A stretch of DNA of 64,000 bases from Ignavibacteriota bacterium (lineage in GTDB: Bacteria > Bacteroidota > Ignavibacteria > Kapaibacteriales > UBA2268). The stretch covers positions 158 to 64,157 of the forward strand of contig JACRLY010000069.1 of the NCBI GenBank assembly GCA_016219595.1. Direction: 5' to 3'. Made by a program: the position numbers and the translations under genes. Each line of letters starts with the position of its first letter. Position 1 is the stretch's first letter. Under the pieces are notes generated by a model that saw nothing but the letters and a program-made list of their open reading frames with translations, was not told the DNA's origin and ran no database searches. Positions 1 to 64,000 of this stretch are shown piece by piece.

Positions 1-1556
1 ACTACTAAAAAACCAGTATATGGAGTTCCTGAATCATCCGGATTTTGTTTTAGAAAAGCATTTTCAGTAACGGGAAAATTAAAAGTCGGAGTTTCTCCAG
101 CGATTATAAAGTTGTAAGATTGTGAATTTAAAATTTTATATGTAAAACCAGAAAAATAAAAAGACGACCATATAAGTTTAGAATCATTACTAAAATTACT
201 AATAAAATTCCACATTGTATATGTTGGTGTAGTTTTAAAAATTTGTCCTTTTTTTGGAAAATCTTCACTTTGGGTTACACCAGTTATCCAAATATTATTA
301 CTTCCATCAAATGATATTGAAAATATTTCATCACCCGAATTACCCCCAAAATATGTTGCATATTTTCTATTTCCTTCTATATCGAATTTCGCTATAAATC
401 CTTCACTTTGGTAATCACCACCTTTTTTTATTTCAGTTTGATATGCATCAGTAGAAATTGGAAAATTTTCACTATTAGTATAACCAACAAAATAAAGATT
501 ATCTTTATTATCAAATTTAACATCATCAGGCCAATCATCTTTTTTTCCTCCATAAAGAGTTGCCCACAATCTTTGCCCTTCAGGTGTCAAAGCTACAAGG
601 AAACAATCTTTTCCACCTGATGTATCAATTTGGAATGCGCTAAAACTAACAGGAAATTTCGGTCCTTCCTTTGAACTTACTGTTCTAAGATAACCAGTAA
701 AAGCTATGTTCCCGATTTTATCTATTGCAATTGCTTGCGCAATCTCATCTTGGTAGCCTCCGAAATATGTACACCATATTTTATTTCCATCTTTATTAAA
801 CTTAGCTATAAATGCATCCACCCTGCCCATTAGATATGTCTGAAACACTCCTTCAGTTGTTGGTAGGTTTGCTCCATCTGTGAATCCCGCAATTGCGAAT
901 GTACCGTCAGGTGCAAGTGCTATACCTTCTGCTGAATCAAATGCCTCACTGCCGAATAACTTTGCCCATATCCTGTTGCCATCAGTATCAAATTTTATAA
1001 TAAAGCAATCGCTTTGTCCTCCGTTATATGTCCCTTCAGTAACCGGAAAATCAGTGCTATTTGTTTTACCGCAAATTATAACATTATCATCTTTGTCACA
1101 GATGCAGTCGAGTGCCACGTCTGTTGCACTTCCTCCATAATATGTAAACCATATAATCTGTCCCGATGAATTGACTTTTGCTACAAATGCGTCATGTCCG
1201 CCGCTCTTGGTTTTTTGGAAAGCTCCTTCTGTTACAGGAAGATCTGAACTCCCGGTGTATCCTGCTATTATAATATTGTTTTTACTGTCTACAGCAAGCC
1301 CATATATACAATCATAGCCGTTTCCTCCAACATAAGTAGATAATAGTACACGGGAGTCAGTAATGATTTGTTCTAATATTTCATCTCTATTCTTTGTGAA
1401 CTTATTATCAATATTTTTGAAATGGCGACTTATATTTGAATATTTTGAAAGTGTGTCCAACCCTTGCCATTCAATTGGATGTTTAATCGGTTCAGTTGAC
1501 AGGACTATATTTATTGAAAAAATTAAAATTAAATAAGATGTAATTAGATTTTTCAT
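1..1556 (-). CDS. Secreted SBBP-type beta-propeller repeat protein, partial (C-terminus beyond window start)
   Basis: Manual minus-strand translation from ATG at 1556 gives MKNLITSYLILIFSINIVLS (signal-like). It is followed by at least 8 repeats of the pattern YxGGxxxDxxxxIAxDxxxNxxxxGxTxSxDFPxTxGAFQ. The frame stays open to position 1. The plus-strand ORFs 408-620 and 880-1140 are shadow ORFs. Confidence 0.75.
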   Translation of the reverse strand, partial: MKNLITSYLILIFSINIVLSTEPIKHPIEWQGLDTLSKYSNISRHFKNIDNKFTKNRDEILEQIITDSRVLLSTYVGGNGYDCIYGLAVDSKNNIIIAGYTGSSDLPVTEGAFQKTKSGGHDAFVAKVNSSGQIIWFTYYGGSATDVALDCICDKDDNVIICGKTNSTDFPVTEGTYNGGQSDCFIIKFDTDGNRIWAKLFGSEAFDSAEGIALAPDGTFAIAGFTDGANLPTTEGVFQTYLMGRVDAFIAKFNKDGNKIWCTYFGGYQDEIAQAIAIDKIGNIAFTGYLRTVSSKEGPKFPVSFSAFQIDTSGGKDCFLVALTPEGQRLWATLYGGKKDDWPDDVKFDNKDNLYFVGYTNSENFPISTDAYQTEIKKGGDYQSEGFIAKFDIEGNRKYATYFGGNSGDEIFSISFDGSNNIWITGVTQSEDFPKKGQIFKTTPTYTMWNFISNFSNDSKLIWSSFYFSGFTYKILNSQSYNFIIAGETPTFNFPVTENAFLKQNPDDSGTPYTGFLV

Positions 1557-1711
1557 TTGATTCACTATTTTATAAACAATATGTTTTTAGATATAAAATA
1601 ACGACACCTATACGCTATATAAAAGTAAATATTAATTATTAAATAAAAAAATCTTTTTGTCATTTCTATAAATATAATGACACATAAAACCTAAAAAGGT
1701 CTCAAAAATTT

Positions 1712-1741
1712 AAAAATAGACCAATTTATTGGTCTATTTTT
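1712..1741 (-). terminator. Perfect 14-bp-arm palindromic hairpin flanked by A/T runs (intrinsic terminator at the end of the element operon)
   Basis: aaaaatagaccaat-tt-attggtctattttt lies directly downstream of the minus-strand ORF ending at 1752. Confidence 0.6.
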
Positions 1742-1751
1742 GTTATATATT

Positions 1752-2075
1752 TCAATTAGGATTTTTTCGTTTGGAGATATACCTGCCATTTACATAATCC
1801 AATTGAAAACAGTCAGCTAATTTTTTTATCAGCATAAACAACAACTCCTGATTGGCAAGAACCGAATCGATTTTAATCCTGAATTCTGCATTCTTTTTAA
1901 GTTGATTGTCTTTAAACGAGTTTAAACCTGCTATCTCATTTGACAGGATTTTCATGTTTAATTTTAAGTACTTATTAAACATAAAAAAATTAATTATAGA
2001 AAATTCGCTAAGAGTTAAAATTGCCCTGGCTATTAAGACAGGGCTTGGATTGATAATGTTGAAAAAATCTACCAA
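1752..2075 (-). CDS. Hypothetical protein (107 aa)
   Basis: ORF in the same orientation as the upstream Toprim-like gene, with a 24-nt gap. No recognisable motif. Confidence 0.4.
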   Translation of the reverse strand: MVDFFNIINPSPVLIARAILTLSEFSIINFFMFNKYLKLNMKILSNEIAGLNSFKDNQLKKNAEFRIKIDSVLANQELLFMLIKKLADCFQLDYVNGRYISKRKNPN

Positions 2076-2099
2076 AAATCACATATCAGAATTTTTTAT

Positions 2100-2879
2100 T
2101 TAAGAACTAATGTTATTCACAGGAGATTTTACGAAGCATTTTTTTGCTAATCTTAAAATAATATTGTCCGGTTCAGGGTGCAATAAAATAATTTTGTCAA
2201 ACCGATAAAGTAAATGTTCCTGTGTGTCGGTCATGGAATTTGACATTAATGCCACACAATTGGTTTTGCCAATACCAATATGAGACAAACAATCAAAAAG
2301 GCTTACCGTTACTATTACTTCATCGTAAGATTTTATTTTATTCAGATTGTACAGCGGCCGCTTAAAATTCTTCGGAAAGAACCATTTGTCTTTCTCTGGG
2401 TGCCAACCGACATAACCAATGACATTACTTTGTTCGTCATAGACTTTAAAAGCAATCTTACCCTGCATGATGCTTCTTTGCTTCACATAGCCGACTTCAT
2501 ATTCCTTGGCTATTGCTTCAGAAATACCCAATTCTGCTAATTTCTGAATATAGTGTAATTCCAATTCTGGTATGTCTCTTTTTGTGTTATCAGGTTCATC
2601 TAAGAAGTGTAATTTTAATTCTTTAGCTGCTTCACGTAAACCAATATTTTCAACCATTGAGAGAAAGTTGATAACACTGCCTTTGGCTGTTTTGTTATCA
2701 GGTGAAAAGAAAATATTTTTTTCAATATTAATAATGAATTTAAAATTCTTTGTTTCACCTTTTAACTCTCCTCCCTTTTCCGAGTAAGGAATATTTTTCC
2801 AATTCAGCACATCATTGAATTTAATCCTGCCGCTGATTAATGTAAAATCAAGATACTTTTCATTCATAAAACTCTCCAA
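2100..2879 (-). CDS. DnaG-like primase/Toprim-fold protein, apparently degenerate
   Basis: KGSVINFLSMVENIGLREAAKEL resembles the tail of a CHC2 zinc-finger domain, but no Cys/His ligands are present. GYVGWHPEKDKWFFPKNFKRPLYNLNK resembles the DnaG core motif (KYxNSP...F.K...LY). VIVTVSLFDCLSHIGIGKTNCVALMSN...KIILLHPEPDN has a Toprim-like layout without the conserved Glu or DxD. Confidence 0.45.
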   Translation of the reverse strand: MESFMNEKYLDFTLISGRIKFNDVLNWKNIPYSEKGGELKGETKNFKFIINIEKNIFFSPDNKTAKGSVINFLSMVENIGLREAAKELKLHFLDEPDNTKRDIPELELHYIQKLAELGISEAIAKEYEVGYVKQRSIMQGKIAFKVYDEQSNVIGYVGWHPEKDKWFFPKNFKRPLYNLNKIKSYDEVIVTVSLFDCLSHIGIGKTNCVALMSNSMTDTQEHLLYRFDKIILLHPEPDNIILRLAKKCFVKSPVNNISS

Positions 2880-2926
2880 TTATAAAGAACAAAAAAACAA
2901 TTGTGAGCATTATATCACAGACACAC

Positions 2927-2954
2927 AAAAGCCCGCAAGGGTAGGCGGGCTTTT
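2927..2954 (-). terminator. GC-rich hairpin flanked by A-run/T-run (bidirectional intrinsic terminator)
   Basis: aaaagcccgc-aagggtag-gcgggctttt forms a 10-bp stem. Confidence 0.6.
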
Positions 2955-2957
2955 GAT

Positions 2958-3156
2958 GAAGTTAAGCAAAATCACAAATCAATGAAGCATCTACAAGTAT
3001 CAGCCTCCGGCTTGTTTAGCCCCATAATCCCGGACTAAGGCTGTTGGCAATAGCGCAAATTACTTGCGTATTGACCTTATCGGCAAAATTGCAGTATGGG
3101 ATTAGGAAAAGATTTGTTGCCTTGAAATCCTTTCCCGGTTTGTTTTGCTTAACTTC
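2958..3156 (-). ncRNA. Highly structured ~200-nt intergenic element (candidate ncRNA or ssDNA priming/transfer signal)
   Basis: A 14-bp long-range closing stem, gaagttaagcaaaa (2958-2971) with ttttgcttaacttc (3143-3156), encloses at least 3 internal hairpins. Examples are ggaaaagattt/aaatcctttcc and caatagcgcaa/ttgcgtattg. Local GC is well above the surroundings. It starts just downstream of the ATPase stop codon (a few nt) and ends at the terminator hairpin. Confidence 0.45.
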
Positions 3157-3160
3157 GATA

Positions 3161-4408
3161 TCATATCATAATCCATTCATCAGCTAAAAAGTCAAGTGTC
3201 TCAGGCTTCACCTGATTAATTGAAGGAAAAATAAAATCATCGGGAACTTCTTTTAAGATAGGTTTTTTAGTATTGATGTAAAATTTATTCGTACCCAAGC
3301 ATAGTCGGGCTTCATATTTATCCATCTCGGTGAAGTCGGATATTTTTAAATTAAAAACATCGCTCATAACTTTAGCAATAACCGGGCTGGTATTAAAAAC
3401 CAAATAATTGCTTACCGAACCCAGGATGGAATCAATAATAGCCAGCATCATCTTTTTATGATTTTCGGATTTTGCCGAACTAAAGTTAATATGCCCTAAA
3501 GTAAAACCGACTTTGGAGCTCCTGCCTAATTGCAGGGATTCAGCAAACATGCCGCTGGCTACCAAGTCAAATTCATCTATATAGACAAATAATGGTTTGG
3601 CTTTCTTGACTTGGTTCATGTAAGACAAGATTGCTCCGACAAAGAGATTGGCAACAAAAACTTTTACAAAATCATTGCTGGTTTCGATATTTATAATCAA
3701 ACTTTTGCCGTCTTGCACCAATTCATCAATATCCAGTTCATTTGGTTTATCAATAAAAACATTGGTTTTGTTATTTCTCAATGCCTGATGCAGACGGCTG
3801 GCGACACTGCTCATGGTTAAATCATAATCAGACATTTTCTTATAGGCGGTTTTACCGGGATTAAATAAATTTATCCACCATTTCTTGTTTTCAGGATTAG
3901 CATAGTCATAATTATTTCTAAGATCCTTGTCGGTTAGAAAGTCAGACAAATGCTTTATGCTTAAATCTTCAGGCTGGAAAGAATCCAGGGCTTTTTCAAT
4001 TACTTCCTTCATTCTGACCGTTGATTCGGGATTGGAAGAAGTCGTCGTAATAACATTATCAAGTATCTGACTGAATTCTCCGACCAATGTATCATAATCA
4101 TAACCTTTCTTTTCAAACAGATTGACAGCTATAGGATTATTAAAAGACACATATCTGACATTAGGATTTTCCTTAAAATGATAATACAATTTATCAGCAC
4201 TCTCGCCTTTGGGATCGATAAAAATAACGGAATAACCCTGCGAGATGTCATATTCCGCTAAGTTTTCCATGACAGTGGATTTGCCCATGCCGGACCTGCC
4301 GACAAGATACAAATGATGGAAACGGTCATCAAGACTTTCGAAATCAGGTAGATTGACTGATAGCTCCTTATAGATTCCGAAACTATAGCGGTATTCATCG
4401 TTTGTCAT
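3161..4408 (-). CDS. P-loop NTPase, TraD/VirD4/HerA-FtsK-like (soluble coupling-protein-like ATPase)
   Basis: Walker A GRSGMGKST and Walker B-like LFVYIDEFD are present, with no N-terminal TM segment. The context is plasmid-type genes. Confidence 0.6.
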   Translation of the reverse strand: MTNDEYRYSFGIYKELSVNLPDFESLDDRFHHLYLVGRSGMGKSTVMENLAEYDISQGYSVIFIDPKGESADKLYYHFKENPNVRYVSFNNPIAVNLFEKKGYDYDTLVGEFSQILDNVITTTSSNPESTVRMKEVIEKALDSFQPEDLSIKHLSDFLTDKDLRNNYDYANPENKKWWINLFNPGKTAYKKMSDYDLTMSSVASRLHQALRNNKTNVFIDKPNELDIDELVQDGKSLIINIETSNDFVKVFVANLFVGAILSYMNQVKKAKPLFVYIDEFDLVASGMFAESLQLGRSSKVGFTLGHINFSSAKSENHKKMMLAIIDSILGSVSNYLVFNTSPVIAKVMSDVFNLKISDFTEMDKYEARLCLGTNKFYINTKKPILKEVPDDFIFPSINQVKPETLDFLADEWIMI

Positions 4409-5259
4409 TAGGCATTACTTTTTTGGTTAAATCTGAAATTATACAACTTAGCCTGGTTATCAATCTCACGGCTTTCACTATCGGCTAATTTGGTTTTGCC
4501 TTCGGCGTAGGTTCTAAAGGATTCCGCCTTGTTTTTGTCAATGTCGCTTAAAACCTTATTATATTGAGCAATAGTTTCAATATTATCTTCAGATTCTTCG
4601 TTATAGAAATTAGCTATTTCATGCAAGACATCAACCGGGATCTCTTTAATACTATTATCCTTTAATTTTTCAAAAAAGAGCTTATACATTTCTATTTTTG
4701 ACTTTTTAAGATCAATTTCGGTTTCTCCGTCCGCTCTAAGCAGTTCATTTTCAATTTCAAATTTTTCTCCGAATAATTCATCTTCCTTAACTTTTCTTTC
4801 ATAAAAACTCGATTCCGATTTACTGCTGGCAACGATTCTTTTTAGTTCAGCTTTAGCCTTTGATTTTTTCATCTCAGAAAGCAAAACTATCATCTTTTCG
4901 CTGACAATGGCATCGGCTCGTAACAGCTGCAGGGATTCTCCCATTTCTCTCAAGGTCTCAATCCGGTCCTTTAACATTCTTTGCCGGTCGGAATCAAGTC
5001 TGATTTTGTTAATCTCCCGATTTTTAGACCAAAGAAAAATCGGTTGTTTCTTTCCCAGTGAATCGGATAGTTGCCGGGTTAAATCAGCCAAAGATAATTC
5101 ATCGAGATTAATGACTTTATCCTTATAATAACCGTCTTTATCCTCAAAAGTATTTTCATGGGCTTGCTTAATAATGGCTTTGTCGTTTTGGGGATTGATA
5201 TTCAAACCAGGTTTAAAACCGTAGTTTTCAATCGTGGCAGAGAATTTCTTCTGACTCAT
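4408..5259 (-). CDS. Hypothetical coiled-coil protein (283 aa, K/E-rich)
   Basis: Long ORF whose stop overlaps the start of the ATPase gene (shared nt 4408). The charged heptad-like composition is consistent with a coiled coil. Confidence 0.5.
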   Translation of the reverse strand: MSQKKFSATIENYGFKPGLNINPQNDKAIIKQAHENTFEDKDGYYKDKVINLDELSLADLTRQLSDSLGKKQPIFLWSKNREINKIRLDSDRQRMLKDRIETLREMGESLQLLRADAIVSEKMIVLLSEMKKSKAKAELKRIVASSKSESSFYERKVKEDELFGEKFEIENELLRADGETEIDLKKSKIEMYKLFFEKLKDNSIKEIPVDVLHEIANFYNEESEDNIETIAQYNKVLSDIDKNKAESFRTYAEGKTKLADSESREIDNQAKLYNFRFNQKSNA

Positions 5260-5740
5260 ATCTTCTTTCTTTCAATTCTTGAACATCATATGGAGCGTCA
5301 AGATCTATTACTTCCTGACAGTGTGGGCAATTTAATAACCTGACCGGATCGTCACAATGCGAACATCCGAAAAGTACATTATGAAAAGTCTGACCTTCAG
5401 CATCGCAATAAGGGCATTTAATTTCATCAATATTTTTAACCAGAATATTTTTCAGGCAATGCGGACAAGTGAACACATGATTTAATAATATGTCATCATT
5501 ATTTTCAAATTTGAATGCAAATAAAAACGCCACCAGTAAAACACATAAGAAAGCGGAAATAATATCCACTAAAGCAAAATCATGGATAAAACCATTGGCA
5601 AGCACTACTAAAAATATTAATAGTAAGAATACAATGCCGATTTTTTTAAATTTTTCGTAATTGAAGTTTAAAAACGGTTTATAATTAATATTATCAATTA
5701 TAATGTCTCTGATGCTAATATAATCGTTCTCTGAATTCAA
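5228..5740 (-). CDS. Membrane protein with C-terminal double zinc-ribbon
   Basis: Two hydrophobic helices (IGIVFLLLIFLVVLANGF and IISAFLCVLLVAFLFAF) are followed by four CxxC pairs: CPHC, CPYC, CSHC and CPHC. Confidence 0.55.
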   Translation of the reverse strand: MNSENDYISIRDIIIDNINYKPFLNFNYEKFKKIGIVFLLLIFLVVLANGFIHDFALVDIISAFLCVLLVAFLFAFKFENNDDILLNHVFTCPHCLKNILVKNIDEIKCPYCDAEGQTFHNVLFGCSHCDDPVRLLNCPHCQEVIDLDAPYDVQELKERRYESEEILCHD

Positions 5741-6563
5741 AACCTTTACCCCAATTTTTATTAATATTGCCTATTATTAAAACGGAAAATTTGAAATCAT
5801 TAATCTTGGGTTCTGGTAACAATAAAAACCGTGCCATTTTTTTCCAATATTCAAAAACTGCCATGTCTGCTTTTAATTTAAGATAATTTTCTCTCATCTT
5901 GTCTAACCTCTGTTCCCAATTAGACTGCTCTGTTTCAATTTCAAGAAATTTCAATTTATATTTTTTGCCTTCCTTCAGTACCATCAGAGCGTCGGGACGG
6001 ATATAAGTAAAATCAGGAAATAACAGAAAATAATAATTCGGCAGTTTCAAGGCCTGTACAAAAACCTCGCTGTTCTTTATTTCATTGGCCGTATCAATAC
6101 CCTTAGGTAATGGTTTAAAAACTTTAAAATAATTGTCTTGGTTAAAGGACACGGCTTTAAGAATTTTTTCAGTCGTCTCATTGGCGATATAGATTTTTGT
6201 GTCTTTCTCGATTGCCGAGATATGCCCAATAATAACTAATTCATCTAAAATATCTTTTGTCGCTACTTTGGAGACTCCTGAAAAAGACAAAGAACGCAAT
6301 TGAGCTTGCGTGGTATATTTTAATAGCCGGATGAAATAGTACAACCGGAAAAACTGCTGATAGCTCCTAACGGTTTTATTCTGATTATATATCAATGGTT
6401 TTAATTGCTCTTTAATCAATGATAGGCTAAAAGTGTGTTCAAAGATATTGCCTTGAATAGAATCCATATAACATCCAAAATTATCTGTAAAATAAAAACC
6501 TAAAAATCTGGAAAATGAAGCAATAAAAAATATGCCAATGTTTCCAGATTTCAAAAAAATCAC
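5715..6563 (-). CDS. Replication-relaxation-like protein (wHTH + PD-(D/E)xK-like C-terminus), paralog 1; likely true start at 6467
   Basis: RPDALMVLKEGKKYKLKFLEIETE is a PD...ExE nuclease-like motif. It has the same architecture as the 18707-19513 ORF. The internal Met (MDSIQGN, ATG at 6467) aligns with the paralog N-terminus, and an inverted repeat lies in the putative N-terminal extension. Confidence 0.5.
   Translation of the reverse strand: MIFLKSGNIGIFFIASFSRFLGFYFTDNFGCYMDSIQGNIFEHTFSLSLIKEQLKPLIYNQNKTVRSYQQFFRLYYFIRLLKYTTQAQLRSLSFSGVSKVATKDILDELVIIGHISAIEKDTKIYIANETTEKILKAVSFNQDNYFKVFKPLPKGIDTANEIKNSEVFVQALKLPNYYFLLFPDFTYIRPDALMVLKEGKKYKLKFLEIETEQSNWEQRLDKMRENYLKLKADMAVFEYWKKMARFLLLPEPKINDFKFSVLIIGNINKNWGKGFEFRERLY
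6504..6551. promoter_or_regulatory. 11-bp perfect inverted repeat upstream of paralog 1 (candidate operator / nic-site hairpin)
   Basis: aaatctggaaa (6504-6514) pairs with tttccagattt (6541-6551), with a 26-nt spacer. It lies 37-84 nt upstream of the probable ATG at 6467. Confidence 0.4.
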
Positions 6564-6727
6564 TCAAATAAATCAATGAATTAAAGATTTATTCCAGACC
6601 GGAATATGGTAATATAGTCAAACATGAATAAAACTTATGTCAATGCCTTTATGGCTTGATATAAGTTTTATTTGTGTTATGTCTTCAAATAGGGCGGGTA
6701 AGCGGGTTATCAATCAATTAGCACAAG

Positions 6728-7143
6728 CTCAAAATACAAATCAAAAATCAAATAATTATAAATCAGATATCAAACATAACAACAAATAAAACATCAATAC
6801 AAAGAACAATCTCAACAATCAATAAAAAACATTAATAAATATCAATCATAAAAACACCTATCAAAAAATATCAATAAACTATAAAATATTACCCAAATAA
6901 ATCATTAAAAAATCACCTCATCAAAAAACTAAAAAACATAAACCAAAACCATAAACCAATACAAAAAACATTAAACAAAATCAAAAACATAATCATCAAC
7001 AAAATCCCCTAATAAAAATATCAATCAATCACAAAAACCAAACAAGCAAGAAACATCTTTAAATATCAATCATAAAAACACCTATCAAAAAATATCAATA
7101 AACTATTAAATATTCCCTGAATAAATCAATAAAAAATCCTCCC
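6728..7143. repeat. G-depleted A/C-rich iteron tract with an ~83-bp direct repeat (candidate origin or centromere-like site)
   Basis: There is no G at all on the plus strand from 6805 to 7045 (241 nt), and only 4 G in 6728-7118. The motif ATCAA(T/A) occurs about 25 times. Direct repeat copies at 6837-6919 and 7061-7143 share an identical first 46 nt and are about 90% identical overall. No frame is open on either strand. Confidence 0.7.
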
Positions 7144-7177
7144 TCGGAAGGAAAATCAATCTCCCAAGATTACAAAA

Positions 7178-7194
7178 AATGCTCATTGAGCATT
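7178..7194. promoter_or_regulatory. Perfect 17-bp palindrome (candidate operator)
   Basis: aatgctca-t-tgagcatt. Confidence 0.3.
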
Positions 7195-7479
7195 AATCAA
7201 AACATTGACAGATTAGAAAAAAATCATCAATCCATAATCTAAATCGAAATAAAAATAATAACCTTAAAAAAAGTCAAACTGAAACCATAAATAACGAATA
7301 GCAAAGCAAATGAACAGTCCATAAAAGGAACAAAATATTAACATTCAAACTTAAAATATTAATATCCCCTGGTATCCTTTTAAAACGTTCCCATAAGCCA
7401 TAAAACGGCCATACGGAAACAAAACCTCAATTCAGGTCATCAAGTACCTGAAACAAGAAATCATCTAAGTAGAGGCTTT

Positions 7480-7522
7480 TAAAAAGGAAAAAGCCACCTA
7501 TAAGAATCATCTCATAGGTGGC
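7480..7522 (-). terminator. Intrinsic terminator after the RHH gene
   Basis: On the minus strand, gccacctat-gagatgattctt-ataggtggc (9-bp stem) is followed by tttttcctttt. It sits 49 nt downstream of the stop at 7571. Confidence 0.65.
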
Positions 7523-7570
7523 TCGCTGGCATAGGCAATCAAAACAGGTCTAATCCTGTAATGCCTGCCC

Positions 7571-7789
7571 TTAAAAAGAACTTTTTTCTCCTTCCCAATC
7601 GCCTTGTCTCTCTTTATGGCTTTGGCTCGTAGAAGGAGAGCTATCAGGCTGGCAATTCCGCTTGTGTATCCCATTATTTATATACTCCTCTATAATACTA
7701 CTGACAAACTTAGTCATCGGCTTCTTATGCTCCTTAGCTATTAAATATAGCTTAGGTATCAGTTCTGGTTTTATCTTAGGACTATACAT
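7571..7789 (-). CDS. Ribbon-helix-helix (CopG/ParG/Omega-like) DNA-binding protein
   Basis: SPKIKPELIPKLYLIAKEHKKPMTKFVSSIIEEYI fits a beta-strand/helix/loop/helix RHH pattern. The tail is disordered and S/P/E-rich. Confidence 0.5.
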   Translation of the reverse strand: MYSPKIKPELIPKLYLIAKEHKKPMTKFVSSIIEEYINNGIHKRNCQPDSSPSTSQSHKERQGDWEGEKSSF

Positions 7790-7903
7790 ACAGGTCTCCT
7801 AATGAAAAACCTAATCTTAGGCTAAAAATCAAGTCCGAAATTTTTCTGGAAAAGGCAAGTAGGGAATGAGAAATTTTCAGCAAAATTTTAATAGATAAAC
7901 TTT

Positions 7904-8680
7904 TCATACAATTTCCTCTGTCAGTATTAAATTTAATACCTTCTCCACTTCGCTTAATAATTTCACGCAAGCTATATATGGCGTACAACCAATATTAGCT
8001 GAATAGGTCTCAATATAGCGGTAGCTATTCCCGGCTTGGCTATCCGTTGTCTTGCCGACTATCCGGCACAAGGCTTGGGCTGATAATTCGGCTACAATCT
8101 CCTGTGCCAGGTGCTGTCCTGCTTGTATAGAGCCTAAAACCTTTTCGTGGGCGGCATGAGCCAGTTCGTGAAAGAAGGTTCTTTCTTCCGGGGTTGCTAA
8201 GCAGATTTCCTTTTTCTGAGGCACATAATAGCCATTGTATTCCAAACTGCCGCTAACCGCTTTAACGGAAATTCCCCAGGCTTGAGCTTTCTCCATTAAA
8301 GGTAAACGGAGTAGCTTGATTTCTTCATAAACCAAATCTTCGCCTTCGGTATCTTCCATCCGAAACACCGGACTGGTCATGAATCCGGCTAAGAATACCT
8401 GGTCTTCGCCATTATCATCTGCCCTGGATTTAATCAATGGCACTAATATATACAGGGCATGACTGCCTTTTTTGATATTGCGGTTAACTGTCTGCCATTG
8501 CCTAAAACCTCGTGCATCGGCCGTCCCGGAAAAAATCATCAGCAATTGGTTGAACATCGACCATTTAGAACTGGGAATATTGGGAATGGGAAAACGGGTA
8601 ATGGCTATGGCTTGGGGGATGTCTCCTGTTTTAAACTGCTCCAAAATGGAACTTAAAACTTTAGTAATTTTGTCTGTCAT
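7904..8680 (-). CDS. ardC: ArdC-like antirestriction protein (ssDNA-binding N-domain + zincin metalloprotease domain)
   Basis: The N-terminus (ARGFRQWQTVNRNIKKGSHALYILVP) resembles the ArdC/DUF1738 domain. An HExxH motif is present in FFHELAHAAHEK. Confidence 0.7.
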   Translation of the reverse strand: MTDKITKVLSSILEQFKTGDIPQAIAITRFPIPNIPSSKWSMFNQLLMIFSGTADARGFRQWQTVNRNIKKGSHALYILVPLIKSRADDNGEDQVFLAGFMTSPVFRMEDTEGEDLVYEEIKLLRLPLMEKAQAWGISVKAVSGSLEYNGYYVPQKKEICLATPEERTFFHELAHAAHEKVLGSIQAGQHLAQEIVAELSAQALCRIVGKTTDSQAGNSYRYIETYSANIGCTPYIACVKLLSEVEKVLNLILTEEIV

Positions 8681-8698
8681 ATAAAATCCTCTAAATGA

Positions 8699-9427
8699 TT
8701 AAAATAATGTTATCTGATCACTGATTTCCAATTTGCTCCTCATCAGCACTTTAGGCTTTATTGCCTCTGCTTCCTCGTCTGTTAATACCCTGATAGAGCC
8801 TCCTAAACAGCTGCGGCTGGTCTGATATACCTTAAGATACTCAAAGTTCAAGGTGTCTCCTAAAATGGCGTAACCGTTGAGATTGAAGAATAGCAGGTTT
8901 AAAGCACACATTTTCACGCAGGTGTGATTGATGTCCTGCCCGATAAATAGGGTCTGATTCAAAGACTGATAGGACATTAACTTGCAGGTTTCAATAAGCA
9001 ATACTCCGGCTCCGCAACAGGGATCGGAAATAACTTCCCGCTTGTAAGGTTCCAGCATTTTAGCCATAAATCCGGCAATATGCTTGGGTGTAAAAATCTG
9101 CCCGGTATTCTTGTGGGTTAAATTCCACTTCATGTAGATTTCCCCTAAGAGTTCATCATTGCTCTTCTTCATTTTAGCCAATAATAGCTGGCAGGCATTT
9201 TTGAAGAAGTCAATTTCCCGCTGGCCGGTTTCGGCTGTGTTGCGGTATCTCTTAGCCACAGTTAGATAGAATTCTTCATCCCCTAAGAAGGAATAAAGCA
9301 TTAAATCCAGCCAGTCGCTAAAAATCCGGTGGGCCTCATAACCCATTGCCTGGATTTTCTCCAGTTCTTTAATGATGTCTTTCACATGGTTTTCCTCTGG
9401 ACTGCTAATTATTCTAATGGGAAGCAA
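8699..9427 (-). CDS. N6-adenine DNA methyltransferase-like protein lacking catalytic motif IV (truncated or degenerate)
   Basis: FTPKHIAGFMAKMLEP...ISDPCCGAGVLL provides motif X and motif I (SAM binding). GQDIN...NLLFFNLNGYAILGDTL is a post-I region of HsdM/N6_Mtase type. The ORF ends about 45 aa later with no (N/D)PP(Y/F) motif. Confidence 0.55.
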   Translation of the reverse strand: MLPIRIISSPEENHVKDIIKELEKIQAMGYEAHRIFSDWLDLMLYSFLGDEEFYLTVAKRYRNTAETGQREIDFFKNACQLLLAKMKKSNDELLGEIYMKWNLTHKNTGQIFTPKHIAGFMAKMLEPYKREVISDPCCGAGVLLIETCKLMSYQSLNQTLFIGQDINHTCVKMCALNLLFFNLNGYAILGDTLNFEYLKVYQTSRSCLGGSIRVLTDEEAEAIKPKVLMRSKLEISDQITLF

Positions 9428-10129
9428 ATAAGACCGGTTAATAAATTGTTAAGGTGCTACTTTTACCCTTCAAAAAAGATAAAAAATAATTTGAGGAAAA
9501 TTATACCACAAATCAGAAAAGGAAAAAACACCAAAATTTGTTAAGAAAAATACTCAATTTCCCAAGCAAAAAATGGAGATCATAAATTTGAAAAAATTAA
9601 ATTAATGGTGGCTGTAAAAAAATCTCCAAAACCTTTCCCTGAGACCGGGCATTGTTAATCTGATTGGCATCTGTCCAAATCGGTTGAACTAATCAATAGA
9701 AAATGAAAAATTGATACTAGTATTTATGAGATGTCTTGCTTCTTATCACAAAGTCATCAATAGCAATTTTATCTGTCAAAAACTATAAAATGGTAGGTGT
9801 GTCCGAAAAAACTGCGGTCAAAATCTGGAAAAGGAAACGAAGTCTTAATGAGAATTATGCTTAATTCATATAAAAAGGTAAGGAGCTTTAAAAAAACAGC
9901 TAAGATTAGGGAAAAAAATAAAAATTTTTGATAATATATTAACTTTGAATACTGTGATAATATTGAAATTTTACTTAATTAGAGTAAACTTCATATATAT
10001 TAGAATATATGCAATTTAGGGGAATTTAGCATAAGGATAAATTTTTAATAAGATATAAATTTTTTAATTTGCTTATGTTAATTATTTTAAAATTATAATA
10101 ATTTAAAATTAACAGAATTTAAGAGATTT

Positions 10130-10873
10130 ATGTTATTTTTAAAAAATCTTCATCTAGCTTACGAAAAAAAAAATTTGCTCAACGGGGTAAATATAGAGCT
10201 TAAACGGAATACCGTAACATCTTTATTGGGACCCAACGGTGCAGGTAAGACCTCATTATTTAACATTATTTCAGGATTCATCAAACCAGACCAAGGAAGG
10301 ATTTCTTTCAATAATATAAATTTACTAAAGCTATCTCCTTCCGAAATTGCCAAATGTGGGATAACTAGAACTTTCCAAGATTTGCGTATAATTAAGGAGC
10401 TAACCGTCAAGGAAAACATAGTTCTGTCCTTTAAAAATAATCCAGAAGAAAATATTTTCCGAGCAATTATACCAAAATTTATTAATAGAAATTTCGATAA
10501 AAAGTTTGAAATTAAAGCTAAGAAAATTCTCGAACAAGTCAATTTATCAGATGTAGAAAATAAATTAGCTGGCAAAATTTCCTATGGTCAGCAAAAATTG
10601 CTGACATTGGGTTGTGCCATCGCCAATGAACCCGAATTGATTTTGTTAGATGAACCTGTAGCAGGCATTAATATAATTTTTCAAGAACAAATTAAAAAAA
10701 TAGTTGACAGTTTAAAACAAGCAGGCATGTCAATATTATTAATTGATCACAATGCAGAATTTATTGATTCTGTCAGCGATGAAATTTTGTTCTTGAATGA
10801 GGGAAATATTACTAAATTTCAAAATTATTTAGAATTTAAGGAAATAGTGCTTGCAGATTTTGAATACTATTAA
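10130..10873 (+). CDS. livG: Branched-chain-amino-acid-type ABC transporter ATP-binding protein (LivG-like)
   Basis: Walker A GPNGAGKTS, signature ISYGQQKLL and Walker B LILLDEP. Confidence 0.85.
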   Translation: MLFLKNLHLAYEKKNLLNGVNIELKRNTVTSLLGPNGAGKTSLFNIISGFIKPDQGRISFNNINLLKLSPSEIAKCGITRTFQDLRIIKELTVKENIVLSFKNNPEENIFRAIIPKFINRNFDKKFEIKAKKILEQVNLSDVENKLAGKISYGQQKLLTLGCAIANEPELILLDEPVAGINIIFQEQIKKIVDSLKQAGMSILLIDHNAEFIDSVSDEILFLNEGNITKFQNYLEFKEIVLADFEYY

Positions 10874-10913
10874 TAAGTTAGATTAAATTTTTTAATAATT
10901 TAAAAATATTAAA

Positions 10914-11636
10914 TTGTTAGAAGTCAAAAATATATCAGCATATTATGGCATACAACAAGTGTTGTTTGACATTTCTTTTGAGATTAAGCAAGGCGAGATA
11001 GCCTTAATTATCGGTGGTAATGGAGCAGGGAAAAGTTCCATTTTAAAAAGCATTTTTGGGATCTTGCCATTAAACAGCGGCCAGGTGATATTTAACGGGC
11101 AGGATATAACAAATGTCAAAACCTTCAACTTAATTAAAAAAGGATTTGTCTATTTACCCCAAAAAGACAATTTTTTTGAGGATATGACTGTGCTGGAAAA
11201 TTTGCAGGTTGCTGGAATGAAAATAAAAGGAAAAAAAGAGCTTCAAAAAAGAATGGATTATGTATTTGAAATTTTCCCAGATCTTTATGAAATCAGGAAA
11301 AGAATCCTTTTTAACATGAGTGGTGGAGAAAAACAAATTTTAACATTATGCATGGCTCTTATTCATAAACCAAAGATGATAATGATAGATGAACCGACCG
11401 CTGGATTATCCCCAAAATTAACAAAAACAATCATTGAAAATATTAAAACCATAAACAAAACTGAGAGTGTTACCTTTTTAATTGTTGAGCATAAAATAAA
11501 AGAAATAATTAAAATTACAGAAAGATGTATAAGTATAAAAAATGGTACAATAGTTAAAACATTACATAATAAAAATATTAAAAATAATGATTATATTTAT
11601 ACAAATAATTTCTTAAAAGAAGTTTTATTTATTTAA
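10914..11636 (+). CDS. livF: ABC transporter ATP-binding protein (LivF-like), TTG start
   Basis: Walker A GGNGAGKSS, signature MSGGEKQIL and Walker B MIMIDEP. Confidence 0.85.
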   Translation: MLEVKNISAYYGIQQVLFDISFEIKQGEIALIIGGNGAGKSSILKSIFGILPLNSGQVIFNGQDITNVKTFNLIKKGFVYLPQKDNFFEDMTVLENLQVAGMKIKGKKELQKRMDYVFEIFPDLYEIRKRILFNMSGGEKQILTLCMALIHKPKMIMIDEPTAGLSPKLTKTIIENIKTINKTESVTFLIVEHKIKEIIKITERCISIKNGTIVKTLHNKNIKNNDYIYTNNFLKEVLFI

Positions 11637-11644
11637 TTAAAAAT

Positions 11645-12808
11645 ATGACAAAAAAATCAACTGTAACATTAATTTGTTCTTTATGTATAATAACCGGGAT
11701 TATTTTATCTTGGGTTTATTTTAAAGAAGATCATAAAAGTAAAAATAAAGATGTCATTAATATTGGAGTGATTACTTCTCTTACAGGAACAATTGCACCT
11801 TATGGAAAAAATGTTCTAAATGGACTTCTGCTTGCTAAAGATGAAATTAATAATCACGGAGGAATAAATAATAAAAGAATTAATTTGATTATTGAAGATG
11901 ATAAATCGTCAACTAAAGATGCAGTATCATCCTTTAATAAATTATTTACAATAGACAAAGTACCATTAATAATAGGTCCTGTCGGCAGCACAGAAGCAAT
12001 GGTGTGTGCCCCCATAGCCAACTTAAATAAAATCGTAGAATTTTCTCCTGCTGCTTCAACACCAATGTATACAACTACAGGTGATTATACTTTTAGGAAT
12101 CGGTCAAGTGCAGCATTAGAAGTTGAGGTTATGGCAGATATTGCATATAAAAATCTCAACATTCGTAATATTGCAATTTTATATATAAACAATGATGTTG
12201 GCAATAGTTTCTATCCGTACTTTATTAATAGGTTTACTAAACTTGGTGGGAAAATTTTAATCACAGAAACTTTTGATCAAGGTTCAACTGATATGAGAAA
12301 ACAACTCTCAAAAATTAAAAAGTTTTCTCCCGATGGTTTGTATTTTATTGGACATGTAGAAGAATCTGGTTATATTTTGAAACAAATTAAAGAGTTAAAT
12401 ATTAAAACTCGTCTTATCAGCCATTATTCTCTTGAAGGAAAAGAGTTATTTGATATAGCTGGAAAAGCTGCTGAAGGGATTATTTATACTGCTCCGGGTA
12501 TTGAAAAACAGTCTGTCAACCCTAAGTATTCAGCATTTGCTAAAAAATATCTTGAAAAATATGGCTCAGATTGTGACGTTTTCTCAGCTACTGCTTACGA
12601 TGCACTATATATATTAAAAATTGCTATTGAAAAAGGTGGATATAACTCCGAAGGCATTAAAAATGAATTATATAAGATTAATAATTTTATTGGAGTTACA
12701 GGAATGACAAGTTTTGATAGTAATGGCGATGTAGTAAAACCAGTTGTTGTAAAAGAAATTAAAAATGGTGAATTTGTAGAGATTGTGAATATAAATGATC
12801 TGAAATGA
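11645..12808 (+). CDS. Type-1 periplasmic substrate-binding protein (LivK/LivJ-like) with N-terminal anchor
   Basis: INIGVITSLTGTIAPYGKNVLNGLLLAKDEINNHGGI...IIGPVGS is the typical Leu/Ile/Val-binding protein family pattern. Confidence 0.8.
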   Translation: MTKKSTVTLICSLCIITGIILSWVYFKEDHKSKNKDVINIGVITSLTGTIAPYGKNVLNGLLLAKDEINNHGGINNKRINLIIEDDKSSTKDAVSSFNKLFTIDKVPLIIGPVGSTEAMVCAPIANLNKIVEFSPAASTPMYTTTGDYTFRNRSSAALEVEVMADIAYKNLNIRNIAILYINNDVGNSFYPYFINRFTKLGGKILITETFDQGSTDMRKQLSKIKKFSPDGLYFIGHVEESGYILKQIKELNIKTRLISHYSLEGKELFDIAGKAAEGIIYTAPGIEKQSVNPKYSAFAKKYLEKYGSDCDVFSATAYDALYILKIAIEKGGYNSEGIKNELYKINNFIGVTGMTSFDSNGDVVKPVVVKEIKNGEFVEIVNINDLK

Positions 12809-14160
12809 ATAATAAAAAGATACAATTAATTAATCCTCCTCTTTGTTCTGATTATATTGAATCATCACGAGCTGGGTCCTATCCACCAATAAATTTGATT
12901 TCTTTAGCAACTTACATTAAAACTCATAGTTCAAAATATGAAGTAGAAATATTGGATGGAGAGATACTTTCATTAGAAGAAATTGAATCCAAGATAGATG
13001 CAAGATATGTTGCCATTGGCACTAATATCTTGAGTTATAATAATACAATACATATTGCACAATTTGCAAAAAATCAAAATGCAGTTGTAGTTGTTGGTGG
13101 CCATTATGCTTCTGCAATACCAGAATTAATCTTAATGAACAGATTGTATATTGATTATATAATTATTGGAGATGCTGAAAAAGCCCTCATGGAATTAATA
13201 AATGAATCGCCTCTTGATAGTATTAATAATCTCGTATATCGAAAAAACAATAATATTATTATTAATGAAATAAAAAAAATATCTTTAAAAAAAACACCAT
13301 TATTAGATTTCGAATTTGTCGATTTAAATAAATATTTTCGTAACTTTAATAATAATTACCCAAATAAAGATTACAAACGTCCTTTGGTAATATTTTCTTC
13401 TAAAGGATGTATCTGGAGATCCAAATCCAAAGGATGTATATATTGTGGAATAATGCATGATGGCTGGCGAGCTAAATCTGCATCACAAATTTGGAATGAA
13501 ATTCTTTATTATAAAAATTTATACGATATAGATTTTATTTGGGATGTTTCTGATACGATAACAGCTAGTAAAAAGTGGTTAAAAGAGTTCGCATTGTCAA
13601 AACCAAATGATTTAAACATTGGATTTCATTTATACTCAAGGGCAGATCAAATTAATTCAGAAGTAATGGATTATCTTTCAATGATTAATTGCAAAGAATT
13701 ATTTATTGGAGCTGAGTCTGGGGATGATAAATGTTTAACTCTTTCAAATAAGGGTTATAAAGCAGAACAAAATATCAAGGCAGTAGAGTTTGTGAGCACC
13801 TATAATATAAAAATTGTGCTATCCATAATGTTGGGTTTATACGGAGAATCATTGGATAGTATTAGTAGAACGGAAAATATGATAAAATTGCTAATTAACA
13901 TATCAGATATAGAAGAGGCTTTTGTAAATGTTTTATTACCTATTCCAGGATGTGAAAGTTATACAATGATATTGAAAAATAATATTTTAAAAGAAAAATA
14001 TTATCAGTGTGATTTATTACCATTGGAAGAATTAAGAAAAGACTGGTTAGAAAATTTTACAAATATAACCTATAATGAGTCGCAGTTTTTCAGAGATAGA
14101 TTATTGGAATTGTTTAATATTGGATCAAGTTTCGGAAAACCAAAGGTAAAATGTATCTAA
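12805..14160 (+). CDS. Cobalamin-binding-domain radical SAM protein with atypical CX8CX2C cluster motif
   Basis: The N-terminus has a B12-binding-like Rossmann layout (YVAIGTNILSYN...VVVVGGHYAS). SSKGCIWRSKSKGCIYCG carries Cys codons at 13408, 13435 and 13444. The downstream part is radical-SAM-like (ELFIGAESGDD). The start overlaps the binding-protein stop (ATGA). Confidence 0.7.
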   Translation: MNNKKIQLINPPLCSDYIESSRAGSYPPINLISLATYIKTHSSKYEVEILDGEILSLEEIESKIDARYVAIGTNILSYNNTIHIAQFAKNQNAVVVVGGHYASAIPELILMNRLYIDYIIIGDAEKALMELINESPLDSINNLVYRKNNNIIINEIKKISLKKTPLLDFEFVDLNKYFRNFNNNYPNKDYKRPLVIFSSKGCIWRSKSKGCIYCGIMHDGWRAKSASQIWNEILYYKNLYDIDFIWDVSDTITASKKWLKEFALSKPNDLNIGFHLYSRADQINSEVMDYLSMINCKELFIGAESGDDKCLTLSNKGYKAEQNIKAVEFVSTYNIKIVLSIMLGLYGESLDSISRTENMIKLLINISDIEEAFVNVLLPIPGCESYTMILKNNILKEKYYQCDLLPLEELRKDWLENFTNITYNESQFFRDRLLELFNIGSSFGKPKVKCI

Positions 14161-14178
14161 TTTACGAAAGGGTGTTGC

Positions 14179-16386
14179 ATGAAAAACAACTGGATTGATA
14201 GTTTTAAAAAACAATTTAACGAAGAAATTAAAATTGAAGATAAATATCTATTAAAATGGTTTATTGAATCAATTAAATTTGAAAATCGTGAACAATTCAC
14301 AGAATTGCTAAACATAATGGTCTTACTTGTTTTTGGTATTGATGAACCCCAAAAAATTGAATTTAAAAATTTATATTTAACAGATCCTAATATTATTAAT
14401 AAATTTAAGGTTAATAAAAATTTTGAGTGGCAAAAATGGCTTTATGATGAATTACAATTACGATATGGAGGGATTCATTATCTAAGCAGTACGTTGGGAA
14501 CTTGGCATAGATTTGTATTTGGGGAGAAATGGTATAGTGGAATTGAAGACAAATTAATATCAAATCATGCATTAGATATTGATTATCACAATAGAACATA
14601 TGATTTATTAACTCGTAAAGAAAATGTTTTTCTTGATGAAGAACAAAAAGAAAGAATTAAAATTAATATTGAAAATGGGGAATTGTATGGTGAAAATTTT
14701 AAAGAGATAAGCAATTTCTTAATCTATCATATTAAAAAAAATATTTATCATGGCCTAATGATGCATGAAATATTGGAAGATGATAAAAGAATTGAAGCCC
14801 TATTAACAGAACCAATGTTTGAGAAAATAGTGAATATAGCTTCGAAAATTTTTAAGTACCCAATTAAGAATATAACAGATAGTAGTAAAATTGAATTATT
14901 TAGAAAATTTAATTTTGTTCTTTATCGAACTTTATTACTTGGTTCTATAAATGCTGAAGTAATTTCTTCGCAATATATTAATATTATACCAATCACAAAT
15001 TTTAATAATATTCATTATGCTACATTTGTTGGTATATTTGAAGAAAAATTACCTGAAGATACATTAAATGATGTTGAGTATTTTTTTAATAATTTCCTTA
15101 CTAATATTAACGCCTTTGAATTATCAGTTCAAAATGAATTGTTGCCTAGATCTGTTATTACTATTGAGGACTGTGTTCGTAAATTTTCAAGGATACCTAA
15201 TTTGAATCAAAACGGTTATGCTGGTAATGGAATCACAGAAAAAGATTTAATTAAAGAAGAATTAAGTTTATTTAGCGATAAAGAAAACAAGTACGGAGCC
15301 TTTATTCAAAAATTAATTGAAGATTGGGTAAAAGAGAAAAAAATCAATAAAGAAGAAAAAGAAGCTTTGGAAATAGGTATAAAACTTAAATTTGTTGGAG
15401 CTAATTCTGAAATGATTGATATTTTAAATAATCTCAACTTTAATCTTAGTCATAAAAATGGAAAAGGTGAAGCAATTTTACTGTATAGCGAACCCGGGAA
15501 TGGAAAGGAAACAATTGCGCAATTATGTCATTTTCTTTCCAAAAGGTGGATGACAAAAGATAACATAATAATTGGAGAAATTATCGGAAAAAAATTGGTC
15601 GGTGAAATAAAAGACTCCTTAACTTCAATATTGGAAAATAGCAACATACAAGTTGAACACGATAATGAAAAATTACAAATTAAGTTTGATAACGAACAAA
15701 TATATTATGACAATATCCTTTCATACAATTTTAATAATTTTCATGCTGGCTTGTTATCAAATAATAATTTTAGAAATATTCTATTTGGGAAATATGATGA
15801 CCCTTCAGGCAAATTGACACCTGGTGAATTTTATTTATCCCATCTTACAAAGGGAACTTTATTCTTGGATGAAATTAATACAATAAGTGAACCTAAATTA
15901 TCAAGTTGGTTTTTAAGAACCCTTGAAAAACCATTTTCAATAGTTCCTGAAAATTCTGTTTCAGCAATTGATAATATTGATGTTTTAACAATATTTGCTA
16001 GCAATTTATCTCCATATGAACTTATTAATATTGGTTTTAATCAAGCATTTATATCAAGGTTGAGAACTTATAACATACCACCGTTAAGAAATCGAGTAGA
16101 AGATATTCCTTTACTTATCAATAAGTTCATTTGGTTACATAAGCGTAATTATAAAAAAGCTGAACCTTCAGAATTATATAAATTTGTAGAAATTCAAAAA
16201 ATTGATATTAAAGGATTACATATATTGATTAGATTACCTTGGCGTGAAAATATCAGAGAATTAAAAAGATTTATAGATGACTTAATTGCAGCCCGGATAG
16301 AAAGAAAAATTACTACAAAAGAAATATCTTTTGATGAAATTATAAGATGTATTGTTCGTAATGAAAAAAAATTACTCGGGAAATAA
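14179..16386 (+). CDS. Large protein with C-terminal sigma54-interaction-type AAA+ domain lacking GAFTGA and HTH; ~400-aa N-terminal region of unknown function
   Basis: Walker A LLYSEPGNGKET, Walker B GTLFLDEINTI, FASNLSPYELI, RLRTYNIPPLRNRVEDIPLL and WRENIRELKRF all match bEBP AAA+ motifs. The GAFTGA loop is replaced by FGKYDDPSGKLTPGEF. An insert of about 60 aa follows Walker A. There is no Fis-type HTH tail. Confidence 0.65.
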   Translation: MKNNWIDSFKKQFNEEIKIEDKYLLKWFIESIKFENREQFTELLNIMVLLVFGIDEPQKIEFKNLYLTDPNIINKFKVNKNFEWQKWLYDELQLRYGGIHYLSSTLGTWHRFVFGEKWYSGIEDKLISNHALDIDYHNRTYDLLTRKENVFLDEEQKERIKINIENGELYGENFKEISNFLIYHIKKNIYHGLMMHEILEDDKRIEALLTEPMFEKIVNIASKIFKYPIKNITDSSKIELFRKFNFVLYRTLLLGSINAEVISSQYINIIPITNFNNIHYATFVGIFEEKLPEDTLNDVEYFFNNFLTNINAFELSVQNELLPRSVITIEDCVRKFSRIPNLNQNGYAGNGITEKDLIKEELSLFSDKENKYGAFIQKLIEDWVKEKKINKEEKEALEIGIKLKFVGANSEMIDILNNLNFNLSHKNGKGEAILLYSEPGNGKETIAQLCHFLSKRWMTKDNIIIGEIIGKKLVGEIKDSLTSILENSNIQVEHDNEKLQIKFDNEQIYYDNILSYNFNNFHAGLLSNNNFRNILFGKYDDPSGKLTPGEFYLSHLTKGTLFLDEINTISEPKLSSWFLRTLEKPFSIVPENSVSAIDNIDVLTIFASNLSPYELINIGFNQAFISRLRTYNIPPLRNRVEDIPLLINKFIWLHKRNYKKAEPSELYKFVEIQKIDIKGLHILIRLPWRENIRELKRFIDDLIAARIERKITTKEISFDEIIRCIVRNEKKLLGK

Positions 16387-16391
16387 TTAAA

Positions 16392-17270
16392 TTGATTATG
16401 CAGATTATAATAAATATATTTATAAGTTCTCTTATTTATTTGTTTTTAGCAGATGGTTTTTTTATTATTTATTATCCTTCAAAATTTTTTCCTTTTTCAC
16501 ATGCAATAATAATAACACTCGGTGCGTATTTCACATATTTGTTGTCAAATCAGGTATGCTTACCGTTATGGGTAGCAATATTATCATCAGTTACTCTTGC
16601 AACAATGTTAGGTATATTCATCGAAAAGGTAATTTATAGACCATTAAGGAAACATTGCACAAGCCTTATAAATTTAATGATTACTTCTTTAGGCTTGTAT
16701 ATAGTATTACAAAATGTAATTTCTATTTTTTGGAGTGATGATACAAGATCAATAAGGAAATCTGAAGTATCTGTTGGTAATGAATTTTTTGGAGCATATA
16801 TTACAGACACTCAAGTGGCTATAATTATTTCTAGTATGGTAATATTTATTTCGATACTAATTTTTATGAAGTATACAAAGATAGGTAAATCAATCCATGC
16901 TATTTCATCAAATGCTGAACTCTGCAATATTTTTGGTATTAATTCGGAAAATATTGTTCTATGGGCAACAGGTATAGGTTCTGCATTAGCAGCTACAGCT
17001 GGAATACTGATTTCTTTAGATGTTGACATGACACCAACTATGGGATTTAATCTCCTACTTTACGGAGTAGTTGCTATGATAATTGGTGGAGTTGGGAGCA
17101 TTAGAGGACTTGTTTTTGGAGCTGTTTTACTTGCAACAGCCCAACATCTTACAGCTTACTATATAGATAGCAAATGGATGGATGCCATTACATACTTAAT
17201 TTTAATAATTTTTCTTTTATGGAAACCACTGGGATTTAGCGGTAAAAGATTAAAGAAAGTTGAAATATAA
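16392..17270 (+). CDS. livH: ABC transporter permease (LivH-like)
   Basis: Polytopic membrane protein with the LivH-like motif IGGVGSIRGLVFGAVLL. It starts 5 nt after the AAA+ gene stop. Confidence 0.8.
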   Translation: MIMQIIINIFISSLIYLFLADGFFIIYYPSKFFPFSHAIIITLGAYFTYLLSNQVCLPLWVAILSSVTLATMLGIFIEKVIYRPLRKHCTSLINLMITSLGLYIVLQNVISIFWSDDTRSIRKSEVSVGNEFFGAYITDTQVAIIISSMVIFISILIFMKYTKIGKSIHAISSNAELCNIFGINSENIVLWATGIGSALAATAGILISLDVDMTPTMGFNLLLYGVVAMIIGGVGSIRGLVFGAVLLATAQHLTAYYIDSKWMDAITYLILIIFLLWKPLGFSGKRLKKVEI

Positions 17271-17273
17271 AAA

Positions 17274-18161
17274 ATGGAATATTTATTACATATCTTAATT
17301 TTTATAACAATATACATAATCCTAGCACAAAGCCTTGTGCTGGTGGCAGGTTTCGGTAAGATGATATCTTTGTCTCACGCCGGATTTTATGGTATTGGAG
17401 CCTATACTACAGCTATTCTTTCTATCAATTACGGATTACCTTTTTTAATTACCCTTCCCTTAGCTATGATCATTAGCGGCATCATAGCTTTGATGATATC
17501 CTTAATAGCCTTAAGAACAGTAGAAGATTACTTTATTATCTGTACTCTTGGTATACAAATTATTTTATTTTCTATAATGAATAATTGGATGTCATTAACG
17601 AGGGGTCCGCTGGGAATTCCCGGAATACCTGCATTATCTATTTTTGGTTATGAATTCAATAATAAAATCTCATTTCTAATTTTGAGCATTATCCTGACTT
17701 CGATAGTCTTTTTTATTTTAAGAAATATAACAAAATCAGCCTTTGGCAAAGTGTTAATTGCATTGAGTGAAGATGAAATATATACTCAGAGTATTGGAAA
17801 AAATGTATACTTAACTAAAATCATTACTTTTACTTTGGGTGCAATGATAGCTGCTATCCCCGGTGTATTATATGCTCATTATATTAGCTATATTGATCCT
17901 TCAAGTTTCACCGTCAATGAATCAATATTTATTTTATCAATTGTCATAATTGGCGGTATGAGAAACCTAATAGGTGCCTTAATTGCTGCCTGCTTTTTGG
18001 TTATTTTACCTGAAGTTTTAAGATTTATAGGTTTTTCCGATACTATTGCTGCTAATATCAGGCAGATTATCTATGGAGCTTCATTAGTGATTGTAATGTT
18101 TAATCCCAAAAGTTTAATTGAAAGAGTTTTATTTAAAAGGAAAATGAATAATATATCCTAA
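17274..18161 (+). CDS. livM: ABC transporter permease (LivM-like)
   Basis: Polytopic membrane protein. SLSHAGFYGIGAYTTA and IIGGMRNLIGALIAA are typical of LivM. Confidence 0.8.
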   Translation: MEYLLHILIFITIYIILAQSLVLVAGFGKMISLSHAGFYGIGAYTTAILSINYGLPFLITLPLAMIISGIIALMISLIALRTVEDYFIICTLGIQIILFSIMNNWMSLTRGPLGIPGIPALSIFGYEFNNKISFLILSIILTSIVFFILRNITKSAFGKVLIALSEDEIYTQSIGKNVYLTKIITFTLGAMIAAIPGVLYAHYISYIDPSSFTVNESIFILSIVIIGGMRNLIGALIAACFLVILPEVLRFIGFSDTIAANIRQIIYGASLVIVMFNPKSLIERVLFKRKMNNIS

Positions 18162-18399
18162 AATGATAAATCATGAAGAAAACACGATTTATATAAATTT
18201 TCGAGTTTTCACATTGTAATTAGACAAATTGATTGATATAAAAAGTGGTAATTGAAAAAATGATTTTGATATAAAGCGAGTAAGACTGCTACTAAAGATA
18301 AATTCATTAGTATCTATTTTTTATCTTTCAATCAACCCTAAATATTGTGAGCATCCATATATCTGATATCAAAATCTGGAAATAGTAAAAAATTGCAAA

Positions 18400-18431
18400 T
18401 AAAAACCCCATTTTCTTTTTAAAAAATGGGG
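18400..18431 (-). terminator. Hairpin with T-run on the minus strand
   Basis: The stem ccccatttt/aaaatgggg is followed on the minus strand by tttttatttgc. Confidence 0.4.
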
Positions 18432-18706
18432 CGTTGTAATTGGATGAAAAAATTAAGTATAAATTTCAGCGAGTCAGGATCCTCTGCAACAATTTCCCAA
18501 GAGGATGGGTATAATACTATCATCTTGACTATCAATAGTACCGTAAGATTATTGGATTTTGTCCTGAAATTCTTGCTAGCTTAATTTTTCCCAAAACACA
18601 AAGAACCAGTATAGGAATTATATATTAAACTATTTTCTTGTCAAGAGAGAAATATCATTTAAAGAAAAACAAAAAAACAGATAAAAAACCCAAAAAAAAT
18701 ATCAAT

Positions 18707-19513
18707 CTAATTATCCAACAATCCTACGTGCCTACCTGATGGTGTTAACCATATTGGTTCATTCAAGCGGTAAAAATTGTAAAAACTCAAAAAACAATAA
18801 CGATTTTCAGGTAGATGTCTGACCAAAGAAGATAAATGTTGTAATTGTCTATGAAGTTTATCTATCTCAACTCTCACTTCCTTATTCGTGTATTCTTGGG
18901 GACGACAAAAGCAATTATAGTCTAAATTGGAATAAACAATCAGAACTTTAACCGGAGCGTTCAGATTATTTTTTTTAAAGTTAAAATCTTTGAAGACATT
19001 TTCATATTTGAGAAGTTTTTCACTAACCACTCTATCAACTGTTTTTTTTCTCTCAACTTCAACTAAAAAGATATACTGCTTCATTGTAATTTTGTTAGTC
19101 ATTTTGATTAATAAATCCGGTCTTAAAATAGAGAAGTTCTGGTGGTAATGAATTTCAATAATGAATTGATTATAAAACCTTAAAAAACCCAAGCCAATAT
19201 CACGAATCATGCTTTCGTGCATTATGTTATATGGGCTTTTGGTCGAGCCTTTCCACTTAAACTCTTTAGCCCTACCTACATACTGCGAGCCGAGTCTGGA
19301 AATTGAGAAAAATTGCTCCTGGCAGAGATTACGGACTTTGGTAATGGTATTTATTGGCTGGATAAGCTTTTGTTTTTCCAATTCTTCAAAGGCTTTTCTG
19401 GTATTGACTAAAGCTCCCAAGATGGTTATGGCATTCGGAGAATAGAAATTGTTTTTGGTAGCTATGCCTCCCAAGTCAAGCATTTGATTGAGAATGAGCT
19501 TGAATTTATCCAT
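18707..19513 (-). CDS. Replication-relaxation-like protein, paralog 2
   Basis: ILRPDLLIKMTNKITMKQYIFLVEVERK is the same PD...ExE layout and position as in ORF 5715-6563. Length and N-terminal wHTH-like region are similar. Confidence 0.5.
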   Translation of the reverse strand: MDKFKLILNQMLDLGGIATKNNFYSPNAITILGALVNTRKAFEELEKQKLIQPINTITKVRNLCQEQFFSISRLGSQYVGRAKEFKWKGSTKSPYNIMHESMIRDIGLGFLRFYNQFIIEIHYHQNFSILRPDLLIKMTNKITMKQYIFLVEVERKKTVDRVVSEKLLKYENVFKDFNFKKNNLNAPVKVLIVYSNLDYNCFCRPQEYTNKEVRVEIDKLHRQLQHLSSLVRHLPENRYCFLSFYNFYRLNEPIWLTPSGRHVGLLDN

Positions 19514-19566
19514 ATAATTATTCTAAGATTATCCATTATACTATTTTATTTACTATTAGACTATAG

Positions 19567-19700
19567 GTGCATATCTTGTCCGCAGGACAGCATTCTCTTT
19601 TTTGCGAAACGGTAATTATAGTAGTGGAGTAAATGGAGAATGCTGTCCTGTTTGTCAAGTGCGGTTTTCCGTCTTAGACAAACAAGACAATGATATGCAC
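19567..19700. promoter_or_regulatory. Nested inverted repeats upstream of paralog 2 (candidate operator / oriT-like hairpin)
   Basis: A perfect 15-bp inverted repeat, caggacagcattctc (19583-19597) with gagaatgctgtcctg (19636-19650), has a 38-nt spacer. An outer imperfect repeat, gtgcatatcttgtc (19567-19580) with gacaatgatatgcac (19686-19700), flanks it. Confidence 0.45.
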
Positions 19701-20019
19701 ACTATTGTTAATATGGCTTTTTTAATAAAAATGAGTATATGTAGTTTAGATGAAGAAGTTGAGAATACAGTTATTAGAAAATTATGGGGTATGTAGAAAA
19801 TTCAGTAAAAATTCTTCCACTGTATTTATTTGATGAGTGTTAAAACTACGAATATAAACACAATTTTAAGGACCGAAAATAGATGATAGATAGTTATTAA
19901 TCTTCCAGAAAAAATATTTGGGTATCTCAGAAAAATATATTTGCGATTTTGCCAGAAAATAGTTAGTTTAAATGAGAATGGGTATTTTTATGTAATTATT
20001 AAATAATATCAAATTTAGC

Positions 20020-21090
20020 ATGAAAGATTTTATCAAAAAAATATTTTCAAAATTAACTACCCTATATAGAAATAATAAAGTTGGTTATATTGTAACAATT
20101 ATTATTTTATTTTGTAGTATATCACTTTTTTTTATTTTTATTTCTGAAATTATTAATTTTTTCTTTGCCTTATTTATAAATAAATATAATTCTGTTTATT
20201 TATTTGGAGGTATTGCCTTTCTTGTCTTAATTTTCTATATAATATATTTTATTTGGACTGTTCCAAAAAAACTCTTGGAAAATACTAGTGATGAATTTAA
20301 AACTAATTATAAAAATTATCATTCAGCAATAAAAGATTATAGGACGACTAATGCTCAAATTGTAGCTGGAGTTTTTTTCCTTCTAACTGCTTTTCTTACT
20401 TATACTCAAATCCAAAACGAAAAAATAGCAACTAATGATAGATTAACTTTAGACCAGTATCAAAAGGCAATTGACCAATTAAAAGATACAGTGATGGCTT
20501 CAAAGTTTGGTGGTATTTATTCCCTAGAGAAAATAATGAATGAAAATGAATATTATCATTGGAAGATAATAGAAATTCTATCTAATTATATTAGAGAAAA
20601 AAGATTTATTAAATATAATTTAGCACCAAAAGAACAATTAGATATAGATATTCAAACAATTCTAACTGTACTTGGAAGAAGAAATTCTAATTTCAAAAAT
20701 AATTATAATTTTTTACTTGTTGATTTAAGTTATTCTAATTTATATAGAGCTAATTTTGCAGTTAATGATACAAATGGTAGAAACTTCAAAAATTATAATT
20801 TTAAAAATTCAAATTTACAACATACATATTTAACATCTGCCCATTTTGAAAATGCTTATTGTGCACAAACACATTTTGATACTGCTGATTGCCTTAATGC
20901 CCATTTTGAAAATGCTGATTGTAGGTATGCAGATTTCACAGCTGCAATACATTTAACAGCAGCACAACTTAGTAAAGCAAAAACTCTATATGAAGCAAAA
21001 TTAGATATTGAGATAAAGAAAGAAATAGAAGAAATGATAAAAAAAGATTATGTTAAATACGGTCATTTATTTAAAAAACCAAAAAACTAA
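20020..21090 (+). CDS. Membrane-anchored pentapeptide-repeat protein
   Basis: N-terminal hydrophobic helices are followed by C-terminal A(D/N)LxX-type repeats (LSYSNLYRANFAVND...HFENAYCAQTHFDTADCLNAHFENADCRYADF). Confidence 0.65.
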   Translation: MKDFIKKIFSKLTTLYRNNKVGYIVTIIILFCSISLFFIFISEIINFFFALFINKYNSVYLFGGIAFLVLIFYIIYFIWTVPKKLLENTSDEFKTNYKNYHSAIKDYRTTNAQIVAGVFFLLTAFLTYTQIQNEKIATNDRLTLDQYQKAIDQLKDTVMASKFGGIYSLEKIMNENEYYHWKIIEILSNYIREKRFIKYNLAPKEQLDIDIQTILTVLGRRNSNFKNNYNFLLVDLSYSNLYRANFAVNDTNGRNFKNYNFKNSNLQHTYLTSAHFENAYCAQTHFDTADCLNAHFENADCRYADFTAAIHLTAAQLSKAKTLYEAKLDIEIKKEIEEMIKKDYVKYGHLFKKPKN

Positions 21091-21335
21091 TGAAATATTT
21101 TCAATAATTATTTATCATTTTAAATTAATCTAATATTATTTGTAATGATTTCCATCATTGATTATAAGTTAAACTTCATTAACACAATAAAGCCAGTATT
21201 AATTTTTATCAATATTTTGACTTAAATCTGAATATTAAGTAGTCAATACTTCGGGAAAAGCAATAAAAAAAATTTTGTATATTAGCTATTCCTGAGTTTT
21301 ATTAGATAAAATAATGGAATATTAAAAAAAACATC

Positions 21336-21359
21336 TTGGCTACGATTTGGCTACGATTT
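21336..21359. repeat. Tandem 11-bp direct repeat (ttggctacgat x2)
   Basis: ttggctacgatttggctacgattt lies about 110 nt upstream of the tRNA fragment. Confidence 0.6.
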
Positions 21360-21470
21360 ATTGTGAAAACAGCGATGAAAGAGTATAAAATACAACTTTA
21401 AATAGAATCAATAATAAATAAATATTTATGAAACTTAGCATGAATACTGACTTTTCAGAATTTGTCTGTC

Positions 21471-21517
21471 ACTGACTACGGATCAGAAGGTTTGGGGTTC
21501 GAATCCCTACTGGTGTA
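21471..21517 (+). pseudogene. tRNA-Arg(ACG) 3' fragment (anticodon arm to discriminator); no 5' half
   Basis: The fragment folds as anticodon stem ctga/tcag with loop ctACGga, variable region aggtt, T-arm tgggg-ttcgaat-cccta, and acceptor 3' strand ctggtgt plus a. The 26 nt upstream cannot form a D-arm or pair with the acceptor strand. Confidence 0.7.
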
Positions 21518-21868
21518 CTGATTTTATTCTTATTAATTACCTCGGGAAATTATTTCACTTTATTACTTTAGTTCCTAAAATCAATTCTTCAATTATTAAA
21601 AATTATTCAATTTAAATCCGGTTTATTATTAAAATTACTGATTAGTAATTTAAATTAAAAAATATTTTCTATATTTTAAAAGACTTACGACGATGTTGAA
21701 AAATATTTTAGAAAAAATTTGTCACTAATCATCAAAAAAGCACACTACACATATATAGGGATGATTATTTTTAAAATATCGATTATTTTAATTTAATTTG
21801 AAAGTTGATTTATAGATTTATATAATATTAAGAAAATAAAAATTTAGGATTTTTAGCTTTTTAGTTTT

Positions 21869-22456
21869 ATGAATGATTATAGTACATACAGGGATTGGGA
21901 ATTATTACTATTATTAAATGAACCGAAGCCTACGATGGATATTGTTTTTCATGAATTATTCCTAAGACATTCGGGTAGTTTGATTGGATATTGCAGATAT
22001 AAGGTTAAGAACCAGAGAGATGCTGAAGATATATTTCAGGAAACCTGGTTTGCTTTTCATAAGATTGTGAAAAGCAGACAAACGATATTGAATATTCAAG
22101 CCTATCTAATCGGTACAGCAAGAAAATTAATAAAAGCTTATAATTTAAAAAATATGCAGGAAGAACAGATTTTTGTTCATTTTGATGGATTAGAACTTGA
22201 TAAAATTGTTACACCATTAAGCTTTCCACGAACATTCGATGAAGAAGAATTAGTTGCACTTTTGAAAATCGGTTTGACTGAAATAGAAGAAATATACAGG
22301 GAAACTTTTATTCTCAGAAGTTTTAATAAACTTTCATTTTCAGAAATTGCGGAGATAATGGATGTAACAATTGACAATGTAAAACATAGATATTACAGGG
22401 CAATTAGAATGTTAAAGGATTATTTTAAAGAATATATAGAAAATGTAAAATATTAA
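21869..22456 (+). CDS. ECF-type RNA polymerase sigma-70 family factor
   Basis: Region 2 (DAEDIFQETWFAFHK) and region 4 (SFSEIAEIMDVTIDNVKHRYYRAIRML) are present. Confidence 0.8.
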   Translation: MNDYSTYRDWELLLLLNEPKPTMDIVFHELFLRHSGSLIGYCRYKVKNQRDAEDIFQETWFAFHKIVKSRQTILNIQAYLIGTARKLIKAYNLKNMQEEQIFVHFDGLELDKIVTPLSFPRTFDEEELVALLKIGLTEIEEIYRETFILRSFNKLSFSEIAEIMDVTIDNVKHRYYRAIRMLKDYFKEYIENVKY

Positions 22457-22467
22457 AAGGTGGATAT

Positions 22468-23619
22468 ATGGATACAGAAGATCTAATAATAAAGTATTTT
22501 GAAAGAGACATCAGTGATGAAGAAATGAAGCTGATGTTTAATAAAATCGGCTCCGATGATAATATGATGAACGAGTTTAAAAATTACTGGATGTTGGATT
22601 ATGCAACAAAACAGTGTGCAGATTCATTTTCCCCGCCAACTTATGTTGTGAATAATATTTATTCCAAACTAGGTTATACTATACCTTCCGGAACAGCTTC
22701 TGCTCAAGTTAAAAACTCAATTTTCAGCAGGGCAAATTTATGGGGAAATGTACTTTCGGGTATTTTGGGAATAATTCTGACTTTATCGGTTATGTTGATT
22801 TTCTTTTATCCAACTGCAAATCAGGCTTTTGTCAAAGAAGCAGGAACAAAATTAAATGCTACAGAAAGTACGAACAATCAAATTCCAAAAATTGAAAGTA
22901 AAACAATAGCCATACCTGAGAAAAATATTAATAGTAATAATTCTCATTCAAAATTATTGGAACATAGTGTAAATCAGGAAAGTACTCAACTGCCGGTAGA
23001 AACTAATCTTAAAAATGAAATTTCTTATTCTACTGAATCACCTGTATCTATGAATCAGATAAATAATAGTAAAAAATCATTTACTAACCTCAGTTACCAT
23101 GCAAATAGGAATTATTATAATTTATACATGAATGAACCTATTGGATTGACACTTGGAATAAATAACACACCATCCTGGGATATTCATAATAATAATATAC
23201 AGTTTCATACAATTTCATCATTTAATAATCTCTGCTTATCTTTAAGTTATAAAGTTGATGATATAATAAAAATTGGAACTGAAGCGAGGCAGGAAACTTT
23301 CCATACCGAATATACCGGAATAGAACCAAACGACACTGCATATTTATATAAATCACAAACTAACCTCACTACATTCAGTTTGATCTCACGTTTCGATATT
23401 TATGATTTTTATAATTTCTATACTTATTTAGGATTGAATTTTGGTATTAATAACGGGGGTTTTATTACCAGACCTAATATCGGAATAGAATACCATGCGT
23501 ACCCGGATTTAGCATTTGCCTTAAGTTTTGAGTACAGCTATTTTAGGTTTACTCATCAGAATAATTGGTTTGGTGCTTCAAAAGTTGGTGTTAATTACGG
23601 AGTGCATTTAAATTTCTGA
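22468..23619 (+). CDS. Putative anti-sigma factor with one TM and an OMP-like C-terminal domain
   Basis: It sits 11 nt downstream of the ECF sigma gene. A central TM (VLSGILGIILTLSVMLIFFY) is present. The C-terminus has alternating aromatic/hydrophobic beta-strand patterns and ends in ...GVNYGVHLNF. Confidence 0.5.
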   Translation: MDTEDLIIKYFERDISDEEMKLMFNKIGSDDNMMNEFKNYWMLDYATKQCADSFSPPTYVVNNIYSKLGYTIPSGTASAQVKNSIFSRANLWGNVLSGILGIILTLSVMLIFFYPTANQAFVKEAGTKLNATESTNNQIPKIESKTIAIPEKNINSNNSHSKLLEHSVNQESTQLPVETNLKNEISYSTESPVSMNQINNSKKSFTNLSYHANRNYYNLYMNEPIGLTLGINNTPSWDIHNNNIQFHTISSFNNLCLSLSYKVDDIIKIGTEARQETFHTEYTGIEPNDTAYLYKSQTNLTTFSLISRFDIYDFYNFYTYLGLNFGINNGGFITRPNIGIEYHAYPDLAFALSFEYSYFRFTHQNNWFGASKVGVNYGVHLNF

Positions 23620-23630
23620 AAGATTGAATA

Positions 23631-24087
23631 ATGAAATTAATTTACGATACATTCTTTTATTTTATTTTCTTTTCATTATTAAATTCATGCAATGATATTA
23701 GTAATTACAGTGATAACTCTTTTAGGACACCAATTCTCAAAATTTTGTCAAAAGAAGATTCTTTAGCATATCTGTCATATAAGGATATTGACTTTGGAAA
23801 AGTTCATTGGCATAGGATTCCAAATCTTAAAGTAGTTTTCAACAATAATTCAGAAACTGATACAGTACTAATTTAAAGTATTCACGGCTAAAAAAAATTA
23901 TGGTTTTAAATTCTATCCTGAGAAAGGATTTCCGATTTTAATTTTACCACAAAAAGATAATTCTGATAATAAAATTTTAATAGATTGGAATACTGATGAA
24001 GTGTCTGTCGGTTATTTTGAAGATGTAGTGATAATTAACGAATCTAAAATTATTAGATTAAAAATAAAAGGTAATATTTATAACTGA
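23631..24087 (+). pseudogene. Small lipoprotein gene interrupted by a +1 frameshift near 23869-23878
   Basis: ORF 23631-23876 has a lipoprotein-like signal (FFSLLNSCND). The reading frame continues in the +1 frame from 23872 (FKVFTAKKNYGFKFYPEKGFPILILPQ...KGNIYN*) to the stop at 24085-24087. Confidence 0.45.
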
Positions 24088-24269
24088 TTTAACAGTAAAG
24101 TAAATAATAGTTATTTTTGCCATATCTAAATTTTAATAAAACCACTTATATAATAATAGAAGACTGAATTTTCTTCAATTTCCCGATTAATTAGTTAGTA
24201 CAAATTTTATTTTTAGATTAATCTAAAATTAATAATTTTGTAAATTCATTCACAATCAGGGTAAAATAT

Positions 24270-25169
24270 ATGAGGAAATTTTTTAAATGGCTGGGAATTA
24301 TTATTGGCTCAGTAATACTAATTTTTGCAGCAGTAATACTATTCCTATACATAAGTACAAACAACCGTATAGAAGAAAAATATACAATTAATATAAATAA
24401 ATTGAATATACCCGAAGATTCGGTATCAATTGAACAAGGCAGACACAGAGCTTTATTATGCCAGGGATGCCATGGTGATGATTTAGCCGGAAAGGTAGTA
24501 TTCAGTTCACCGGCAATTTGCGAAATAATAGCTCCTAATTTAACTCCCGGCAATGGGGGAGTCGGCAAAAAATATACAAATGAAGATTGGGTAAGAGCAA
24601 TTTATCATGGCGTAAAGAAAAATGGAAATGCCGTTCTGATTATGCCCTCAGAGGATTTTCATAATTTCAGTAAAGAGGATTTATTTACTGTCGTTTCATT
24701 TCTCAAAACATTACCACCTGTGGATAATGAGACAAAACCATGCAGGTTAACATTCTTTGCTAAAGTATTAGTTTCATTAGGAGCTTTTGGGAATGTTTTG
24801 AATGCTGAAACAATTGAACATACTAATAACTTCAGTGAATCTGTACATATAGATTCGAATACAAAATTCGGGAAGTACATTGTAAATATTTCAGGATGCA
24901 GGCATTGTCATGGTAAACAACTTAATGGGGGAAAAGTTCCGAATCCTGATTCTCCTCCGGGAGCAAATATAACGCCTGGCGGAAACCTGGAAAAATGGAG
25001 CGAATCTGATTTTATTACAACGATTCGCACCGGTAAAACACCTGAAGGTAAATTATTGAATCCGGTTTTTATGCCTTGGCGGGATTTTTCCAAAATGTCG
25101 GACACAGAAATTTCTGCTATATATAAGTATTTAAAATATTTACCTAAATTAAAAAAATTCGATGCATGA
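24270..25169 (+). CDS. Membrane-anchored diheme c-type cytochrome
   Basis: An N-terminal TM is followed by two CxxCH motifs (CQGCH and CRHCH). Confidence 0.8.
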   Translation: MRKFFKWLGIIIGSVILIFAAVILFLYISTNNRIEEKYTININKLNIPEDSVSIEQGRHRALLCQGCHGDDLAGKVVFSSPAICEIIAPNLTPGNGGVGKKYTNEDWVRAIYHGVKKNGNAVLIMPSEDFHNFSKEDLFTVVSFLKTLPPVDNETKPCRLTFFAKVLVSLGAFGNVLNAETIEHTNNFSESVHIDSNTKFGKYIVNISGCRHCHGKQLNGGKVPNPDSPPGANITPGGNLEKWSESDFITTIRTGKTPEGKLLNPVFMPWRDFSKMSDTEISAIYKYLKYLPKLKKFDA

Positions 25170-25173
25170 AAAT

Positions 25174-25207
25174 AAAAAAAACCAGCGGCTACTCCGCTGG
25201 TTTTTCT
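25174..25207. terminator. Bidirectional intrinsic terminator between convergent genes
   Basis: aaaaaaaaccagcgg-ctactc-cgctggtttttc. Confidence 0.7.
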
Positions 25208-25224
25208 ATTAATAGTTGATTATT

Positions 25225-28068
25225 CTAATATGCAAATATCATTGAATAAATAATCCACAAAACAACCGATAATCCTATAGTCAAGGCAACCCAGCCAAAT
25301 ATCTTTAAAATTTTAAGAATATTTGGTGAAAACGGATTAGTTAATTTATCTTCAATATCTCCGCTGCTGATAAGCCTTTTGTATTCATCAGGTCTTTCCA
25401 TTTTCAATTCATCCAAAGTAACCTGACCAGAGAAAATAACTGTATCCATTGGGAATTTCTCCGGTCTGAAATGAGTATTAAAAAAGTGGACTGTGAAAAT
25501 GAATCCGGCTGCAAGCAAAGCTTCGTCGCTATGTACAATGGTAGCTACATTAAGTAACCATCCCGGGAATACATAAGAAAATATTTCAGGGAACCATAAT
25601 GAAAGCCCGGTGGAACCGATAACAAATATTCCCCAGAATACTGCAAAGTAATCGAATTTTTCCCAATATGTCCATCTGCCGTAATTTGGTCTCTGTCCTT
25701 TGCCAAGATACCATTTCAATGATGCAATTACATCTTTTAAATCCTTAATTGTAGGAAGCATTGTATAAGGACCGAATAGCATTTCTTTCCAGGATTTGTA
25801 TTCTTTCTTTTTCTTACTTAACAAATCAAATATATGAGTGATGAATATGCCGAATAACAAAGTGGCAGCAAACCTGTGAACGGTTCCGGCATTCTCGATG
25901 CCACCAAAAGTATAAGCTATCACTTTTGCCAAACCTGTATATGAAAATTTAACTGTCAAACCTGTAACTGCAAGACTAAGGAAACTGACAATCATAGTAA
26001 TATGCAATACCCTTTCGAGCGGAGTAAATCTCGAATACATTTTAGTCGTTTCATCATGTGGATGCTCAGCAAGATATTTCTTCATTTCTCTACGCATCTG
26101 CACCGACCTCGGTAGCCAGAACAGTGTATGCAGGAATGATAATGAAAATGTACCTAACAACAATAATGTCATTCCCCAGAATGTCCAAAATAGCCATGGG
26201 TATTTTTCAGGATCATGATGAGTAGCATGAGTAAAATACTTAGTAAATCCTTTATTTGCATTTTTATGGCACTTTTGACAAGTAACCACTATATTATCCC
26301 TATGCAAAGAAGATTTATAATTTGATACAGGTAAAATATTATGTGAACCATGACAATCACTGCACTTTGCAGCTTTTGATGAACCTAAACGGGACACTTT
26401 ACCATGGTATGTATCAAAATATGTTTCAGATATTTTTTTGTGGCATTTTCCACATGAATTTAAAATTTCCAATCTGAACTGGTCTTTATCAGTTCGTTTG
26501 ATTGTATGCGCCGTATGGCAATCATTGCAAACAGGCAGTTTCTTTTTATCTACAGTTGATACAAATGGTGAGTGGATACTTTTATTGAATTCCTCCTGAA
26601 TACCATAATGGCAGTTGCCGCATGTTTTTGCTATATTATTAGGATGAATTGATGATGCGGGATTTTTGTATGGCAAACCTTTATGTGCCGTATGACAATC
26701 TGTACATGTAGCTGTAACTACAAGTCCGCTTTTTATCAAACCCTGCCCATGTATACTTTCTTTATAATGTTCAATTACACTATGTTCGGTTCCTTTATAA
26801 TATCTCGTTGCCACTTTACCTTCCTGGTGGCATCTCGAGCAAAGCTTTGGTATATTCAATGCGAAAATCGGAGAGTTTTCGTCTAATTTTCCCAGAACTC
26901 TGTGTGAACCATGGCAATCGACACAATATGGCGCATCGGTATTTTTTCTTTCTTTTAACATGCCGTGATAGCTTTTGGAGTAATCATCACCTACCTGGGT
27001 GTGGCATGAAGAACAATCAACTTTCTTTGAAATGGCATCACAAGGTCTTGCATGATTCGGATTAACCTCAACATGGCATTGGGCACATGCGATTTTATAA
27101 TGTTTGGATTCACCAAGTTCATGGGAATTTACAAACATGGATTCGCCGGTAGAAGATTTCAAAGAAGATGCATCATGACATTTTTTGCAACCGGCATCAG
27201 CAAGATTTTGCGGATAAAATACTTTCCTTACTTTATGAGGTTGATGGCAATCGATACATGCAGGCAATACCCTTGCTTCTTTCTCCCATAATCTGCCGTT
27301 AATTACCTTCTTATGTACATACTCTATTGAAGCATGGCATTTAGTGCATGTAGCCGCAATATTTTTCCTGTTAATAGTTGACCTTGAGTCTGTATGCGGT
27401 AAAATCCTGTGAGGAGAATGGCACGATGCACATGTAGCACTAACCACTAATCCTTTTTTAATCAGACCTTCTCCATGTATTGATTCGGAATAATTTTCCA
27501 AAATATGGCTTTCCGGGATATTTCTCTGCAATTGGACAGGTGAACCTTCCCTGTGGCATCTGCCGCAAAGCTGAGGCACGTTCATCGGATAGACAGGTGA
27601 TTTTTTATCTTTAATAGAAACTATATCATGTTTACCGTGGCAAGTCTGGCAAGCTGGAGCTAATTTATCACCTTTATTATATGATTTTCCGTGCATGCAT
27701 TCATTATATAATCCTTGTTCCTCTTTATGACAGGAACCACACTGTGCTTTTTTCGGCTTATCATGAGGTAAATCCTTGTTAGCCAAATCGCTGTGGCAGC
27801 CAATACATTGAATTTTAGCATGAATTGATTTAGAATAATTTTTTTCATCAATAAAACCGGATATTTGCTTACCGCCCCTGCTAATTTTTAATGTCTTATC
27901 ATTATGACACATCAGGCAGTCATCATTTGACGGATTTTGTTCCTGGCTTGTTAACGGGAACGATAAATAAATAGAAAGTACGAATATCAGTGTTGTTATG
28001 AAAACAATCGGTACAATTTTATGAAGTTTTTTATTAAAAATAACATTTCTCAATTTACACTCCTCCAT
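25225..28068 (-). CDS. 19-heme c-type cytochrome fused to a C-terminal b-type cytochrome membrane domain (CbcL-like architecture)
   Basis: I count 19 CxxCH motifs in the N-terminal ~620 aa. The C-terminal ~320 aa has several TM helices with conserved His (HITMIVSF, HRFAATLLFGIFITH, HSDEALLAAGFIFTVHFFNTH), as in the HydC/FdnI/PhsC cyt b family. Confidence 0.75.
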   Translation of the reverse strand: MEECKLRNVIFNKKLHKIVPIVFITTLIFVLSIYLSFPLTSQEQNPSNDDCLMCHNDKTLKISRGGKQISGFIDEKNYSKSIHAKIQCIGCHSDLANKDLPHDKPKKAQCGSCHKEEQGLYNECMHGKSYNKGDKLAPACQTCHGKHDIVSIKDKKSPVYPMNVPQLCGRCHREGSPVQLQRNIPESHILENYSESIHGEGLIKKGLVVSATCASCHSPHRILPHTDSRSTINRKNIAATCTKCHASIEYVHKKVINGRLWEKEARVLPACIDCHQPHKVRKVFYPQNLADAGCKKCHDASSLKSSTGESMFVNSHELGESKHYKIACAQCHVEVNPNHARPCDAISKKVDCSSCHTQVGDDYSKSYHGMLKERKNTDAPYCVDCHGSHRVLGKLDENSPIFALNIPKLCSRCHQEGKVATRYYKGTEHSVIEHYKESIHGQGLIKSGLVVTATCTDCHTAHKGLPYKNPASSIHPNNIAKTCGNCHYGIQEEFNKSIHSPFVSTVDKKKLPVCNDCHTAHTIKRTDKDQFRLEILNSCGKCHKKISETYFDTYHGKVSRLGSSKAAKCSDCHGSHNILPVSNYKSSLHRDNIVVTCQKCHKNANKGFTKYFTHATHHDPEKYPWLFWTFWGMTLLLLGTFSLSFLHTLFWLPRSVQMRREMKKYLAEHPHDETTKMYSRFTPLERVLHITMIVSFLSLAVTGLTVKFSYTGLAKVIAYTFGGIENAGTVHRFAATLLFGIFITHIFDLLSKKKKEYKSWKEMLFGPYTMLPTIKDLKDVIASLKWYLGKGQRPNYGRWTYWEKFDYFAVFWGIFVIGSTGLSLWFPEIFSYVFPGWLLNVATIVHSDEALLAAGFIFTVHFFNTHFRPEKFPMDTVIFSGQVTLDELKMERPDEYKRLISSGDIEDKLTNPFSPNILKILKIFGWVALTIGLSVVLWIIYSMIFAY

Positions 28069-28194
28069 TCGAGACTATGTTTCTCCATTTTTCAGGAGTT
28101 ACTATAACTTTAAATAAAATAAAAATATATTTTTTAAGAACTATTAAAGTTCAATTTTTCACATGGTTATTGAATTTATAAATTCAATTATCCC

Positions 28195-30129
28195 TTATTT
28201 ACTCATATTACTAACTTGAAAAACCTGGGATTTTTTTCTTACACCATGACAATTAGAACATAACTGTTCGCTGATTAATTTTTCTTCACCTCCCGGATGG
28301 AAAAATTTCAACCCTGTGGCAGATTCCTGCATAGGCTGTCCCGGAGGCTGTTGTGTAGCGATTACATGGCATGCATTGCAGTCATTAGTAATTACTTTCC
28401 CATCATCAGATACATGTTTGCCGTCATGGCACCTGAAGCATCCTGGACTATACATGTGTCCTATATTATTTGGATTACTTTTCCAGCTTGACTTCATGTT
28501 AGGAAAGTAATTTCTCATATATATTTTATGTAAATAATCTACAAGTTTTTTTAACTGTTGTTTCTTGGCAACTGCGACATCGGGATAATTGCTATTATAA
28601 AAATTCCAGATAAATTTACTTATATCTTCTTTCGCAGTTTCCCTGCTTCTTGTATATGTTTCAAGAACCTGAACTCCTACGTTTTTCAAATAGGGAATTG
28701 TCCTGTCAATCTGATTATTTGATAAATAGGCATTAATCATTCTGTTCGGTTGATAAAACACATGAGAAGGTCTATTGTGGCAGTCAATGCAATCCATTAC
28801 CCTTAGGTTTTCAGCTTTCAATTGGTTACCGGTAACTTTAAAACTTGTATCCCTGTAAATAGTTTCTTTACCGGTAGTTCTGGATTTTACCTTTACCCAC
28901 GGCTTTGAATATTTTTTAAATAAAACAGAATATACCTGGTAAGAACCGGAAAGTTTCGACCTGACAAACCAACCGGCACCCGGACCAATATGGCACTTTA
29001 CACATCCAACTCTCGAGTGAGGAGAGTCCTGGTAGGCGGTATATTCCGGCTGCATAACAGTATGACAAACCTTTCCGCAAAAATCATCTGAGTCTGTATA
29101 TTCGTATGCTTTGAATGCACCATAAATTGAAAATACAGTCAACAAGATTGTTCCTGCTGAAAATACAAAAACAGCAACCTGGTGCTTCGGGTTATTCAAA
29201 TCGATAACAGGTAATTTTCTTTGCTTAAGTTCAAGAGATAATATTCTCCTGTTTTCACGAATTGCACCCAATGCAATTAAAAGTAATCCTATTATTAAGA
29301 AAGTCGGCAAAACTACATAAGTAATAATACCAAGATACGGATTCTGAAATTCGCTGAAGAATTCTACAACTATAAAAAATAAAATAATTACAGAACTTAG
29401 TACAGATAATAACGAACCGGTAAGAGTAACAGGATTATAGAATATAATCGGGAATAATTTGCTTTTATCAATACCAGGTTTTATTCCCGGCTCGATTTCC
29501 GGTTTTTGGTCTTCCGGGTGAACTAAATGCCAGCCTGTTATCATGGATTTAAATAATTCACCGATAGTATTTCCTGTTGTTCCTAAATAAATATGAGCAA
29601 AAATGAAAAGGCGTAATACGAAACCGGTTACAGCATGTGCTAAAGCCATTGGCCACACTCCACCCATCCCGAAAAATTCATTGGGGGCTAATTCCGGAAA
29701 CATTAAAAGCCACCCCGTAACAACAATAAGCGGCATAAAAAGATACATAATAACAATATATGCTATTTGCTGCATGGGGTTGAATTTCCTTTTTTCATTA
29801 ACTGAAAAAGGATGCGATTCACCAATTAAAATACCGATTATATAATATTTAGTCTGTGTTAATACCCTGCTCCAGAACCCCTTGATTTCAGGTAAATAGA
29901 ATTTGTAATTTCCACCTGCAAAATTAAGAATGAAAAATAACAGGTAATTTAATGTCAGGAGTATACCTGCTACATTATGGGTAATAATCGATAAACCAAA
30001 GGGAATAAAAAAAGACTTCGGGTCTGCATAATGGAGGCTTAATCCAGAAACAATCAATACAAAGAAAAGTAAAGCATTAAACCAATGCCAAAATCTCAGC
30101 CAAAAAGGGTATAAATATATTTTTTTCAT
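28195..30129 (-). CDS. Cytochrome b561/HydC-like membrane domain fused to a NapC/NirT-like multiheme c domain
   Basis: N-terminal FWLRFWHWFNALLFFVLIVSGLSLHY and AHIYLG are cyt b motifs. Further TMs follow, then CVKCH, CIDCH, CFRCH, CNACH and CSNCH plus an apparent CX3CH (CGKVCH). Confidence 0.75.
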   Translation of the reverse strand: MKKIYLYPFWLRFWHWFNALLFFVLIVSGLSLHYADPKSFFIPFGLSIITHNVAGILLTLNYLLFFILNFAGGNYKFYLPEIKGFWSRVLTQTKYYIIGILIGESHPFSVNEKRKFNPMQQIAYIVIMYLFMPLIVVTGWLLMFPELAPNEFFGMGGVWPMALAHAVTGFVLRLFIFAHIYLGTTGNTIGELFKSMITGWHLVHPEDQKPEIEPGIKPGIDKSKLFPIIFYNPVTLTGSLLSVLSSVIILFFIVVEFFSEFQNPYLGIITYVVLPTFLIIGLLLIALGAIRENRRILSLELKQRKLPVIDLNNPKHQVAVFVFSAGTILLTVFSIYGAFKAYEYTDSDDFCGKVCHTVMQPEYTAYQDSPHSRVGCVKCHIGPGAGWFVRSKLSGSYQVYSVLFKKYSKPWVKVKSRTTGKETIYRDTSFKVTGNQLKAENLRVMDCIDCHNRPSHVFYQPNRMINAYLSNNQIDRTIPYLKNVGVQVLETYTRSRETAKEDISKFIWNFYNSNYPDVAVAKKQQLKKLVDYLHKIYMRNYFPNMKSSWKSNPNNIGHMYSPGCFRCHDGKHVSDDGKVITNDCNACHVIATQQPPGQPMQESATGLKFFHPGGEEKLISEQLCSNCHGVRKKSQVFQVSNMSK

Positions 30130-30170
30130 TATTTTTCCTAATCAAATCCTACTTAAATTCAAATCATATT

Positions 30171-31652
30171 TTAACTATCTTTAAACATTTTGTCTTGATT
30201 GATAACAGGTCTTTTTCTGAAATACCATCTCAATAAGCCATGAATACCAATACCTAATATTGTTAAGCCGAAAACACTGACACTAAAAACATCGAGCATA
30301 ACATTTCTTGTAGTGCCGATTACATAGGCATTGCTTAAAATCGTACCATTTATAAAACCGAATTTCTCGCGGGATTTGATTTTTTCATGCTTGTACAATT
30401 TTGACATTAAAATCGAATTCTGGTTATGGCATTCTTCACATTTTTTCACAGTTTTATCTGGTGGTAAAATGTTATGAGAAAGATTCGGTGGGTCATACGA
30501 TGAATGACAGTCAACACATCTTACGGTTTCCCAATGCGTACTTTGATTAGGAAGCCAATCATGAGCTTTCGCTACTGTACTTATGCCGTATTTATTCATC
30601 ATCTTTTCATCTGCATGGCAAACTATGCAGTAAACCATCTTGTTCCTTACAATTGTAGTATGTTTTATATGCGTATTTTCAAATACACGTGGAGGAACAT
30701 CGGGTAAAGGTTTGATATTGTGTTCCCCATGGCAATAGGTGCATCCGGGAGCATCCTTAATACCTTTTTTCAAAGCAACTCCATGAGTGCTGCTCGAATA
30801 TTCCTGGTTAATTGAAATATGGCATTTACCGCAAACCTGCGGTATATGGAACTGGTTAATTGTCGAATTAGGATTATTAGCCTTCTGTAAATTATGTGCA
30901 CTGTGACAATCTACGCAAACTGCTGCATTTTTATTCCCCCTTGCAATTGCTGCACCATGTACACTTGAGCCATAATTAACAAGAGCTTTGGCAAATTTGC
31001 TTTGATTATTAGGATTATTCAAATGGCAGGACAGGCATAACTGTTCCTGGTTATATTTTAATTTAGCCAAATTTGATTCACTTGTTTTTGTTATTGGTTT
31101 AGAATGGCAATATATACAAGTCGGTGCATTGGGATTACTTTTATTTAATTCTACAAAATGCTGAGACTGCAGGTGTGCAGCTTTTTCATTCTTGTGGCAT
31201 GTCCCACAGAAATATGTAGAGTTTGTAAAATGTGTTTTTGAAAATGCAGATTTATATGATGAAACTTCATGATTCCCATGACATCCTTTACAGTTATAAT
31301 ATGCCTGATTCGACCCGGGTTTTGGTTTATCCATGCCATGATGAAATATATGTTTCGAGGGAGCATCACTATGGCAACTCATACAATTGACCTGAGTCAT
31401 AGGCTCTTTATGCGGAACAACTTCAGGGTCAAAACCGACATGACAATTAACACATTCGAGTTTCCCGTGAACAGATTTTGCAATAAGAAATTTCTTTACT
31501 GTAAGTGAAACGGTTTTGCCATGTCTTTCAGTTGAAATATCAGGGTCGGAATGACATTCGAGACAAGCTTCACTTTTTTGTGCTTTAGAAACATTTATCA
31601 GCATTAATGCAGATGCTGATATTGTAATTATAGTTTTAATCGTCTTATTCAT
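30171..31652 (-). CDS. 13-heme periplasmic c-type cytochrome with C-terminal TM anchor
   Basis: A signal peptide is followed by 13 CxxCH motifs and a C-terminal helix (VFSVSVFGLTILGIGIHGLL). Confidence 0.8.
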   Translation of the reverse strand: MNKTIKTIITISASALMLINVSKAQKSEACLECHSDPDISTERHGKTVSLTVKKFLIAKSVHGKLECVNCHVGFDPEVVPHKEPMTQVNCMSCHSDAPSKHIFHHGMDKPKPGSNQAYYNCKGCHGNHEVSSYKSAFSKTHFTNSTYFCGTCHKNEKAAHLQSQHFVELNKSNPNAPTCIYCHSKPITKTSESNLAKLKYNQEQLCLSCHLNNPNNQSKFAKALVNYGSSVHGAAIARGNKNAAVCVDCHSAHNLQKANNPNSTINQFHIPQVCGKCHISINQEYSSSTHGVALKKGIKDAPGCTYCHGEHNIKPLPDVPPRVFENTHIKHTTIVRNKMVYCIVCHADEKMMNKYGISTVAKAHDWLPNQSTHWETVRCVDCHSSYDPPNLSHNILPPDKTVKKCEECHNQNSILMSKLYKHEKIKSREKFGFINGTILSNAYVIGTTRNVMLDVFSVSVFGLTILGIGIHGLLRWYFRKRPVINQDKMFKDS

Positions 31653-31958
31653 TTATGCCTTAATTTTAATATATTTTAAACATATCAAATATAATCTAAA
31701 TATTTATATTTGTAATTAAATTTGATTTTAAAAAGTATTTAAACTTAAAATTTCATTTTAAAATTAAATAAAATTAATATTTATATAAATCTTACAAAAT
31801 TAAGAATTATTTATCTCATATTAAAATATATCTATTTATAAATTATTTATTTTCAATGAGTTGTGTTAGCCAAAATTTAAATAAAAATTAATGAAGACTA
31901 AATTCTCTTTGAATTCAATAGCTTCTGATTTGAAAGATTAATTCTTAATAGGTGAATT

Positions 31959-33380
31959 ATGTATTGTAAATTAACAGCCAGATTATCCTTATTTGTTATA
32001 ATCTTTATAATTGAATTTTCGCTTGTTTTTTCAGAAGCTAAATTAGAAGAATTATATCCAGGTTTTAATTATGCTGAATGGTTTAAAAATGAAACAGGAT
32101 ATACTCCCAATAATCAGTGGTTTGGAGCATGGGTAATTGCTCCGAGAAATGATGAACTATACATAGGTTTCGCTACTGCACGGCCAGCAGAATATGATGG
32201 CACTCTTTTAGCCAGATGGGTAGGAGAGTGGTTGTTGCCTGTCGGACAATTCAGTGAACAGGGGATACACTGTATAAAATGGATTGAAGATACACTTTAT
32301 GGCATTGGTAGCGACCCATCTATCACTGATGGTTGGGATGGTGGAAATTTTTACAGGTATTATCCCAAGTTAGGTATATTTGAAAAAATAAGATATAACA
32401 CACTTAAAAAACCGGTTTTGCCTAATGTACTTCATTCATGGGGATTTTATTATGATTCTACAAAAAAGAAGTTTTACATGTCAACAGGTTCTTATTATCC
32501 TTCACAATATACTAAAAATGGAAACGATTGCGGAAGCCAGTTCGATTCGACTTTAGCTTGTTTTGGCGAAGTGTGGCAATCCTATGATTATGGCAGCAAT
32601 TGGAATCTTAATTCAGGAGGTAAGGATAACAATATAAGTTCAAACCGTGTGTATGATATTATTAAATTTAATTCCGTTTTATTTATAACTGAAGCTGAAT
32701 TAAATAATACATATTACCTGAAAAAAAGCAGTGATGAAGGAGTAAGCTGGGATGTTATTGAAAGTTTGAATCCTTCACCTCTGTTCAGAATGTGTGTATT
32801 TAATAATAAGCTTGTAATAGCAGCTAATATAGCCCGAACAATATATGTAATCGATGAAAACAATAATATTAAAACCCTGACTATGCCGGGTGCTTTGAAT
32901 TACTCTTTTAATGTTTTTGCTAATGTGGATGATAAATATTTCATCACTTATTTTTCAGACGGCTCTGTATTTTCGACTTATGACCTGGAGAAATGGACTG
33001 AATTAATCCCTTCAACAGGAAGAAATTTTGTATCAATTGCATATTGGGATTATGAAAAATCAATAGTACTTTCTGAGAGAGGAGATACAGGCTCGATATG
33101 GAAATATGATTTAACCGATTTATTAAATACCGGTGTTAATAAAAATTCCGAAACTGATATTAATTATAATATCACGAATAATTCTATTTCCATTAATTTA
33201 AATAATGATAAAATAAAGAATATTGAGATTACCGATATTTTAGGGAACTCAATAATAATCCGTAATGGGATAAATTCTAAAAATTGTAATATCGATATTT
33301 CAGAATTAAATTCAGGAATATACTTCGTTATAATAAGATGCGGGAAAAATTATTTTGTTAAGAAATTATTAAAATGCTGA
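31959..33380 (+). CDS. Secreted beta-propeller/sialidase-like protein with T9SS C-terminal sorting domain
   Basis: An N-terminal signal is present. The C-terminal ~80 aa (ITDILGNSIIIRNG...LNSGIYFVIIRCGKNYFVKKLLKC) matches the T9SS CTD pattern. Confidence 0.6.
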   Translation: MYCKLTARLSLFVIIFIIEFSLVFSEAKLEELYPGFNYAEWFKNETGYTPNNQWFGAWVIAPRNDELYIGFATARPAEYDGTLLARWVGEWLLPVGQFSEQGIHCIKWIEDTLYGIGSDPSITDGWDGGNFYRYYPKLGIFEKIRYNTLKKPVLPNVLHSWGFYYDSTKKKFYMSTGSYYPSQYTKNGNDCGSQFDSTLACFGEVWQSYDYGSNWNLNSGGKDNNISSNRVYDIIKFNSVLFITEAELNNTYYLKKSSDEGVSWDVIESLNPSPLFRMCVFNNKLVIAANIARTIYVIDENNNIKTLTMPGALNYSFNVFANVDDKYFITYFSDGSVFSTYDLEKWTELIPSTGRNFVSIAYWDYEKSIVLSERGDTGSIWKYDLTDLLNTGVNKNSETDINYNITNNSISINLNNDKIKNIEITDILGNSIIIRNGINSKNCNIDISELNSGIYFVIIRCGKNYFVKKLLKC

Positions 33381-33404
33381 AAAATTTTAACATTAATATA
33401 ATCG

Positions 33405-33974
33405 TTAAATAAATCCAAGTTTTTCACCTTTTTTAAGTAATTGTATTGCCTTGGTAAGTCTTTTCAAACGAGTTTCTTCTCTTTTAGCATCAGTAATCCA
33501 TCTTATAAAATTTCTTTTGTGCGATACAGCAAGATTTTTAAAATTATCGTATGCCGGGGGATTATTCTTTAAAAATTTGATTATATATGATGGAATATCT
33601 TTTTCTTGAACGCTAATGGAACTTGAAGGAATAATTTTATTATCAGGCTTAAATTTTTCCATACCTGCATCAGTCATTTTACCCTCTTTAATTAATTTAT
33701 TTACTCTCATTATATTTAATTCAGACCAACCGCTCCTGTGATTTCTCGGAGAAAATTTTTGGCAGTATTTTTCATCATCAATTCGCTTTAATGTGCTGTC
33801 AATCCAACCGAAACATAAAGCCTCTTCGACTGCATCATTGTAAGATACTCTCGGCTTTCCGGTGTGCTTCTTATAAAAAATCAACCAGATTTCTTTTTGT
33901 TTGTCGTAATTCTTTTCGAGCCACTTTCTCCATTCTTTGCGGTTTTTCGCATATTTGGTCTTAGTGATTTCCAT
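33405..33974 (-). CDS. YdeI/OmpD-associated family protein
   Basis: WRKWLEKNYDKQKEIWLIFYKKHTGKPRVSYNDAVEEALCFGWIDS is typical of the family. The start was chosen at the Met of MEITKTKY. Confidence 0.65.
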   Translation of the reverse strand: MEITKTKYAKNRKEWRKWLEKNYDKQKEIWLIFYKKHTGKPRVSYNDAVEEALCFGWIDSTLKRIDDEKYCQKFSPRNHRSGWSELNIMRVNKLIKEGKMTDAGMEKFKPDNKIIPSSSISVQEKDIPSYIIKFLKNNPPAYDNFKNLAVSHKRNFIRWITDAKREETRLKRLTKAIQLLKKGEKLGFI

Positions 33975-33984
33975 ATATATTAAA

Positions 33985-34760
33985 TCAAATTTTGAAACAA
34001 TCAATTGTAGAAAAGGGGATAGTTAATGATAATTCACCATCTTCTTCTGCAATCTTATTTAATTGAACTTCAATCTCATAAAATATTTCGTTTGCTCTAT
34101 TATCAGGTAAAATTTTAATCCAGCTTTCAATGAATCCATTCTGAATCAGGAAATGGTATACCATTGCAGTTCCATTCAAAAATCTAAGTTTGAATGAGTC
34201 AGTTATTATATTATTTATAAAAAATCCGGTCTGATTAAGCCATTTCTCAATTTCAAATATAGGTTTTCTTTTTTCATAAATATGTTCTTTCATTTTTTGA
34301 ATTTCAAAATCCATTCCTTTTTGTTTAAAAATTTCATTAAAAATCGAGTAAAATTCATACATTGAACCATCGAGATTTTGAAACTTTTAACAATATCCTG
34401 AACATTATTTATTCCGTTATTCGAAACGACTAAATCGAAGAAATCATTCTCGAAATGTAATTCTTCAGCCACTCCATCAATAATATCTATATTATTCAAA
34501 CCAAGTAATCTGATTTTCTCATTAGCTCTTTCTCGTGCTTCCTTCCATGGCTCAACTCCGAAGACCTTACCGCTATTCCCCAGTCTCATAGCAATTTCAA
34601 TCGCAGGGAAACCAAGTCCAGAGCCAATATCCAGCACATTCATTTCCGGTTTCATTTTTATTACATCAAGTAGTTTCAATCCGAATGGCGCTGACCAAAG
34701 AGGCAGTTCATCGACAGTACTGATATTCGAATTAATATTATAATTTTTGAAATATTTCAT
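33985..34760 (-). pseudogene. Class I SAM-dependent methyltransferase interrupted by a frameshift (~34375-34392)
   Basis: The N-terminal ORF has motif I VLDIGSGLGFPAIE. The frame shifts within the runs gttaaaagtttcaaaatc, and the downstream ORF (33985-34362) continues the protein. Confidence 0.6.
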
Positions 34761-34832
34761 AAAAAAAGCTTTGGTTACTATAATTTTACAAATATAACCA
34801 AAGCTGTAAAACCAATATTAATCTTACTATTT

Positions 34833-36797
34833 TTATTTCAATTTAAAATTTATTGGCAAAGTTACCCACATATCAATATTTTTTCCTTTGTTCATCGCAG
34901 GAGTGAACTTAACAGTTTTCACAGCATTTATAGCTGCTTCATTAAAAATTTTGTTGTCAGTTTTCTCAACGATAATATTTCCAACTACTCCTGTTTTCTT
35001 AAATAATACTCTAAGTATTACAGTTCCTTCCTTTCCTGTCTTACGAGCTTCTTCGGGATATTTAATAGCTTTGGCTAATGCTCCCATATCAACCATTGGT
35101 TCTTTCTCGACAGAAACAAAATTAAAGGATGAAGGTCCATTATTTTTTAATGATTCAGTTTTGTTCTCAGATTTATCATTACTTAACTTAAAAGCAATGG
35201 GTAGCTTTACTTCCTGTGATTTTGGTGTTTCTGATTTACACACCAACTTTGGCATTAATTTAATTACTCTGATTGCTTCTTCATCACATCCTGAGCCTAC
35301 GCTTTTGTCAATTTTAACATCAGAGATTGAACCGTCCGATTTAATTTTGAAAACCACAATAACAGTTCCCTGAACTCCATTTTTTCTTGCTGTCTCAGGA
35401 TAATTTATATTTTTTGCTATAAAACCAGCCATTGCATCGTATCCGCCTGGAAATTTAAATTTAATACCTTTACTTTCATTATCCGTTTCAGTTTTTGTTT
35501 CCATCCAATTATCCTTATCTCTTTCGGTTTCATTCCATTTCTTTTCCATTTCCTTTGTACCGAAGAACAGAATTAATGATTGTGTTAACTTAACAGGTTT
35601 ACCCTCAGAAATTGCAGGTTTCCATTTCGGCATTTCTTTGACAACTCTTATTGCTTCTTCATCACACCCATAGCCGAGTTCACCTTTCTTCCACTCGCCG
35701 CCAAATTCTTTCGATTGAGCCACTCTTACATTTTCAATTGAGCCGTCAGTGTCAACTTCAAACCTAACAGCAAGTTTACCGCATTTGTTATTATCAATTA
35801 ATTCCTTTGGGATATTTATTCTACTGTTAATATATTTCCACATACCATCCCAGCCGGTTTGAAAAACTGCATGAGAATCGATTTTATCTTCAGGTATCCT
35901 GATTACATCTCCAAGGGGATTCGAATTTTCCATTTGAGAACACGAGAATGACAAGAATAATATCATGGAAACAGGTAAAATCAAAAATAATTTAATAAGT
36001 GCTATTCTCTTGGTTTTATTTTTGGCTATCATTTTGATTCTCCTTTTTATAAGTGAATAATTAAAATTATTAGCAGTTTGAAAGACCTCACTTCCTGCAA
36101 TCTTATTTAGAATCAATTTCTGATAATCTAGTACATCGTGGCCGAGCTTCATTACACCTTCATCTGCCTGGTATTCATGAATCTCCTGCAATGATTTCTT
36201 GTAAAACCAGACGAAAGGATTAAACCACTGAAATACGGTTATTATTTCTGACAAAATTATATCATAAGAATGATGCTTATCAATGTGAACTTTCTCGTGT
36301 GCCAATATCAATTCAGTTTCTCTATTATATGTGAAAGAACTTCCGAGAAAAATTATATTAAAAAATGAAAATGGCGAATATTTATCATCTGTAAAAACTA
36401 TTTTATATCCATCTGTTCTATTAATACCATGTTTCCTGATTAATTTTATGAGTTGGAACATTCTGAGAATGAATCGTGCGAGAAAAATTATTACTCCAGT
36501 AAGATAGATTACTAAAATAATTTCTGAAACACCAATGCTTGTTCGAACAGTATTCTCAACTTCGTTTGCCTCGACAGTAACTGCATTGAAAATTGCAGTA
36601 GGTACAACATCAACATTATCAACAGCGATATTTGAAAAATTAAATAGAGGTATGATAGCAGACACAATCATTGAACATAATATATAAGTCCTGCTAATAA
36701 CAAAAAAAGTATCCATTCTGAACATAATTAGGAACATTAAATAGAATACTGAAAGGCAAATTCCGGATTCGAGTAAATAGATGAAAAAGTTATTCAT
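34833..36797 (-). CDS. BlaR1/MecR1-type M56 peptidase sensor fused to TonB C-terminal-like domains
   Basis: N-terminal TMs are followed by HEKVH (HExxH) and the downstream EIHEYQADE. Three repeats of TonB-C-like domains follow (GTVIVVFKIKSDGSISDVKI..., CDEEAIRV...). Confidence 0.75.
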   Translation of the reverse strand: MNNFFIYLLESGICLSVFYLMFLIMFRMDTFFVISRTYILCSMIVSAIIPLFNFSNIAVDNVDVVPTAIFNAVTVEANEVENTVRTSIGVSEIILVIYLTGVIIFLARFILRMFQLIKLIRKHGINRTDGYKIVFTDDKYSPFSFFNIIFLGSSFTYNRETELILAHEKVHIDKHHSYDIILSEIITVFQWFNPFVWFYKKSLQEIHEYQADEGVMKLGHDVLDYQKLILNKIAGSEVFQTANNFNYSLIKRRIKMIAKNKTKRIALIKLFLILPVSMILFLSFSCSQMENSNPLGDVIRIPEDKIDSHAVFQTGWDGMWKYINSRINIPKELIDNNKCGKLAVRFEVDTDGSIENVRVAQSKEFGGEWKKGELGYGCDEEAIRVVKEMPKWKPAISEGKPVKLTQSLILFFGTKEMEKKWNETERDKDNWMETKTETDNESKGIKFKFPGGYDAMAGFIAKNINYPETARKNGVQGTVIVVFKIKSDGSISDVKIDKSVGSGCDEEAIRVIKLMPKLVCKSETPKSQEVKLPIAFKLSNDKSENKTESLKNNGPSSFNFVSVEKEPMVDMGALAKAIKYPEEARKTGKEGTVILRVLFKKTGVVGNIIVEKTDNKIFNEAAINAVKTVKFTPAMNKGKNIDMWVTLPINFKLK

Positions 36798-37177
36798 TTT
36801 CTATTCTCCTTCCTTGTTTTAATTTGTATGTCAATAAGTTTTTTTATTTCTTCAAGGTCATTAAGATTAATGTTATTCTCTTTAGCAAAGAAAGAAACCA
36901 TCTGTTGATAAGAATTCTCAAAATAGTTTTTTACAAAACCTTTTAAAAATCCTTTAGTATATTCTTTTTTTGAAACAACAGGGAAATACCTGTGTGTATT
37001 ACCGAATGCCTCATGGTCAACAAATCCTTTTTTCTCGAGTATTCTTGTTATAGTTGAAACAGTATTATAAGCAGGTTTTGGTTCAGGCAATTCCCTTATA
37101 AAATCTTTGATGAACCCTTTTTTCAGTTTCCATAAAACCTGCATTATCTGCTCTTCTGCTTTTGTCAATTCTTTCAT
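36794..37177 (-). CDS. BlaI/MecI/CopY family transcriptional repressor
   Basis: LTKAEEQIMQVLWKL...YNTVSTITRILEKKGFV is a winged-helix penicillinase-repressor pattern. The gene overlaps the blaR1-like start. Confidence 0.8.
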   Translation of the reverse strand: MKELTKAEEQIMQVLWKLKKGFIKDFIRELPEPKPAYNTVSTITRILEKKGFVDHEAFGNTHRYFPVVSKKEYTKGFLKGFVKNYFENSYQQMVSFFAKENNINLNDLEEIKKLIDIQIKTRKENRK

Positions 37178-37219
37178 ACATCACTCCTTTTTCTATATAT
37201 AAGACACATCAACTATAAA

Positions 37220-37281
37220 TTTAGTTACAATATATAACTAAAATATTATTAATGCAACTAATAAATTAGTTAATTAACTAA
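37220..37281. promoter_or_regulatory. Array of TTAGTT/AACTAA palindromes (candidate BlaI-family operators)
   Basis: Three palindromes are present: tttagtta-caatata-taactaaa (37220-37242), aactaat-aa-attagtt (37256-37271) and ttagttaattaactaa (37266-37281). They lie 43-104 nt upstream of the repressor start. Confidence 0.5.
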
Positions 37282-37344
37282 TATTACATTGAAAAATATA
37301 TGTATCTTATAGTTAAATAAGGAGATATGACTTGTATCTTTTAA

Positions 37345-39696
37345 TTAAAACATTCCTTCATCCTCAAATCCACCATCTCCGTTTCGTAGTCTTTGCCTTT
37401 GTTTTATTCCCTGATTAATCTTGTACTGAATTCCAAAAGACACATATTGTGACATTCGAAGAATATTGCTGTCTGAATAAAAATTTTCCCCGGATGAAAT
37501 AGTATGCCATTTCTGCGTGTGAAAAATATCCGATGCCCTGAATGTTAAAGTCAGATTTTCAAGCATTTCGTATCTTGTTCCAATGTCTACGCCCCATGAT
37601 GCAAACCTTTTACCTTGTATGTTTTCACTTGGCGCCATGTAATTGCCTGAAAGCTGAAAATTAAGTTCTTTCATTGGCGAAATAGTAGCGTTCAATCTTG
37701 TATTCCAGCTAAAATCCTCTCTTCGAGTACCGGAATAACTTTCTAATCCTTCAACTATATATTTGTAGTAAGAGCCGTCGAGGCTTATTCTTAACCATTG
37801 TAGCGGGTCTCCGGAAAAATTGACTTCAAGTCCGTAGGAGTATCTGGACGACATATTTTTCCAAGTCATTCCCATTTTTCCGTCATCAAGCAATTCGGAA
37901 AACCTATCGAAAACATCTGTTGTCCTGTTATAAAAAATTGAGGGTGTAACAGAAAATTTCGTAAAATTATTAAGTAAACCCAATTCAAATGCATGCGTGT
38001 ATTGAGGTTTTAATTCCGGATTACCATATCTCACATTATAATAATCCATGTATTCAATAAACGGATTTAGAAACCATGAACGAGGTCTTTCTATTCTCCT
38101 GCTGTAACTGAGCTGAACTTCAGAATTAATACTGAATCTATATCCGAAACTTAAATTGGGGAAGAAATCGAGATAATTTCTTTCTGTAATATCGCTTATA
38201 GTTTTTTGTTCACCTTTAGTTACAGTCTGTTCAACTCTCAACCCCGCAGAATAACTTAAATCGCCAACCTTGTTTGAAAAAATCAAATAAGCCGAATATA
38301 CATTTTCATGATAAATATAATGATTTGATTTTAAAACATCTAAAATCCATTCTGAAGTTGAATCGGCTCTTGTTAAATTTTGATAATCATTATCCATCGT
38401 TTTTAGTGAAGCTTTTACACCGGCTTCCAATCTTGTGCTATCCCTGGTGAAATATTGATTATTTACAGTATTTTCATCGTCGTTGTCAGTTGAATAAAAT
38501 GCATCGAATGTCAATTCATGAAATTTTGAGAAAGTATGCCTGTAATTCATTGATAGGTCTATGTTAGGTGATGTACTGATTTCTCCGCTTTTTGAATTGC
38601 TTTTATCGATTACAGATTTGAGTAAATTATTTGATACATTATTTGATTCACCCTTTCTGTCTGAATTCCCTCCCCTGTAAGAGCCGCTCACGATTAATTG
38701 ATTTGCATTATTAATATTATACTCTATTCCACCTTTGACACTATGAGTGAGATGCCTGTGCCGCATGAAAAAATTCTGATACATCTCAGTTGTAGAATCA
38801 GCTATAATTGTTTTCCTGAAAGAATTACCGTCCATTCCCCACAGGCTACCGTAATAATCGTATCCACCGGATATGTTAATTCCATCGATCTTATAATTGA
38901 GATTAACGGAAGCGCTATACCTGTCATAAGTACCGGCATTAATCGAGGCAATTCCATTTAATCCGTTATTGCCTTCTTTTTTAAGATTAATATTTATTAT
39001 TCCTGCAGTTCCTTCTGCATCGAATTTTGCTGTCGGATTAGTAATAATTTCAATATTTTCAATCATACTTGCAGGAATTTGCTCGAGTGCCGATGTTCCA
39101 GATGAAAGCATTGTTGAAGGTTTCCCGTTGATTAAAAACTGAACACTCGAACTTCCTCTTAATGATACATTATTATCTATATCTACTTCGACAGAGGGCA
39201 AATTTTTCAGAACATCAATAGCATTTCCTCCTGAAGAGGCAATGTCTTTATCTATATTAAAAATCTTCTTGCCGGCAGAAAATTCCATCTGTGGCTTTTC
39301 AGCTGTAACTTTAACTTCATCGGTTGATGATATTGACAAGTTAATACCTATTTGTCCCAAATCCAATGTTGAATTTAATGCAGTGATTTCCAGGTTCTTT
39401 ATAAACTTTTGAGAATATCCAATATATGAAACTTTAAGAGAGTATTTACCAAAAGGAATTTCTTTAATTTCAAAATTTCCTTTTTTATCGGCAACAGCAC
39501 CTGTTTGAATAGTTGAATCGCTGTATTTATATAAACTGAGTGTGGCTCCGGGCAGTGAAAACAAAGAATCTTTGTCTACAACCTGACCTGTAATCTTTCC
39601 ATGTAAATTATTTTCTTCTGATTTATTTTGTGATTTTAAATTTCCAAATGTAAAAAATAATAATAACGTAATGCAAAATATTTTAATCAAATTCAT
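37345..39696 (-). CDS. TonB-dependent outer-membrane receptor with CarboxypepD_reg-like N-domain
   Basis: The protein has a signal peptide, GKITGQVVDKDSLFSLPGATLSLY, a plug region (VLKNLPSVEVD) and a long beta-barrel ending in an aromatic residue (EGMF). Confidence 0.8.
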   Translation of the reverse strand: MNLIKIFCITLLLFFTFGNLKSQNKSEENNLHGKITGQVVDKDSLFSLPGATLSLYKYSDSTIQTGAVADKKGNFEIKEIPFGKYSLKVSYIGYSQKFIKNLEITALNSTLDLGQIGINLSISSTDEVKVTAEKPQMEFSAGKKIFNIDKDIASSGGNAIDVLKNLPSVEVDIDNNVSLRGSSSVQFLINGKPSTMLSSGTSALEQIPASMIENIEIITNPTAKFDAEGTAGIININLKKEGNNGLNGIASINAGTYDRYSASVNLNYKIDGINISGGYDYYGSLWGMDGNSFRKTIIADSTTEMYQNFFMRHRHLTHSVKGGIEYNINNANQLIVSGSYRGGNSDRKGESNNVSNNLLKSVIDKSNSKSGEISTSPNIDLSMNYRHTFSKFHELTFDAFYSTDNDDENTVNNQYFTRDSTRLEAGVKASLKTMDNDYQNLTRADSTSEWILDVLKSNHYIYHENVYSAYLIFSNKVGDLSYSAGLRVEQTVTKGEQKTISDITERNYLDFFPNLSFGYRFSINSEVQLSYSRRIERPRSWFLNPFIEYMDYYNVRYGNPELKPQYTHAFELGLLNNFTKFSVTPSIFYNRTTDVFDRFSELLDDGKMGMTWKNMSSRYSYGLEVNFSGDPLQWLRISLDGSYYKYIVEGLESYSGTRREDFSWNTRLNATISPMKELNFQLSGNYMAPSENIQGKRFASWGVDIGTRYEMLENLTLTFRASDIFHTQKWHTISSGENFYSDSNILRMSQYVSFGIQYKINQGIKQRQRLRNGDGGFEDEGMF

Positions 39697-39888
39697 CGAA
39701 CCAATCCAAATTATAAACTAAACAAATTTACTTATCAAGAATGTAGCTTAGACGATTGATTAAATATTTAGGTTTAAGTGTCAAAAGGCTGTCCATTTAT
39801 ATTTAGAATCACGTATATAATACGTTATTAAGTTAATTAATGTGCCTCAATTAATTCCTTACCTGATAATCGGACAGCCTGATTGAAA

Positions 39889-40224
39889 TCAATTAGTTGA
39901 TGTGGTTTCCACACAATCTTTCTCTTCCATAACCTCGGCATCATAACCGATTGTATTAATAGTATATACAATCATGGCAGATGAAATTTCCTTTGGGTCG
40001 AATTTTACAGTCAGCATTTTATCTTCAATTTTAAGATTTGTCTCTTTTACTCCTTTGAGTAAATCGACTACAGTTTCGATTTTATCTTTGCTGTCCTGTT
40101 TTGTGACCGTGGTTTTAATTTTTACTTCTTTCAGGCTGCCACTGCTTTGTGCCATAGCAACACTGAAGAAGATTGCAAGAGTAAGCATTATTGCAAATGC
40201 TTTTCCGATAAATCCTGTTTTCAT
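39889..40224 (-). CDS. Secreted HMA-fold-like small protein lacking the CxxC metal site
   Basis: A signal peptide is followed by a betaalphabetabetaalphabeta-like pattern (VKIKTTV...ETVVDLLKGVKETNLKIEDKMLTVKFDPKEIS...IGYDAEV). There is no Cys pair. Confidence 0.4.
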   Translation of the reverse strand: MKTGFIGKAFAIMLTLAIFFSVAMAQSSGSLKEVKIKTTVTKQDSKDKIETVVDLLKGVKETNLKIEDKMLTVKFDPKEISSAMIVYTINTIGYDAEVMEEKDCVETTSTN

Positions 40225-40405
40225 TTAAATCTCCGAAAAAATTATAAATATTTAATTTTTTCTCTAAGCAATCAGGTGATAGTTGTTTTACGAAAATTTA
40301 TGATAAAGGTTACAACTTTTGGAATTAGTTCTTGTTTGTATTAATTTTCTTTTTTTATGCATACTCAATATAATTAATTATTTATAGAATTTTATGGAGT
40401 AAGCC

Positions 40406-41104
40406 ATGAAAATCAAATTCTTGTTTTTAATTATTTTTTTAATTGCTTTTGCAATTGAGCTTAATGCACAGTGTACCATTCTGAATCCCAGCAAATACAG
40501 GGGAAAAGATAAAAAAATCGGGAATATTATTTTCGGAACCAGTCTACCATATCAAAGGGAAAATGATTTTAAAGGAATTTCAAATGTATTCACATGGGGC
40601 GATTTTGAACACCTGGAAGCAAGGGCTTACTTCCCCTGTGTTTTCGGTGAAATGTGTAGAAAATTAAAGGATGAAGTAGTAAGTAAAGGTTTTTTGAGTT
40701 CTCCATACATAAGCAGCCAGGGTTGGGAATTGTGGATTGATGAAATGAAAGGTGATAAAGTCGGTGAACAGCTTTCTTATGCCGGGGGTAAGATTGACAA
40801 TATGGATTTGGAGGATGACCAATTACTAAGTTTTCTTTATGATAAAACAGAAGGTCCTGATTTCTTTAAAGTATCAACACATACTTATCCGGCAGGTGTA
40901 GAATATCCTTTTCCTGATGTTTGTCTTTTAAAACCCGGTAAATATCACATCCAGGTTCAATTCTATGTGCAAATTAAAGGAAGCAAAGGAGGAGGAAACT
41001 GGAGTTACAGCGAAGGTACGGGAACCTGGAATTTTAATCCAGCCGAAGGATATATTAATGTTGCTATTTCAGGTGGTGAATTTACTTTTATTGTAAATAA
41101 GTAA
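40406..41104 (+). CDS. Secreted hypothetical protein
   Basis: The ORF has a signal peptide (FLFLIIFLIAFAIELNAQ). No recognisable motif. Confidence 0.5.
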   Translation: MKIKFLFLIIFLIAFAIELNAQCTILNPSKYRGKDKKIGNIIFGTSLPYQRENDFKGISNVFTWGDFEHLEARAYFPCVFGEMCRKLKDEVVSKGFLSSPYISSQGWELWIDEMKGDKVGEQLSYAGGKIDNMDLEDDQLLSFLYDKTEGPDFFKVSTHTYPAGVEYPFPDVCLLKPGKYHIQVQFYVQIKGSKGGGNWSYSEGTGTWNFNPAEGYINVAISGGEFTFIVNK

Positions 41105-41385
41105 AATTAAATAATACTTTGAATTTATTACCATTTAATTTGAGTAATTAATGTCTATAATAAGAGCTAAGTCTATAAATTACAACGAGTTTAAGTATTT
41201 TATTAAAATTGCTAATTACTGAAAATAATATTTTTTTTATTATTAACAATTTATTTAATTTGAACTAAATAATTAATTACATATACGGTTGAAATTTCGA
41301 ATTTTATCATTGTTGTGATATATAACTGAGAGCCTGTATTTCACACTTTGGAAAAATTATTTATTAATTTTTTTGGAGATAATAC

Positions 41386-41742
41386 ATGGCACGAGAAATT
41401 AACAATGTTCAGCCTTACCAAAATAAAGTAGTGAAGCTAATTCCAACAGAAATTGTTGGAGCTTACATGGTTCTTACCGGTATGATTCCGCCATCATATA
41501 CTAAACTTTGGTATTTTATCATTTCGATAATATTATTTATTTTAACTCCTCTATATCTTAGAAAATTTACAGGAGTGAAACATAAAATTCAGCTAATAGC
41601 TGCAAGCTTATCTTTTCTTATCTGGACTTACTCAATCAACGGTGGGTTGGTTAATTACTGGGATTTGTACAATGCACCGGTAGCTTCAATTATTATGGTA
41701 CTATGGACATTATTGATACCACTTGTGATTAAACCAAACTAA
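41386..41742 (+). CDS. Small 3-TM membrane protein
   Basis: Three hydrophobic helices are present. It lies directly upstream (30 nt) of the peptidase gene. Confidence 0.5.
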   Translation: MAREINNVQPYQNKVVKLIPTEIVGAYMVLTGMIPPSYTKLWYFIISIILFILTPLYLRKFTGVKHKIQLIAASLSFLIWTYSINGGLVNYWDLYNAPVASIIMVLWTLLIPLVIKPN

Positions 41743-41772
41743 TCATTTTTTTAAATAATCAAGGAGTTTATT

Positions 41773-42610
41773 ATGAAGGATTCAATTAATAAAATGAAAA
41801 TGGGATGGCTGCCCGATTACCCTGATTTCAGGGACTATGGACACAATAAGGATGAAATATCCAGGATGTTAAAGCAAATGAAAATCAGTGAATCAGCGAT
41901 TCCCAAACTTGCTACAAAAATAGATTTGACAAAATGGTGTTCACCGATAGAAGAGAATGTTAGAATATTTTGAGAACAGGGCGTTCGGGGCATATTTAAA
42001 TGCATCAAGATTATTCTTGTATAAAGTAACCCGAAATTTACTTGGGTGGACAGGAGACACCGGAGCATTTCTTAGGTCTACAATGGGAGCTATGGCTCTG
42101 TTCGGAGTACTCCCGGAAAAATACTGGCCTTATAAAACACTTGATTATGATAAAGAACCTACTCCTTTTTGTTATGCTTTTTCTCAAAATTACCAGTCCC
42201 TGATATATTACCGTTTAGATCCTTCTGGGACTGCTAAGGATAAACTCCTGAACAAAATAAAATTAAACCTTGTGGCGGGTCTACCTTTGATGTTCGGTTT
42301 CACTGTTTACAGTTCTATTCAAAGTCCCGTGAATCCCGGTGATATACCATATCCATCTCCTCGTGAAAAAGTTTTAGGAGGTCATGCAATTTTAGCAGTT
42401 GGTTATGATGACAACAAAAAGATAAAAAATCCTAATGACTCCGGAATAAATACAACCGGTGCAATTTTGATTAGAAACTCATGGGGAACCGGATGGGGAG
42501 AATCAGGTTATGGCTGGCTGCCTTATGAATATATAATTAAAGGTCTGGCTATCGATTGGTGGACATTGATTAAAAATGAGTGGGTCGAAACTAAAAAATT
42601 CGGATTTTAA
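41773..42610 (+). pseudogene. Papain-family (C1-like) cysteine peptidase with an internal out-of-frame deletion removing the catalytic-Cys segment
   Basis: ORF1 ends ...DLTKWCSPIEENVRIF*. ORF2 resumes in another frame with (M)LEYFENRAFG...SRLFLYKVTR and retains GGHAILAVGYDD (His) and IRNSWGTGWGESGYGW (Asn). The expected DQG..GSC.A block between IEE and LEYFE is absent. Confidence 0.6.
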
Positions 42611-42689
42611 CTATATACTAATTACATTGAATTGTGATTCACTAATTCAATATATTTGATATTATTTTTTATTAATTGAGGTTAAGCGG

Positions 42690-43636
42690 ATGGAGCAAAA
42701 ATCAAAGCTTTTTCGCATTCTGTCTATTGATGGAGGCGGTATACGGGGCATAATTCCCGGCCAGGTATTGGTGTCTGTGGAAAAGAAAATTCAGATAAAA
42801 ACGCAGAAACCTGATGCCAGGATTGCTGATTATTTTGATATGATTGCCGGTACTAGTACCGGGGGTATTTTAACATGTTTATATCTTACTCCCGGTGTTG
42901 ATGGCAAACCCAAATTTTCTGCTGATGAAGCAGTGCAGCTTTACCTCAATCGGGGACATGAAATATTCGATATTTCTATTTGGCAAAAATTGAAATCAGG
43001 AGCAGGAATCTTAGATGAGAAGTATAACGTTGACGATTTGCAAAATGCATTAAAAGAATATTTTGGTGATTTAAAACTTGGTCAATTATTGAAACCTTGT
43101 CTGATTCCTGCTTATGAGATTTTTATGAGGGAAGCTAAATTTTTCAATCAAATGGATGCAAAAAACGAAAAAGATAATTTCTTTGTGAGAGACATTGCAA
43201 GAGCAACTTCCGCAGCTCCCACTTATTTCGAATGTGCAAGGATAAAATCGATGACAGAAATTCAATATTACCTAGTTGACGGGGGAGTGTTTGCTAACAA
43301 TCCCGCTTTATGCGCTTAGGTACCGGTTATGTAAAAACATCTTATAATTATAAAGATGCTAAGGATTGGGGATTGATACAATGGGCAAAACCCCTGATAG
43401 ATATAATGATGTCTGGTGTTTCGGAAACTGTTGATTATCAAATTAAGCAGATGTTTGATGCTGTAGATAAACCTGGACAATATTTAAGAATCAATACAGC
43501 CCTTACTATTTCAAGCAGCCAGATGGATAATGCAAGTAATGAAAACCTGCTTGCATTGAAAGAAGAAGGAACAAAAATCGCTGAGGAATTTGATAAGCAA
43601 TTGGATGAATTTGTAGATTTGATTGTTGATATTTAA
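42690..43636 (+). pseudogene. Patatin-like phospholipase with an internal out-of-frame deletion after the catalytic Asp
   Basis: DGGGIRG (oxyanion), GTSTGG (Ser nucleophile) and VDGGVFANNPALCA (Asp) are followed by a stop. A second frame resumes at (R)LGTGYVKTSYNYKDAKDWGLIQW. The ~25-35 aa normally linking DGG to LSLGTG are missing. Confidence 0.6.
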
Positions 43637-43691
43637 TAATAAAATTAAATTAAATATTAATCATTACAATATTTTATTGTTTGTAGTATTG

Positions 43692-43777
43692 TACTCGGAG
43701 TGGGACTTGAACCCACACGAGCCTTGAAGCTCACAGGATTTTAAGTCCTGTGCGTCTACCAATTCCGCCATCCGAGC
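43692..43777 (-). tRNA. tRNA-Leu (anticodon TAA), type II with long variable arm
   Basis: The reverse complement is gctcggatggcggaattggtagacgcacaggacttaaaatcctgtgagcttcaaggctcgtgtgggttcaagtcccactccgagta. It forms a cloverleaf with anticodon stem cagga/tcctg and loop ctTAAaa. Confidence 0.9.
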
Positions 43778-43854
43778 AATCCACAAAATTACGATTATTT
43801 TTTGTAGTGAAAAAATTTTTGAATAAATAATGAAATTTCTATAAGAAAATCGCT

Positions 43855-44222
43855 TTAATAATTATTGAAAAGTGTATTATCGTCTACTGATTCGTTTAAT
43901 AAATTTTTAAAAAGTTTTTCAATAAGCGGTAAATCATTTTGAATTGTTTCCCAAATTGTTCTTAAATCAACATCAATATATTCATGTGCTAAAATATCTC
44001 GCATACCTGTAATATCCCGCCAGGGAATTTCAGGATGTAATAATTTTATATCATTTGAAATTTTCTTTGAAGCTTCTACAATAATCTCAAATGCGCGTAT
44101 TACTGCAAATTGAGTTTTATCGTCTGATAAAAATTTTCATAAGTAATATCTTTCACGAAAGATTTTATTTTGATTATAAAAGTAAGAATATCTTCAACAT
44201 AATGTTTTGATTTTCTTTTCAT
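43855..44222 (-). pseudogene. hepT: HepT (HEPN/DUF86) toxin gene with a frameshift in a homopolymer run
   Basis: The start ATG overlaps the mntA stop (ATGA). MKRKSKHYVEDILTFIIKIKSFVKDITYENF is followed by a frame change near 44128-44137 (aaaaatttt). The shifted frame reads DKTQFAVIRAFEIIVEASKKIS...WRDITGMRDILAHEY, which contains the Rx4H motif. Confidence 0.65.
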
Positions 44223-44512
44223 ACTTTAATAGAAGAATCAATAATTTCATTTTTTAATGCAGGCTTCAATGCACTTTTCATTACAAGGTCAACTTCAATA
44301 CCTAGTAAATCTGTAAGAAAATTTTTCAAGTTTACAAATTTTAATAGACTTGGTTGACGTTCAAATTCGACAAGAATATCCAAATCACTATTTTCATTAT
44401 TATTATGTTTTGTATAAGAACCAAAAAAAGCGATTTCAGATAAGCCATAATTACTAATCAATTCAGATTTATAATTATGAATTTTATTTATATATTCTTG
44501 TATATTGAGCAT
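44219..44512 (-). CDS. mntA: MntA-type minimal nucleotidyltransferase antitoxin
   Basis: FFGSYTKHNNNENSDLDILVEF matches the GSx...SDxD NTase motif. Confidence 0.75.
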   Translation of the reverse strand: MLNIQEYINKIHNYKSELISNYGLSEIAFFGSYTKHNNNENSDLDILVEFERQPSLLKFVNLKNFLTDLLGIEVDLVMKSALKPALKNEIIDSSIKV

Positions 44513-44594
44513 TTAGATTCCTTTTTATAGCAAATCAAATTTAAATAAAATTGTAATTTCTACAAATAAAATTAATACAAATTAATAATTAACT

Positions 44595-45608
44595 TCAAAG
44601 TAATGTTTTTTTATTAAAATTATTCACCAAACAAATTGTAGCCAATGGTAAATACAAAGGAAAACAATGTAATGAAATTCTTCCAATATTATAATCAACA
44701 TTAATTAAATGAGCTATTATAAAAATTCCTGCTAACGGGATAAAATCCGTCTTTGTAAAAAAATTATTTGGATTAAAGTTATTATTATTCACTTTCATTG
44801 CAAAGTAATATAAAGTGAATGTTAATATTGTAGGTAATATATTCAGGATAATTCCCTTTGCCGAAAATGTATATCCTATATTTGTTAAAAAACTTGAATA
44901 GTAACTTGATGGCTGAACTTGTGATTCATTGCCGGGGATAAATATTAAAATTCTGATAATAAAATAAATGGCAAGGCAAATTACAGGCGATATTGTACCT
45001 ATATTAATTTTTTCCTTTTTAATAATAATTCTCGCAATCATTAATAAGGAAAAAATCAAAAGTATTTTTTCATTAAAACCAATTGATAAAAACATAATTG
45101 TTGAAAAAATCCATAAATTTCTCAAATAATAAATCCCTATACTAATAATCATGATTGCCAAAGGGTCAATACTATATATACCTGTTTGCCTGAACAGCAG
45201 AAAAGAAATCAGCATTGCTATAATCGATGCCGGTTCACTTCCTCCAAATCTGTTTTTAGTAATACGGTAAATAAATATAGAACCAATTATTATTGAGATA
45301 TAAAAAACAAGAGCTAACGCTTCTAATGCCCTGAGGTAATTATCACTTTTACCTTCGAGATTTGTAAACCTGTAAACCGGTAAAATATAATAAAAAGGAA
45401 TTGCTGCAGCAACTGATAAAATTCTGTAAGTATAAGGAGGTTCTGCAAGCCATCCCTCTTCATCTCCTACCATATAAAGTAAATAATGAGAATAGTCATC
45501 ATGGGGCATAACGTTGAAAGCAGAACCCCGGTATATATCAAAATATAAATTTTGTGTTAATACAATCAGCAGGATTAAAACGAAAATATATTTTCTTGAT
45601 TTTTTCAT
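44595..45608 (-). CDS. Polytopic integral membrane protein (unknown function)
   Basis: At least 8 hydrophobic helices. No diagnostic motif recognised. Confidence 0.55.
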   Translation of the reverse strand: MKKSRKYIFVLILLIVLTQNLYFDIYRGSAFNVMPHDDYSHYLLYMVGDEEGWLAEPPYTYRILSVAAAIPFYYILPVYRFTNLEGKSDNYLRALEALALVFYISIIIGSIFIYRITKNRFGGSEPASIIAMLISFLLFRQTGIYSIDPLAIMIISIGIYYLRNLWIFSTIMFLSIGFNEKILLIFSLLMIARIIIKKEKINIGTISPVICLAIYFIIRILIFIPGNESQVQPSSYYSSFLTNIGYTFSAKGIILNILPTILTFTLYYFAMKVNNNNFNPNNFFTKTDFIPLAGIFIIAHLINVDYNIGRISLHCFPLYLPLATICLVNNFNKKTLL

Positions 45609-45905
45609 TGTCTAAATATTAAACTTCTAATTTCAGCTTAAATTTATTTATTAAAGTGATAATTACACTTTTAAAATTAGTGAAAAATGTAATAAAAATT
45701 AACTGATATTATTTTCCCGGAAATTCCGAACTATTTAGAAATTAAGTAAATACATAATTATAGTAATAGATAAAGTAATACAAATTATTAAACTTTTAAT
45801 GTAATTTTACGTCGAACACAGTAGAGATAGAGTAGAAAGTGTTGTTTGACACTGTTATTTGAAAAAAATATTTCTCCATAAATAAAGAATAAGGAGGGTC
45901 TGAAA

Positions 45906-47099
45906 ATGAGAAAGATGATGACATTACTTGCTTCGGTTACGGCTTTAACACTCGTAATATCGGGATGTACTTCCGTTTATACCGGTGAAGAGTATTATGG
46001 TTACTCTCCCAAACACAAAACAGATAATAGTAAAGAAGCGGAAACTTTATTTGATGATGAGCAAACTAATTCGGATAATTCCGGTGATTGGCAAAATCCG
46101 CTTGCGAATGATAATTCGTCTGTGGAAGTAAGACATATCTATTATGATTACAGTCCGATGTATGTACCTGTTGTAGTACCTTGGTGGTATGGTTATTACG
46201 GCTGGATGTCTTATCCTTACCCAAGACATTGGGGTTCGAATTTCTATATTGGTTTCGGATATGACCCGTTTTATGATTTTTGCTGGGATTGGTATTCCCC
46301 ATGGTATTCATATCATCCTTATTATGGATATTATTGGCCCTCTCACAATTATGGATGGGGATATTATGGCTGGTTCAATCAACCATATTATGCGTATGAC
46401 CCAAGTCCGGCACCAAGAAGAAATCGTGATTTCGGTCCCAGAAGAAGAAGTGAATTTAATAATAATGGAAATGAAGATAACCAATGGAGAGTCAACAGAA
46501 GAGGTTTTTCGACAGCTTCAAATGATTATTCAACAGGTATAAGGTCAATAAATACTACGTCTGGCAGCAGTTATAACAGGAGAAGTGCTGTTAGCACTAA
46601 TTCCGGTGATGGTTATTCGAGAGGTAATAATTCCTCTTCCGGCAATTTATATAATAGGAGGAATTCTCGTTCTACCAACTCGGATGTAAATAATAGGGGA
46701 GATGTGAAAGTTTATACAACCCCTAACAGAACTGATAATTCGGTGAACAGAACTATAGAAACTGTAAAAGGATTATTAAACGGCAGGAATTCTGCTACTG
46801 ATAATAATTCCAATTCAGGTTCATTTAATCGCAGAACAAATGAAAATACAGGTACAAGTGCACCTACATATAACAGGTCTTCTGAAGGAAGTACTAATCG
46901 TTCTAACAGCTCAACGCCGAGTTATACAGCACCGAGCCGTTCATCTTCGCCAAGTTACACTGCACCGAACCGTTCTTCATCGCCAAGTTATTCGGCTCCG
47001 AGCCGCTCGAGTTCGGGTTCAAGTTCGGGTTCTTCGCGTTCATCCGGCTCAAGTTCCGGTTCCGGTTCAAATAGTAGTTCAGGTCGAAGAGGAAGGTAA
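45906..47099 (+). CDS. Lipoprotein with extreme low-complexity regions (Tyr/Trp/Pro/Gly-rich block, then Ser/Asn/Arg-rich tail)
   Basis: It has a lipobox (LVISGCTS), an aromatic block (YYDYSPMYVPVVVPWWYGYYGWMSYPYPRHW...GYYWPSHNYGWGYYGWFNQPYYAYDPSP) and a C-terminal SSS/GSS tail. Confidence 0.65.
   Translation: MRKMMTLLASVTALTLVISGCTSVYTGEEYYGYSPKHKTDNSKEAETLFDDEQTNSDNSGDWQNPLANDNSSVEVRHIYYDYSPMYVPVVVPWWYGYYGWMSYPYPRHWGSNFYIGFGYDPFYDFCWDWYSPWYSYHPYYGYYWPSHNYGWGYYGWFNQPYYAYDPSPAPRRNRDFGPRRRSEFNNNGNEDNQWRVNRRGFSTASNDYSTGIRSINTTSGSSYNRRSAVSTNSGDGYSRGNNSSSGNLYNRRNSRSTNSDVNNRGDVKVYTTPNRTDNSVNRTIETVKGLLNGRNSATDNNSNSGSFNRRTNENTGTSAPTYNRSSEGSTNRSNSSTPSYTAPSRSSSPSYTAPNRSSSPSYSAPSRSSSGSSSGSSRSSGSSSGSGSNSSSGRRGR
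46917..47015 (+). repeat. Three tandem 33-bp coding repeats (PSY(T/S)AP(S/N)RSSS)
   Basis: Units at 46917-46949, 46950-46982 and 46983-47015 lie within the lipoprotein gene. Confidence 0.7.
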
Positions 47100-48520
47100 T
47101 GAAAAAATATATCAGCTTTTTAGCTTTTGGTTTTGTTTTAATTATGGCTTCGGCATCAGCCGAAGCCCAATCTATTGAGGATGCACTCAGGTATTCAATT
47201 CCAAATGGAATTATAACTCCGCGTGTAGCAGGTTTCAATGTGTCTTATCACGGACTTTCGGATGACATAGGAGCTTTGATGTACAATCCTGCAGGTCTGA
47301 CAATTCCGGCGAGTTCCGAAATATCTGTAGGATTCGGATTCACACGTAACAGTTCAGAAACAGATTATTTAAATGTAAAAAACCTTTTAAATACAAACGA
47401 TGAATTAATTACTAACCTGGGCATTATCGTACCCATCGATACTAAGAAAAACAAAGCCTCGATTGGTATCGGCTATTTTCTTGAAAGCAATTTTGAAAAC
47501 AACATGAAATTCGATGCTTTTAATCCTAAATCAACATTTATTGCTGATGAAGCTGCCTACGGTCCTAACAGATATTATGATAATATTGCTACATATTTAA
47601 ATCTTGCTGACAGAAATTTCAACACTCCACTAAAAGATAGTCTCCAGCAATCTGCTTTGATTCAAGAGAAGGGTGGTCTTCATAACCTGACAGGCGGTTT
47701 GGCATACGATATTTCCGATGTAATTTCTGTCGGTTTTTCAATAGTAGGAAAATGGGGTACCTATAAATACACAAAGAATTACACTGAAACAGACATTTTA
47801 CATAAATATGAATATTGGGATACATCAAATTTTACAAATATTGATTTTCATCAGTTAAATATGACTGAAGATATTAATGCCGATATAACCGGAATAAGCG
47901 GTTCAGTTGGTTTCCAGGCAAGATTAATGGAATCACTTCGTTTCGGCATTACAATAAAGCTTCCTACCTGGTATGAAATTTCAGAAAAATTTTCATGGAT
48001 AGCTTCAGCCGAGTTCGATAAAAATATAATTTCTGATTCTGCTTACGTATATGATGGTAATACCAGTTATAATGTTACTACACCTTTTGTTTATTGTGCA
48101 GGATTATCTTTCAATTTCCAAGGACTGACTCTCACAGGCGGTGTGGAATACTCTGATGCTTCTCAGATTGAATTCAGCCGGGCAACCGCTGAAGTCGAAA
48201 AATACAACCAGGATATTATACAACAATTAACCGGCCAGGTTACTTATGGTTTTGGTGCAGAATATCAATTGCCTGTATTTCCTGCATTTGTTAGGGCAAG
48301 TTTTGCATCAACAACATCTCCTTATATTGATAATAATCCGAATTCGAACCTTACTATTATTTCCTTTGGCGGTGGACTGTTCATTGGGGATAAAGTAAGA
48401 TTAGACGCCCTTGTACGCATGAGGGATTATACAGATAAAAGAATTAATTACGCTGATTTAGCTTATAATTTCACATTAAAGCCTGTTGATTTCGGATTGC
48501 AGTTAACATATAGATATTAA
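47099..48520 (+). CDS. Outer-membrane beta-barrel protein (FadL/OMPP1-like)
   Basis: A signal peptide ends in ASAEAQ and is followed by SIEDALRYS...NPAGL, an N-terminal motif common in FCB-group FadL-like porins. The C-terminal residue is aromatic (LTYRY). The start overlaps the upstream stop (TAATG). Confidence 0.6.
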   Translation: MKKYISFLAFGFVLIMASASAEAQSIEDALRYSIPNGIITPRVAGFNVSYHGLSDDIGALMYNPAGLTIPASSEISVGFGFTRNSSETDYLNVKNLLNTNDELITNLGIIVPIDTKKNKASIGIGYFLESNFENNMKFDAFNPKSTFIADEAAYGPNRYYDNIATYLNLADRNFNTPLKDSLQQSALIQEKGGLHNLTGGLAYDISDVISVGFSIVGKWGTYKYTKNYTETDILHKYEYWDTSNFTNIDFHQLNMTEDINADITGISGSVGFQARLMESLRFGITIKLPTWYEISEKFSWIASAEFDKNIISDSAYVYDGNTSYNVTTPFVYCAGLSFNFQGLTLTGGVEYSDASQIEFSRATAEVEKYNQDIIQQLTGQVTYGFGAEYQLPVFPAFVRASFASTTSPYIDNNPNSNLTIISFGGGLFIGDKVRLDALVRMRDYTDKRINYADLAYNFTLKPVDFGLQLTYRY

Positions 48521-48548
48521 TTTTATTAATAAATAAGGCAGCATACAA

Positions 48549-49235
48549 ATGAAAAACATTAATATTTTTCTCTTATTATTATTGTCAATAATTTTTATTT
48601 CATGCAATGATAATTCTGTCTCAAACCCTGACTTACCGGATGACGGGGAAACCTACATCGATAATGATACAACAATAATTAACATTGACGAACATTTTAA
48701 AGGCAGTATCCTTAATACATATTTTGATTGGGAAAACAGAAATGACCGAAGGCAGGCATATCATGGTTGGGAACAAAATTTTGAAACTCCTGATACAGGA
48801 ATCAGCTTCGATTTGGGATTAAACACTTATCCAATTTATGTAAATGATTATGCTCTCTTTATTAATTCTCCAACTATGACAAATTGGGATTATAATAAAG
48901 TAAAACAAATGTTTTCTCCCGGTGCAAAAATCCTTTCGGAAAATGGAAATAATTTCAGGAGTTATTTTCGGCTTTATGTAAGAATTGCCGATGAAGTAGA
49001 AGGCACAGGAAATATAAAAAAATCAAGGGAATTTCTATCTTATAAAGGAAGTCAAAAGGATTGTTATTTCAAAATACTGTCAAGGTATATTATTGATAAA
49101 AATGACCATTATCTATTTAAATTGAAGCTCAAGCTTAAAATAAAATTATATAATAGTGAGGGGAATTATGCAGGAACAATTGAATCATCATCTTTAGTTT
49201 TAGGTGTCATCGTCAATAAAAGTACTTTTAAATAA
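48549..49235 (+). CDS. Lipoprotein, unknown function
   Basis: Lipobox IIFISCNDN. Confidence 0.5.
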   Translation: MKNINIFLLLLLSIIFISCNDNSVSNPDLPDDGETYIDNDTTIINIDEHFKGSILNTYFDWENRNDRRQAYHGWEQNFETPDTGISFDLGLNTYPIYVNDYALFINSPTMTNWDYNKVKQMFSPGAKILSENGNNFRSYFRLYVRIADEVEGTGNIKKSREFLSYKGSQKDCYFKILSRYIIDKNDHYLFKLKLKLKIKLYNSEGNYAGTIESSSLVLGVIVNKSTFK

Positions 49236-49261
49236 ATATAATGTAAAATTCTAAATCATTA

Positions 49262-49918
49262 TTATAAATCCGGTTGTTCAATAAATTGTTCTAGATAAGA
49301 TTTGTTTTTATTGTTAATCTTATTTTCTATTCTGCTGTCATTAATACTTTCAATATATTTTCCAATAATATCAAACTCAAGATTAACATATTTTCCTGTT
49401 TCTAATTCACAAAAAGTTGTCATTTTCCAAGTATGAGGTATAATAGAAACCATAAACCTGTTTATTTCTTTTTTTGCAATGGTCAAACTAACACCATCTA
49501 TGCAAACAGAACCAAGAGGAACGACATATTTTGCAAATTCGATTGGAAACTCAATCAGGAGAAGTTTCCCGGTTCCTTCGGATTGAATACTCTGTATCCT
49601 GCCAGTACAATCAACATGTCCCTGAACAAGATGACCACCGAGTCTGTCACCGAGTCTCATTGCTCTTTCCAGATTTACTTTATTTCCCGGATGAAATTTT
49701 CCTAATGTAGTCTTTCTCAATGTCTCTTCGACTGCTTCAACAGAAAACTCTTTATCACTTTTTTGAACCACTGTCTGACATGTCCCGTTTAATGAAATGG
49801 AATCATCAATCTTCAAATCATTAGTTACCAATCCGGCAGAGACTGTGATTTTATAACTGCCTGATACAGGTTTTATGATTTTTATTATTCCTACTTCTTC
49901 AATAATTCCTGTGAACAT
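49262..49918 (-). CDS. ribE: Riboflavin synthase alpha chain
   Basis: MFTGIIEEVG...SLNGTCQTV...GGHLVQGHVD...SLTI. Confidence 0.9.
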   Translation of the reverse strand: MFTGIIEEVGIIKIIKPVSGSYKITVSAGLVTNDLKIDDSISLNGTCQTVVQKSDKEFSVEAVEETLRKTTLGKFHPGNKVNLERAMRLGDRLGGHLVQGHVDCTGRIQSIQSEGTGKLLLIEFPIEFAKYVVPLGSVCIDGVSLTIAKKEINRFMVSIIPHTWKMTTFCELETGKYVNLEFDIIGKYIESINDSRIENKINNKNKSYLEQFIEQPDL

Positions 49919-49975
49919 AATTAGTCTGTATAATTTTATTCATCAAATTAAATTTCAAAATCTAAAATATAAAAT

Positions 49976-52135
49976 TTATTTAACATCGTCAGATATAAAT
50001 GCTAAATCAATTTTCCTGTCATCGGTATTAACATGTGTAATCTTTACTCTAACCCTTTTCCCGATTGTGAATGACCTTTTATGCCTTTTACCAATAAGCC
50101 TGTAGTTGTGTTCGTCAAAGTAATAAAAATCATCATGCAAGTCCCTGATATGAAGTAAACCTTCTGCAAATATTTCATCGAGGAGAACAAATAGCCCGAA
50201 GCTGATAACTCCGGATATTGTACCGTTAAATTCCTTGCCAAGATAATTCGAAGCAAGCATAGTCTGAGCTAATTTTACTGAAGCCCTTTCTGCATCGACT
50301 GCTATTCTTTCCCTGTCCGAACAGTGTTCTGCAATGATTTTCATTTCAGATTCAAGAAATTTGAACCTCTCAAGCTTTACTTTATCTTTACAATATTCTT
50401 TCAATAACCGGTGAACTTCTAAGTCAGGATACCTCCTTATCGGGGAAGTAAAATGGGTATAATCAGAGAACCCTAAGCCATAATGCCCGATATTATTTTT
50501 CGAGTATACCGCTTTTGCCATAGAACGTAACAGCATCTGATGCACAACAGGTCTTTCAGGTAAGTCTTTGAACCTATCCAGGAAATTATTTATATCTACC
50601 GAACGATTTCCTTTTAAAGAAATAGAAGGACGTAATGTTTTTAAAAATTCTAATACCTCTTTTAATTTTTTCGGCTCAGGCTCATCATGTATCCTGTAAA
50701 TGAATGGTAGAATTTTCTTGTTTGTTTTATCTGTTCCGCTAGTTTGATATTTCCTTGTTAATACCTTAAGGTGACCGGCAACAACCTGATTAGCTGCGAG
50801 CATACATTCTTCAACTAAAATTGTAGCTTGAGAGCTTCTTTTCAGGACAGCCTGGTTTGGAATTCCATCTTCAAGTTTGAATTTGACTTCGAATGTATCA
50901 AAATCAATTCCTCCTTTAGAAAACCTCTTTTTCCTTAAAGATTGTGCTAGTTTATTAAGTGACTGAAGTAATTCTGAAAATTGACCTTCACCGGAAATCA
51001 GAATTTTATCAACTTCATCATAATTAAATCTCTTTTTGCTTTTAATAACCGATTCGTGTATTTCATATTTTTTAATTTCAGCAGAACCACTAAACTCCAT
51101 AAATACAGAATAAGCAAGTCTTACCTTATTTGGCTGAAGTTAACAAATATTATTGGAAAGAATCTCAGGAAGCATCGGTATTCCCCGGTCAACAAGATAA
51201 ATACTGTTTCCACGCCATCTGGCTTCATTGTCGATATTTGAATTTTCTTTAATGTAATGGCTAACGTCTGCAATGTGAACCCCGAGTTCATAGTTTCCAT
51301 TTGGTAATAATTTTAATGACAAAGCATCATCAAAATCCTTTGCATCAGTAGGGTCTATTGTAATAATTGTTTCTTTTCTTAAATCGAGACGGTTTTCTAT
51401 TATGTCAGCAGATACAGGTATTGATACTTCTTCTGCTTCGGTAATCACATCAGGACTAAAATCTCCCGGCAAATAAAATTCTTCTACAACTGAGTCAAAA
51501 TCTGCAGTAGGAGCAGGTTTCCGTTTCAAAATCTCTTTTACTTCCGCTACCGGACTTTTCATCCTGTCATCCCACATTATAAATGCTGCACTAACTCTAT
51601 CATTATGTTTAGCTCCGTTCAGCTTATTCTTGGGTATGATGAAATCAACATAGTATTTATCATCTTCCGGCAAAAGGTAATAGATATTATTATCGAGTTC
51701 AATAGTACCCCTGATTAAATGCTGAGAACGGTTTATTATATTTATAACTTCTCCTCTTGCTTTGTTCCCTTTCCTGATACCGTGAATTTTTATATGAACA
51801 GTATCTCCTTCAAAAGCAGTCATAAGATGTTTCTTTTTTATGTATACCTTTTTAAATTCACCATTTTTTAATTCGACAAATGGTTTATCATCCTTTATTT
51901 TAAGAATTCCTTTATTGTCTGTTGTGTCATCATAATCAATCAATACATATTTCCTTCTTGGCAATCTTTTTATGATATTCAGATTGCACAATTCCTTCAT
52001 TATTGATTTTAATTTTTGATATTCGATGGAATTTGATTTTATTAGTAATGATTTTGACAAGTCATACATTTGTATGGGCACAGGAGATTCCCGAAGTATA
52101 TTTATTATCTTATCTATTAATATATTTTTTTCCAT
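49976..52135 (-). pseudogene. rnr: Ribonuclease R interrupted by one in-frame TAA (51140-51142)
   Basis: The N-terminal ORF ends ...GIPMLPEILSNNIC*. The same frame continues LQPNKVRLAYSVFMEFSG... into the RNB and S1 domains (HYGLGFSDYTHFTSPIRRYPD). The TAA occupies the position of the conserved Ser in LSNxxCSL. Confidence 0.75.
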
Positions 52136-52188
52136 ATATATTTATTATCTTTTATTGATAAGATTTTAAAACCTTACCCGGATTTATA

Positions 52189-54513
52189 TTAAGTGTAGAC
52201 TGAAACACAATTTGTTTTTCCGATTGATATTTCGAGCACCTTTCTGGTATTTGAAATCAAATCCTCAACATTATCGGCTTTTGCTGATTCCGAGATGCCC
52301 ATACTGACCGTAACATTAAATCTTTTATTTTCGATTTTAAATTCTGATGTTGCAATTTCCGACCTTACTTTTTCAGCCCAAATTTTCGACTCGTTCAGGT
52401 TTGAACCTATCAAAACTATACCAAGTGTTGTCGAATCAACTCTTCCGAAAATATCGAAACTGCGTATATGTTTATGAATTACTTTTGTTATATGTTCAAT
52501 AACGAGCTCTGCTCTGTCCTGGTATTTTTCAGGGTCAAAGGAAGCATATTTATCAAAATGTATAAGACAGAAAGTAAACTTAGATTTGATTTCTTTGCTC
52601 CTGAAAAACTCTTCTTCAAGTCTTTGATACAAAGCAGGAGGATTATATAATCCTGTCGAAATATCTATTAAAGAGCTGAATTGAAGTACTTTGTAAAATT
52701 GAATCTGCTCGAGGGCTGCTCCTGCGTGTTCTCCGAGGGTTTCAAGTACATTAACATCATATGAAGTCATGCTCGAAGGATTTATTCCTTCGACAAATAA
52801 TGCTCCATAATTATTTGTAAATGTCTTTAAAGGGACAGAAACAAAATATCCTTTTGCAGTTCTTGACTCATCCGGATTAAAACGTATAACAGATTCGTCG
52901 ACAGGTGTTATGAATACAGTTTTATTTGAAGACATTGATCTGCCCACTAAGGATGATTGAATATTTATGATTGTTCCCTGTATATTGTCTGCTTCGGCAT
53001 CTTTTGTTCTGTATGATTTGATTGTCCATTTATTTAATGATTCATCAAATGAGCAAATACCCATATTGGAAAATTCAAATACTCCGGTTGCAGCATCAAC
53101 GACTGATTCTATTATATCGTCAACAGTAGCATTCCTGTTTGCACTAATAGACCTGAATTTATTAATTGCCTGCAATGTTCTTGAATTTTGTTTCAAATCA
53201 TGTTTTTCTATATAACTATGAATTAGGGAACCGATTAATTTTGTGAAATGTCCGAGAAATCCAACAGTATTTGCATCATACGAATCTGCGACATCAGAAT
53301 CGGCACAGATAATACCAATAATTGAACCGTCATAAAATACGGGTACTCCGATGAAAGAGCTGGTTCCGACAGCTTGCCTGTAATAAGGTATCAAATCGAG
53401 TTCTGCTGCCGGATTTATTTCAGTTAAAATTTCAGGTTTAAGATTTTTCACTATTTGACTAACTATATCATTTCCGATTGGAAATTTTAATTTCTTAGTT
53501 ATCGCCGGGGGAAAGTCACTAACAAATGCTTCTAATATCAGTTCCCCTTTATCCGTATTAACCATAATGAATGTTGCTGTTCTTGTTATCGTTACTGACC
53601 TGATTATTGTTAATGCTTTCGATAAAAAATATTGAAATTCTTTTCTCGGTTCCTGCCCGAATACAGGTTCATTTTCAATTAGTTCAGAAATAGGAATATC
53701 AAGATGTTTTTCTTTATATTTTTCTTTGTTATCCTGAATATCATAAATTGGTTTTATACCTAAAGTCTTTGAATCCGGCTCTTTTATTGTTTTTGATATA
53801 TGCTCTTTCAAATCTTCAATAAGTTTTGAAGTTGATTTAGCCTCATTTCTCTCGTCGGGAATTTCAGCAATGGGAATCTTCTTTGGTTCAGTATCAAATA
53901 ATTCAGGTTCTTTTTTTGATAATATTTCTTCAGATATTCGTTGTTCTTTCTTCCCTATGATTTTTAATCCTGACATTTCTTCTTCAAATTCATAACCTGA
54001 ATCTAATTTAATTTGTGGTTTTTCAATTTCGGGTAATTTATAATTTATTTCTTCAATTACTTGTCTTTCGTCCGGAGATTGTTCCCCTTCCCCGGATTCA
54101 GTTTTCCGAATTATTCTAAATCCTTCCTCCTGGGTCATATATTCTTCAATTACAGGTTGAGTTGGTCTTTGAGTATCGGAAGTTTCCCTCATCTTCTGTT
54201 CTTCAGGGCTGAAAGTAGCTTCAAAATTTTCGATTGTCTGCCTTTTGGCTGCTGTATCCTTTTTTATTGTTATATGATAATTAGGGGCAGGAGTTGAAGC
54301 TTTAAATTTATTTGATTCAACAATTTCTGACATTCTCTGCGAAATCAACATAAACAGAGCAACAGAACCCAATATCATAATTGAGATTCCAATTAACCGG
54401 ATGGCTAATTCTGAAAGAAAAAGTGCAATTAATAGTCCAATTAATATTACAACAATTGCTATGCTGTCACTTGGAATAAGTACCTTTTTAATGTTTATTT
54501 TTCTTTTGTTCAT
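52189..54513 (-). CDS. Membrane-anchored GAF-domain protein with degenerate GGDEF domain
   Basis: It has N-terminal TMs, an acidic linker and GAF-like regions. The C-terminal GGDEF fold begins GLYNPPALYQRLEEE, but the active-site position reads FGRVDSTTLG (52421-52455) instead of RxGGDEF. Confidence 0.65.
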   Translation of the reverse strand: MNKRKINIKKVLIPSDSIAIVVILIGLLIALFLSELAIRLIGISIMILGSVALFMLISQRMSEIVESNKFKASTPAPNYHITIKKDTAAKRQTIENFEATFSPEEQKMRETSDTQRPTQPVIEEYMTQEEGFRIIRKTESGEGEQSPDERQVIEEINYKLPEIEKPQIKLDSGYEFEEEMSGLKIIGKKEQRISEEILSKKEPELFDTEPKKIPIAEIPDERNEAKSTSKLIEDLKEHISKTIKEPDSKTLGIKPIYDIQDNKEKYKEKHLDIPISELIENEPVFGQEPRKEFQYFLSKALTIIRSVTITRTATFIMVNTDKGELILEAFVSDFPPAITKKLKFPIGNDIVSQIVKNLKPEILTEINPAAELDLIPYYRQAVGTSSFIGVPVFYDGSIIGIICADSDVADSYDANTVGFLGHFTKLIGSLIHSYIEKHDLKQNSRTLQAINKFRSISANRNATVDDIIESVVDAATGVFEFSNMGICSFDESLNKWTIKSYRTKDAEADNIQGTIINIQSSLVGRSMSSNKTVFITPVDESVIRFNPDESRTAKGYFVSVPLKTFTNNYGALFVEGINPSSMTSYDVNVLETLGEHAGAALEQIQFYKVLQFSSLIDISTGLYNPPALYQRLEEEFFRSKEIKSKFTFCLIHFDKYASFDPEKYQDRAELVIEHITKVIHKHIRSFDIFGRVDSTTLGIVLIGSNLNESKIWAEKVRSEIATSEFKIENKRFNVTVSMGISESAKADNVEDLISNTRKVLEISIGKTNCVSVYT

Positions 54514-54669
54514 TTTCTATGTTGATCTGTATTATACTGTTCATTTTATTCAAAATTAACAAATAATAATTTCATAAGGCTAAAAATTAACAGAGTTTAC
54601 ACAACTTTTGGATGTGTAAAACATATAAAAGGGTTGAAAAATAAATTTAGTTACTTAACGATTTATTGA

Positions 54670-55665
54670 TTATAATTTGAATTGTCCTAAATACTCCCAT
54701 GATAGTTTTGATTGAACAGATTCTTTAAAAGGTTCAAATCTTACTTTACATTCTGAGTCAATTGTAAATTCAGCATCAACTTTGGAAATAATCCCCCTCG
54801 GATTAATCTGGAATATATAAAATCCTTCACCTTTAACTGAATCAATATGCGCAGGTTTTGTAACTCCAAAAAAGTATGAATCTTTTGGAATTGCCTTTAG
54901 ATTCTTAGTCTTTGATTCTATAGTAATATTACCATTATTGTATTCCACAATTTTAGAATCGACTGTATCAATAAAATCTTTTCCGTCAATTTCAATTGTA
55001 AAAGGTGAATGCCAGATACTGTCTTTTGCCATTGGTACTTGCTGAAAAACAATCTTTTGCAAATCGGTAATATGCTTTAACCTGTTGTCTGAAAGCCCGT
55101 CAAACCAAATCAGGTTTTTAAGTTCATCTTTACTGTTTGTTCCGAATTTAGCATCTTCACTTTTAATATAATCAATAACTTCTTCAATGTCGGGGCTTTC
55201 TATTTTTGCAACTTCCCCATAAGGAGAATATGTCATTTCGAATTGCCTGTTCAAAGGCACTGACATTGCTTCGAGGTCTTTCAATTTAACTGGTTTTATT
55301 TGGTCTGCCTGTGAATTAAACTCATAAACTTTATCGGCATCGGTTAACTTATAGAGCATAGAATCAATTACTATTTTCAGAGTTTCAAAACCATTTTCGG
55401 GTTTATTAAAAATTGTAATTGTCATAAAATAGGTAAGCACTCTCTTAAATTCCTTAGTGCTCGAATCACTGTAAATGCGTTTTACATTTGTTGTTTCTGT
55501 ATACTTGTAAACTCTGTATGCGTTTGTATGATAAATGACTTTCGGTTTAAATTTTTCAACTTCTTCTTTTTTATTTTCATTATCGAGACCTTTCCTGGTG
55601 TCATCGGCAAAATTTGTATATGTAAATAATGCAAATACCGAAAATAATATTATTATTTTTTTCAT
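54670..55665 (-). CDS. Secreted hypothetical protein
   Basis: ORF with a signal peptide. No motif recognised. Confidence 0.5.
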   Translation of the reverse strand: MKKIIILFSVFALFTYTNFADDTRKGLDNENKKEEVEKFKPKVIYHTNAYRVYKYTETTNVKRIYSDSSTKEFKRVLTYFMTITIFNKPENGFETLKIVIDSMLYKLTDADKVYEFNSQADQIKPVKLKDLEAMSVPLNRQFEMTYSPYGEVAKIESPDIEEVIDYIKSEDAKFGTNSKDELKNLIWFDGLSDNRLKHITDLQKIVFQQVPMAKDSIWHSPFTIEIDGKDFIDTVDSKIVEYNNGNITIESKTKNLKAIPKDSYFFGVTKPAHIDSVKGEGFYIFQINPRGIISKVDAEFTIDSECKVRFEPFKESVQSKLSWEYLGQFKL

Positions 55666-55684
55666 TTTCTTTTTTCCTCATAAA

Positions 55685-56227
55685 CTAACTAATTTTTGTA
55701 ATAATTGCCGTGTAAATAGCCCAGGCTGCCAGAGTCATTCCATCCCAAATATCACCACTAATAATTCTTTCACTAATATCCTTATTGGTCAATTCCATAA
55801 TTTCAAATTCTTCGCTTTCTTCAGGATTTGGCTTTTCTTTAATTAAATCTTCTGCTAAAAATATATGACATATTTCGTTTGCAACTCCATTGTAAGGATT
55901 ATACTCACCAACTTTTTTTAAAGAATTGGAATTGTACCCGGTTTCTTCCTTCAGCTCTTTTACTGCATTTTCCAAAGGTGTTAGATTTTTATTTAATCCT
56001 CCGCCGGGAAACTCTAAACTTGTTTTGTTATTTAAATACCTGAACTGGTTAATCATTACAAATTTATTTTTAACTGTCACCGGAATAATCATAGTTGCAC
56101 CGGTAGAATGGACATAATGGTAATCCCCGGTTTTGCCATTTGGCATTTTATATTTATCAACTTTGTATTCCCAAAATGGATTAACAAATTTGGATTCGGA
56201 ACTTATTTGTTCAAGTACTTTCAACAT
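55685..56227 (-). CDS. NUDIX hydrolase (ADP-ribose pyrophosphatase-like)
   Basis: Nudix box GGGLNKNLTPLENAVKELKEETGY. Confidence 0.8.
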   Translation of the reverse strand: MLKVLEQISSESKFVNPFWEYKVDKYKMPNGKTGDYHYVHSTGATMIIPVTVKNKFVMINQFRYLNNKTSLEFPGGGLNKNLTPLENAVKELKEETGYNSNSLKKVGEYNPYNGVANEICHIFLAEDLIKEKPNPEESEEFEIMELTNKDISERIISGDIWDGMTLAAWAIYTAIITKIS

Positions 56228-56250
56228 ATTAGAATTTAGATTTACTTGTT

Positions 56251-56679
56251 TTAATCACAGAGAACCAATTCACTTTTACTAAAGAAAAATCCGATTTCAA
56301 TTATTCCATTCTCTTTAGAATCAGAGCCATGAACGGCATTAAAAGATTTTGATTCACCATATAGTTTCCTTACAGTACCTGTTTCAGCCAAAGCCGGATC
56401 AGTATTGCCGATTAATTTCCTGTAATCTTCGATTGCATTCTCTTTTTCCAACGCAATTGGTACGATTGGACCGCTGCACATATATTCTACGAGGTCAGAA
56501 TAAAAAGGTCTTTCCTTGTGCACTTCATAAAAAAAGCCTGCCTGTTCTTTGTTTAACCTTGTATATTTCATTCCAAGTATCCTGAATCCTGCTTTGGTTA
56601 TCATACTTACAATTTCACCGATTACATTTTTTTTCACAGCATCCGGCTTAATAATAGCTAAAGTTCTTTCAATCATCAT
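56251..56679 (-). CDS. ndk: Nucleoside diphosphate kinase
   Basis: [12 protein letters not shown]...NAVHGSDS. Confidence 0.9.
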
Positions 56680-56857
56680 TTCCTCAAATTATAATGACAC
56701 ATTAATTACGAATTGGTCTCAAAAATTTTAATAAAATATTGGTTAATTGACGAAATATGTATAAAAGCATTTTTCCAATTAAATATATCCCCGATGATAA
56801 AACACGTAGAGACAGAACTTTGTTCTGTCTCTACTCAAATCTGTTCATATATTTATT

Positions 56858-57826
56858 CTACTTAGTTTTTTTCAAAGTAGCGACCTTAGTCGTTACTGTT
56901 TTCTTTGTTTTTTTTATACTCGGCTTTTTGGATTTCAATGCATTTGCAACTGTTATGCCAATATTGGCAGGTGATTCAACTACAAAAATTCCTGCCTCCT
57001 GCAATGCTTTGATTTTCTCTGAAGCTGTACCTTTACCGCCTGAAATAATTGCTCCTGCATGTCCCATTCTTCTTCCGGGAGGTGCTGTCCTTCCCGCAAT
57101 GAAACCAATAACAGGTTTTTTAACATTTTTCTTAATATAATCGGCAGCAGTTTCTTCTGCATTTCCTCCAATTTCGCCGATCATCATTATTGCTTCAGTG
57201 TCAGGGTCTTCATTAAATAATTTAATTACATCCAGGAATTGTGTACCGATAATCGGGTCACCGCCGATACCAATACAGGTCGATTGTCCAAGCCCCATGT
57301 CAGATATCTGCTTCACTGCTTCATAGGTTAATGTGCCACTCCTGGAGACAACACCGACTTTGCCGGGATTATGGATAAACCCTGGCATAATGCCGATTTT
57401 ACACTCACCGGGAGTGATAATTCCCGGGCAGTTCGGTCCTATTAACCTGGTATTTGAAGCTTTCAAAGCAGAGTTAACTTTTATCATGTCCTTTGTCGGA
57501 ACTCCTTCTGTGATGGTAACAACAAGTTTTATTCCCGCATCTATTGCTTCAAGTATAGCATCTGCTGCTGCCTGAGGTGGAACAAATATTATAGATACAT
57601 CTGCTCCGGTTTTTTCGACTCCTTCTTTGACGGTATTGAAAATCGGAACCGGTTTTTTGAAAATTGATTCACCCTTACCGTTATAGTCTTGTCCTCCTTT
57701 ACCGGGGGTAACTCCTCCTACGATTTTAGTCCCGTATTCAATCATTTGTGCTGTGTGGAATGTACCTTCGGAACCGGTTATACCCTGAACAATCACTTTG
57801 GATTTTTTGTTTACTAAAATACTCAT
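56858..57826 (-). CDS. sucD: Succinyl-CoA synthetase alpha subunit with Lys-rich C-terminal extension
   Basis: [15 protein letters not shown]...[14 protein letters not shown] includes the catalytic His. A tail ([25 protein letters not shown]) extends beyond the usual C-terminus. Confidence 0.85.
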
Positions 57827-58054
57827 AATGTTTCCTGTATTTATTATTTTTTCTTAGAATATGATTTTTCAATTAATATAGATATGCAAATTAATAATAT
57901 ATTGGTAATTCTCAATTCCGAATTAAGATTTTATATATTACTATTACAATTTGTAATATTAAAGTTGTTTCGCTTTTCTTTTATTTTTCTTTAGGATTTT
58001 GTAATTTGCCTTGCATAATAACAAGGGTATGGCAATTTATTTTAATGTAAACTT

Positions 58055-59836
58055 ATGTTTATAATAAATAAATATTTAGATTATAATAGTATGAAAATCA
58101 ATACAAAAATGAGATTTAAAAATAAAATAAATAACAGCATTTCACTTTGCATATTTCTTATTTTGTTTATAACATTTGAATTACATTCGCAAAATTTTCA
58201 ACTAAGTAAATTCGAGCATATTTTTAACGGTGATTTCAGTTTCGGTAATACCGGTTTTTTTACTGATTATGAATATTCACCCTCGGATATGACTTATGAT
58301 GGACAGTACATAGTTACATCAAATCCAAGTTATATTTATCCTGACCTGGCATCTTGTTTCGACCATACTCCTGGTCCTGATAGTTTGATGTTGGTGATAA
58401 ATGGTGCTTCTGATCGCATAAGAACCTGGATTTGTTGGGAGGATTCTATATATAATATTCTTCCTAATACTGATTATTTGTTTTCATTTTGGGGACAAAG
58501 TAGTGCTGTTAGGACTCCTGCGAATATTGAAATTCGGATTAATGGACTATCGCTACCGCAAATGCTGAATCTATCAAGTGTTTTATGTAGATGGGATAAT
58601 TTTCAATACGTTTGGAATTCTGGTTCAAACAGTTCTGTTGTTATTACTATACTTGATACTAATACAGAGGCAAGCGGAAATGACTTTGATATTGACGATA
58701 TCTCATTACGTGCAATTTGTAATGTTCAGGCAGATGCAGGTCAGGATGAAGTAATATGTGAGGGGCAAACGATACAGATTGGAGGTTCGACAAAAAAAGG
58801 ATTCCCACCGTATCAATATTTGTGGGAACCTGCTGCAGGACTTAATAATCCCAATATCGCAAATCCAACTGTCAATATAAATACATCTTCGACTTTTAAT
58901 TTAACAGTTACAGAGAGTCTCGGATGCGTTTCATACGATACGGTAGAAGTAACTGTGATTCCATTTCCACAAAATAAATTAACAACCGATAAACCGACTA
59001 CTATTTGTCCCTGTGACAGTGTAAGACTTATTGCTCCCCTTGGAGATTCCTATTTATGGTCTACGGGTGAAACTACGCAGTCAATATCGGTCAGGCAATC
59101 AGGTACATACAGTGTAAGAGTCAACAATCAAAATCTATGCTATTTAGATCTCGATACTGTGGTGGCAGTTGTAAATAATCAGACAACTGTTCAACTCGAT
59201 ACAGTATATGGCGAGGTAGGCGATTATATTGTGATACCATTTCATATAGTTTCTCCTGTTGACGCTTTATGTGCACTAGGGCAATTCGATGCAGAGATTA
59301 GATTTAATAAATCCATCCTGGTTCCCACTGGAAGTACCCCTTTTGGCATAGTAAACGGAGATGAAGAGATAATTAATATCAGTGATACAGCCAGTGGAAA
59401 ATTTCTGCAAAATTTAGAATTTATAGCAACTTTAGGCAATACTGAATGTACGGATATTAAATTATCGGTATTTCGCTGGTCCTGTAATTTAATACAGGTT
59501 GACTCTATTTACGGTAGATTTTGCTTAAAGAATTTATGCAGGGAACCGATTGTCAGGTTATTTGATGATAACGGGACATTATTCCTGAAACAAGTAAGAC
59601 CTAATCCGGCTTCCGATAAATTTAAAATCGATTTCGGTACAATAGAGGATGGTGTTACAACAATCGAAATTTATAATTTCTTCGGTGAAAAGGTTACTGA
59701 ATTATTTAGTAAATCACTTATGCACGGCCAATATACTTATGAATTTGACATCAGCTATATTGAGCCCGGAGCTTATATTATGAAAATGCAGACTCCGAAT
59801 AACTTGTTATACAGAAATATTACAATTATCAGGTAA
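58055..59836 (+). CDS. Secreted protein with Ig-like/Cys-rich repeats and T9SS C-terminal sorting domain
   Basis: It has a signal/TM near the N-terminus. The C-terminus (IEIYNFFGEKVTELF...GAYIMKMQTPNNLLYRNITIIR) matches the T9SS CTD pattern. Confidence 0.65.
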   Translation: MFIINKYLDYNSMKINTKMRFKNKINNSISLCIFLILFITFELHSQNFQLSKFEHIFNGDFSFGNTGFFTDYEYSPSDMTYDGQYIVTSNPSYIYPDLASCFDHTPGPDSLMLVINGASDRIRTWICWEDSIYNILPNTDYLFSFWGQSSAVRTPANIEIRINGLSLPQMLNLSSVLCRWDNFQYVWNSGSNSSVVITILDTNTEASGNDFDIDDISLRAICNVQADAGQDEVICEGQTIQIGGSTKKGFPPYQYLWEPAAGLNNPNIANPTVNINTSSTFNLTVTESLGCVSYDTVEVTVIPFPQNKLTTDKPTTICPCDSVRLIAPLGDSYLWSTGETTQSISVRQSGTYSVRVNNQNLCYLDLDTVVAVVNNQTTVQLDTVYGEVGDYIVIPFHIVSPVDALCALGQFDAEIRFNKSILVPTGSTPFGIVNGDEEIINISDTASGKFLQNLEFIATLGNTECTDIKLSVFRWSCNLIQVDSIYGRFCLKNLCREPIVRLFDDNGTLFLKQVRPNPASDKFKIDFGTIEDGVTTIEIYNFFGEKVTELFSKSLMHGQYTYEFDISYIEPGAYIMKMQTPNNLLYRNITIIR

Positions 59837-59844
59837 TATTCTGC

Positions 59845-60669
59845 TTAATTGAATTTTATAGCCCTTATTTTATCACCGCTTTTTATATTTAGTGTTTGTG
59901 CGGCATTACCGTTCCTGATTCCAATTTCTATAAATCCGAAACTTCCGTTGTAAGCTAGTAATTCTCCGGATTTAGCACAGGAATATGTTTTTTTCAAACC
60001 TTTAATAATATGGTTCTCAATCTCAAATCTCCAGCCCTCGGATTTGAATGAGTCCTCCTCACTGTTATTAAATATTGCACCGATTTCTTTTGATTGGAGA
60101 GAAGTAATAATATTACCAAATGAATCATAATATACAACTTCACCTAACCATGTGTGGAGAGCTTCTTTTTGGAAAAGCGGGGGAGGGATAGTAATAATAT
60201 CTTTAAGATTTATCTTTTTCCCGAAATTTATTATATCAGTTCCGTTTGCCAGGTGGGCTGCTACGGGGGCATACACATCTCTTCCATGAAAAGTAAAGCT
60301 TACATCACTAAGGAAATAATTGCTGTTATTCAATTCATAAATCTCACACTCATCGTCACAAATGATATAACTAAGTAAACCATTATCCGGTGCAATGAAA
60401 TATTTTTTGGATGTTTTCAATATTAATGATTTCCTTTCACTGCCCACTCCCGGGTCAACTACACAAACAAATATCGTATCAGGTGCAAAATATTGAATTG
60501 TATTTCTAAGTATGAATGCAGCTTGCTTAATGTTTTGTGGCAGTATATCATGTGTAAGGTCAACCAAATGTGCTTCATTGCAAACAGAATTAATCACACC
60601 TTTTACAACTCCCGAATAAATATCAGATTCTCCAAAATCAGATAACAATACGATAAGAGGATTTTTCAT
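59845..60669 (-). CDS. SAM hydroxide adenosyltransferase / SAM hydrolase family (DUF62) protein
   Basis: IVLLSDFGESDIYSGVVKGVI...VVDPGVGS...FHGRDVYAP. Confidence 0.75.
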   Translation of the reverse strand: MKNPLIVLLSDFGESDIYSGVVKGVINSVCNEAHLVDLTHDILPQNIKQAAFILRNTIQYFAPDTIFVCVVDPGVGSERKSLILKTSKKYFIAPDNGLLSYIICDDECEIYELNNSNYFLSDVSFTFHGRDVYAPVAAHLANGTDIINFGKKINLKDIITIPPPLFQKEALHTWLGEVVYYDSFGNIITSLQSKEIGAIFNNSEEDSFKSEGWRFEIENHIIKGLKKTYSCAKSGELLAYNGSFGFIEIGIRNGNAAQTLNIKSGDKIRAIKFN

Positions 60670-60695
60670 GACTTACCTCATATAATTATTTTTTT

Positions 60696-61325
60696 CTATT
60701 TTACTGTTTTAATTACTTTCCCTTTTTTATTAATCTCAAACCAGCAACTGTCTTTTTTTACCCTTGCTTTTCCTTTTTCAAAATCATAAGCTATATTATA
60801 AACAGGCTCAATAACAATCTCACCTTTTTTGTCAATATAACCCCATTTGCCGCCTTTGTAAAAATCATATTCACCTATGTATTCCTTTTTGCATCCGTCA
60901 CAAAATGCAGCTAATCCTCCCGAGAAACGGGAATAATAACTGTAATTATTTTGTATGACTATTTCAGCTTTTTGATTGAAGAAACCAAATTTACCATCTT
61001 TTTCAAATCTTGCTAAACCGTCGCAGAATTCATCAGGAAAATTATCCCAATGACAAGGTCTTATCAATACATTTCCTTTAATATCAATATAAGCCCATCC
61101 GCTGTCATCAGCAACGGCAGCTATTCCATAATTCGAAAATTTTTCAGCCATTCTGTACCTGGCAGGTAAAACAATTTTACCTTTTTTGTCCTTATAACCC
61201 ATGTAATCGCCATCTTCAAATGGTATCAACTTCACTTTTGAATATGAGTATTCAAAGCTAATCAAAATCAATATGAGTATTAGGACATTAATTTTCATAT
61301 CTATTTGTGAATTATTAATTGTCAA
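60696..61325 (-). CDS. WG-containing (KWG) repeat protein
   Basis: Repeated units: GYKDKKGKIVLP, WAYIDIKGNVLI, KFGFFNQKAEIVI and KWGYIDKKGEIVIEP. Confidence 0.7.
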   Translation of the reverse strand: MTINNSQIDMKINVLILILILISFEYSYSKVKLIPFEDGDYMGYKDKKGKIVLPARYRMAEKFSNYGIAAVADDSGWAYIDIKGNVLIRPCHWDNFPDEFCDGLARFEKDGKFGFFNQKAEIVIQNNYSYYSRFSGGLAAFCDGCKKEYIGEYDFYKGGKWGYIDKKGEIVIEPVYNIAYDFEKGKARVKKDSCWFEINKKGKVIKTVK

Positions 61326-62051
61326 TTAAATCAATCCTTTCTGTGCGAAACTTGAAAACGTATCTCCTGCTATAATAATATGGTCAAGTACTTTTATATC
61401 AATAATTTTTCCTGCTTCAACTAACTGTTTTGTAATTAAAATATCTTCTTTAGACGGCTCTGAGTTTCCAGATGGATGATTGTGAATTAATATAATCCCG
61501 GCGGCACTTTCTGTAATTGCAAAACGAAAAACTTCTCTAGGGTGGACAATACTACTGTTTAAAGTTCCTTTTGCCACTTCCTCTTCGCGAAAAATTTGAT
61601 TGGAAGAATTAAGTAATAATGTTAAAAAAGTTTCAACTCTTTCACCATGGAACCTTGGGATATAGTATTGAGCCACATCTTCAGGAGTTCTGAAAATCTT
61701 TCTACTGGAATAAGGTTCTGCTTTGATTCTTTTGGCTATTTCGAATGCGGCAGATAATGTAACCGCTTTTGCAGATCCTACACCTTTTATTTTTTTTAAT
61801 TCGCTTAAATCACAAGACACAATGTTTGTGATAGAGGTATATTTATCCAATAATTCGCGTGAGACATCGATAGCAGAATAACCTTTAGTACCTGATGAAA
61901 TTAATATTGCCAATAATTCAGCATCCGACAGGCTAACGCCTCCATGCCTAATTAACCTTTCACGAGGTCTCTCATCTTCTTTCCAGTTACGTATGGATTT
62001 GTAAGTGATTTTTGTCGCCGTATTGTCAATATTATCAATTTCCTTCCTCAT
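61326..62051 (-). CDS. radC: RadC-family JAB/MPN domain protein
   Basis: ELLAILISSGTKG...LKKIKGVGSAKA...HNHPSGNSEPSKED. Confidence 0.85.
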   Translation of the reverse strand: MRKEIDNIDNTATKITYKSIRNWKEDERPRERLIRHGGVSLSDAELLAILISSGTKGYSAIDVSRELLDKYTSITNIVSCDLSELKKIKGVGSAKAVTLSAAFEIAKRIKAEPYSSRKIFRTPEDVAQYYIPRFHGERVETFLTLLLNSSNQIFREEEVAKGTLNSSIVHPREVFRFAITESAAGIILIHNHPSGNSEPSKEDILITKQLVEAGKIIDIKVLDHIIIAGDTFSSFAQKGLI

Positions 62052-62091
62052 AACAATTTTTAGTCTTGATGAGACATGGAAAATTATGTCT

Positions 62092-62418
62092 CTACATTAT
62101 GCATTGCATAATCCATTGCATAAATGACTCGGAAGATTTATCTATATTTAAAGAAATTATTTCCGGTACATCGTCTGAATGCATTTGTTTGACTCTTTCT
62201 TCCAGCTCTGGAAGCCGCTTTTCTGTTGTTTTAATCATAATCATATATTCGTTTCTTTCATGAATTGTACCCTCCCAACCGAATATTGAGGTTACATTCT
62301 GAATAATAGAACAGCAAGCAGCGAGCTTTTCTGTTACAAGGATTTTTGAAATTTGCCTTGCATTTTCGAAATTTGCCGTTGTTACAAATACAATTCGGAG
62401 TTCGTTTGTTTTTTCCAT
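62092..62418 (-). CDS. cutA: CutA1 divalent-cation tolerance protein
   Basis: VFVTTANFENARQISKILVTEKLAACCSI...SIFGWEGTI...EYMIMIKT. Confidence 0.8.
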   Translation of the reverse strand: MEKTNELRIVFVTTANFENARQISKILVTEKLAACCSIIQNVTSIFGWEGTIHERNEYMIMIKTTEKRLPELEERVKQMHSDDVPEIISLNIDKSSESFMQWIMQCIM

Positions 62419-62475
62419 AATTTTTTCCTGTATTTGTAGGAATACTAAATTTATATAGAATAATTTAATAAATTT

Positions 62476-62748
62476 ATGATAGAAATACTAATTTTTCATT
62501 TACATCTTGTGGCGGCTTTGTATGCTTTCACAAAAAATTGGCAAAAAAGAAAAATCCGGGATGCGATTTTAGCATTATTGATTATCGGGTTATTTTTCAC
62601 CATCGGATGGGCTTTAACAAGCCCAATGTCGAGGATTATGCCTAAAGATTGGGAAACAATTTGGTTTACAAGGGATACTTTATCGCTTGTTTTACTTGCT
62701 TTACCTGAATCTGTATTCTTTTATTTCTTTTTTATAAAAGACAGGTAA
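62476..62748 (+). CDS. Small membrane protein
   Basis: Three hydrophobic helices. Confidence 0.45.
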   Translation: MIEILIFHLHLVAALYAFTKNWQKRKIRDAILALLIIGLFFTIGWALTSPMSRIMPKDWETIWFTRDTLSLVLLALPESVFFYFFFIKDR

Positions 62749-62804
62749 TATTTTTTTAATATTAAAAAGCAGGGATTTAAAATTTTAAACCCCTGCAATT
62801 TATT

Positions 62805-64000
62805 TTATTCGATAATAATATTTTCACTCAATAGTTTACCATCTATTTTTAAAGAAAGAATGTAAATGCCCGGTGAAAGATTTTGTCCATACTGATTTTT
62901 GCATTTCCAATTTAGTATTTGCAATCCCTCCTGTAAAATCCCATTATATAACTGAACAATATGGTTACCTTTGATATCATATATTTCAGCCTCGATTTTA
63001 GCTGTTGAATTTAATGAAAAACTAATATCTATATTCTTACCGGAAGGGCTTGGATTAGGAATTATCTTTAACTGATACTCATTTCTTAATTCCTTATCAT
63101 CAACACCTGTATATTTTATCGTGGAATCATAGCTTTCTGAAACAATTGTTTCAATCCAGCATGTGTAACCGCTTGCAGTTGACAATTGTTGAAGGTATGT
63201 ATATCCGAGTGTGTCTTTGAGATTGACATAAGGGTTCCTTAATCCACCTGAATCTCTCTGATTCAAATCATCTTTGAAATATAATCCTTTTGCTGTACCG
63301 ACATCACTGACACCTGTCACAGTAATCCAATGTCCTCCATGCCTGGTGCCTGTATTATCATAGAAACCAAACTCAAGTTCAACATCTTCACTATCTTTCA
63401 TTTCCTGTACAAGCCAGTCCCATTTCGCAGATTTATTTGCCGAATCATTTTTATTGCTCGCCTTATGCCCGAAATCAGGATTTGGTGAATTTATGTCATT
63501 AGTGCCAAATTTGAATCCCTGGAATTTTACTTTAATCGGCAATTTATATTTATCTATAAATGCAAGCTTGGCTTTTATAAAATCTTCACGCATAACACCA
63601 TCATTATTAGCCCTGTTCATCAAAGCACTAAGTTCTTTTAACTTTTCTCTATGAGTATTTTTGGGGTCAAGCGATGGATTAGTATTTGCCAGCCACTCAA
63701 GACTATTTGCGGCTGCAGCTGGACCACATGCATTTTTATCACCGGCATATCCGGGCACAGTCCCGGGATTATTCCTAGTCGAATCAAGATCTATATTCGG
63801 AACCTCACATCCCCTGTATACCCATGTTTTTAAGTCCCATCCTTCAAATCCCGGCATTGAGGTTAATATTGTCGGCAGAGTTGTCAAATTCGTATCAGCG
63901 CTTCCGTTTCCAATAATAATATTTGTTATCCCCAATTTTATATCAACAGAATTCTTGATTGTGTCTTTTTTAGTAATAGGCGTATCGGTAACTGTATATG
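62805..64000 (-). CDS. Putative papain-fold cysteine peptidase with T9SS C-terminal sorting domain, partial (N-terminus beyond window end)
   Basis: The frame stays open upstream of the listed TTG start all the way to position 64000. NACGPAAAANSLEWL (Cys) and GGHWITVTGV (His) suggest a Cys-His dyad. The C-terminus (AEIYDIKGNHIVQLY...LSPGIYILSLKIDGKLLSENIIIE) matches the T9SS CTD pattern. Confidence 0.55.
   Translation of the reverse strand, partial: YTVTDTPITKKDTIKNSVDIKLGITNIIIGNGSADTNLTTLPTILTSMPGFEGWDLKTWVYRGCEVPNIDLDSTRNNPGTVPGYAGDKNACGPAAAANSLEWLANTNPSLDPKNTHREKLKELSALMNRANNDGVMREDFIKAKLAFIDKYKLPIKVKFQGFKFGTNDINSPNPDFGHKASNKNDSANKSAKWDWLVQEMKDSEDVELEFGFYDNTGTRHGGHWITVTGVSDVGTAKGLYFKDDLNQRDSGGLRNPYVNLKDTLGYTYLQQLSTASGYTCWIETIVSESYDSTIKYTGVDDKELRNEYQLKIIPNPSPSGKNIDISFSLNSTAKIEAEIYDIKGNHIVQLYNGILQEGLQILNWKCKNQYGQNLSPGIYILSLKIDGKLLSENIIIE

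Follow-up and report, generated by a model that had tools for sequence, protein, structure and literature searches.

A tract lacking one base on one strand beside conserved cis-elements in a mobile element family of the Ignavibacteria and related bacteria

Positions 6728-7143 of the window, the 64,000-nucleotide stretch of DNA analysed here, constitute an extreme case of a one-sided base bias that recurs in a family of mobile elements. The tract is non-coding, a cis-acting DNA role for it is plausible, and it belongs to an integrated mobile element (approximately positions 1708-19731) in an Ignavibacteria genome. The element family is conserved and previously unannotated, occurs in the Ignavibacteria, the Latescibacterota and related uncultured groups, and its cis-acting sites and gene order have now been mapped. 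As judged from comparison of the related loci, the conserved trait is the absence of one base, not the word ATCAA. The explanation that is tentatively favoured is that the tract represents a slippage-expanded spacer on the leading side of an origin of transfer (oriT)-like site, which would be free of G on the transferred strand and hence unfolded.

Composition and repeats of the tract

The tract and the repeat copies within it are as follows:

6728-7143 (no strand assigned): base-excluded tract of 416 nt, with the + strand nearly without G and the minus (gene-sense) strand nearly without C
6824-6914 (+): direct repeat copy 1, 91 nt, identified by repeat search and also present in locus L001
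7048-7138 (+): direct repeat copy 2, 91 nt, 90 % identical to copy 1 and 224 nt from it

Composition counts agree with the zero G that an earlier note on this DNA had claimed for positions 6805-7045 of the + strand (the strictly G-free core, 241 nt), and with the four G that it gave for the 391 nt at 6728-7118. The tract is indeed far beyond chance, with approximately 2e-14 G-free runs of 241 nt expected given the window composition and a runner-up of 82 nt across the 64 kb window. The base content of the + strand of the tract is A 59 %, C 20 % and T 20 % (80 % A+T), and the adjoining non-coding DNA at 7144-7490 has a normal C content. The C-free state of the gene-sense strand begins abruptly after a terminator hairpin and ends at a conserved C-rich element, termed box A. 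No open reading frame of at least 40 amino acids exists inside the tract and each of the six frames contains 6-16 stops, in keeping with the earlier call that both strands are non-coding. As single-stranded DNA the tract is predicted to fold with approximately -1.5 kcal/mol per 100 nt, where the median of the locus is -6. For the 100 nt preceding box A the predicted folding energies are 0 to -2 kcal/mol, compared to medians of approximately -6 for the respective loci, which places these 100 nt in the lowest 1-5 % of windows.

The direct repeat of approximately 83 bp that had been described (6837-6919 and 7061-7143) was recovered with 75/83 positions equal and the first 46 all identical, and is extendable to the 91-nt copies listed above. 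The abundance of ATCAA proved to be overstated, with 17 copies (16 as ATCAA(T/A)) counted in 6728-7143 and 22 in 6700-7260, rather than approximately 25 of ATCAA(T/A). Nor would only a few be expected, as dinucleotide-preserving shuffles of the tract give 9.4 ± 2.4 copies and the excess is only approximately 1.8-fold (z ~3). The spacing of TGAT/TTGAT revealed no significant periodicity against a position-permutation null in the window and its relatives, and no periodicity of A-tracts, AA or C within the tract exceeded that of shuffles. An apparent 25-nt period of TCA[AT] was rejected, having disappeared under a proper position-permutation null, and other short periods in the tract are weak and degenerate. 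A series of at least three direct repeats of approximately 17-22 bp at regular spacing is absent, the single 91-nt duplication being found instead. The repeat unit may have brought the ATCAA/TTGAT words with it as a by-product specific to this clade, or the words may provide an accessory protein with secondary sites for binding.

The element, its genes and the conserved cis-elements

The tract lies, as previously placed, between the gene for a small ribbon-helix-helix (RHH)-like protein with its terminator and a Replic_Relax-like gene. The surrounding features are the following:

2100-5740 (-): downstream conserved module, delimited by synteny across approximately 30 loci
2100-2879 (-): DnaG-like primase of the downstream module
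3161-4408 (-): TraD/VirB4/HerA-like P-loop ATPase of the downstream module
4408-5259 (-): coiled-coil protein of the downstream module
5228-5740 (-): zinc-ribbon membrane protein of the downstream module
5715-6467 (-): winged-helix and PD-(D/E)XK nuclease-like protein, 250 aa, of a distant Replic_Relax/MOBC-like family
6507-6514 (+), 6541-6548 (-) and 6591-6598 (-): three copies of the TCTGGAA(A/T) repeat, situated between the hairpin and the start of the gene
6621-6678 (no strand assigned): inverted repeat (hairpin) with 23-nt arms and a 12-nt loop, adjoining box A and identified by repeat search
6692-6707 (-): box A, C-rich, ACCCGCTTACCCGCCC, with the family consensus ACCCGATGCC(N2-3)CCC; the tract stops approximately 14-20 nt before it
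7137-7152 (-): terminator-like hairpin and T-run, directly preceding the tract in gene sense
7178-7194 (-): second terminator-like hairpin, preceding the tract in gene sense
7491-7524 (-): strong intrinsic terminator of the upstream operon, with 15 pairs and a T-run
7571-7789 (-): RHH-like small protein, 72 aa (weak assignment)
7904-8680 (-): ArdC-like protein of anti-restriction type with an HExxH motif (PHROG anti-restriction E 3e-7; Pfam ArdcN E 0.006)
8699-9427 (-): orphan N6-adenine DNA methyltransferase (Pfam N6_Mtase E 1e-19; NCBIfam hsdM-like)

The cis-elements that are conserved in sequence, namely box A, the hairpin and the TCTGGAA(A/T) repeats, fall just outside the interval that was originally flagged (6728-7143). 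Box A occurs a single time in the window and is found 150-320 nt upstream of the homologous gene in approximately 70/75 loci having enough upstream DNA. The hairpin at 6621-6678 has a DNA fold z-score of -4.6, and the equivalent hairpin in relatives keeps 13 pairs, 8/13 of these with compensatory changes (counted with RNAalifold in one subfamily of relatives). The TCTGGAAA repeats stand alongside box A and the hairpin as candidate protein-binding DNA. The TCTGGAA(A/T) word is repeated at the equivalent place in L002, L097 and L098, and in other clades CCTGTAAAT, CCGTATAA or GCGTAAAT occurs in its place. These repeats are likely to be binding sites of the winged-helix domain and/or an operator. 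A terminator hairpin stands immediately ahead of the C-free run in L002, L024 and L070 too. A 26-aa hydrophobic open reading frame at approximately 7250-7330 (minus strand) was considered as a small toxin and rejected, because its ATG reads ATT in L001.

The nuclease-like protein matches Pfam PF13814 (Replic_Relax) with 14.9 bits, under the cutoff of 25.3, and weak matches to this model occur in 11/27 family members (best E 1e-4). PF13814 is the Pfam counterpart of the MOBC relaxase superfamily (PMC5357655), and its fold is of the PD-(D/E)XK type (PMC3424549). The motif Y.xPDAL...FLExE is invariant in the family and holds P158, D159, E176 and E178. In the AF2 model (pLDDT 87) the N-terminal half forms a winged helix and the C-terminal half an alpha/beta structure, and Foldseek returned FokI, Bax1 and MarR/ArsR winged helices, every match being weak and none significant. 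The predicted architecture is that of an N-terminal winged helix-turn-helix domain followed by a C-terminal PD-(D/E)XK core with conserved acidic residues. The DnaG-like primase and the P-loop ATPase are strictly linked to this gene. The ATPase gives weak matches to TraD, VirB4, CedD and TraC models and is the sole NTPase, a CbiA match (E 0.03) representing a P-loop match.

Of the RHH gene that had been proposed beside the tract, the small gene itself stands and is always present just upstream of the tract, while its RHH identity is weak. The protein has one PHROG CopG-like match (E 0.007), no support as RHH was obtained from Pfam and PDB, and the AF2 monomer, of low confidence (pLDDT 63), consists of an extended N-terminus and two helices. 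RHH-like homologues, some fused to a zinc ribbon, are encoded upstream of the tract in L002, L026, L077, L024 and L070, and in the clade with the longest tracts a different small protein replaces them. The ArdC-like gene is kept upstream of box A in many loci, and in L012 and L021 RadC and ERF genes occur on the same side of box A as the ArdC-like and methylase genes.

Neither type IV secretion system (T4SS) genes, a ParA/ParM-type partner nor an iteron-type Rep domain (Rep_3/RepA/TrfA type) were found among the genes and proteins of the element, and att-like direct repeats were not found at its ends. In the plasmid-like contig L003, the module stands beside a separate Rep3 and ParA/ParB set. 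A nested palindrome of approximately 150 nt (19555-19710), conserved with compensatory changes, is located at the element edge before a second nuclease-like gene (18707-19513), and hhalign detected no homology between the proteins of this gene and the 5715-6467 gene. The DNA at 5700-7800 has no match in plasmid and phage collections, the 5715-6467 protein has none among plasmid proteins, and exact-protein look-ups of two window proteins returned no record.

Comparison across related loci

A single gene-sense order, consisting of terminator, C-poor spacer, box A, hairpin, short direct repeats and nuclease-like gene, is shared by approximately 70 loci. In the 150 nt before box A, C and G make up 0.089 and 0.220 of the bases (skew 0.43; 55 non-identical loci), compared to 0.151 and 0.172 (skew 0.08) in 236 further non-coding regions that lie upstream of genes in these loci (Mann-Whitney p ~1e-18, with the loci being phylogenetically non-independent). 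The C-free runs at box A reach 477 nt in L016, 253 nt in L001, 241 nt in the window, 152 nt in L017, 105 nt in L098, 98 nt in L070, 87 nt in L002, 82 nt in L024 and 81 nt in L021. The long runs of several lineages are built of unrelated sequences, with words such as AGTAAGAAG, TAAG/GTAGTGAGA, GTGAG and GAAGAG, all C-free on the gene-sense strand, occupying the same position, and the tracts of L016 and L017 are overt tandem arrays. Tract length among the relatives ranges from approximately 30 to 477 nt, and in many family members the C-free run is just 30-60 nt, a length that AT-rich spacers of these genomes commonly have. In L016 and L017, the G+C content of the tract is approximately 37-40 %, exceeding the average of the respective locus. 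Within the window clade, TGAT occurs 27 times in the window, 14 times in L097, six times in L098 and five times in L002, and the tracts do not align.

The closest relative, L001, retains the C-free tract. Sixteen substitutions separate the core of the window tract from that of L001, none of which involve C, whereas 13 of the 46 substitutions in the adjacent non-coding DNA involve C (10/13 being C/T). The indels between the two are duplications of neighbouring C-free sequence.

Candidate roles of the tract

In the favoured explanation, box A, the hairpin and the TCTGGAA(A/T) repeats would form an oriT-like core upstream of the nuclease-like gene, and the tract would flank this core on the side away from that gene. 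A composition rule (no C in gene sense, and thus no G on the window + strand) would be maintained, with no particular word maintained, and slippage and segmental duplication of C-free units would account for the present length of the spacer, 416 nt in the window and 80-477 nt elsewhere in the family. The + strand would be nicked at or near box A and leave 5' to 3'. Unwinding and transfer would begin with the G-free tract and next reach the ArdC-like and methylase genes, whose transcripts would be made from the transferred + strand. Because G-C and G-T pairs are impossible, the G-free strand would stay unfolded, and it would carry nothing like the G-rich box that box A forms on the + strand. 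Such an unfolded, decoy-free leader would help initiation to proceed cleanly, would ease threading and would speed the conversion of the leading end.

The anatomy shared by approximately 70 loci, the hairpin with its compensatory changes and the conserved composition suggest such a site, and the absence of C from all 16 core substitutions between the window and L001 suggests ongoing constraint, as do the abrupt edges of the C-free state. The weak predicted folding of the 100 nt before box A also accords with the explanation. A transfer context is suggested by the conjugative-type ATPase, the primase, the presence of a separate Rep3 and ParA/ParB set beside the module in L003, and the ArdC-like, methylase, RadC and ERF genes on the tract side. 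With the + strand read 5' to 3', the hairpin at 6621-6678 precedes box A, as is usual for the oriTs of HUH relaxases. Gene orientation does not identify the transferred strand, because all element genes are co-oriented. Against the explanation, the 5715-6467 protein scores under the Replic_Relax cutoff and its structural matches are not significant, the palindrome at 19555-19710 could be the real oriT, and the expansion of a repeat unit that by chance lacks C yields a long C-free run even if the expanded part is not selected. The lack of T4SS genes in the element, the lack of an Frpo-like structure ahead of the methylase operon and the ordinary 30-60-nt runs of many family members likewise count against it. 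Furthermore, a literature search returned no report of G-free leading ends at known oriTs.

The oriT2 of the Enterococcus plasmids pAD1/pAM373, in the studies of Francia and Clewell from 2002 and Francia and colleagues from 2013, reportedly comprises an inverted repeat beside short direct repeats that are said to differ between related elements, directly upstream of the TraX gene. TraX belongs to the MOBC relaxases, whose fold is restriction-endonuclease-like. The present locus resembles that system in the N-terminal DNA-binding domain and PD-(D/E)XK-type nuclease domain of its protein, and in a putative cis site next to the gene, where an inverted repeat and short direct repeats differing among relatives appear to be combined as for a MOBC oriT. 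It differs in that the protein is under the Pfam threshold, the hairpin arms are 23 nt here versus approximately 140 bp overall, and the conserved C-rich box and base-excluded spacer are undescribed for pAD1. In addition, the host belongs to the Ignavibacteria rather than the Firmicutes, and no T4SS is linked here. A second likeness is to plasmid leading regions, in which anti-defence genes are enriched and oriented for transcription from the transferred strand (PMC11541004). The ArdC-like, orphan methylase, RadC and ERF genes stand beside the putative origin, all of them in an orientation that would allow a single strand to be their template, and anti-defence, orphan methylase and ssDNA-handling genes are concentrated next to the oriT-like site. 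However, no Frpo/ssi-type single-strand promoter was found here, the region upstream of the methylase operon (9428-9900) lacking an Frpo-like structure (z -0.75 versus shuffles), and known leading regions are reported as GC-rich, not base-excluded (PMC13478746).

A wider claim is possible, albeit doubtful: that base exclusion itself defines a class of cis-element, being either a selected unfoldable, decoy-free leader or a polar translocase track, joined to the box for nicking or recognition in an undescribed DNA-transfer module, and that this module (nuclease, zinc-ribbon, coiled-coil, ATPase and primase) is widespread in the Ignavibacteria and neighbouring phyla. The different lineages would then meet one rule with unrelated repeat units. 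The polar sequences used by the FtsK, SpoIIIE and TraB translocases (KOPS, SRS and the clt/TRS repeats of Streptomyces) offer a likeness, in that a HerA/FtsK-superfamily ATPase is linked to the site. One base is excluded on one strand, and therefore any G-containing word occurs one-way only; the L016 and L021 tracts carry GAGAAG-type words reminiscent of SRS. In contrast to these systems, no gamma-domain-like module was found, the window tract is T-rich, not G-rich, and no defined 8-mer recurs.

It is rather unlikely that the tract is a protein-binding array, in which short words (TTGAT/ATCAA; AGTAAGAAG, GTGAG, GAAGAG) would be bound by a clade-specific protein encoded upstream. The binder would be the RHH-like protein, with or without the zinc ribbon, or a KEFxxxVCxWL family protein, and the array would be an accessory platform of the relaxosome, a site of centromere-like function or a silencer. 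TGAT/TTGAT words are common to the whole window clade even though the tracts do not align, ATCAA exceeds the shuffles, and a weak heptad array (AAATCAA x5 at 6738-6774, 74 % match) is reminiscent of the sites, 7 bp in length, that RHH proteins of the omega type bind. The accessory proteins of relaxosomes frequently belong to the RHH type, and the constant presence of the small upstream gene likewise accords with an array. The centromere and operator arrays of RHH proteins (omega of pSM19035, ParG, ParR and CopG) offer a likeness, in that a small RHH-like gene here adjoins a non-coding region with short repeated words, the weak heptad array among them. However, the element has no ParA/ParM partner, the words, apart from this heptad array, are neither contiguous nor regularly spaced, and the RHH assignment is weak. 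Moreover, composition and not the word is conserved across the family, a similar N-terminal strand (KIKxxLI/V) is kept by the RHH-like proteins in clades with different words, and words alone leave the avoidance of C between sites, across five unrelated word sets, unexplained. On these grounds there is poor support for the earlier suggestion that the tract is a centromere-like or iteron array to which the RHH protein binds, nor was an iteron Rep found.

A replication origin is improbable. The nuclease-like protein would be the initiator, with box A, the hairpin and the repeats as the origin, the primase and ATPase providing priming and helicase functions, and the tract acting as an unwinding or strand-specific loading zone. 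Replic_Relax covers proteins of both plasmid replication and relaxation (PMC3424549), the primase and ATPase genes strictly accompany the nuclease-like gene, short direct repeats adjoin it and the window tract is A+T-rich. A likeness to iteron-type plasmid origins lies in the A+T-rich non-coding region with repeats beside a gene whose family is named after replication. Such origins differ in having an iteron Rep and regularly spaced iterons of 17-22 bp, and the Rep3 replicon of L003, with its ParA/ParB, is separate from the module. The ATPase resembles conjugative DNA translocases, not replicative helicases, and membrane and coiled-coil proteins are encoded alongside it. Easy melting as the trait common to the tracts was rejected, because those of L016 and L017 have more G+C than the DNA around them.

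Equally improbable is a neutral minisatellite, filler grown by slippage or duplication of C-lacking units with a skew stemming from local mutational bias. The repeat structure of the tracts in L016, L017 and the window, whether tandem or of higher order, the range of tract lengths among relatives and the duplicative indels between the window and L001 accord with such growth. However, all lineages with a long tract exclude one and the same base from one and the same strand, and none of the substitutions in the core creates a C although T makes up 59 % of the gene-sense bases there. Regional mutational bias, such as deamination, was rejected as the sole cause because the C-free edges are sharp and the adjacent non-coding C content is normal.

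An RNA-level role is very improbable: a G-free, C-containing and unstructured antisense transcript of the + strand would be an ideal Rho loading site, stopping antisense transcription from entering the ArdC/methylase operon, while sense read-through would be C-free and invisible to Rho. The + strand fits a Rho site, which needs at least 80 nt of transcribed RNA that is rich in C, poor in G and unstructured, in composition (C 20 %, G 0 %) and lack of structure, the L016 antisense strand is C/T-rich and L016 has a 516-aa opposite-strand open reading frame pointing into the tract; against this, the equivalent frame in L017 has the other orientation, in gene sense intrinsic terminators stand ahead of the tract and Rho dependence does not need zero G. 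Furthermore, a sigma-70-type promoter scan gave fewer matches than in shuffles and no convincing + strand promoter into the tract, and Rfam searches, at gathering thresholds and at E up to 1, yielded only chance-level miRNA and histone stem-loop matches located on hairpins. R-loop priming was rejected because the C-free strand of the window is T-rich, not purine-rich.

Descriptions of transfer and replication origins normally list sets of binding sites and hairpins. In this family, what is conserved beside the site is a composition rule, in which one base is missing on one strand over up to 477 nt and which different lineages satisfy with unrelated sequences. In the absence of selection on this rule, the family would still provide a clean case of slippage building very long base-excluded tracts. 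If the rule is selected, the physical state of the first unwound or transferred single-stranded DNA would be under strong selection, for being unfoldable, for the absence of decoy recognition sequences or for strict polarity, and the restoration of G would offer a simple, testable handle on a step of conjugation that is hard to study.

Composition and gene context of the tract

The plus strand of the window carries no G between 6805 and 7045 (241 nt) and only four G in the 391 nt of 6728-7118, as the earlier note had claimed and base counts bear out. From the composition of the window (32 % G+C; G 15.6 %), approximately 2e-14 G-free runs of 241 nt would be expected, and no other G-free run in the 64 kb exceeds 82 nt; the tract is real and far beyond chance. 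It comprises 59 % A, 20 % C and 20 % T on the plus strand and, because all genes between 1752 and 9427 are encoded on the minus strand, its gene-sense strand is C-free (T 59 %, G 20 %, A 20 %). The tract is indeed non-coding, with no ORFs of at least 40 aa inside it and 6-16 stops in each frame. The reported 83-nt direct repeat also stands (75 of 83 positions alike between the copies, the first 46 identical) and is extended by a repeat finder to 91 nt (6824-6914 and 7048-7138; 90 % identity). The claimed count of about 25 ATCAA copies was overstated, with 17 found in 6728-7143 and 22 in 6700-7260; an excess exists (1.8-fold, z ~3), but over 9.4 ± 2.4 copies expected from dinucleotide-preserving shuffles rather than a few. 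An apparent 25-nt period in the tract disappeared after proper permutation of positions, and no word periodicity was found in the tracts of relatives.

Features of the tract region, in gene order

8699-9427, minus: orphan N6-adenine methylase, first in gene order
7904-8680, minus: ArdC-like protein with HExxH, after the methylase
7571-7789, minus: RHH-like protein, 72 aa (weakly supported assignment)
7491-7524, minus: strong terminator, separated from the tract by ~350 nt of ordinary non-coding DNA
7178-7194 and 7137-7152, minus: terminator-like hairpins at the end of this non-coding DNA, directly ahead of the tract
6692-6707, minus: box A, C-rich, consensus ACCCGATGCC(N2-3)CCC; window copy ACCCGCTTACCCGCCC, its single occurrence in the window
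6621-6678: inverted-repeat hairpin ~20 nt past box A (fold z -4.6)
6507-6598: short repeats TCTGGAA(A/T) of the window clade
5715-6467, minus: 250-aa winged-helix and nuclease-like protein, after the tract

Beyond the 250-aa protein follow a zinc-ribbon membrane protein, a coiled-coil protein, a P-loop ATPase and a DnaG-like primase. The ATPase has weak matches only, each to a conjugative or DNA-translocating ATPase (TraD, VirB4, CedD, TraC). A 26-aa hydrophobic ORF (MDCSFALLFVIYGFSLTFFKVIIFISI; 7250-7330, minus) in the non-coding DNA ahead of the tract is probably no gene, its ATG being replaced by ATT in the closest relative. The sole RNA gene detected in the window, a tRNA-Leu (anticodon TAA; 43691-43777, minus), lies away from the element described below.

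The 250-aa protein matches Pfam Replic_Relax (PF13814) only below threshold (14.9 vs 25.3 bits), and 11 of 27 members of its family match weakly. It carries an invariant motif, Y.xPDAL...FLExE. PF13814 is a PD-(D/E)XK family (PMC3424549) and corresponds to the MOBC relaxase superfamily (PMC5357655). In a confident AF2 model (pLDDT 87) the N-half forms a winged helix and the C-half is alpha/beta, with FokI, Bax1 and MarR/ArsR regulators as the best, though weak, structural neighbours. The window holds eight exact TCTGGAAA octamers, of which six occur inside the element (6507, 6541, 7845, 9824, 18375 and 19295), mostly in intergenic or promoter regions, a distribution which suggests a possible regulon of the winged-helix protein.

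A mobile element with a conserved site beside the tract

The closest relative, the Ignavibacteria MAG MHAY01000060 (L001), shows 93 % protein identity and identical gene order, and its comparison with the window places the likely limits of an integrated element at ~1708-19731. The chromosomal neighbourhoods differ between the two genomes, and the element is therefore considered mobile; no integrase was seen within 1708-19731, nor were att-like terminal repeats found at its ends. An ABC-transporter operon (10130-18161), flanked on both sides by copies of a 14-nt direct repeat (TCAAAATCTGGAAA; 9818 and 18369), is cargo of the window only and absent from L001. A second conserved gene (18707-19513, minus) is located at the far end, and just upstream of it, at the element edge, is a nested palindrome of ~150 nt (19555-19710; z -7.9 when folded as DNA). 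Its outer (ATAGTGTGGCTATT type) and inner (AGGACAGCA... type) arms recur with compensatory changes in L001 and five further loci (L002, L011, L015, L018 and L026); it may represent a second cis site, whether an oriT, a recombination site or an operator.

Protein-guided searches recovered 98 loci, mostly from Ignavibacteria, with some from Latescibacterota and others, in which gene order is conserved and every gene co-oriented. The layout upstream of the homologous gene is alike in nearly every locus when read on the gene-sense strand: box A, the hairpin (in relatives, compensatory changes at 8 of 13 pairs) and two to four clade-specific short repeats, with CCTGTAAAT, CCGTATAA or GCGTAAAT at this place in other clades, precede a start codon 150-320 nt downstream of box A. 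These three features lie just outside the interval flagged in the earlier note.

Gene content around this layout varies. An unannotated ORF of ~520 aa, for which Pfam gives no match, separates the hairpin from the nuclease-like gene in L016 (3853-5403, minus), L017 (4281-5861, plus) and L025, its orientations in L016 and L017 being opposite. Directly upstream of the tract in one clade, the RHH-like gene is replaced by a small protein family with the motif KEFxxxVCxWL...GY[VI][IV]CW...EHV (L016 2682-2930, L017 3305-3640, L025 3602-3817, L080 540-812). In L026 and L077 a CxxC...CxxC zinc ribbon is joined to the RHH-like N-terminus, and the zinc-ribbon part is present in L024 and L070. Between the ArdC-like gene and box A, L012 (1468-1935 and 2821-3375) and L021 (2405-3079) encode RadC-like JAB and ERF single-strand annealing proteins and many small unannotated ORFs, a content resembling establishment or anti-defence islands. 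The same module occurs on a plasmid-like contig of 48 % G+C (L003, JBGGGW010000093.1, 1900-12500), where it adjoins Rep3, ParA, ParB, a resolvase and a tyrosine integrase; members of the family are thus not confined to integrated elements or low-G+C hosts.

Base exclusion next to box A

The DNA directly before box A is C-depleted family-wide. In the 150 nt before it (55 non-identical loci) the fractions of C and G are 0.089 and 0.220 (skew 0.43), as opposed to 0.151 and 0.172 (skew 0.08) in 236 further non-coding regions upstream of genes in these loci (Mann-Whitney p ~1e-18, the loci not being phylogenetically independent).

Table. C-free runs adjoining box A

L016: 477 nt (2994-3470)
L001: 253 nt
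Window: 241 nt
L017: 152 nt (3812-3963)
L098: 105 nt
L070: 98 nt
L002: 87 nt
L024: 82 nt
L021: 81 nt
L097: 78 nt

The long runs belong to several lineages and are unrelated in sequence. That of the window clade is rich in T and contains TGAT/TTGAT words, that of L016 is a AGTAAGAAG tandem array (31 copies) with a 106-nt higher-order repeat, and that of L017 consists of TAAG and GTAGTGAGA units, while GTGAG words occur in L024 and L070 and GAAGAG words in L021 and L077. The L016 and L017 tracts end exactly at box A, and in L002, L024, L070 and the window the run begins directly past a terminator hairpin and ends at box A. Runs of 30-60 nt, found in many family members, are ordinary for the A+T-rich spacers of these genomes, and evidential weight lies only with the skew statistics and runs of ~80 nt or more. 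The next-longest single-base-free runs of the window, 30110-30191 (82 nt, no G) and 21781-21856 (76 nt, no C), are A+T-rich spacers of an ordinary kind preceding host genes, and both lack C when read in the sense of the gene that follows; this genome may have a general tendency to short C-free leaders.

Between the window and L001, the tract core differs by 16 substitutions (7 G/T, 7 A/T, 2 A/G), none involving C, while 13 of 46 substitutions in the adjacent non-coding DNA (7144-7570) involve C, ten of them C/T transitions. At this neighbouring rate roughly four T-to-C gains would be expected among the 146 T of the core (p ~0.01-0.02, our estimate). Indels consist of duplicated C-free sequence from next to them, and this comparison suggests that the tract grew by slippage and duplication, C being excluded. 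When the 100 nt before box A are folded as single-stranded DNA, they reach 0 to -2 kcal/mol on either strand, placing them in the lowest 1-5 % of windows (locus medians near -6); on the G-less strand only A-T pairs are possible.

An origin-of-transfer-like reading and its alternatives

Box A, the hairpin and the repeats beside a winged-helix/nuclease gene are read as an origin-of-transfer-like site. In an oriT, binding sites and a hairpin usually lie 5' of the nick, with the leading region after it, and the plus-strand order of the window (repeats, hairpin, box, tract, RHH, ArdC, methylase) matches this order. The supporting context includes, on one side, an ATPase of the conjugation type together with a primase and with membrane and coiled-coil proteins, on the other, genes for ArdC-like, orphan methylase, RadC and ERF proteins, and a separate Rep3 and ParA/ParB replicon beside the module of plasmid-like L003. 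Both anti-restriction genes and orphan methylases are overrepresented in the leading regions of plasmids, where their orientation allows transcription from the transferred strand (PMC11541004).

The G-free tract would then be the first DNA to be unwound and transferred, and we infer that G may be kept out such that the tract stays unfolded and holds nothing resembling the G-rich box. This reading is weakened in that co-oriented genes cannot identify the transferred strand, single-strand promoter structure was not found, and a second strongly structured site with compensatory changes precedes the 18707-19513 gene; this edge site could be the true oriT.

Among the alternatives, a protein-binding array, as in the centromere-like or iteron function which the earlier note had suggested, is unlikely, although TGAT words are clade-wide, a weak heptad run exists (6738-6774) and a small gene is always encoded directly upstream of the tract. 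It leaves unexplained why one and the same base is avoided by five unrelated word sets and also by the spacers separating the words; RHH-like proteins with a similar N-terminal strand occur in clades of differing words, and the modest ATCAA excess, lack of periodicity and lack of a ParA partner leave that suggestion only partly supported. Part of a replication origin, with which the primase and the family name would fit, is somewhat less probable still, given the G+C-rich L016 and L017 tracts, the kind of ATPase present and, on L003, a separate Rep3. To a neutral minisatellite, which would account for the repeat structure and length variation, we assign a similarly low probability, considering that strand and base are consistent, the edges sharp and the substitution pattern contrary to it. 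A Rho-related RNA role is highly improbable, there being no evidence of tract transcription.

The most fitting description of the tract is a base-excluded spacer, expanded by slippage, that lies to one side of a conserved oriT-like site; this site belongs to an uncharacterised mobile-element family. If functional, the composition rule would represent a new kind of cis-element.

Follow-up and report, generated by a model that had tools for sequence, protein, structure and literature searches.

Seven tightly packed genes on the + strand of the window (the whole 64,000-nucleotide stretch of DNA analysed here), at positions 10130-18161, encode a complete Liv/HAAT-type ABC importer together with a cobalamin-binding radical SAM enzyme (rSAM) and a 735-aa AAA+ protein. 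The importer comprises an anchored substrate-binding protein (SBP), two permeases and two ATPases, while the AAA+ protein appears, from its retained and missing motifs, to be descended from a bacterial enhancer-binding protein (bEBP) that lost its transcription parts. The seven genes are best explained, with a probability of roughly 40%, as an import-and-modify module that combines an importer, a B12-dependent radical conversion and post-translational control by the AAA+ protein. We infer the following for transport (its direction and nature), for the chemistry and for the function of the AAA+ protein. The HAAT/Liv-type importer would bring a small compound, which probably resembles an amino acid or else contains organic nitrogen or sulphur, into the cytoplasm, where the rSAM would transform it, most likely by C-methylation or by radical rearrangement or cleavage. 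The AAA+ protein would no longer act on transcription; as an ATPase that senses a ligand or a partner, it would switch or remodel the rSAM, or the rSAM-substrate complex, post-translationally. No description of the cassette was found in the literature.

Gene organization and importer components

The genes are arranged in the order livG, livF, binding protein, rSAM, AAA+, livH and livM-type (Table 1), and the ORF positions and intergenic gaps (40, 8, -4, 18, 5 and 3 nt, in order) agree with the packing and coordinates reported in the initial annotation. Direct reading also recovered the overlap of the SBP stop codon with the rSAM start at 12805 (ATGA) and the gaps of 18 nt (5') and 5 nt (3') that flank the AAA+ gene. 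A terminator-like hairpin approximately 245 nt past the last gene probably marks the operon end. Together, this hairpin and the operon-like packing suggest that the seven genes form one transcription unit. The block, initially described as extremely AT-rich, is only moderately so, with a GC content of 28.2% versus 32.0% for the window (25.8% for the AAA+ gene).

The best NCBIfam match of the first ATPase is LivG (174.6 bits; equivalog cut-off 362). The second ATPase matches UrtE (187.5 bits) and LivF (166.4 bits), and the second permease matches LivM (154.8 bits), all under cut-off. The SBP, whose N-terminus reads MTKKSTVTLICSLCIITGIILSW, has a hydrophobic anchor at this end, and its closest solved structure is a branched-chain amino-acid binding protein (3td9, E=2.7e-54). 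The intact importer parts with their canonical domains, and an SBP nearest to amino-acid-binding proteins of the LIVBP type, point to the import-and-modify module.

Table 1. Features of the seven-gene block and its 3' end (positions in the window)
Feature	Position	Strand	Evidence or remark
ABC transporter ATPase, LivG-like	10130..10873	+	PF00005 (ABC_tran) E=8.9e-30
ABC transporter ATPase, LivF/UrtE-like	10914..11636	+	TTG start; PF00005 (ABC_tran) E=5.8e-31
Substrate-binding protein, LIVBP/Peripla_BP_6 type	11645..12808	+	PF13458 E=6.3e-52
Cobalamin-binding radical SAM enzyme	12805..14160	+	Above cut-off for PF02310 (B12-binding, 42.5 bits) and PF04055 (Radical_SAM, 46.5 bits)
Expanded [4Fe-4S] cluster loop CIWRSKSKGCIYC	13408..13446	+	C202, C211, C214 = CX8CX2C
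AAA+ N-terminal domain, residues 1-403	14179..15387	+	Conserved motifs, no domain match
bEBP-type ATPase module, residues 404-735	15388..16386	+	Profile, Foldseek, module alignment
Walker A SEPGNGKE	15487-15510	+	First Gly replaced by Ser
Insert after Walker A, ~residues 457-516	15547-15726	+	Module alignment
Non-GAFTGA L1 loop, reads FGKYDDPSGKLTPGEF	15784-15831	+	Module alignment
Walker B GTLFLDEI	15853-15876	+	Module alignment
Arginine-finger region PPLRNRVEDIPLL	16048-16116	+	Module alignment
Sensor II RENIRELK	16243-16266	+	Module alignment
Pre-HTH helix, C-terminal end of the protein	16324-16383	+	Module alignment
ABC permease, LivH/UrtB-like	16392..17270	+	TTG start; PF02653 (BPD_transp_2) E=6.7e-34
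ABC permease, LivM-like	17274..18161	+	PF02653 (BPD_transp_2) E=1.7e-39
Terminator-like hairpin, bidirectional	18405..18432		12-bp stem, T-runs on both strands

The B12 radical SAM enzyme

The B12-binding-like N-domain and the CX8CX2C cysteines initially proposed for the rSAM were confirmed by Pfam domains and by the family alignment, in which C202, C211 and C214 are invariant. The family has approximately 45 homologues, and CX8 or CX9 spacing, within a loop reading CxWRx4-5GGCx[FY]C, was found in 63 of 73 family ORFs. Variant cysteine spacings have been catalogued for other, non-B12 rSAM megaclusters (PMC9477430). Every match to an NCBIfam subfamily is far under cut-off, which places the enzyme outside the well-characterized subfamilies and suggests that it belongs to an uncharacterized cobalamin-dependent family defined by the expanded loop.

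The second- and third-best NCBIfam matches are the RiPP C-methyltransferase and MCR glutamine C-methyltransferase families, and the closest solved structure is QCMT (9CCB), which acts on a protein, not on a small molecule, and in this respect counts against import-and-modify. These matches are consistent with an alternative in which the rSAM acts on a peptide or protein in a RiPP-like or QCMT-like manner, the AAA+ protein unfolds or presents this substrate, and the importer handles the peptide or a related product. SPASM-type second rSAMs and a ThiF-family enzyme, both common in peptide maturation, are present in some related cassettes. However, the scores of the two methyltransferase families (81.6 versus a cut-off of 281.85, and 75.9 versus 360) are far under cut-off, neither a conserved small ORF nor a precursor peptide was found in or around the cassettes, and peptidase and leader-recognition domains are absent. 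RiPP clusters normally use exporters and, to our knowledge, Liv-type importers are not peptide carriers. Peptide or protein modification is thus very improbable.

The AAA+ protein

In the 735-aa protein, Pfam detected the C-terminal half of Sigma54_activat and AAA_lid_14 at residues 552-716. The AAA+ family profile matched NtrC1 in two segments (E=1.5e-27), and a Foldseek comparison matched NtrC1 (3m0e) with a target-normalised TM-score of 0.82. Family members score 197-462 bits, with a clear gap to canonical bEBPs (<=129 bits). Of the motifs listed in the initial annotation, Walker B and the arginine-finger region are kept, as are sensor I, sensor II and the lid; Walker A has Ser in the place of its first Gly, so that ATPase competence is uncertain. 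Among family members with measured motifs, Walker A and Walker B lie 133 residues apart, versus 66-67 in ordinary bEBPs, which corresponds to about 55-65 inserted aa.

The alignment and the Pfam and PDB searches also upheld the initial description of a protein with an insert of this size, no GAFTGA, no C-terminal HTH and an unassignable N-domain of ~400 aa. All family members stop precisely where the HTH would begin, and PF02954 (HTH_8), carried by nearly all canonical bEBP matches, was found in none of the family-type AAA+ proteins. No sigma54-type -24/-12 promoter was found near the operon; this, together with the loss of GAFTGA and the HTH, makes an ordinary sigma54 activator unlikely. Residues 1-403 had no Pfam match at E<=10, DNA-binding families included, profile positions 1-356 had no match among PDB sequences, and a search of 1.84 billion cluster representatives with the N-domain retrieved only 5 matches. 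Motifs are conserved at residues 84-115 (WQKWLY..L.L.YGGIHYLS..LG.W.R..FG) and 269-287 (IIP....G(T/S)FVGIF).

The AF2 model (pLDDT ~64-84 across parts of the N-domain) predicts helical bundles and beta-hairpins in the N-terminal region. These may form a novel DNA-binding domain, and the AAA+ protein might still regulate transcription of the operon independently of sigma54, like TyrR and Rhodobacter-type NtrC, with DNA bound via the N-domain or a partner. Although its nearest relatives are all transcription activators, and variable N-domains on a conserved ATPase core represent the normal sensor logic of bEBPs, such a regulator is improbable in view of the uniform HTH deletion and the lack of a recognizable DNA-binding family or sigma54-type promoter. 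Moreover, a mid-operon position with such short flanking gaps is unusual for a regulator, and the sigma54-independent bEBP relatives known to us keep the HTH.

Distribution and cassette variation

The insertion of the rSAM and AAA+ genes among liv genes is non-random. The rSAM and a Liv-type importer constitute a conserved core of approximately 30 independent loci in several phyla, with Bacteroidota, Binatia and Thermodesulfovibrionales among the lineages represented. Each of these loci comes from a MAG or a metagenome, and homologues of the two inserted genes co-occur with each other and with importers. The distribution is rare and patchy (about 13 of 185,579 species genomes), and searches of viral contigs, phages and plasmids turned up no family member. 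The same AAA+ family protein is present beside the rSAM in at least five loci, and three further architectures have a related GAFTGA-less, HTH-less AAA+ protein there. The AAA+ follows the rSAM across three transporter types, with bEBP-like proteins of three lineages, lacking GAFTGA and HTH, accompanying the rSAM and a Liv ABC, an Ssu-like ABC or an MFS transporter; the two genes lie next to each other or overlap in the window and in L001, L002 and L125. In L125 the rSAM is accompanied by an SsuD-like monooxygenase and by ABC transporter parts (an ATPase, a permease and an SsuA-type SBP), and in L002 by a PALP-family enzyme and an MFS transporter; L015/L136 carry a ThiF-family enzyme and L014/L018 a second rSAM. 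This association with other transporters and small-molecule enzymes would also favour the import-and-modify module, as would the recurrent rSAM-Liv linkage, the juxtaposition of the AAA+ and rSAM genes and the housekeeping surroundings of L006/L104.

The AAA+ protein represents a minority architecture of a variable slot beside the rSAM, which in most cassettes is occupied by a 2-TM membrane protein. It is an optional accessory of the cassette, and its absence from most cassettes means that the rSAM reaction cannot depend on it. Moreover, its N-domain varies among lineages while the rSAM is conserved, so that a sensor fits better than a dedicated rSAM chaperone. The chaperone or activase role envisaged initially found no support and stays conjectural.

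Genomic context

Defence genes recur around the cassettes, a context that was not visible to the initial annotation. L001 is neighboured by DndE, a DEAD/PLD helicase, an SMC-like protein, an Mrr nuclease and a type I R-M system, L002 by AbiC and GmrSD, and L008 by a helicase-PIN-nSTAND protein; SIR2-HerA lies immediately upstream of L012 on the same strand. In L175, six TIR genes and TPR-S proteins end 11 nt before the SBP gene. The diverged L123 also keeps upstream TIR genes, although its identity to L175 is only 50% in the rSAM and 55% in the SBP. The rSAM of L020 is preceded in frame by a SIR2-like N-terminus (PADLOC SIR2, E=9e-8), possibly a SIR2-rSAM fusion. In the window, the left flank encodes a primase, a HerA-like ATPase, an ArdC-like protein and an orphan methyltransferase; the initial placement of the block inside mobile-element-like DNA clearly holds for this side, but rightward from ~24 kb the window is ordinary Bacteroidota-type chromosome. 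Both GC and GC3 of the block are below those of the two flanks. We propose that the module is an accessory element that moves horizontally.

The recurrent defence-island context opens a quite different reading, the main rival of import-and-modify: a new anti-phage or conflict system, in which the rSAM-importer core would make, import or process a small-molecule signal, toxin or antiviral, and the variable slot proteins (bEBP-derived AAA+ with differing N-domains, 2-TM proteins, TIR arrays, SIR2 fusion) would be interchangeable sensors or effectors. The conflict or mobile neighbours of all the above loci and of the window's left flank are consistent with it, as are the patchy distribution, the low GC and GC3 and the hypervariable slot; frequent same-strand defence neighbours, at gaps sometimes of ~11 nt, are unexpected for a plain nutrient-uptake operon. 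However, the neighbourhood rests on annotated flanks of only ~10 loci, and defence islands are general hotspots of mobile cargo, so that adjacency alone is weak evidence. L006/L104 sit in housekeeping contexts, no component specifically matches a known defence system, and the lack of family members on viral contigs, phages and plasmids also argues against such a function. We know of no precedent for an SBP-dependent Liv-type importer within a defence system, and consider this reading rather unlikely.

Comparison with known systems

The importer shares its five transporter parts and Pfam families with HAAT importers (LivJ/K-HMGF, UrtABCDE), and its SBP is nearest to solved branched-chain amino-acid binders. 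However, all components score under the LivG/F/H/M/J and Urt equivalog cut-offs, and the gene order is interrupted by two cytoplasmic proteins, with the SBP-rSAM linkage conserved. The rSAM has the layout of class B rSAMs (HpnJ, RiPP C-methyltransferases, QCMT 9CCB, PhpK, TokK, OxsB), with a B12-binding Rossmann domain at the N-terminus ahead of the radical SAM core. Its similarity to those families is detectable, but scores are 4- to 8-fold under each family's cut-off, and the loop is CX8-9CX2C instead of CX3CX2C in 63 of 73 family ORFs. The AAA+ protein shares core fold and sequence, and the general layout of a variable N-domain plus ATPase, with bEBPs (NtrC1, PspF, FleQ, ZraR), and differs in lacking GAFTGA and HTH_8, in the ~60-aa insert that follows the helix of Walker A, in the Walker A Ser, in its orphan N-domain and in being embedded within an importer/enzyme operon.

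Prokaryotic viperins are likewise radical SAM enzymes found in defence islands and could, like the rSAM described here, make a modified metabolite; they are neither B12-dependent nor linked to importers, and show no sequence relationship to the rSAM (no PADLOC match). The import-and-modify module is reminiscent of the phn (C-P lyase) operon, in which an ABC importer is co-transcribed with the radical-SAM-type PhnJ and accessory ATPase-like proteins for processing of the compound taken up. The phn importer belongs to a different family, the system is not cobalamin-dependent and the enzyme parts are not homologous; the likeness is one of logic only.

Organization and genomic setting of the operon

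The operon is real. An ORF scan recovered seven plus-strand genes exactly where the initial annotation had placed them, in the order LivG-like, LivF/UrtE-like, binding protein (SBP), B12-binding radical SAM protein (rSAM), AAA+ protein, LivH/UrtB-like and LivM-like, with gaps of 40, 8, -4, 18, 5 and 3 nt. Direct reading of the junctions bore out the ATGA at 12805, in which the SBP stop codon overlaps the rSAM start, and the short spacers around the AAA+ gene (18 nt before its start at 14179 and 5 nt from its stop to the next start). No convincing internal terminator was found within the cassette, and downstream there is a strong bidirectional hairpin that carries T-runs. The simplest reading is that the seven genes would form a single transcription unit.

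The cassette has a GC content of 28.2%, compared with 32.0% for the window, and its GC3 of 17-27% is lower than that of the genes on either side: 25-31% for the chromosomal right flank and 33-52%, well above the cassette, for the mobile-element-type run to the left (2100-9427), where no integrase was seen. From position ~24 kb to its right end the window is chromosomal DNA of Bacteroidota type, encoding a T9SS sorting tail, TonB-dependent receptors and multihaem cytochromes. One cluster there combines large multihaem cytochromes carrying MtrC/OmcA-like domains with fused or adjacent cytochrome b561 membrane domains, which in a Bacteroidota-like genome suggests extracellular or periplasmic electron transfer. 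The 268-aa ORF directly downstream of the operon had no match in Pfam, PADLOC or PHROGs, and the 383-aa protein that follows an ECF-type sigma factor, also without matches, could be an anti-sigma factor. A direct repeat brackets the operon (14 nt exact, TCAAAATCTGGAAA; 37 nt at 70%), and its downstream copy abuts the terminator hairpin, a position suggestive of an insertion scar. This interpretation was rejected, as a 14-nt repeat is close to chance level in AT-rich DNA.

Features of the window and of related loci (L numbers: genome or metagenome loci carrying relatives of the window rSAM)
Locus	Feature	Position	Strand	Remark
Window	Primase-like	2100-2879	-	Left-flank mobile-element-type run
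Window	HerA/FtsK-like ATPase	3161-4408	-	Left-flank run
Window	Zinc-ribbon protein	5228-5740	-	Left-flank run
Window	ArdC-like anti-restriction protein	7904-8680	-	Left-flank run
Window	Orphan N6 DNA methyltransferase	8699-9427	-	Left-flank run
Window	Direct repeat, two copies	9818-9854; 18369-18405		Brackets operon
Window	Seven-gene cassette	10130-18161	+	
Window	SBP	11645-12808	+	
Window	rSAM	12805-14160	+	
Window	AAA+ protein	14179-16386	+	735 aa
Window	Bidirectional hairpin	18405-18432		
Window	268-aa ORF	18707-19513	-	
Window	Pentapeptide-repeat protein	20020-21090		Membrane-anchored
Window	ECF-type sigma factor	21869-22456		383-aa protein follows (region 20020-23619)
Window	Multihaem cytochrome cluster	24270-31652		
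L001	126-aa ORF	13089-13469		
L004	133-aa ORF	9918-10319		
L012	338-aa AAA+ and 368-aa protein	369-2579	-	
L018	894-aa slot protein	10782-13466		
L020	669-aa ORF	9077-11086		
L123	TIR genes	3120-6416		
L125	SsuD-like monooxygenase, SsuA-type SBP, ABC ATPase, 6-TM permease, AAA+, rSAM	3970-11356		Tight same-strand run
L175	TIR array with TPR-S proteins	1-7686		

Radical SAM enzyme and importer

With an N-terminal B12-binding domain (PF02310, 42.5 bits, cut-off 32.1) and a Radical_SAM core (PF04055, 46.5 bits, cut-off 29.5), rSAM has the domain make-up of a predicted cobalamin-dependent class B enzyme. The predicted cluster cysteines C202, C211 and C214 (CIWRSKSKGCIYC, 13408-13446) are spaced CX8CX2C, and the canonical CX3CX2C motif is absent from the window protein. 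All three are invariant among 28 aligned relatives; in this alignment the long spacing persists down to ~31% identity, and B12-rSAMs further away have CX3CX2C again. Counted over every locus collected, the spacing is CX8 or CX9 in 63 of 73 family ORFs, the consensus being CxWRx4-5GGCx[FY]C. Since the three cysteines are conserved, a cluster site is still plausible. The superfamily does include variant cysteine spacings, though those catalogued belong to other, non-B12 megaclusters (PMC9477430).

HMM comparison left the enzyme outside the named B12-rSAM subfamilies, so that the finding is not weakened in the way the initial annotation had allowed for: all six NCBIfam scores fell below their cut-offs (HpnJ, 86 against 577.6; RiPP C-methyltransferase, 81.6 against 281.85; QCMT, 75.9 against 360; PhpK, 74.7 against 600; BchE, 54.3 against 481; BzaD, 53.1 against 450). 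Among solved structures the nearest is the glutamine C-methyltransferase of methyl-coenzyme M reductase, QCMT (9CCB), matched at E=7e-18 over ~100 residues. Full-length homologues number ~45 in a collection of 5.8 billion proteins, and the family occurs in ~13 of 185,579 species-representative genomes, every one of them a MAG (Bacteroidota, Binatia, Thermodesulfovibrionales, Desulfobacterota-type lineages, Omnitrophota and one Methanosarcinales archaeon). No member was found on viral contigs, phage records or plasmids in IMG/VR, INPHARED and PLSDB. Phage or plasmid carriage was rejected; the rSAM matches on Rhizobium and Rhodococcus plasmids belong to unrelated cytokinin-type clusters.

The importer comprises two ABC_tran ATPases, two BPD_transp_2 permeases and one type I Peripla_BP_6 SBP, all well above the Pfam cut-offs. 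In NCBIfam the ATPases are closest to LivG and to LivF/UrtE, and the nearest relatives of the SBP are amino-acid binders. An equivalog match to Liv or Urt would imply specificity for branched-chain amino acids or urea; every transporter part scored below its curated NCBIfam cut-off (for example, LivG, 174.6 against 362, and LivJ-type SBP, 125.5 against 477), and none could be equated with LivJ/H/M/G/F or UrtA-E. Because all scores lie below the equivalog cut-offs, the transporter parts and rSAM are superfamily members outside any named functional family. rSAM appears to represent a new family with a distinctive cluster loop that is genetically tied to an SBP-dependent importer, and the SBP offers a direct experimental path to its substrate, the point at which work on orphan radical SAM enzymes usually stalls.

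Maturation of a peptide by rSAM is highly improbable: the precursor gene is absent, no conserved small ORF lies outside known genes in 15 loci, and neither a peptidase nor an exporter, as hallmarks of RiPP systems, is present in the cassette. A conserved precursor peptide was also sought among small ORFs and rejected, all matches falling inside permease or ABC genes.

Recurrence of the cassette and its variable slot

The linkage of rSAM to the importer is conserved, and the AAA+ protein is linked to rSAM. Local labelling of genome and metagenome loci placed rSAM with an SBP, two permeases and two ATPases at ~30 loci. This pairing is the conserved core, and its recurrence excludes chance juxtaposition. 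The AAA+ gene also stands beside rSAM in further loci, so that both inserted genes accompany importers elsewhere, and the initial annotation is not refuted on this count. L001 has the same seven-gene order, its AAA+ and rSAM proteins being 56% and 76% identical to those of the window, and the same AAA+ family adjoins rSAM and/or Liv permeases in L004/L005, L012 and L011. Small unrelated ORFs without database matches occur inside the otherwise syntenic cassettes of L001 (126 aa) and L004 (133 aa).

The gene position beside rSAM (the slot) varies. Its commonest occupant is a 2-TM protein of ~310-380 aa or ~520 aa; at other loci it holds the AAA+ family, a 6-TM protein or a second rSAM, either SPASM-type or plain, and in L015/L136 a ThiF-family enzyme accompanied by another, distinct bEBP-like AAA+ protein of 734-768 aa (bEBP, bacterial enhancer-binding protein). 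The remaining slot proteins, of 412, 475, 510 or 894 aa, are without assignment. The 894-aa protein of L018 has no database match and carries HD-like motifs in its C-terminal part (HFMHSFN, LHDIAYP, FHHICD). When slot proteins (412 aa in L014, 475 aa in L008, 510 aa in L010 and others) were considered as stand-alone homologues of the AAA+ N-domain, searches with filters off gave no signal.

L125 and L002/L003 are missing the Liv importer and keep the AAA+-rSAM pair. The SsuD-like monooxygenase of L125 matches PDB 3rao at E=1e-126, and the AAA+ protein of this locus joins the family ATPase module (E=4e-61) to a different N-domain; L002/L003 carry an MFS transporter, a more divergent AAA+ protein, a PALP-family enzyme and rSAM. 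Three lineages of bEBP-type ATPases lacking both the sigma54-contact loop GAFTGA and the HTH are thus found with rSAM, alongside three kinds of transporter. The AAA+ protein follows the enzyme, not the importer. The ssu-like operon of L125, the weakly cysteine-synthase-like PALP of L002 and the ThiF of L015/L136 hint at organosulphur chemistry; given how generic the PALP and ThiF assignments are, this theme was kept only as a lead.

The AAA+ protein

Pfam places the C-terminal half of Sigma54_activat (PF00158, 27.1 bits, cut-off 20.2) and AAA_lid_14 within residues 552-716, and the family profile aligned to Aquifex NtrC1 (E=1.5e-27) as two segments with an insert between them. An AlphaFold model built from a six-sequence alignment had a mean pLDDT of 65, with 70-90 in the AAA+ core (a two-sequence alignment gave 35.6), and superposed on NtrC1, FleQ, PspF and FlrC with target-normalised TM-scores of ~0.8 (best Foldseek value, 0.82); a fold search with the whole chain returned the AAA+ core alone. 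Walker A reads SEPGNGKE, with Ser in place of the first Gly. Walker A and Walker B are 133 residues apart in the L011 member, compared with 66-67 in canonical bEBPs, from which the insert is put at ~55-65 residues, and the model leaves this stretch disordered. The protein keeps Walker B, sensor I, the arginine-finger region and sensor II. At the L1 position FGKYDDPSGKLTPGEF stands in place of GAFTGA, which is absent from every family member and also from the L015/L136 and L002 lineages. The C-terminal end, ISFDEIIRCIVRNEKKLLGK, aligns with the pre-HTH helix of ordinary bEBPs, and no C-terminal HTH (HTH_8/Fis type) is present; since the chain stops at the helix preceding it, the HTH itself has been removed. 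A search with the ATPase module alone separated family-type proteins (197-462 bits, four clusters added) from canonical bEBPs (at most 129 bits), nearly all of which have PF02954 (HTH_8), found in no family-type protein. On these sequence comparisons, the AAA+ protein is evidently bEBP-derived and has lost both known transcription interfaces.

That it still regulates transcription of the operon is improbable: it shares the Sigma54_activat-type core with bEBPs, but has neither GAFTGA nor HTH, and the operon has no -24/-12 promoter. A sigma54 promoter was rejected, as no match lies in 9400-10130; the whole window holds 10, below the chance expectation of 20. Despite these losses the ATPase core is conserved and embedded in an enzyme/transporter operon. 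It is a candidate case of a transcription machine re-used as a regulator of a protein or enzyme.

Residues 1-403 matched no Pfam family at E<=10 and no PDB sequence. Only five proteins came out of an exhaustive profile search covering 1.84 billion cluster representatives, and pattern scans found nothing, whether of genomes with N-terminal patterns or of metagenomes with N-domain patterns. A GAF- or PAS-like fold, suggested by an IIP...GxFVGIF motif, was rejected for want of support from Pfam at E<=10 or from a profile search of the PDB. An early count of only one AAA+ homologue was likewise discarded as a word-index artefact: the L004 protein is 31-33% identical over its full length yet had been missed.

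Suggested association with defence genes

The cassette is rare, mobile and often found among conflict genes. Among ~10 loci with annotated flanks, six (the window, L001, L002, L008, L012 and L175) have conflict-system or mobile neighbours; TIR genes in L123 and a possible SIR2 fusion in L020 come on top of these. In L001 one flank encodes DndE, a DEAD/PLD helicase, an SMC-like protein and an Mrr nuclease, and the opposite flank a type I R-M system, everything on the same strand. AbiC and GmrSD follow the L002 cassette, SIR2-HerA precedes that of L012 on the same strand, and a helicase-PIN-nSTAND protein stands before that of L008. In L175, DNA-hypermodification genes (thymidylate-synthase-like, HMUDK and Nmad2) precede six same-strand TIR genes with TPR-S proteins, which end 11 nt ahead of the SBP gene; L123, whose rSAM and SBP are only 50% and 55% identical to those of L175, nevertheless retains same-strand TIR genes upstream. 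The L020 ORF places ~200 SIR2-like N-terminal residues in frame with rSAM (PADLOC SIR2, E=9e-8; Pfam SIR2_2, 25.1 bits), and may be a true SIR2-rSAM fusion or, the MAG being GC-rich, an ORF called too long. Near the SIR2-HerA pair of L012, a 338-aa Sigma54_activat-only AAA+ protein lies beside a 368-aa protein without matches, a further short bEBP-like ATPase in a defence context. L006/L104 have a housekeeping context, and a Ser/Thr kinase is the sole noted neighbour in L174.

The flanks of these ~10 loci are suggestive of an association with defence genes. A new defence or conflict system, with the slot proteins, TIR arrays and SIR2 as interchangeable sensor or effector modules, would account for the repeated TIR, SIR2, Abi, restriction-modification and Dnd neighbours. 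We regard it as the main rival of our preferred model but as less likely than that model, given the housekeeping context of L006/L104 and the lack of a specific match of any cassette part to a known defence model in PADLOC-DB v2, where generic ABC-ATPase and AAA+ similarities were found and the B12-binding domain gave a weak match to PDC-M51A (E=5e-4).

Discussion

Our preferred model, to which we assign a probability of roughly 0.4, is that the importer would bring in a small amino-acid-like compound, that this would be converted in the cytoplasm by cobalamin/radical chemistry, and that the AAA+ protein may be a sensor-coupled ATPase acting on the rSAM enzyme. It is supported by the closeness of the SBP to amino-acid binders and by the alternative partners, namely transporters and enzymes of small molecules. 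That the N-domains vary while the ATPase is conserved points to a sensing role more than to a dedicated chaperone.

A bolder proposal, to which we give a minor but substantial chance, makes the cassette the core of an unrecognised conflict or defence class. Its B12-radical enzyme would have as substrate a small molecule imported or delivered by the importer, and would be served by interchangeable sensor or effector modules. Candidates for these are the bEBP-derived AAA+ protein without its transcription parts, the 2-TM proteins, the TIR arrays and the fused or adjacent SIR2. If true, this would be the first enhancer-binding-protein ATPase core re-used outside transcription, and metabolite-based immunity dependent on import would add a new principle to anti-phage defence.

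Literature searches turned up no description of the cassette, the rSAM family or the AAA+ family; every part belongs to a known superfamily. A functional analogue of its importer-plus-radical-enzyme logic is the C-P lyase operon.
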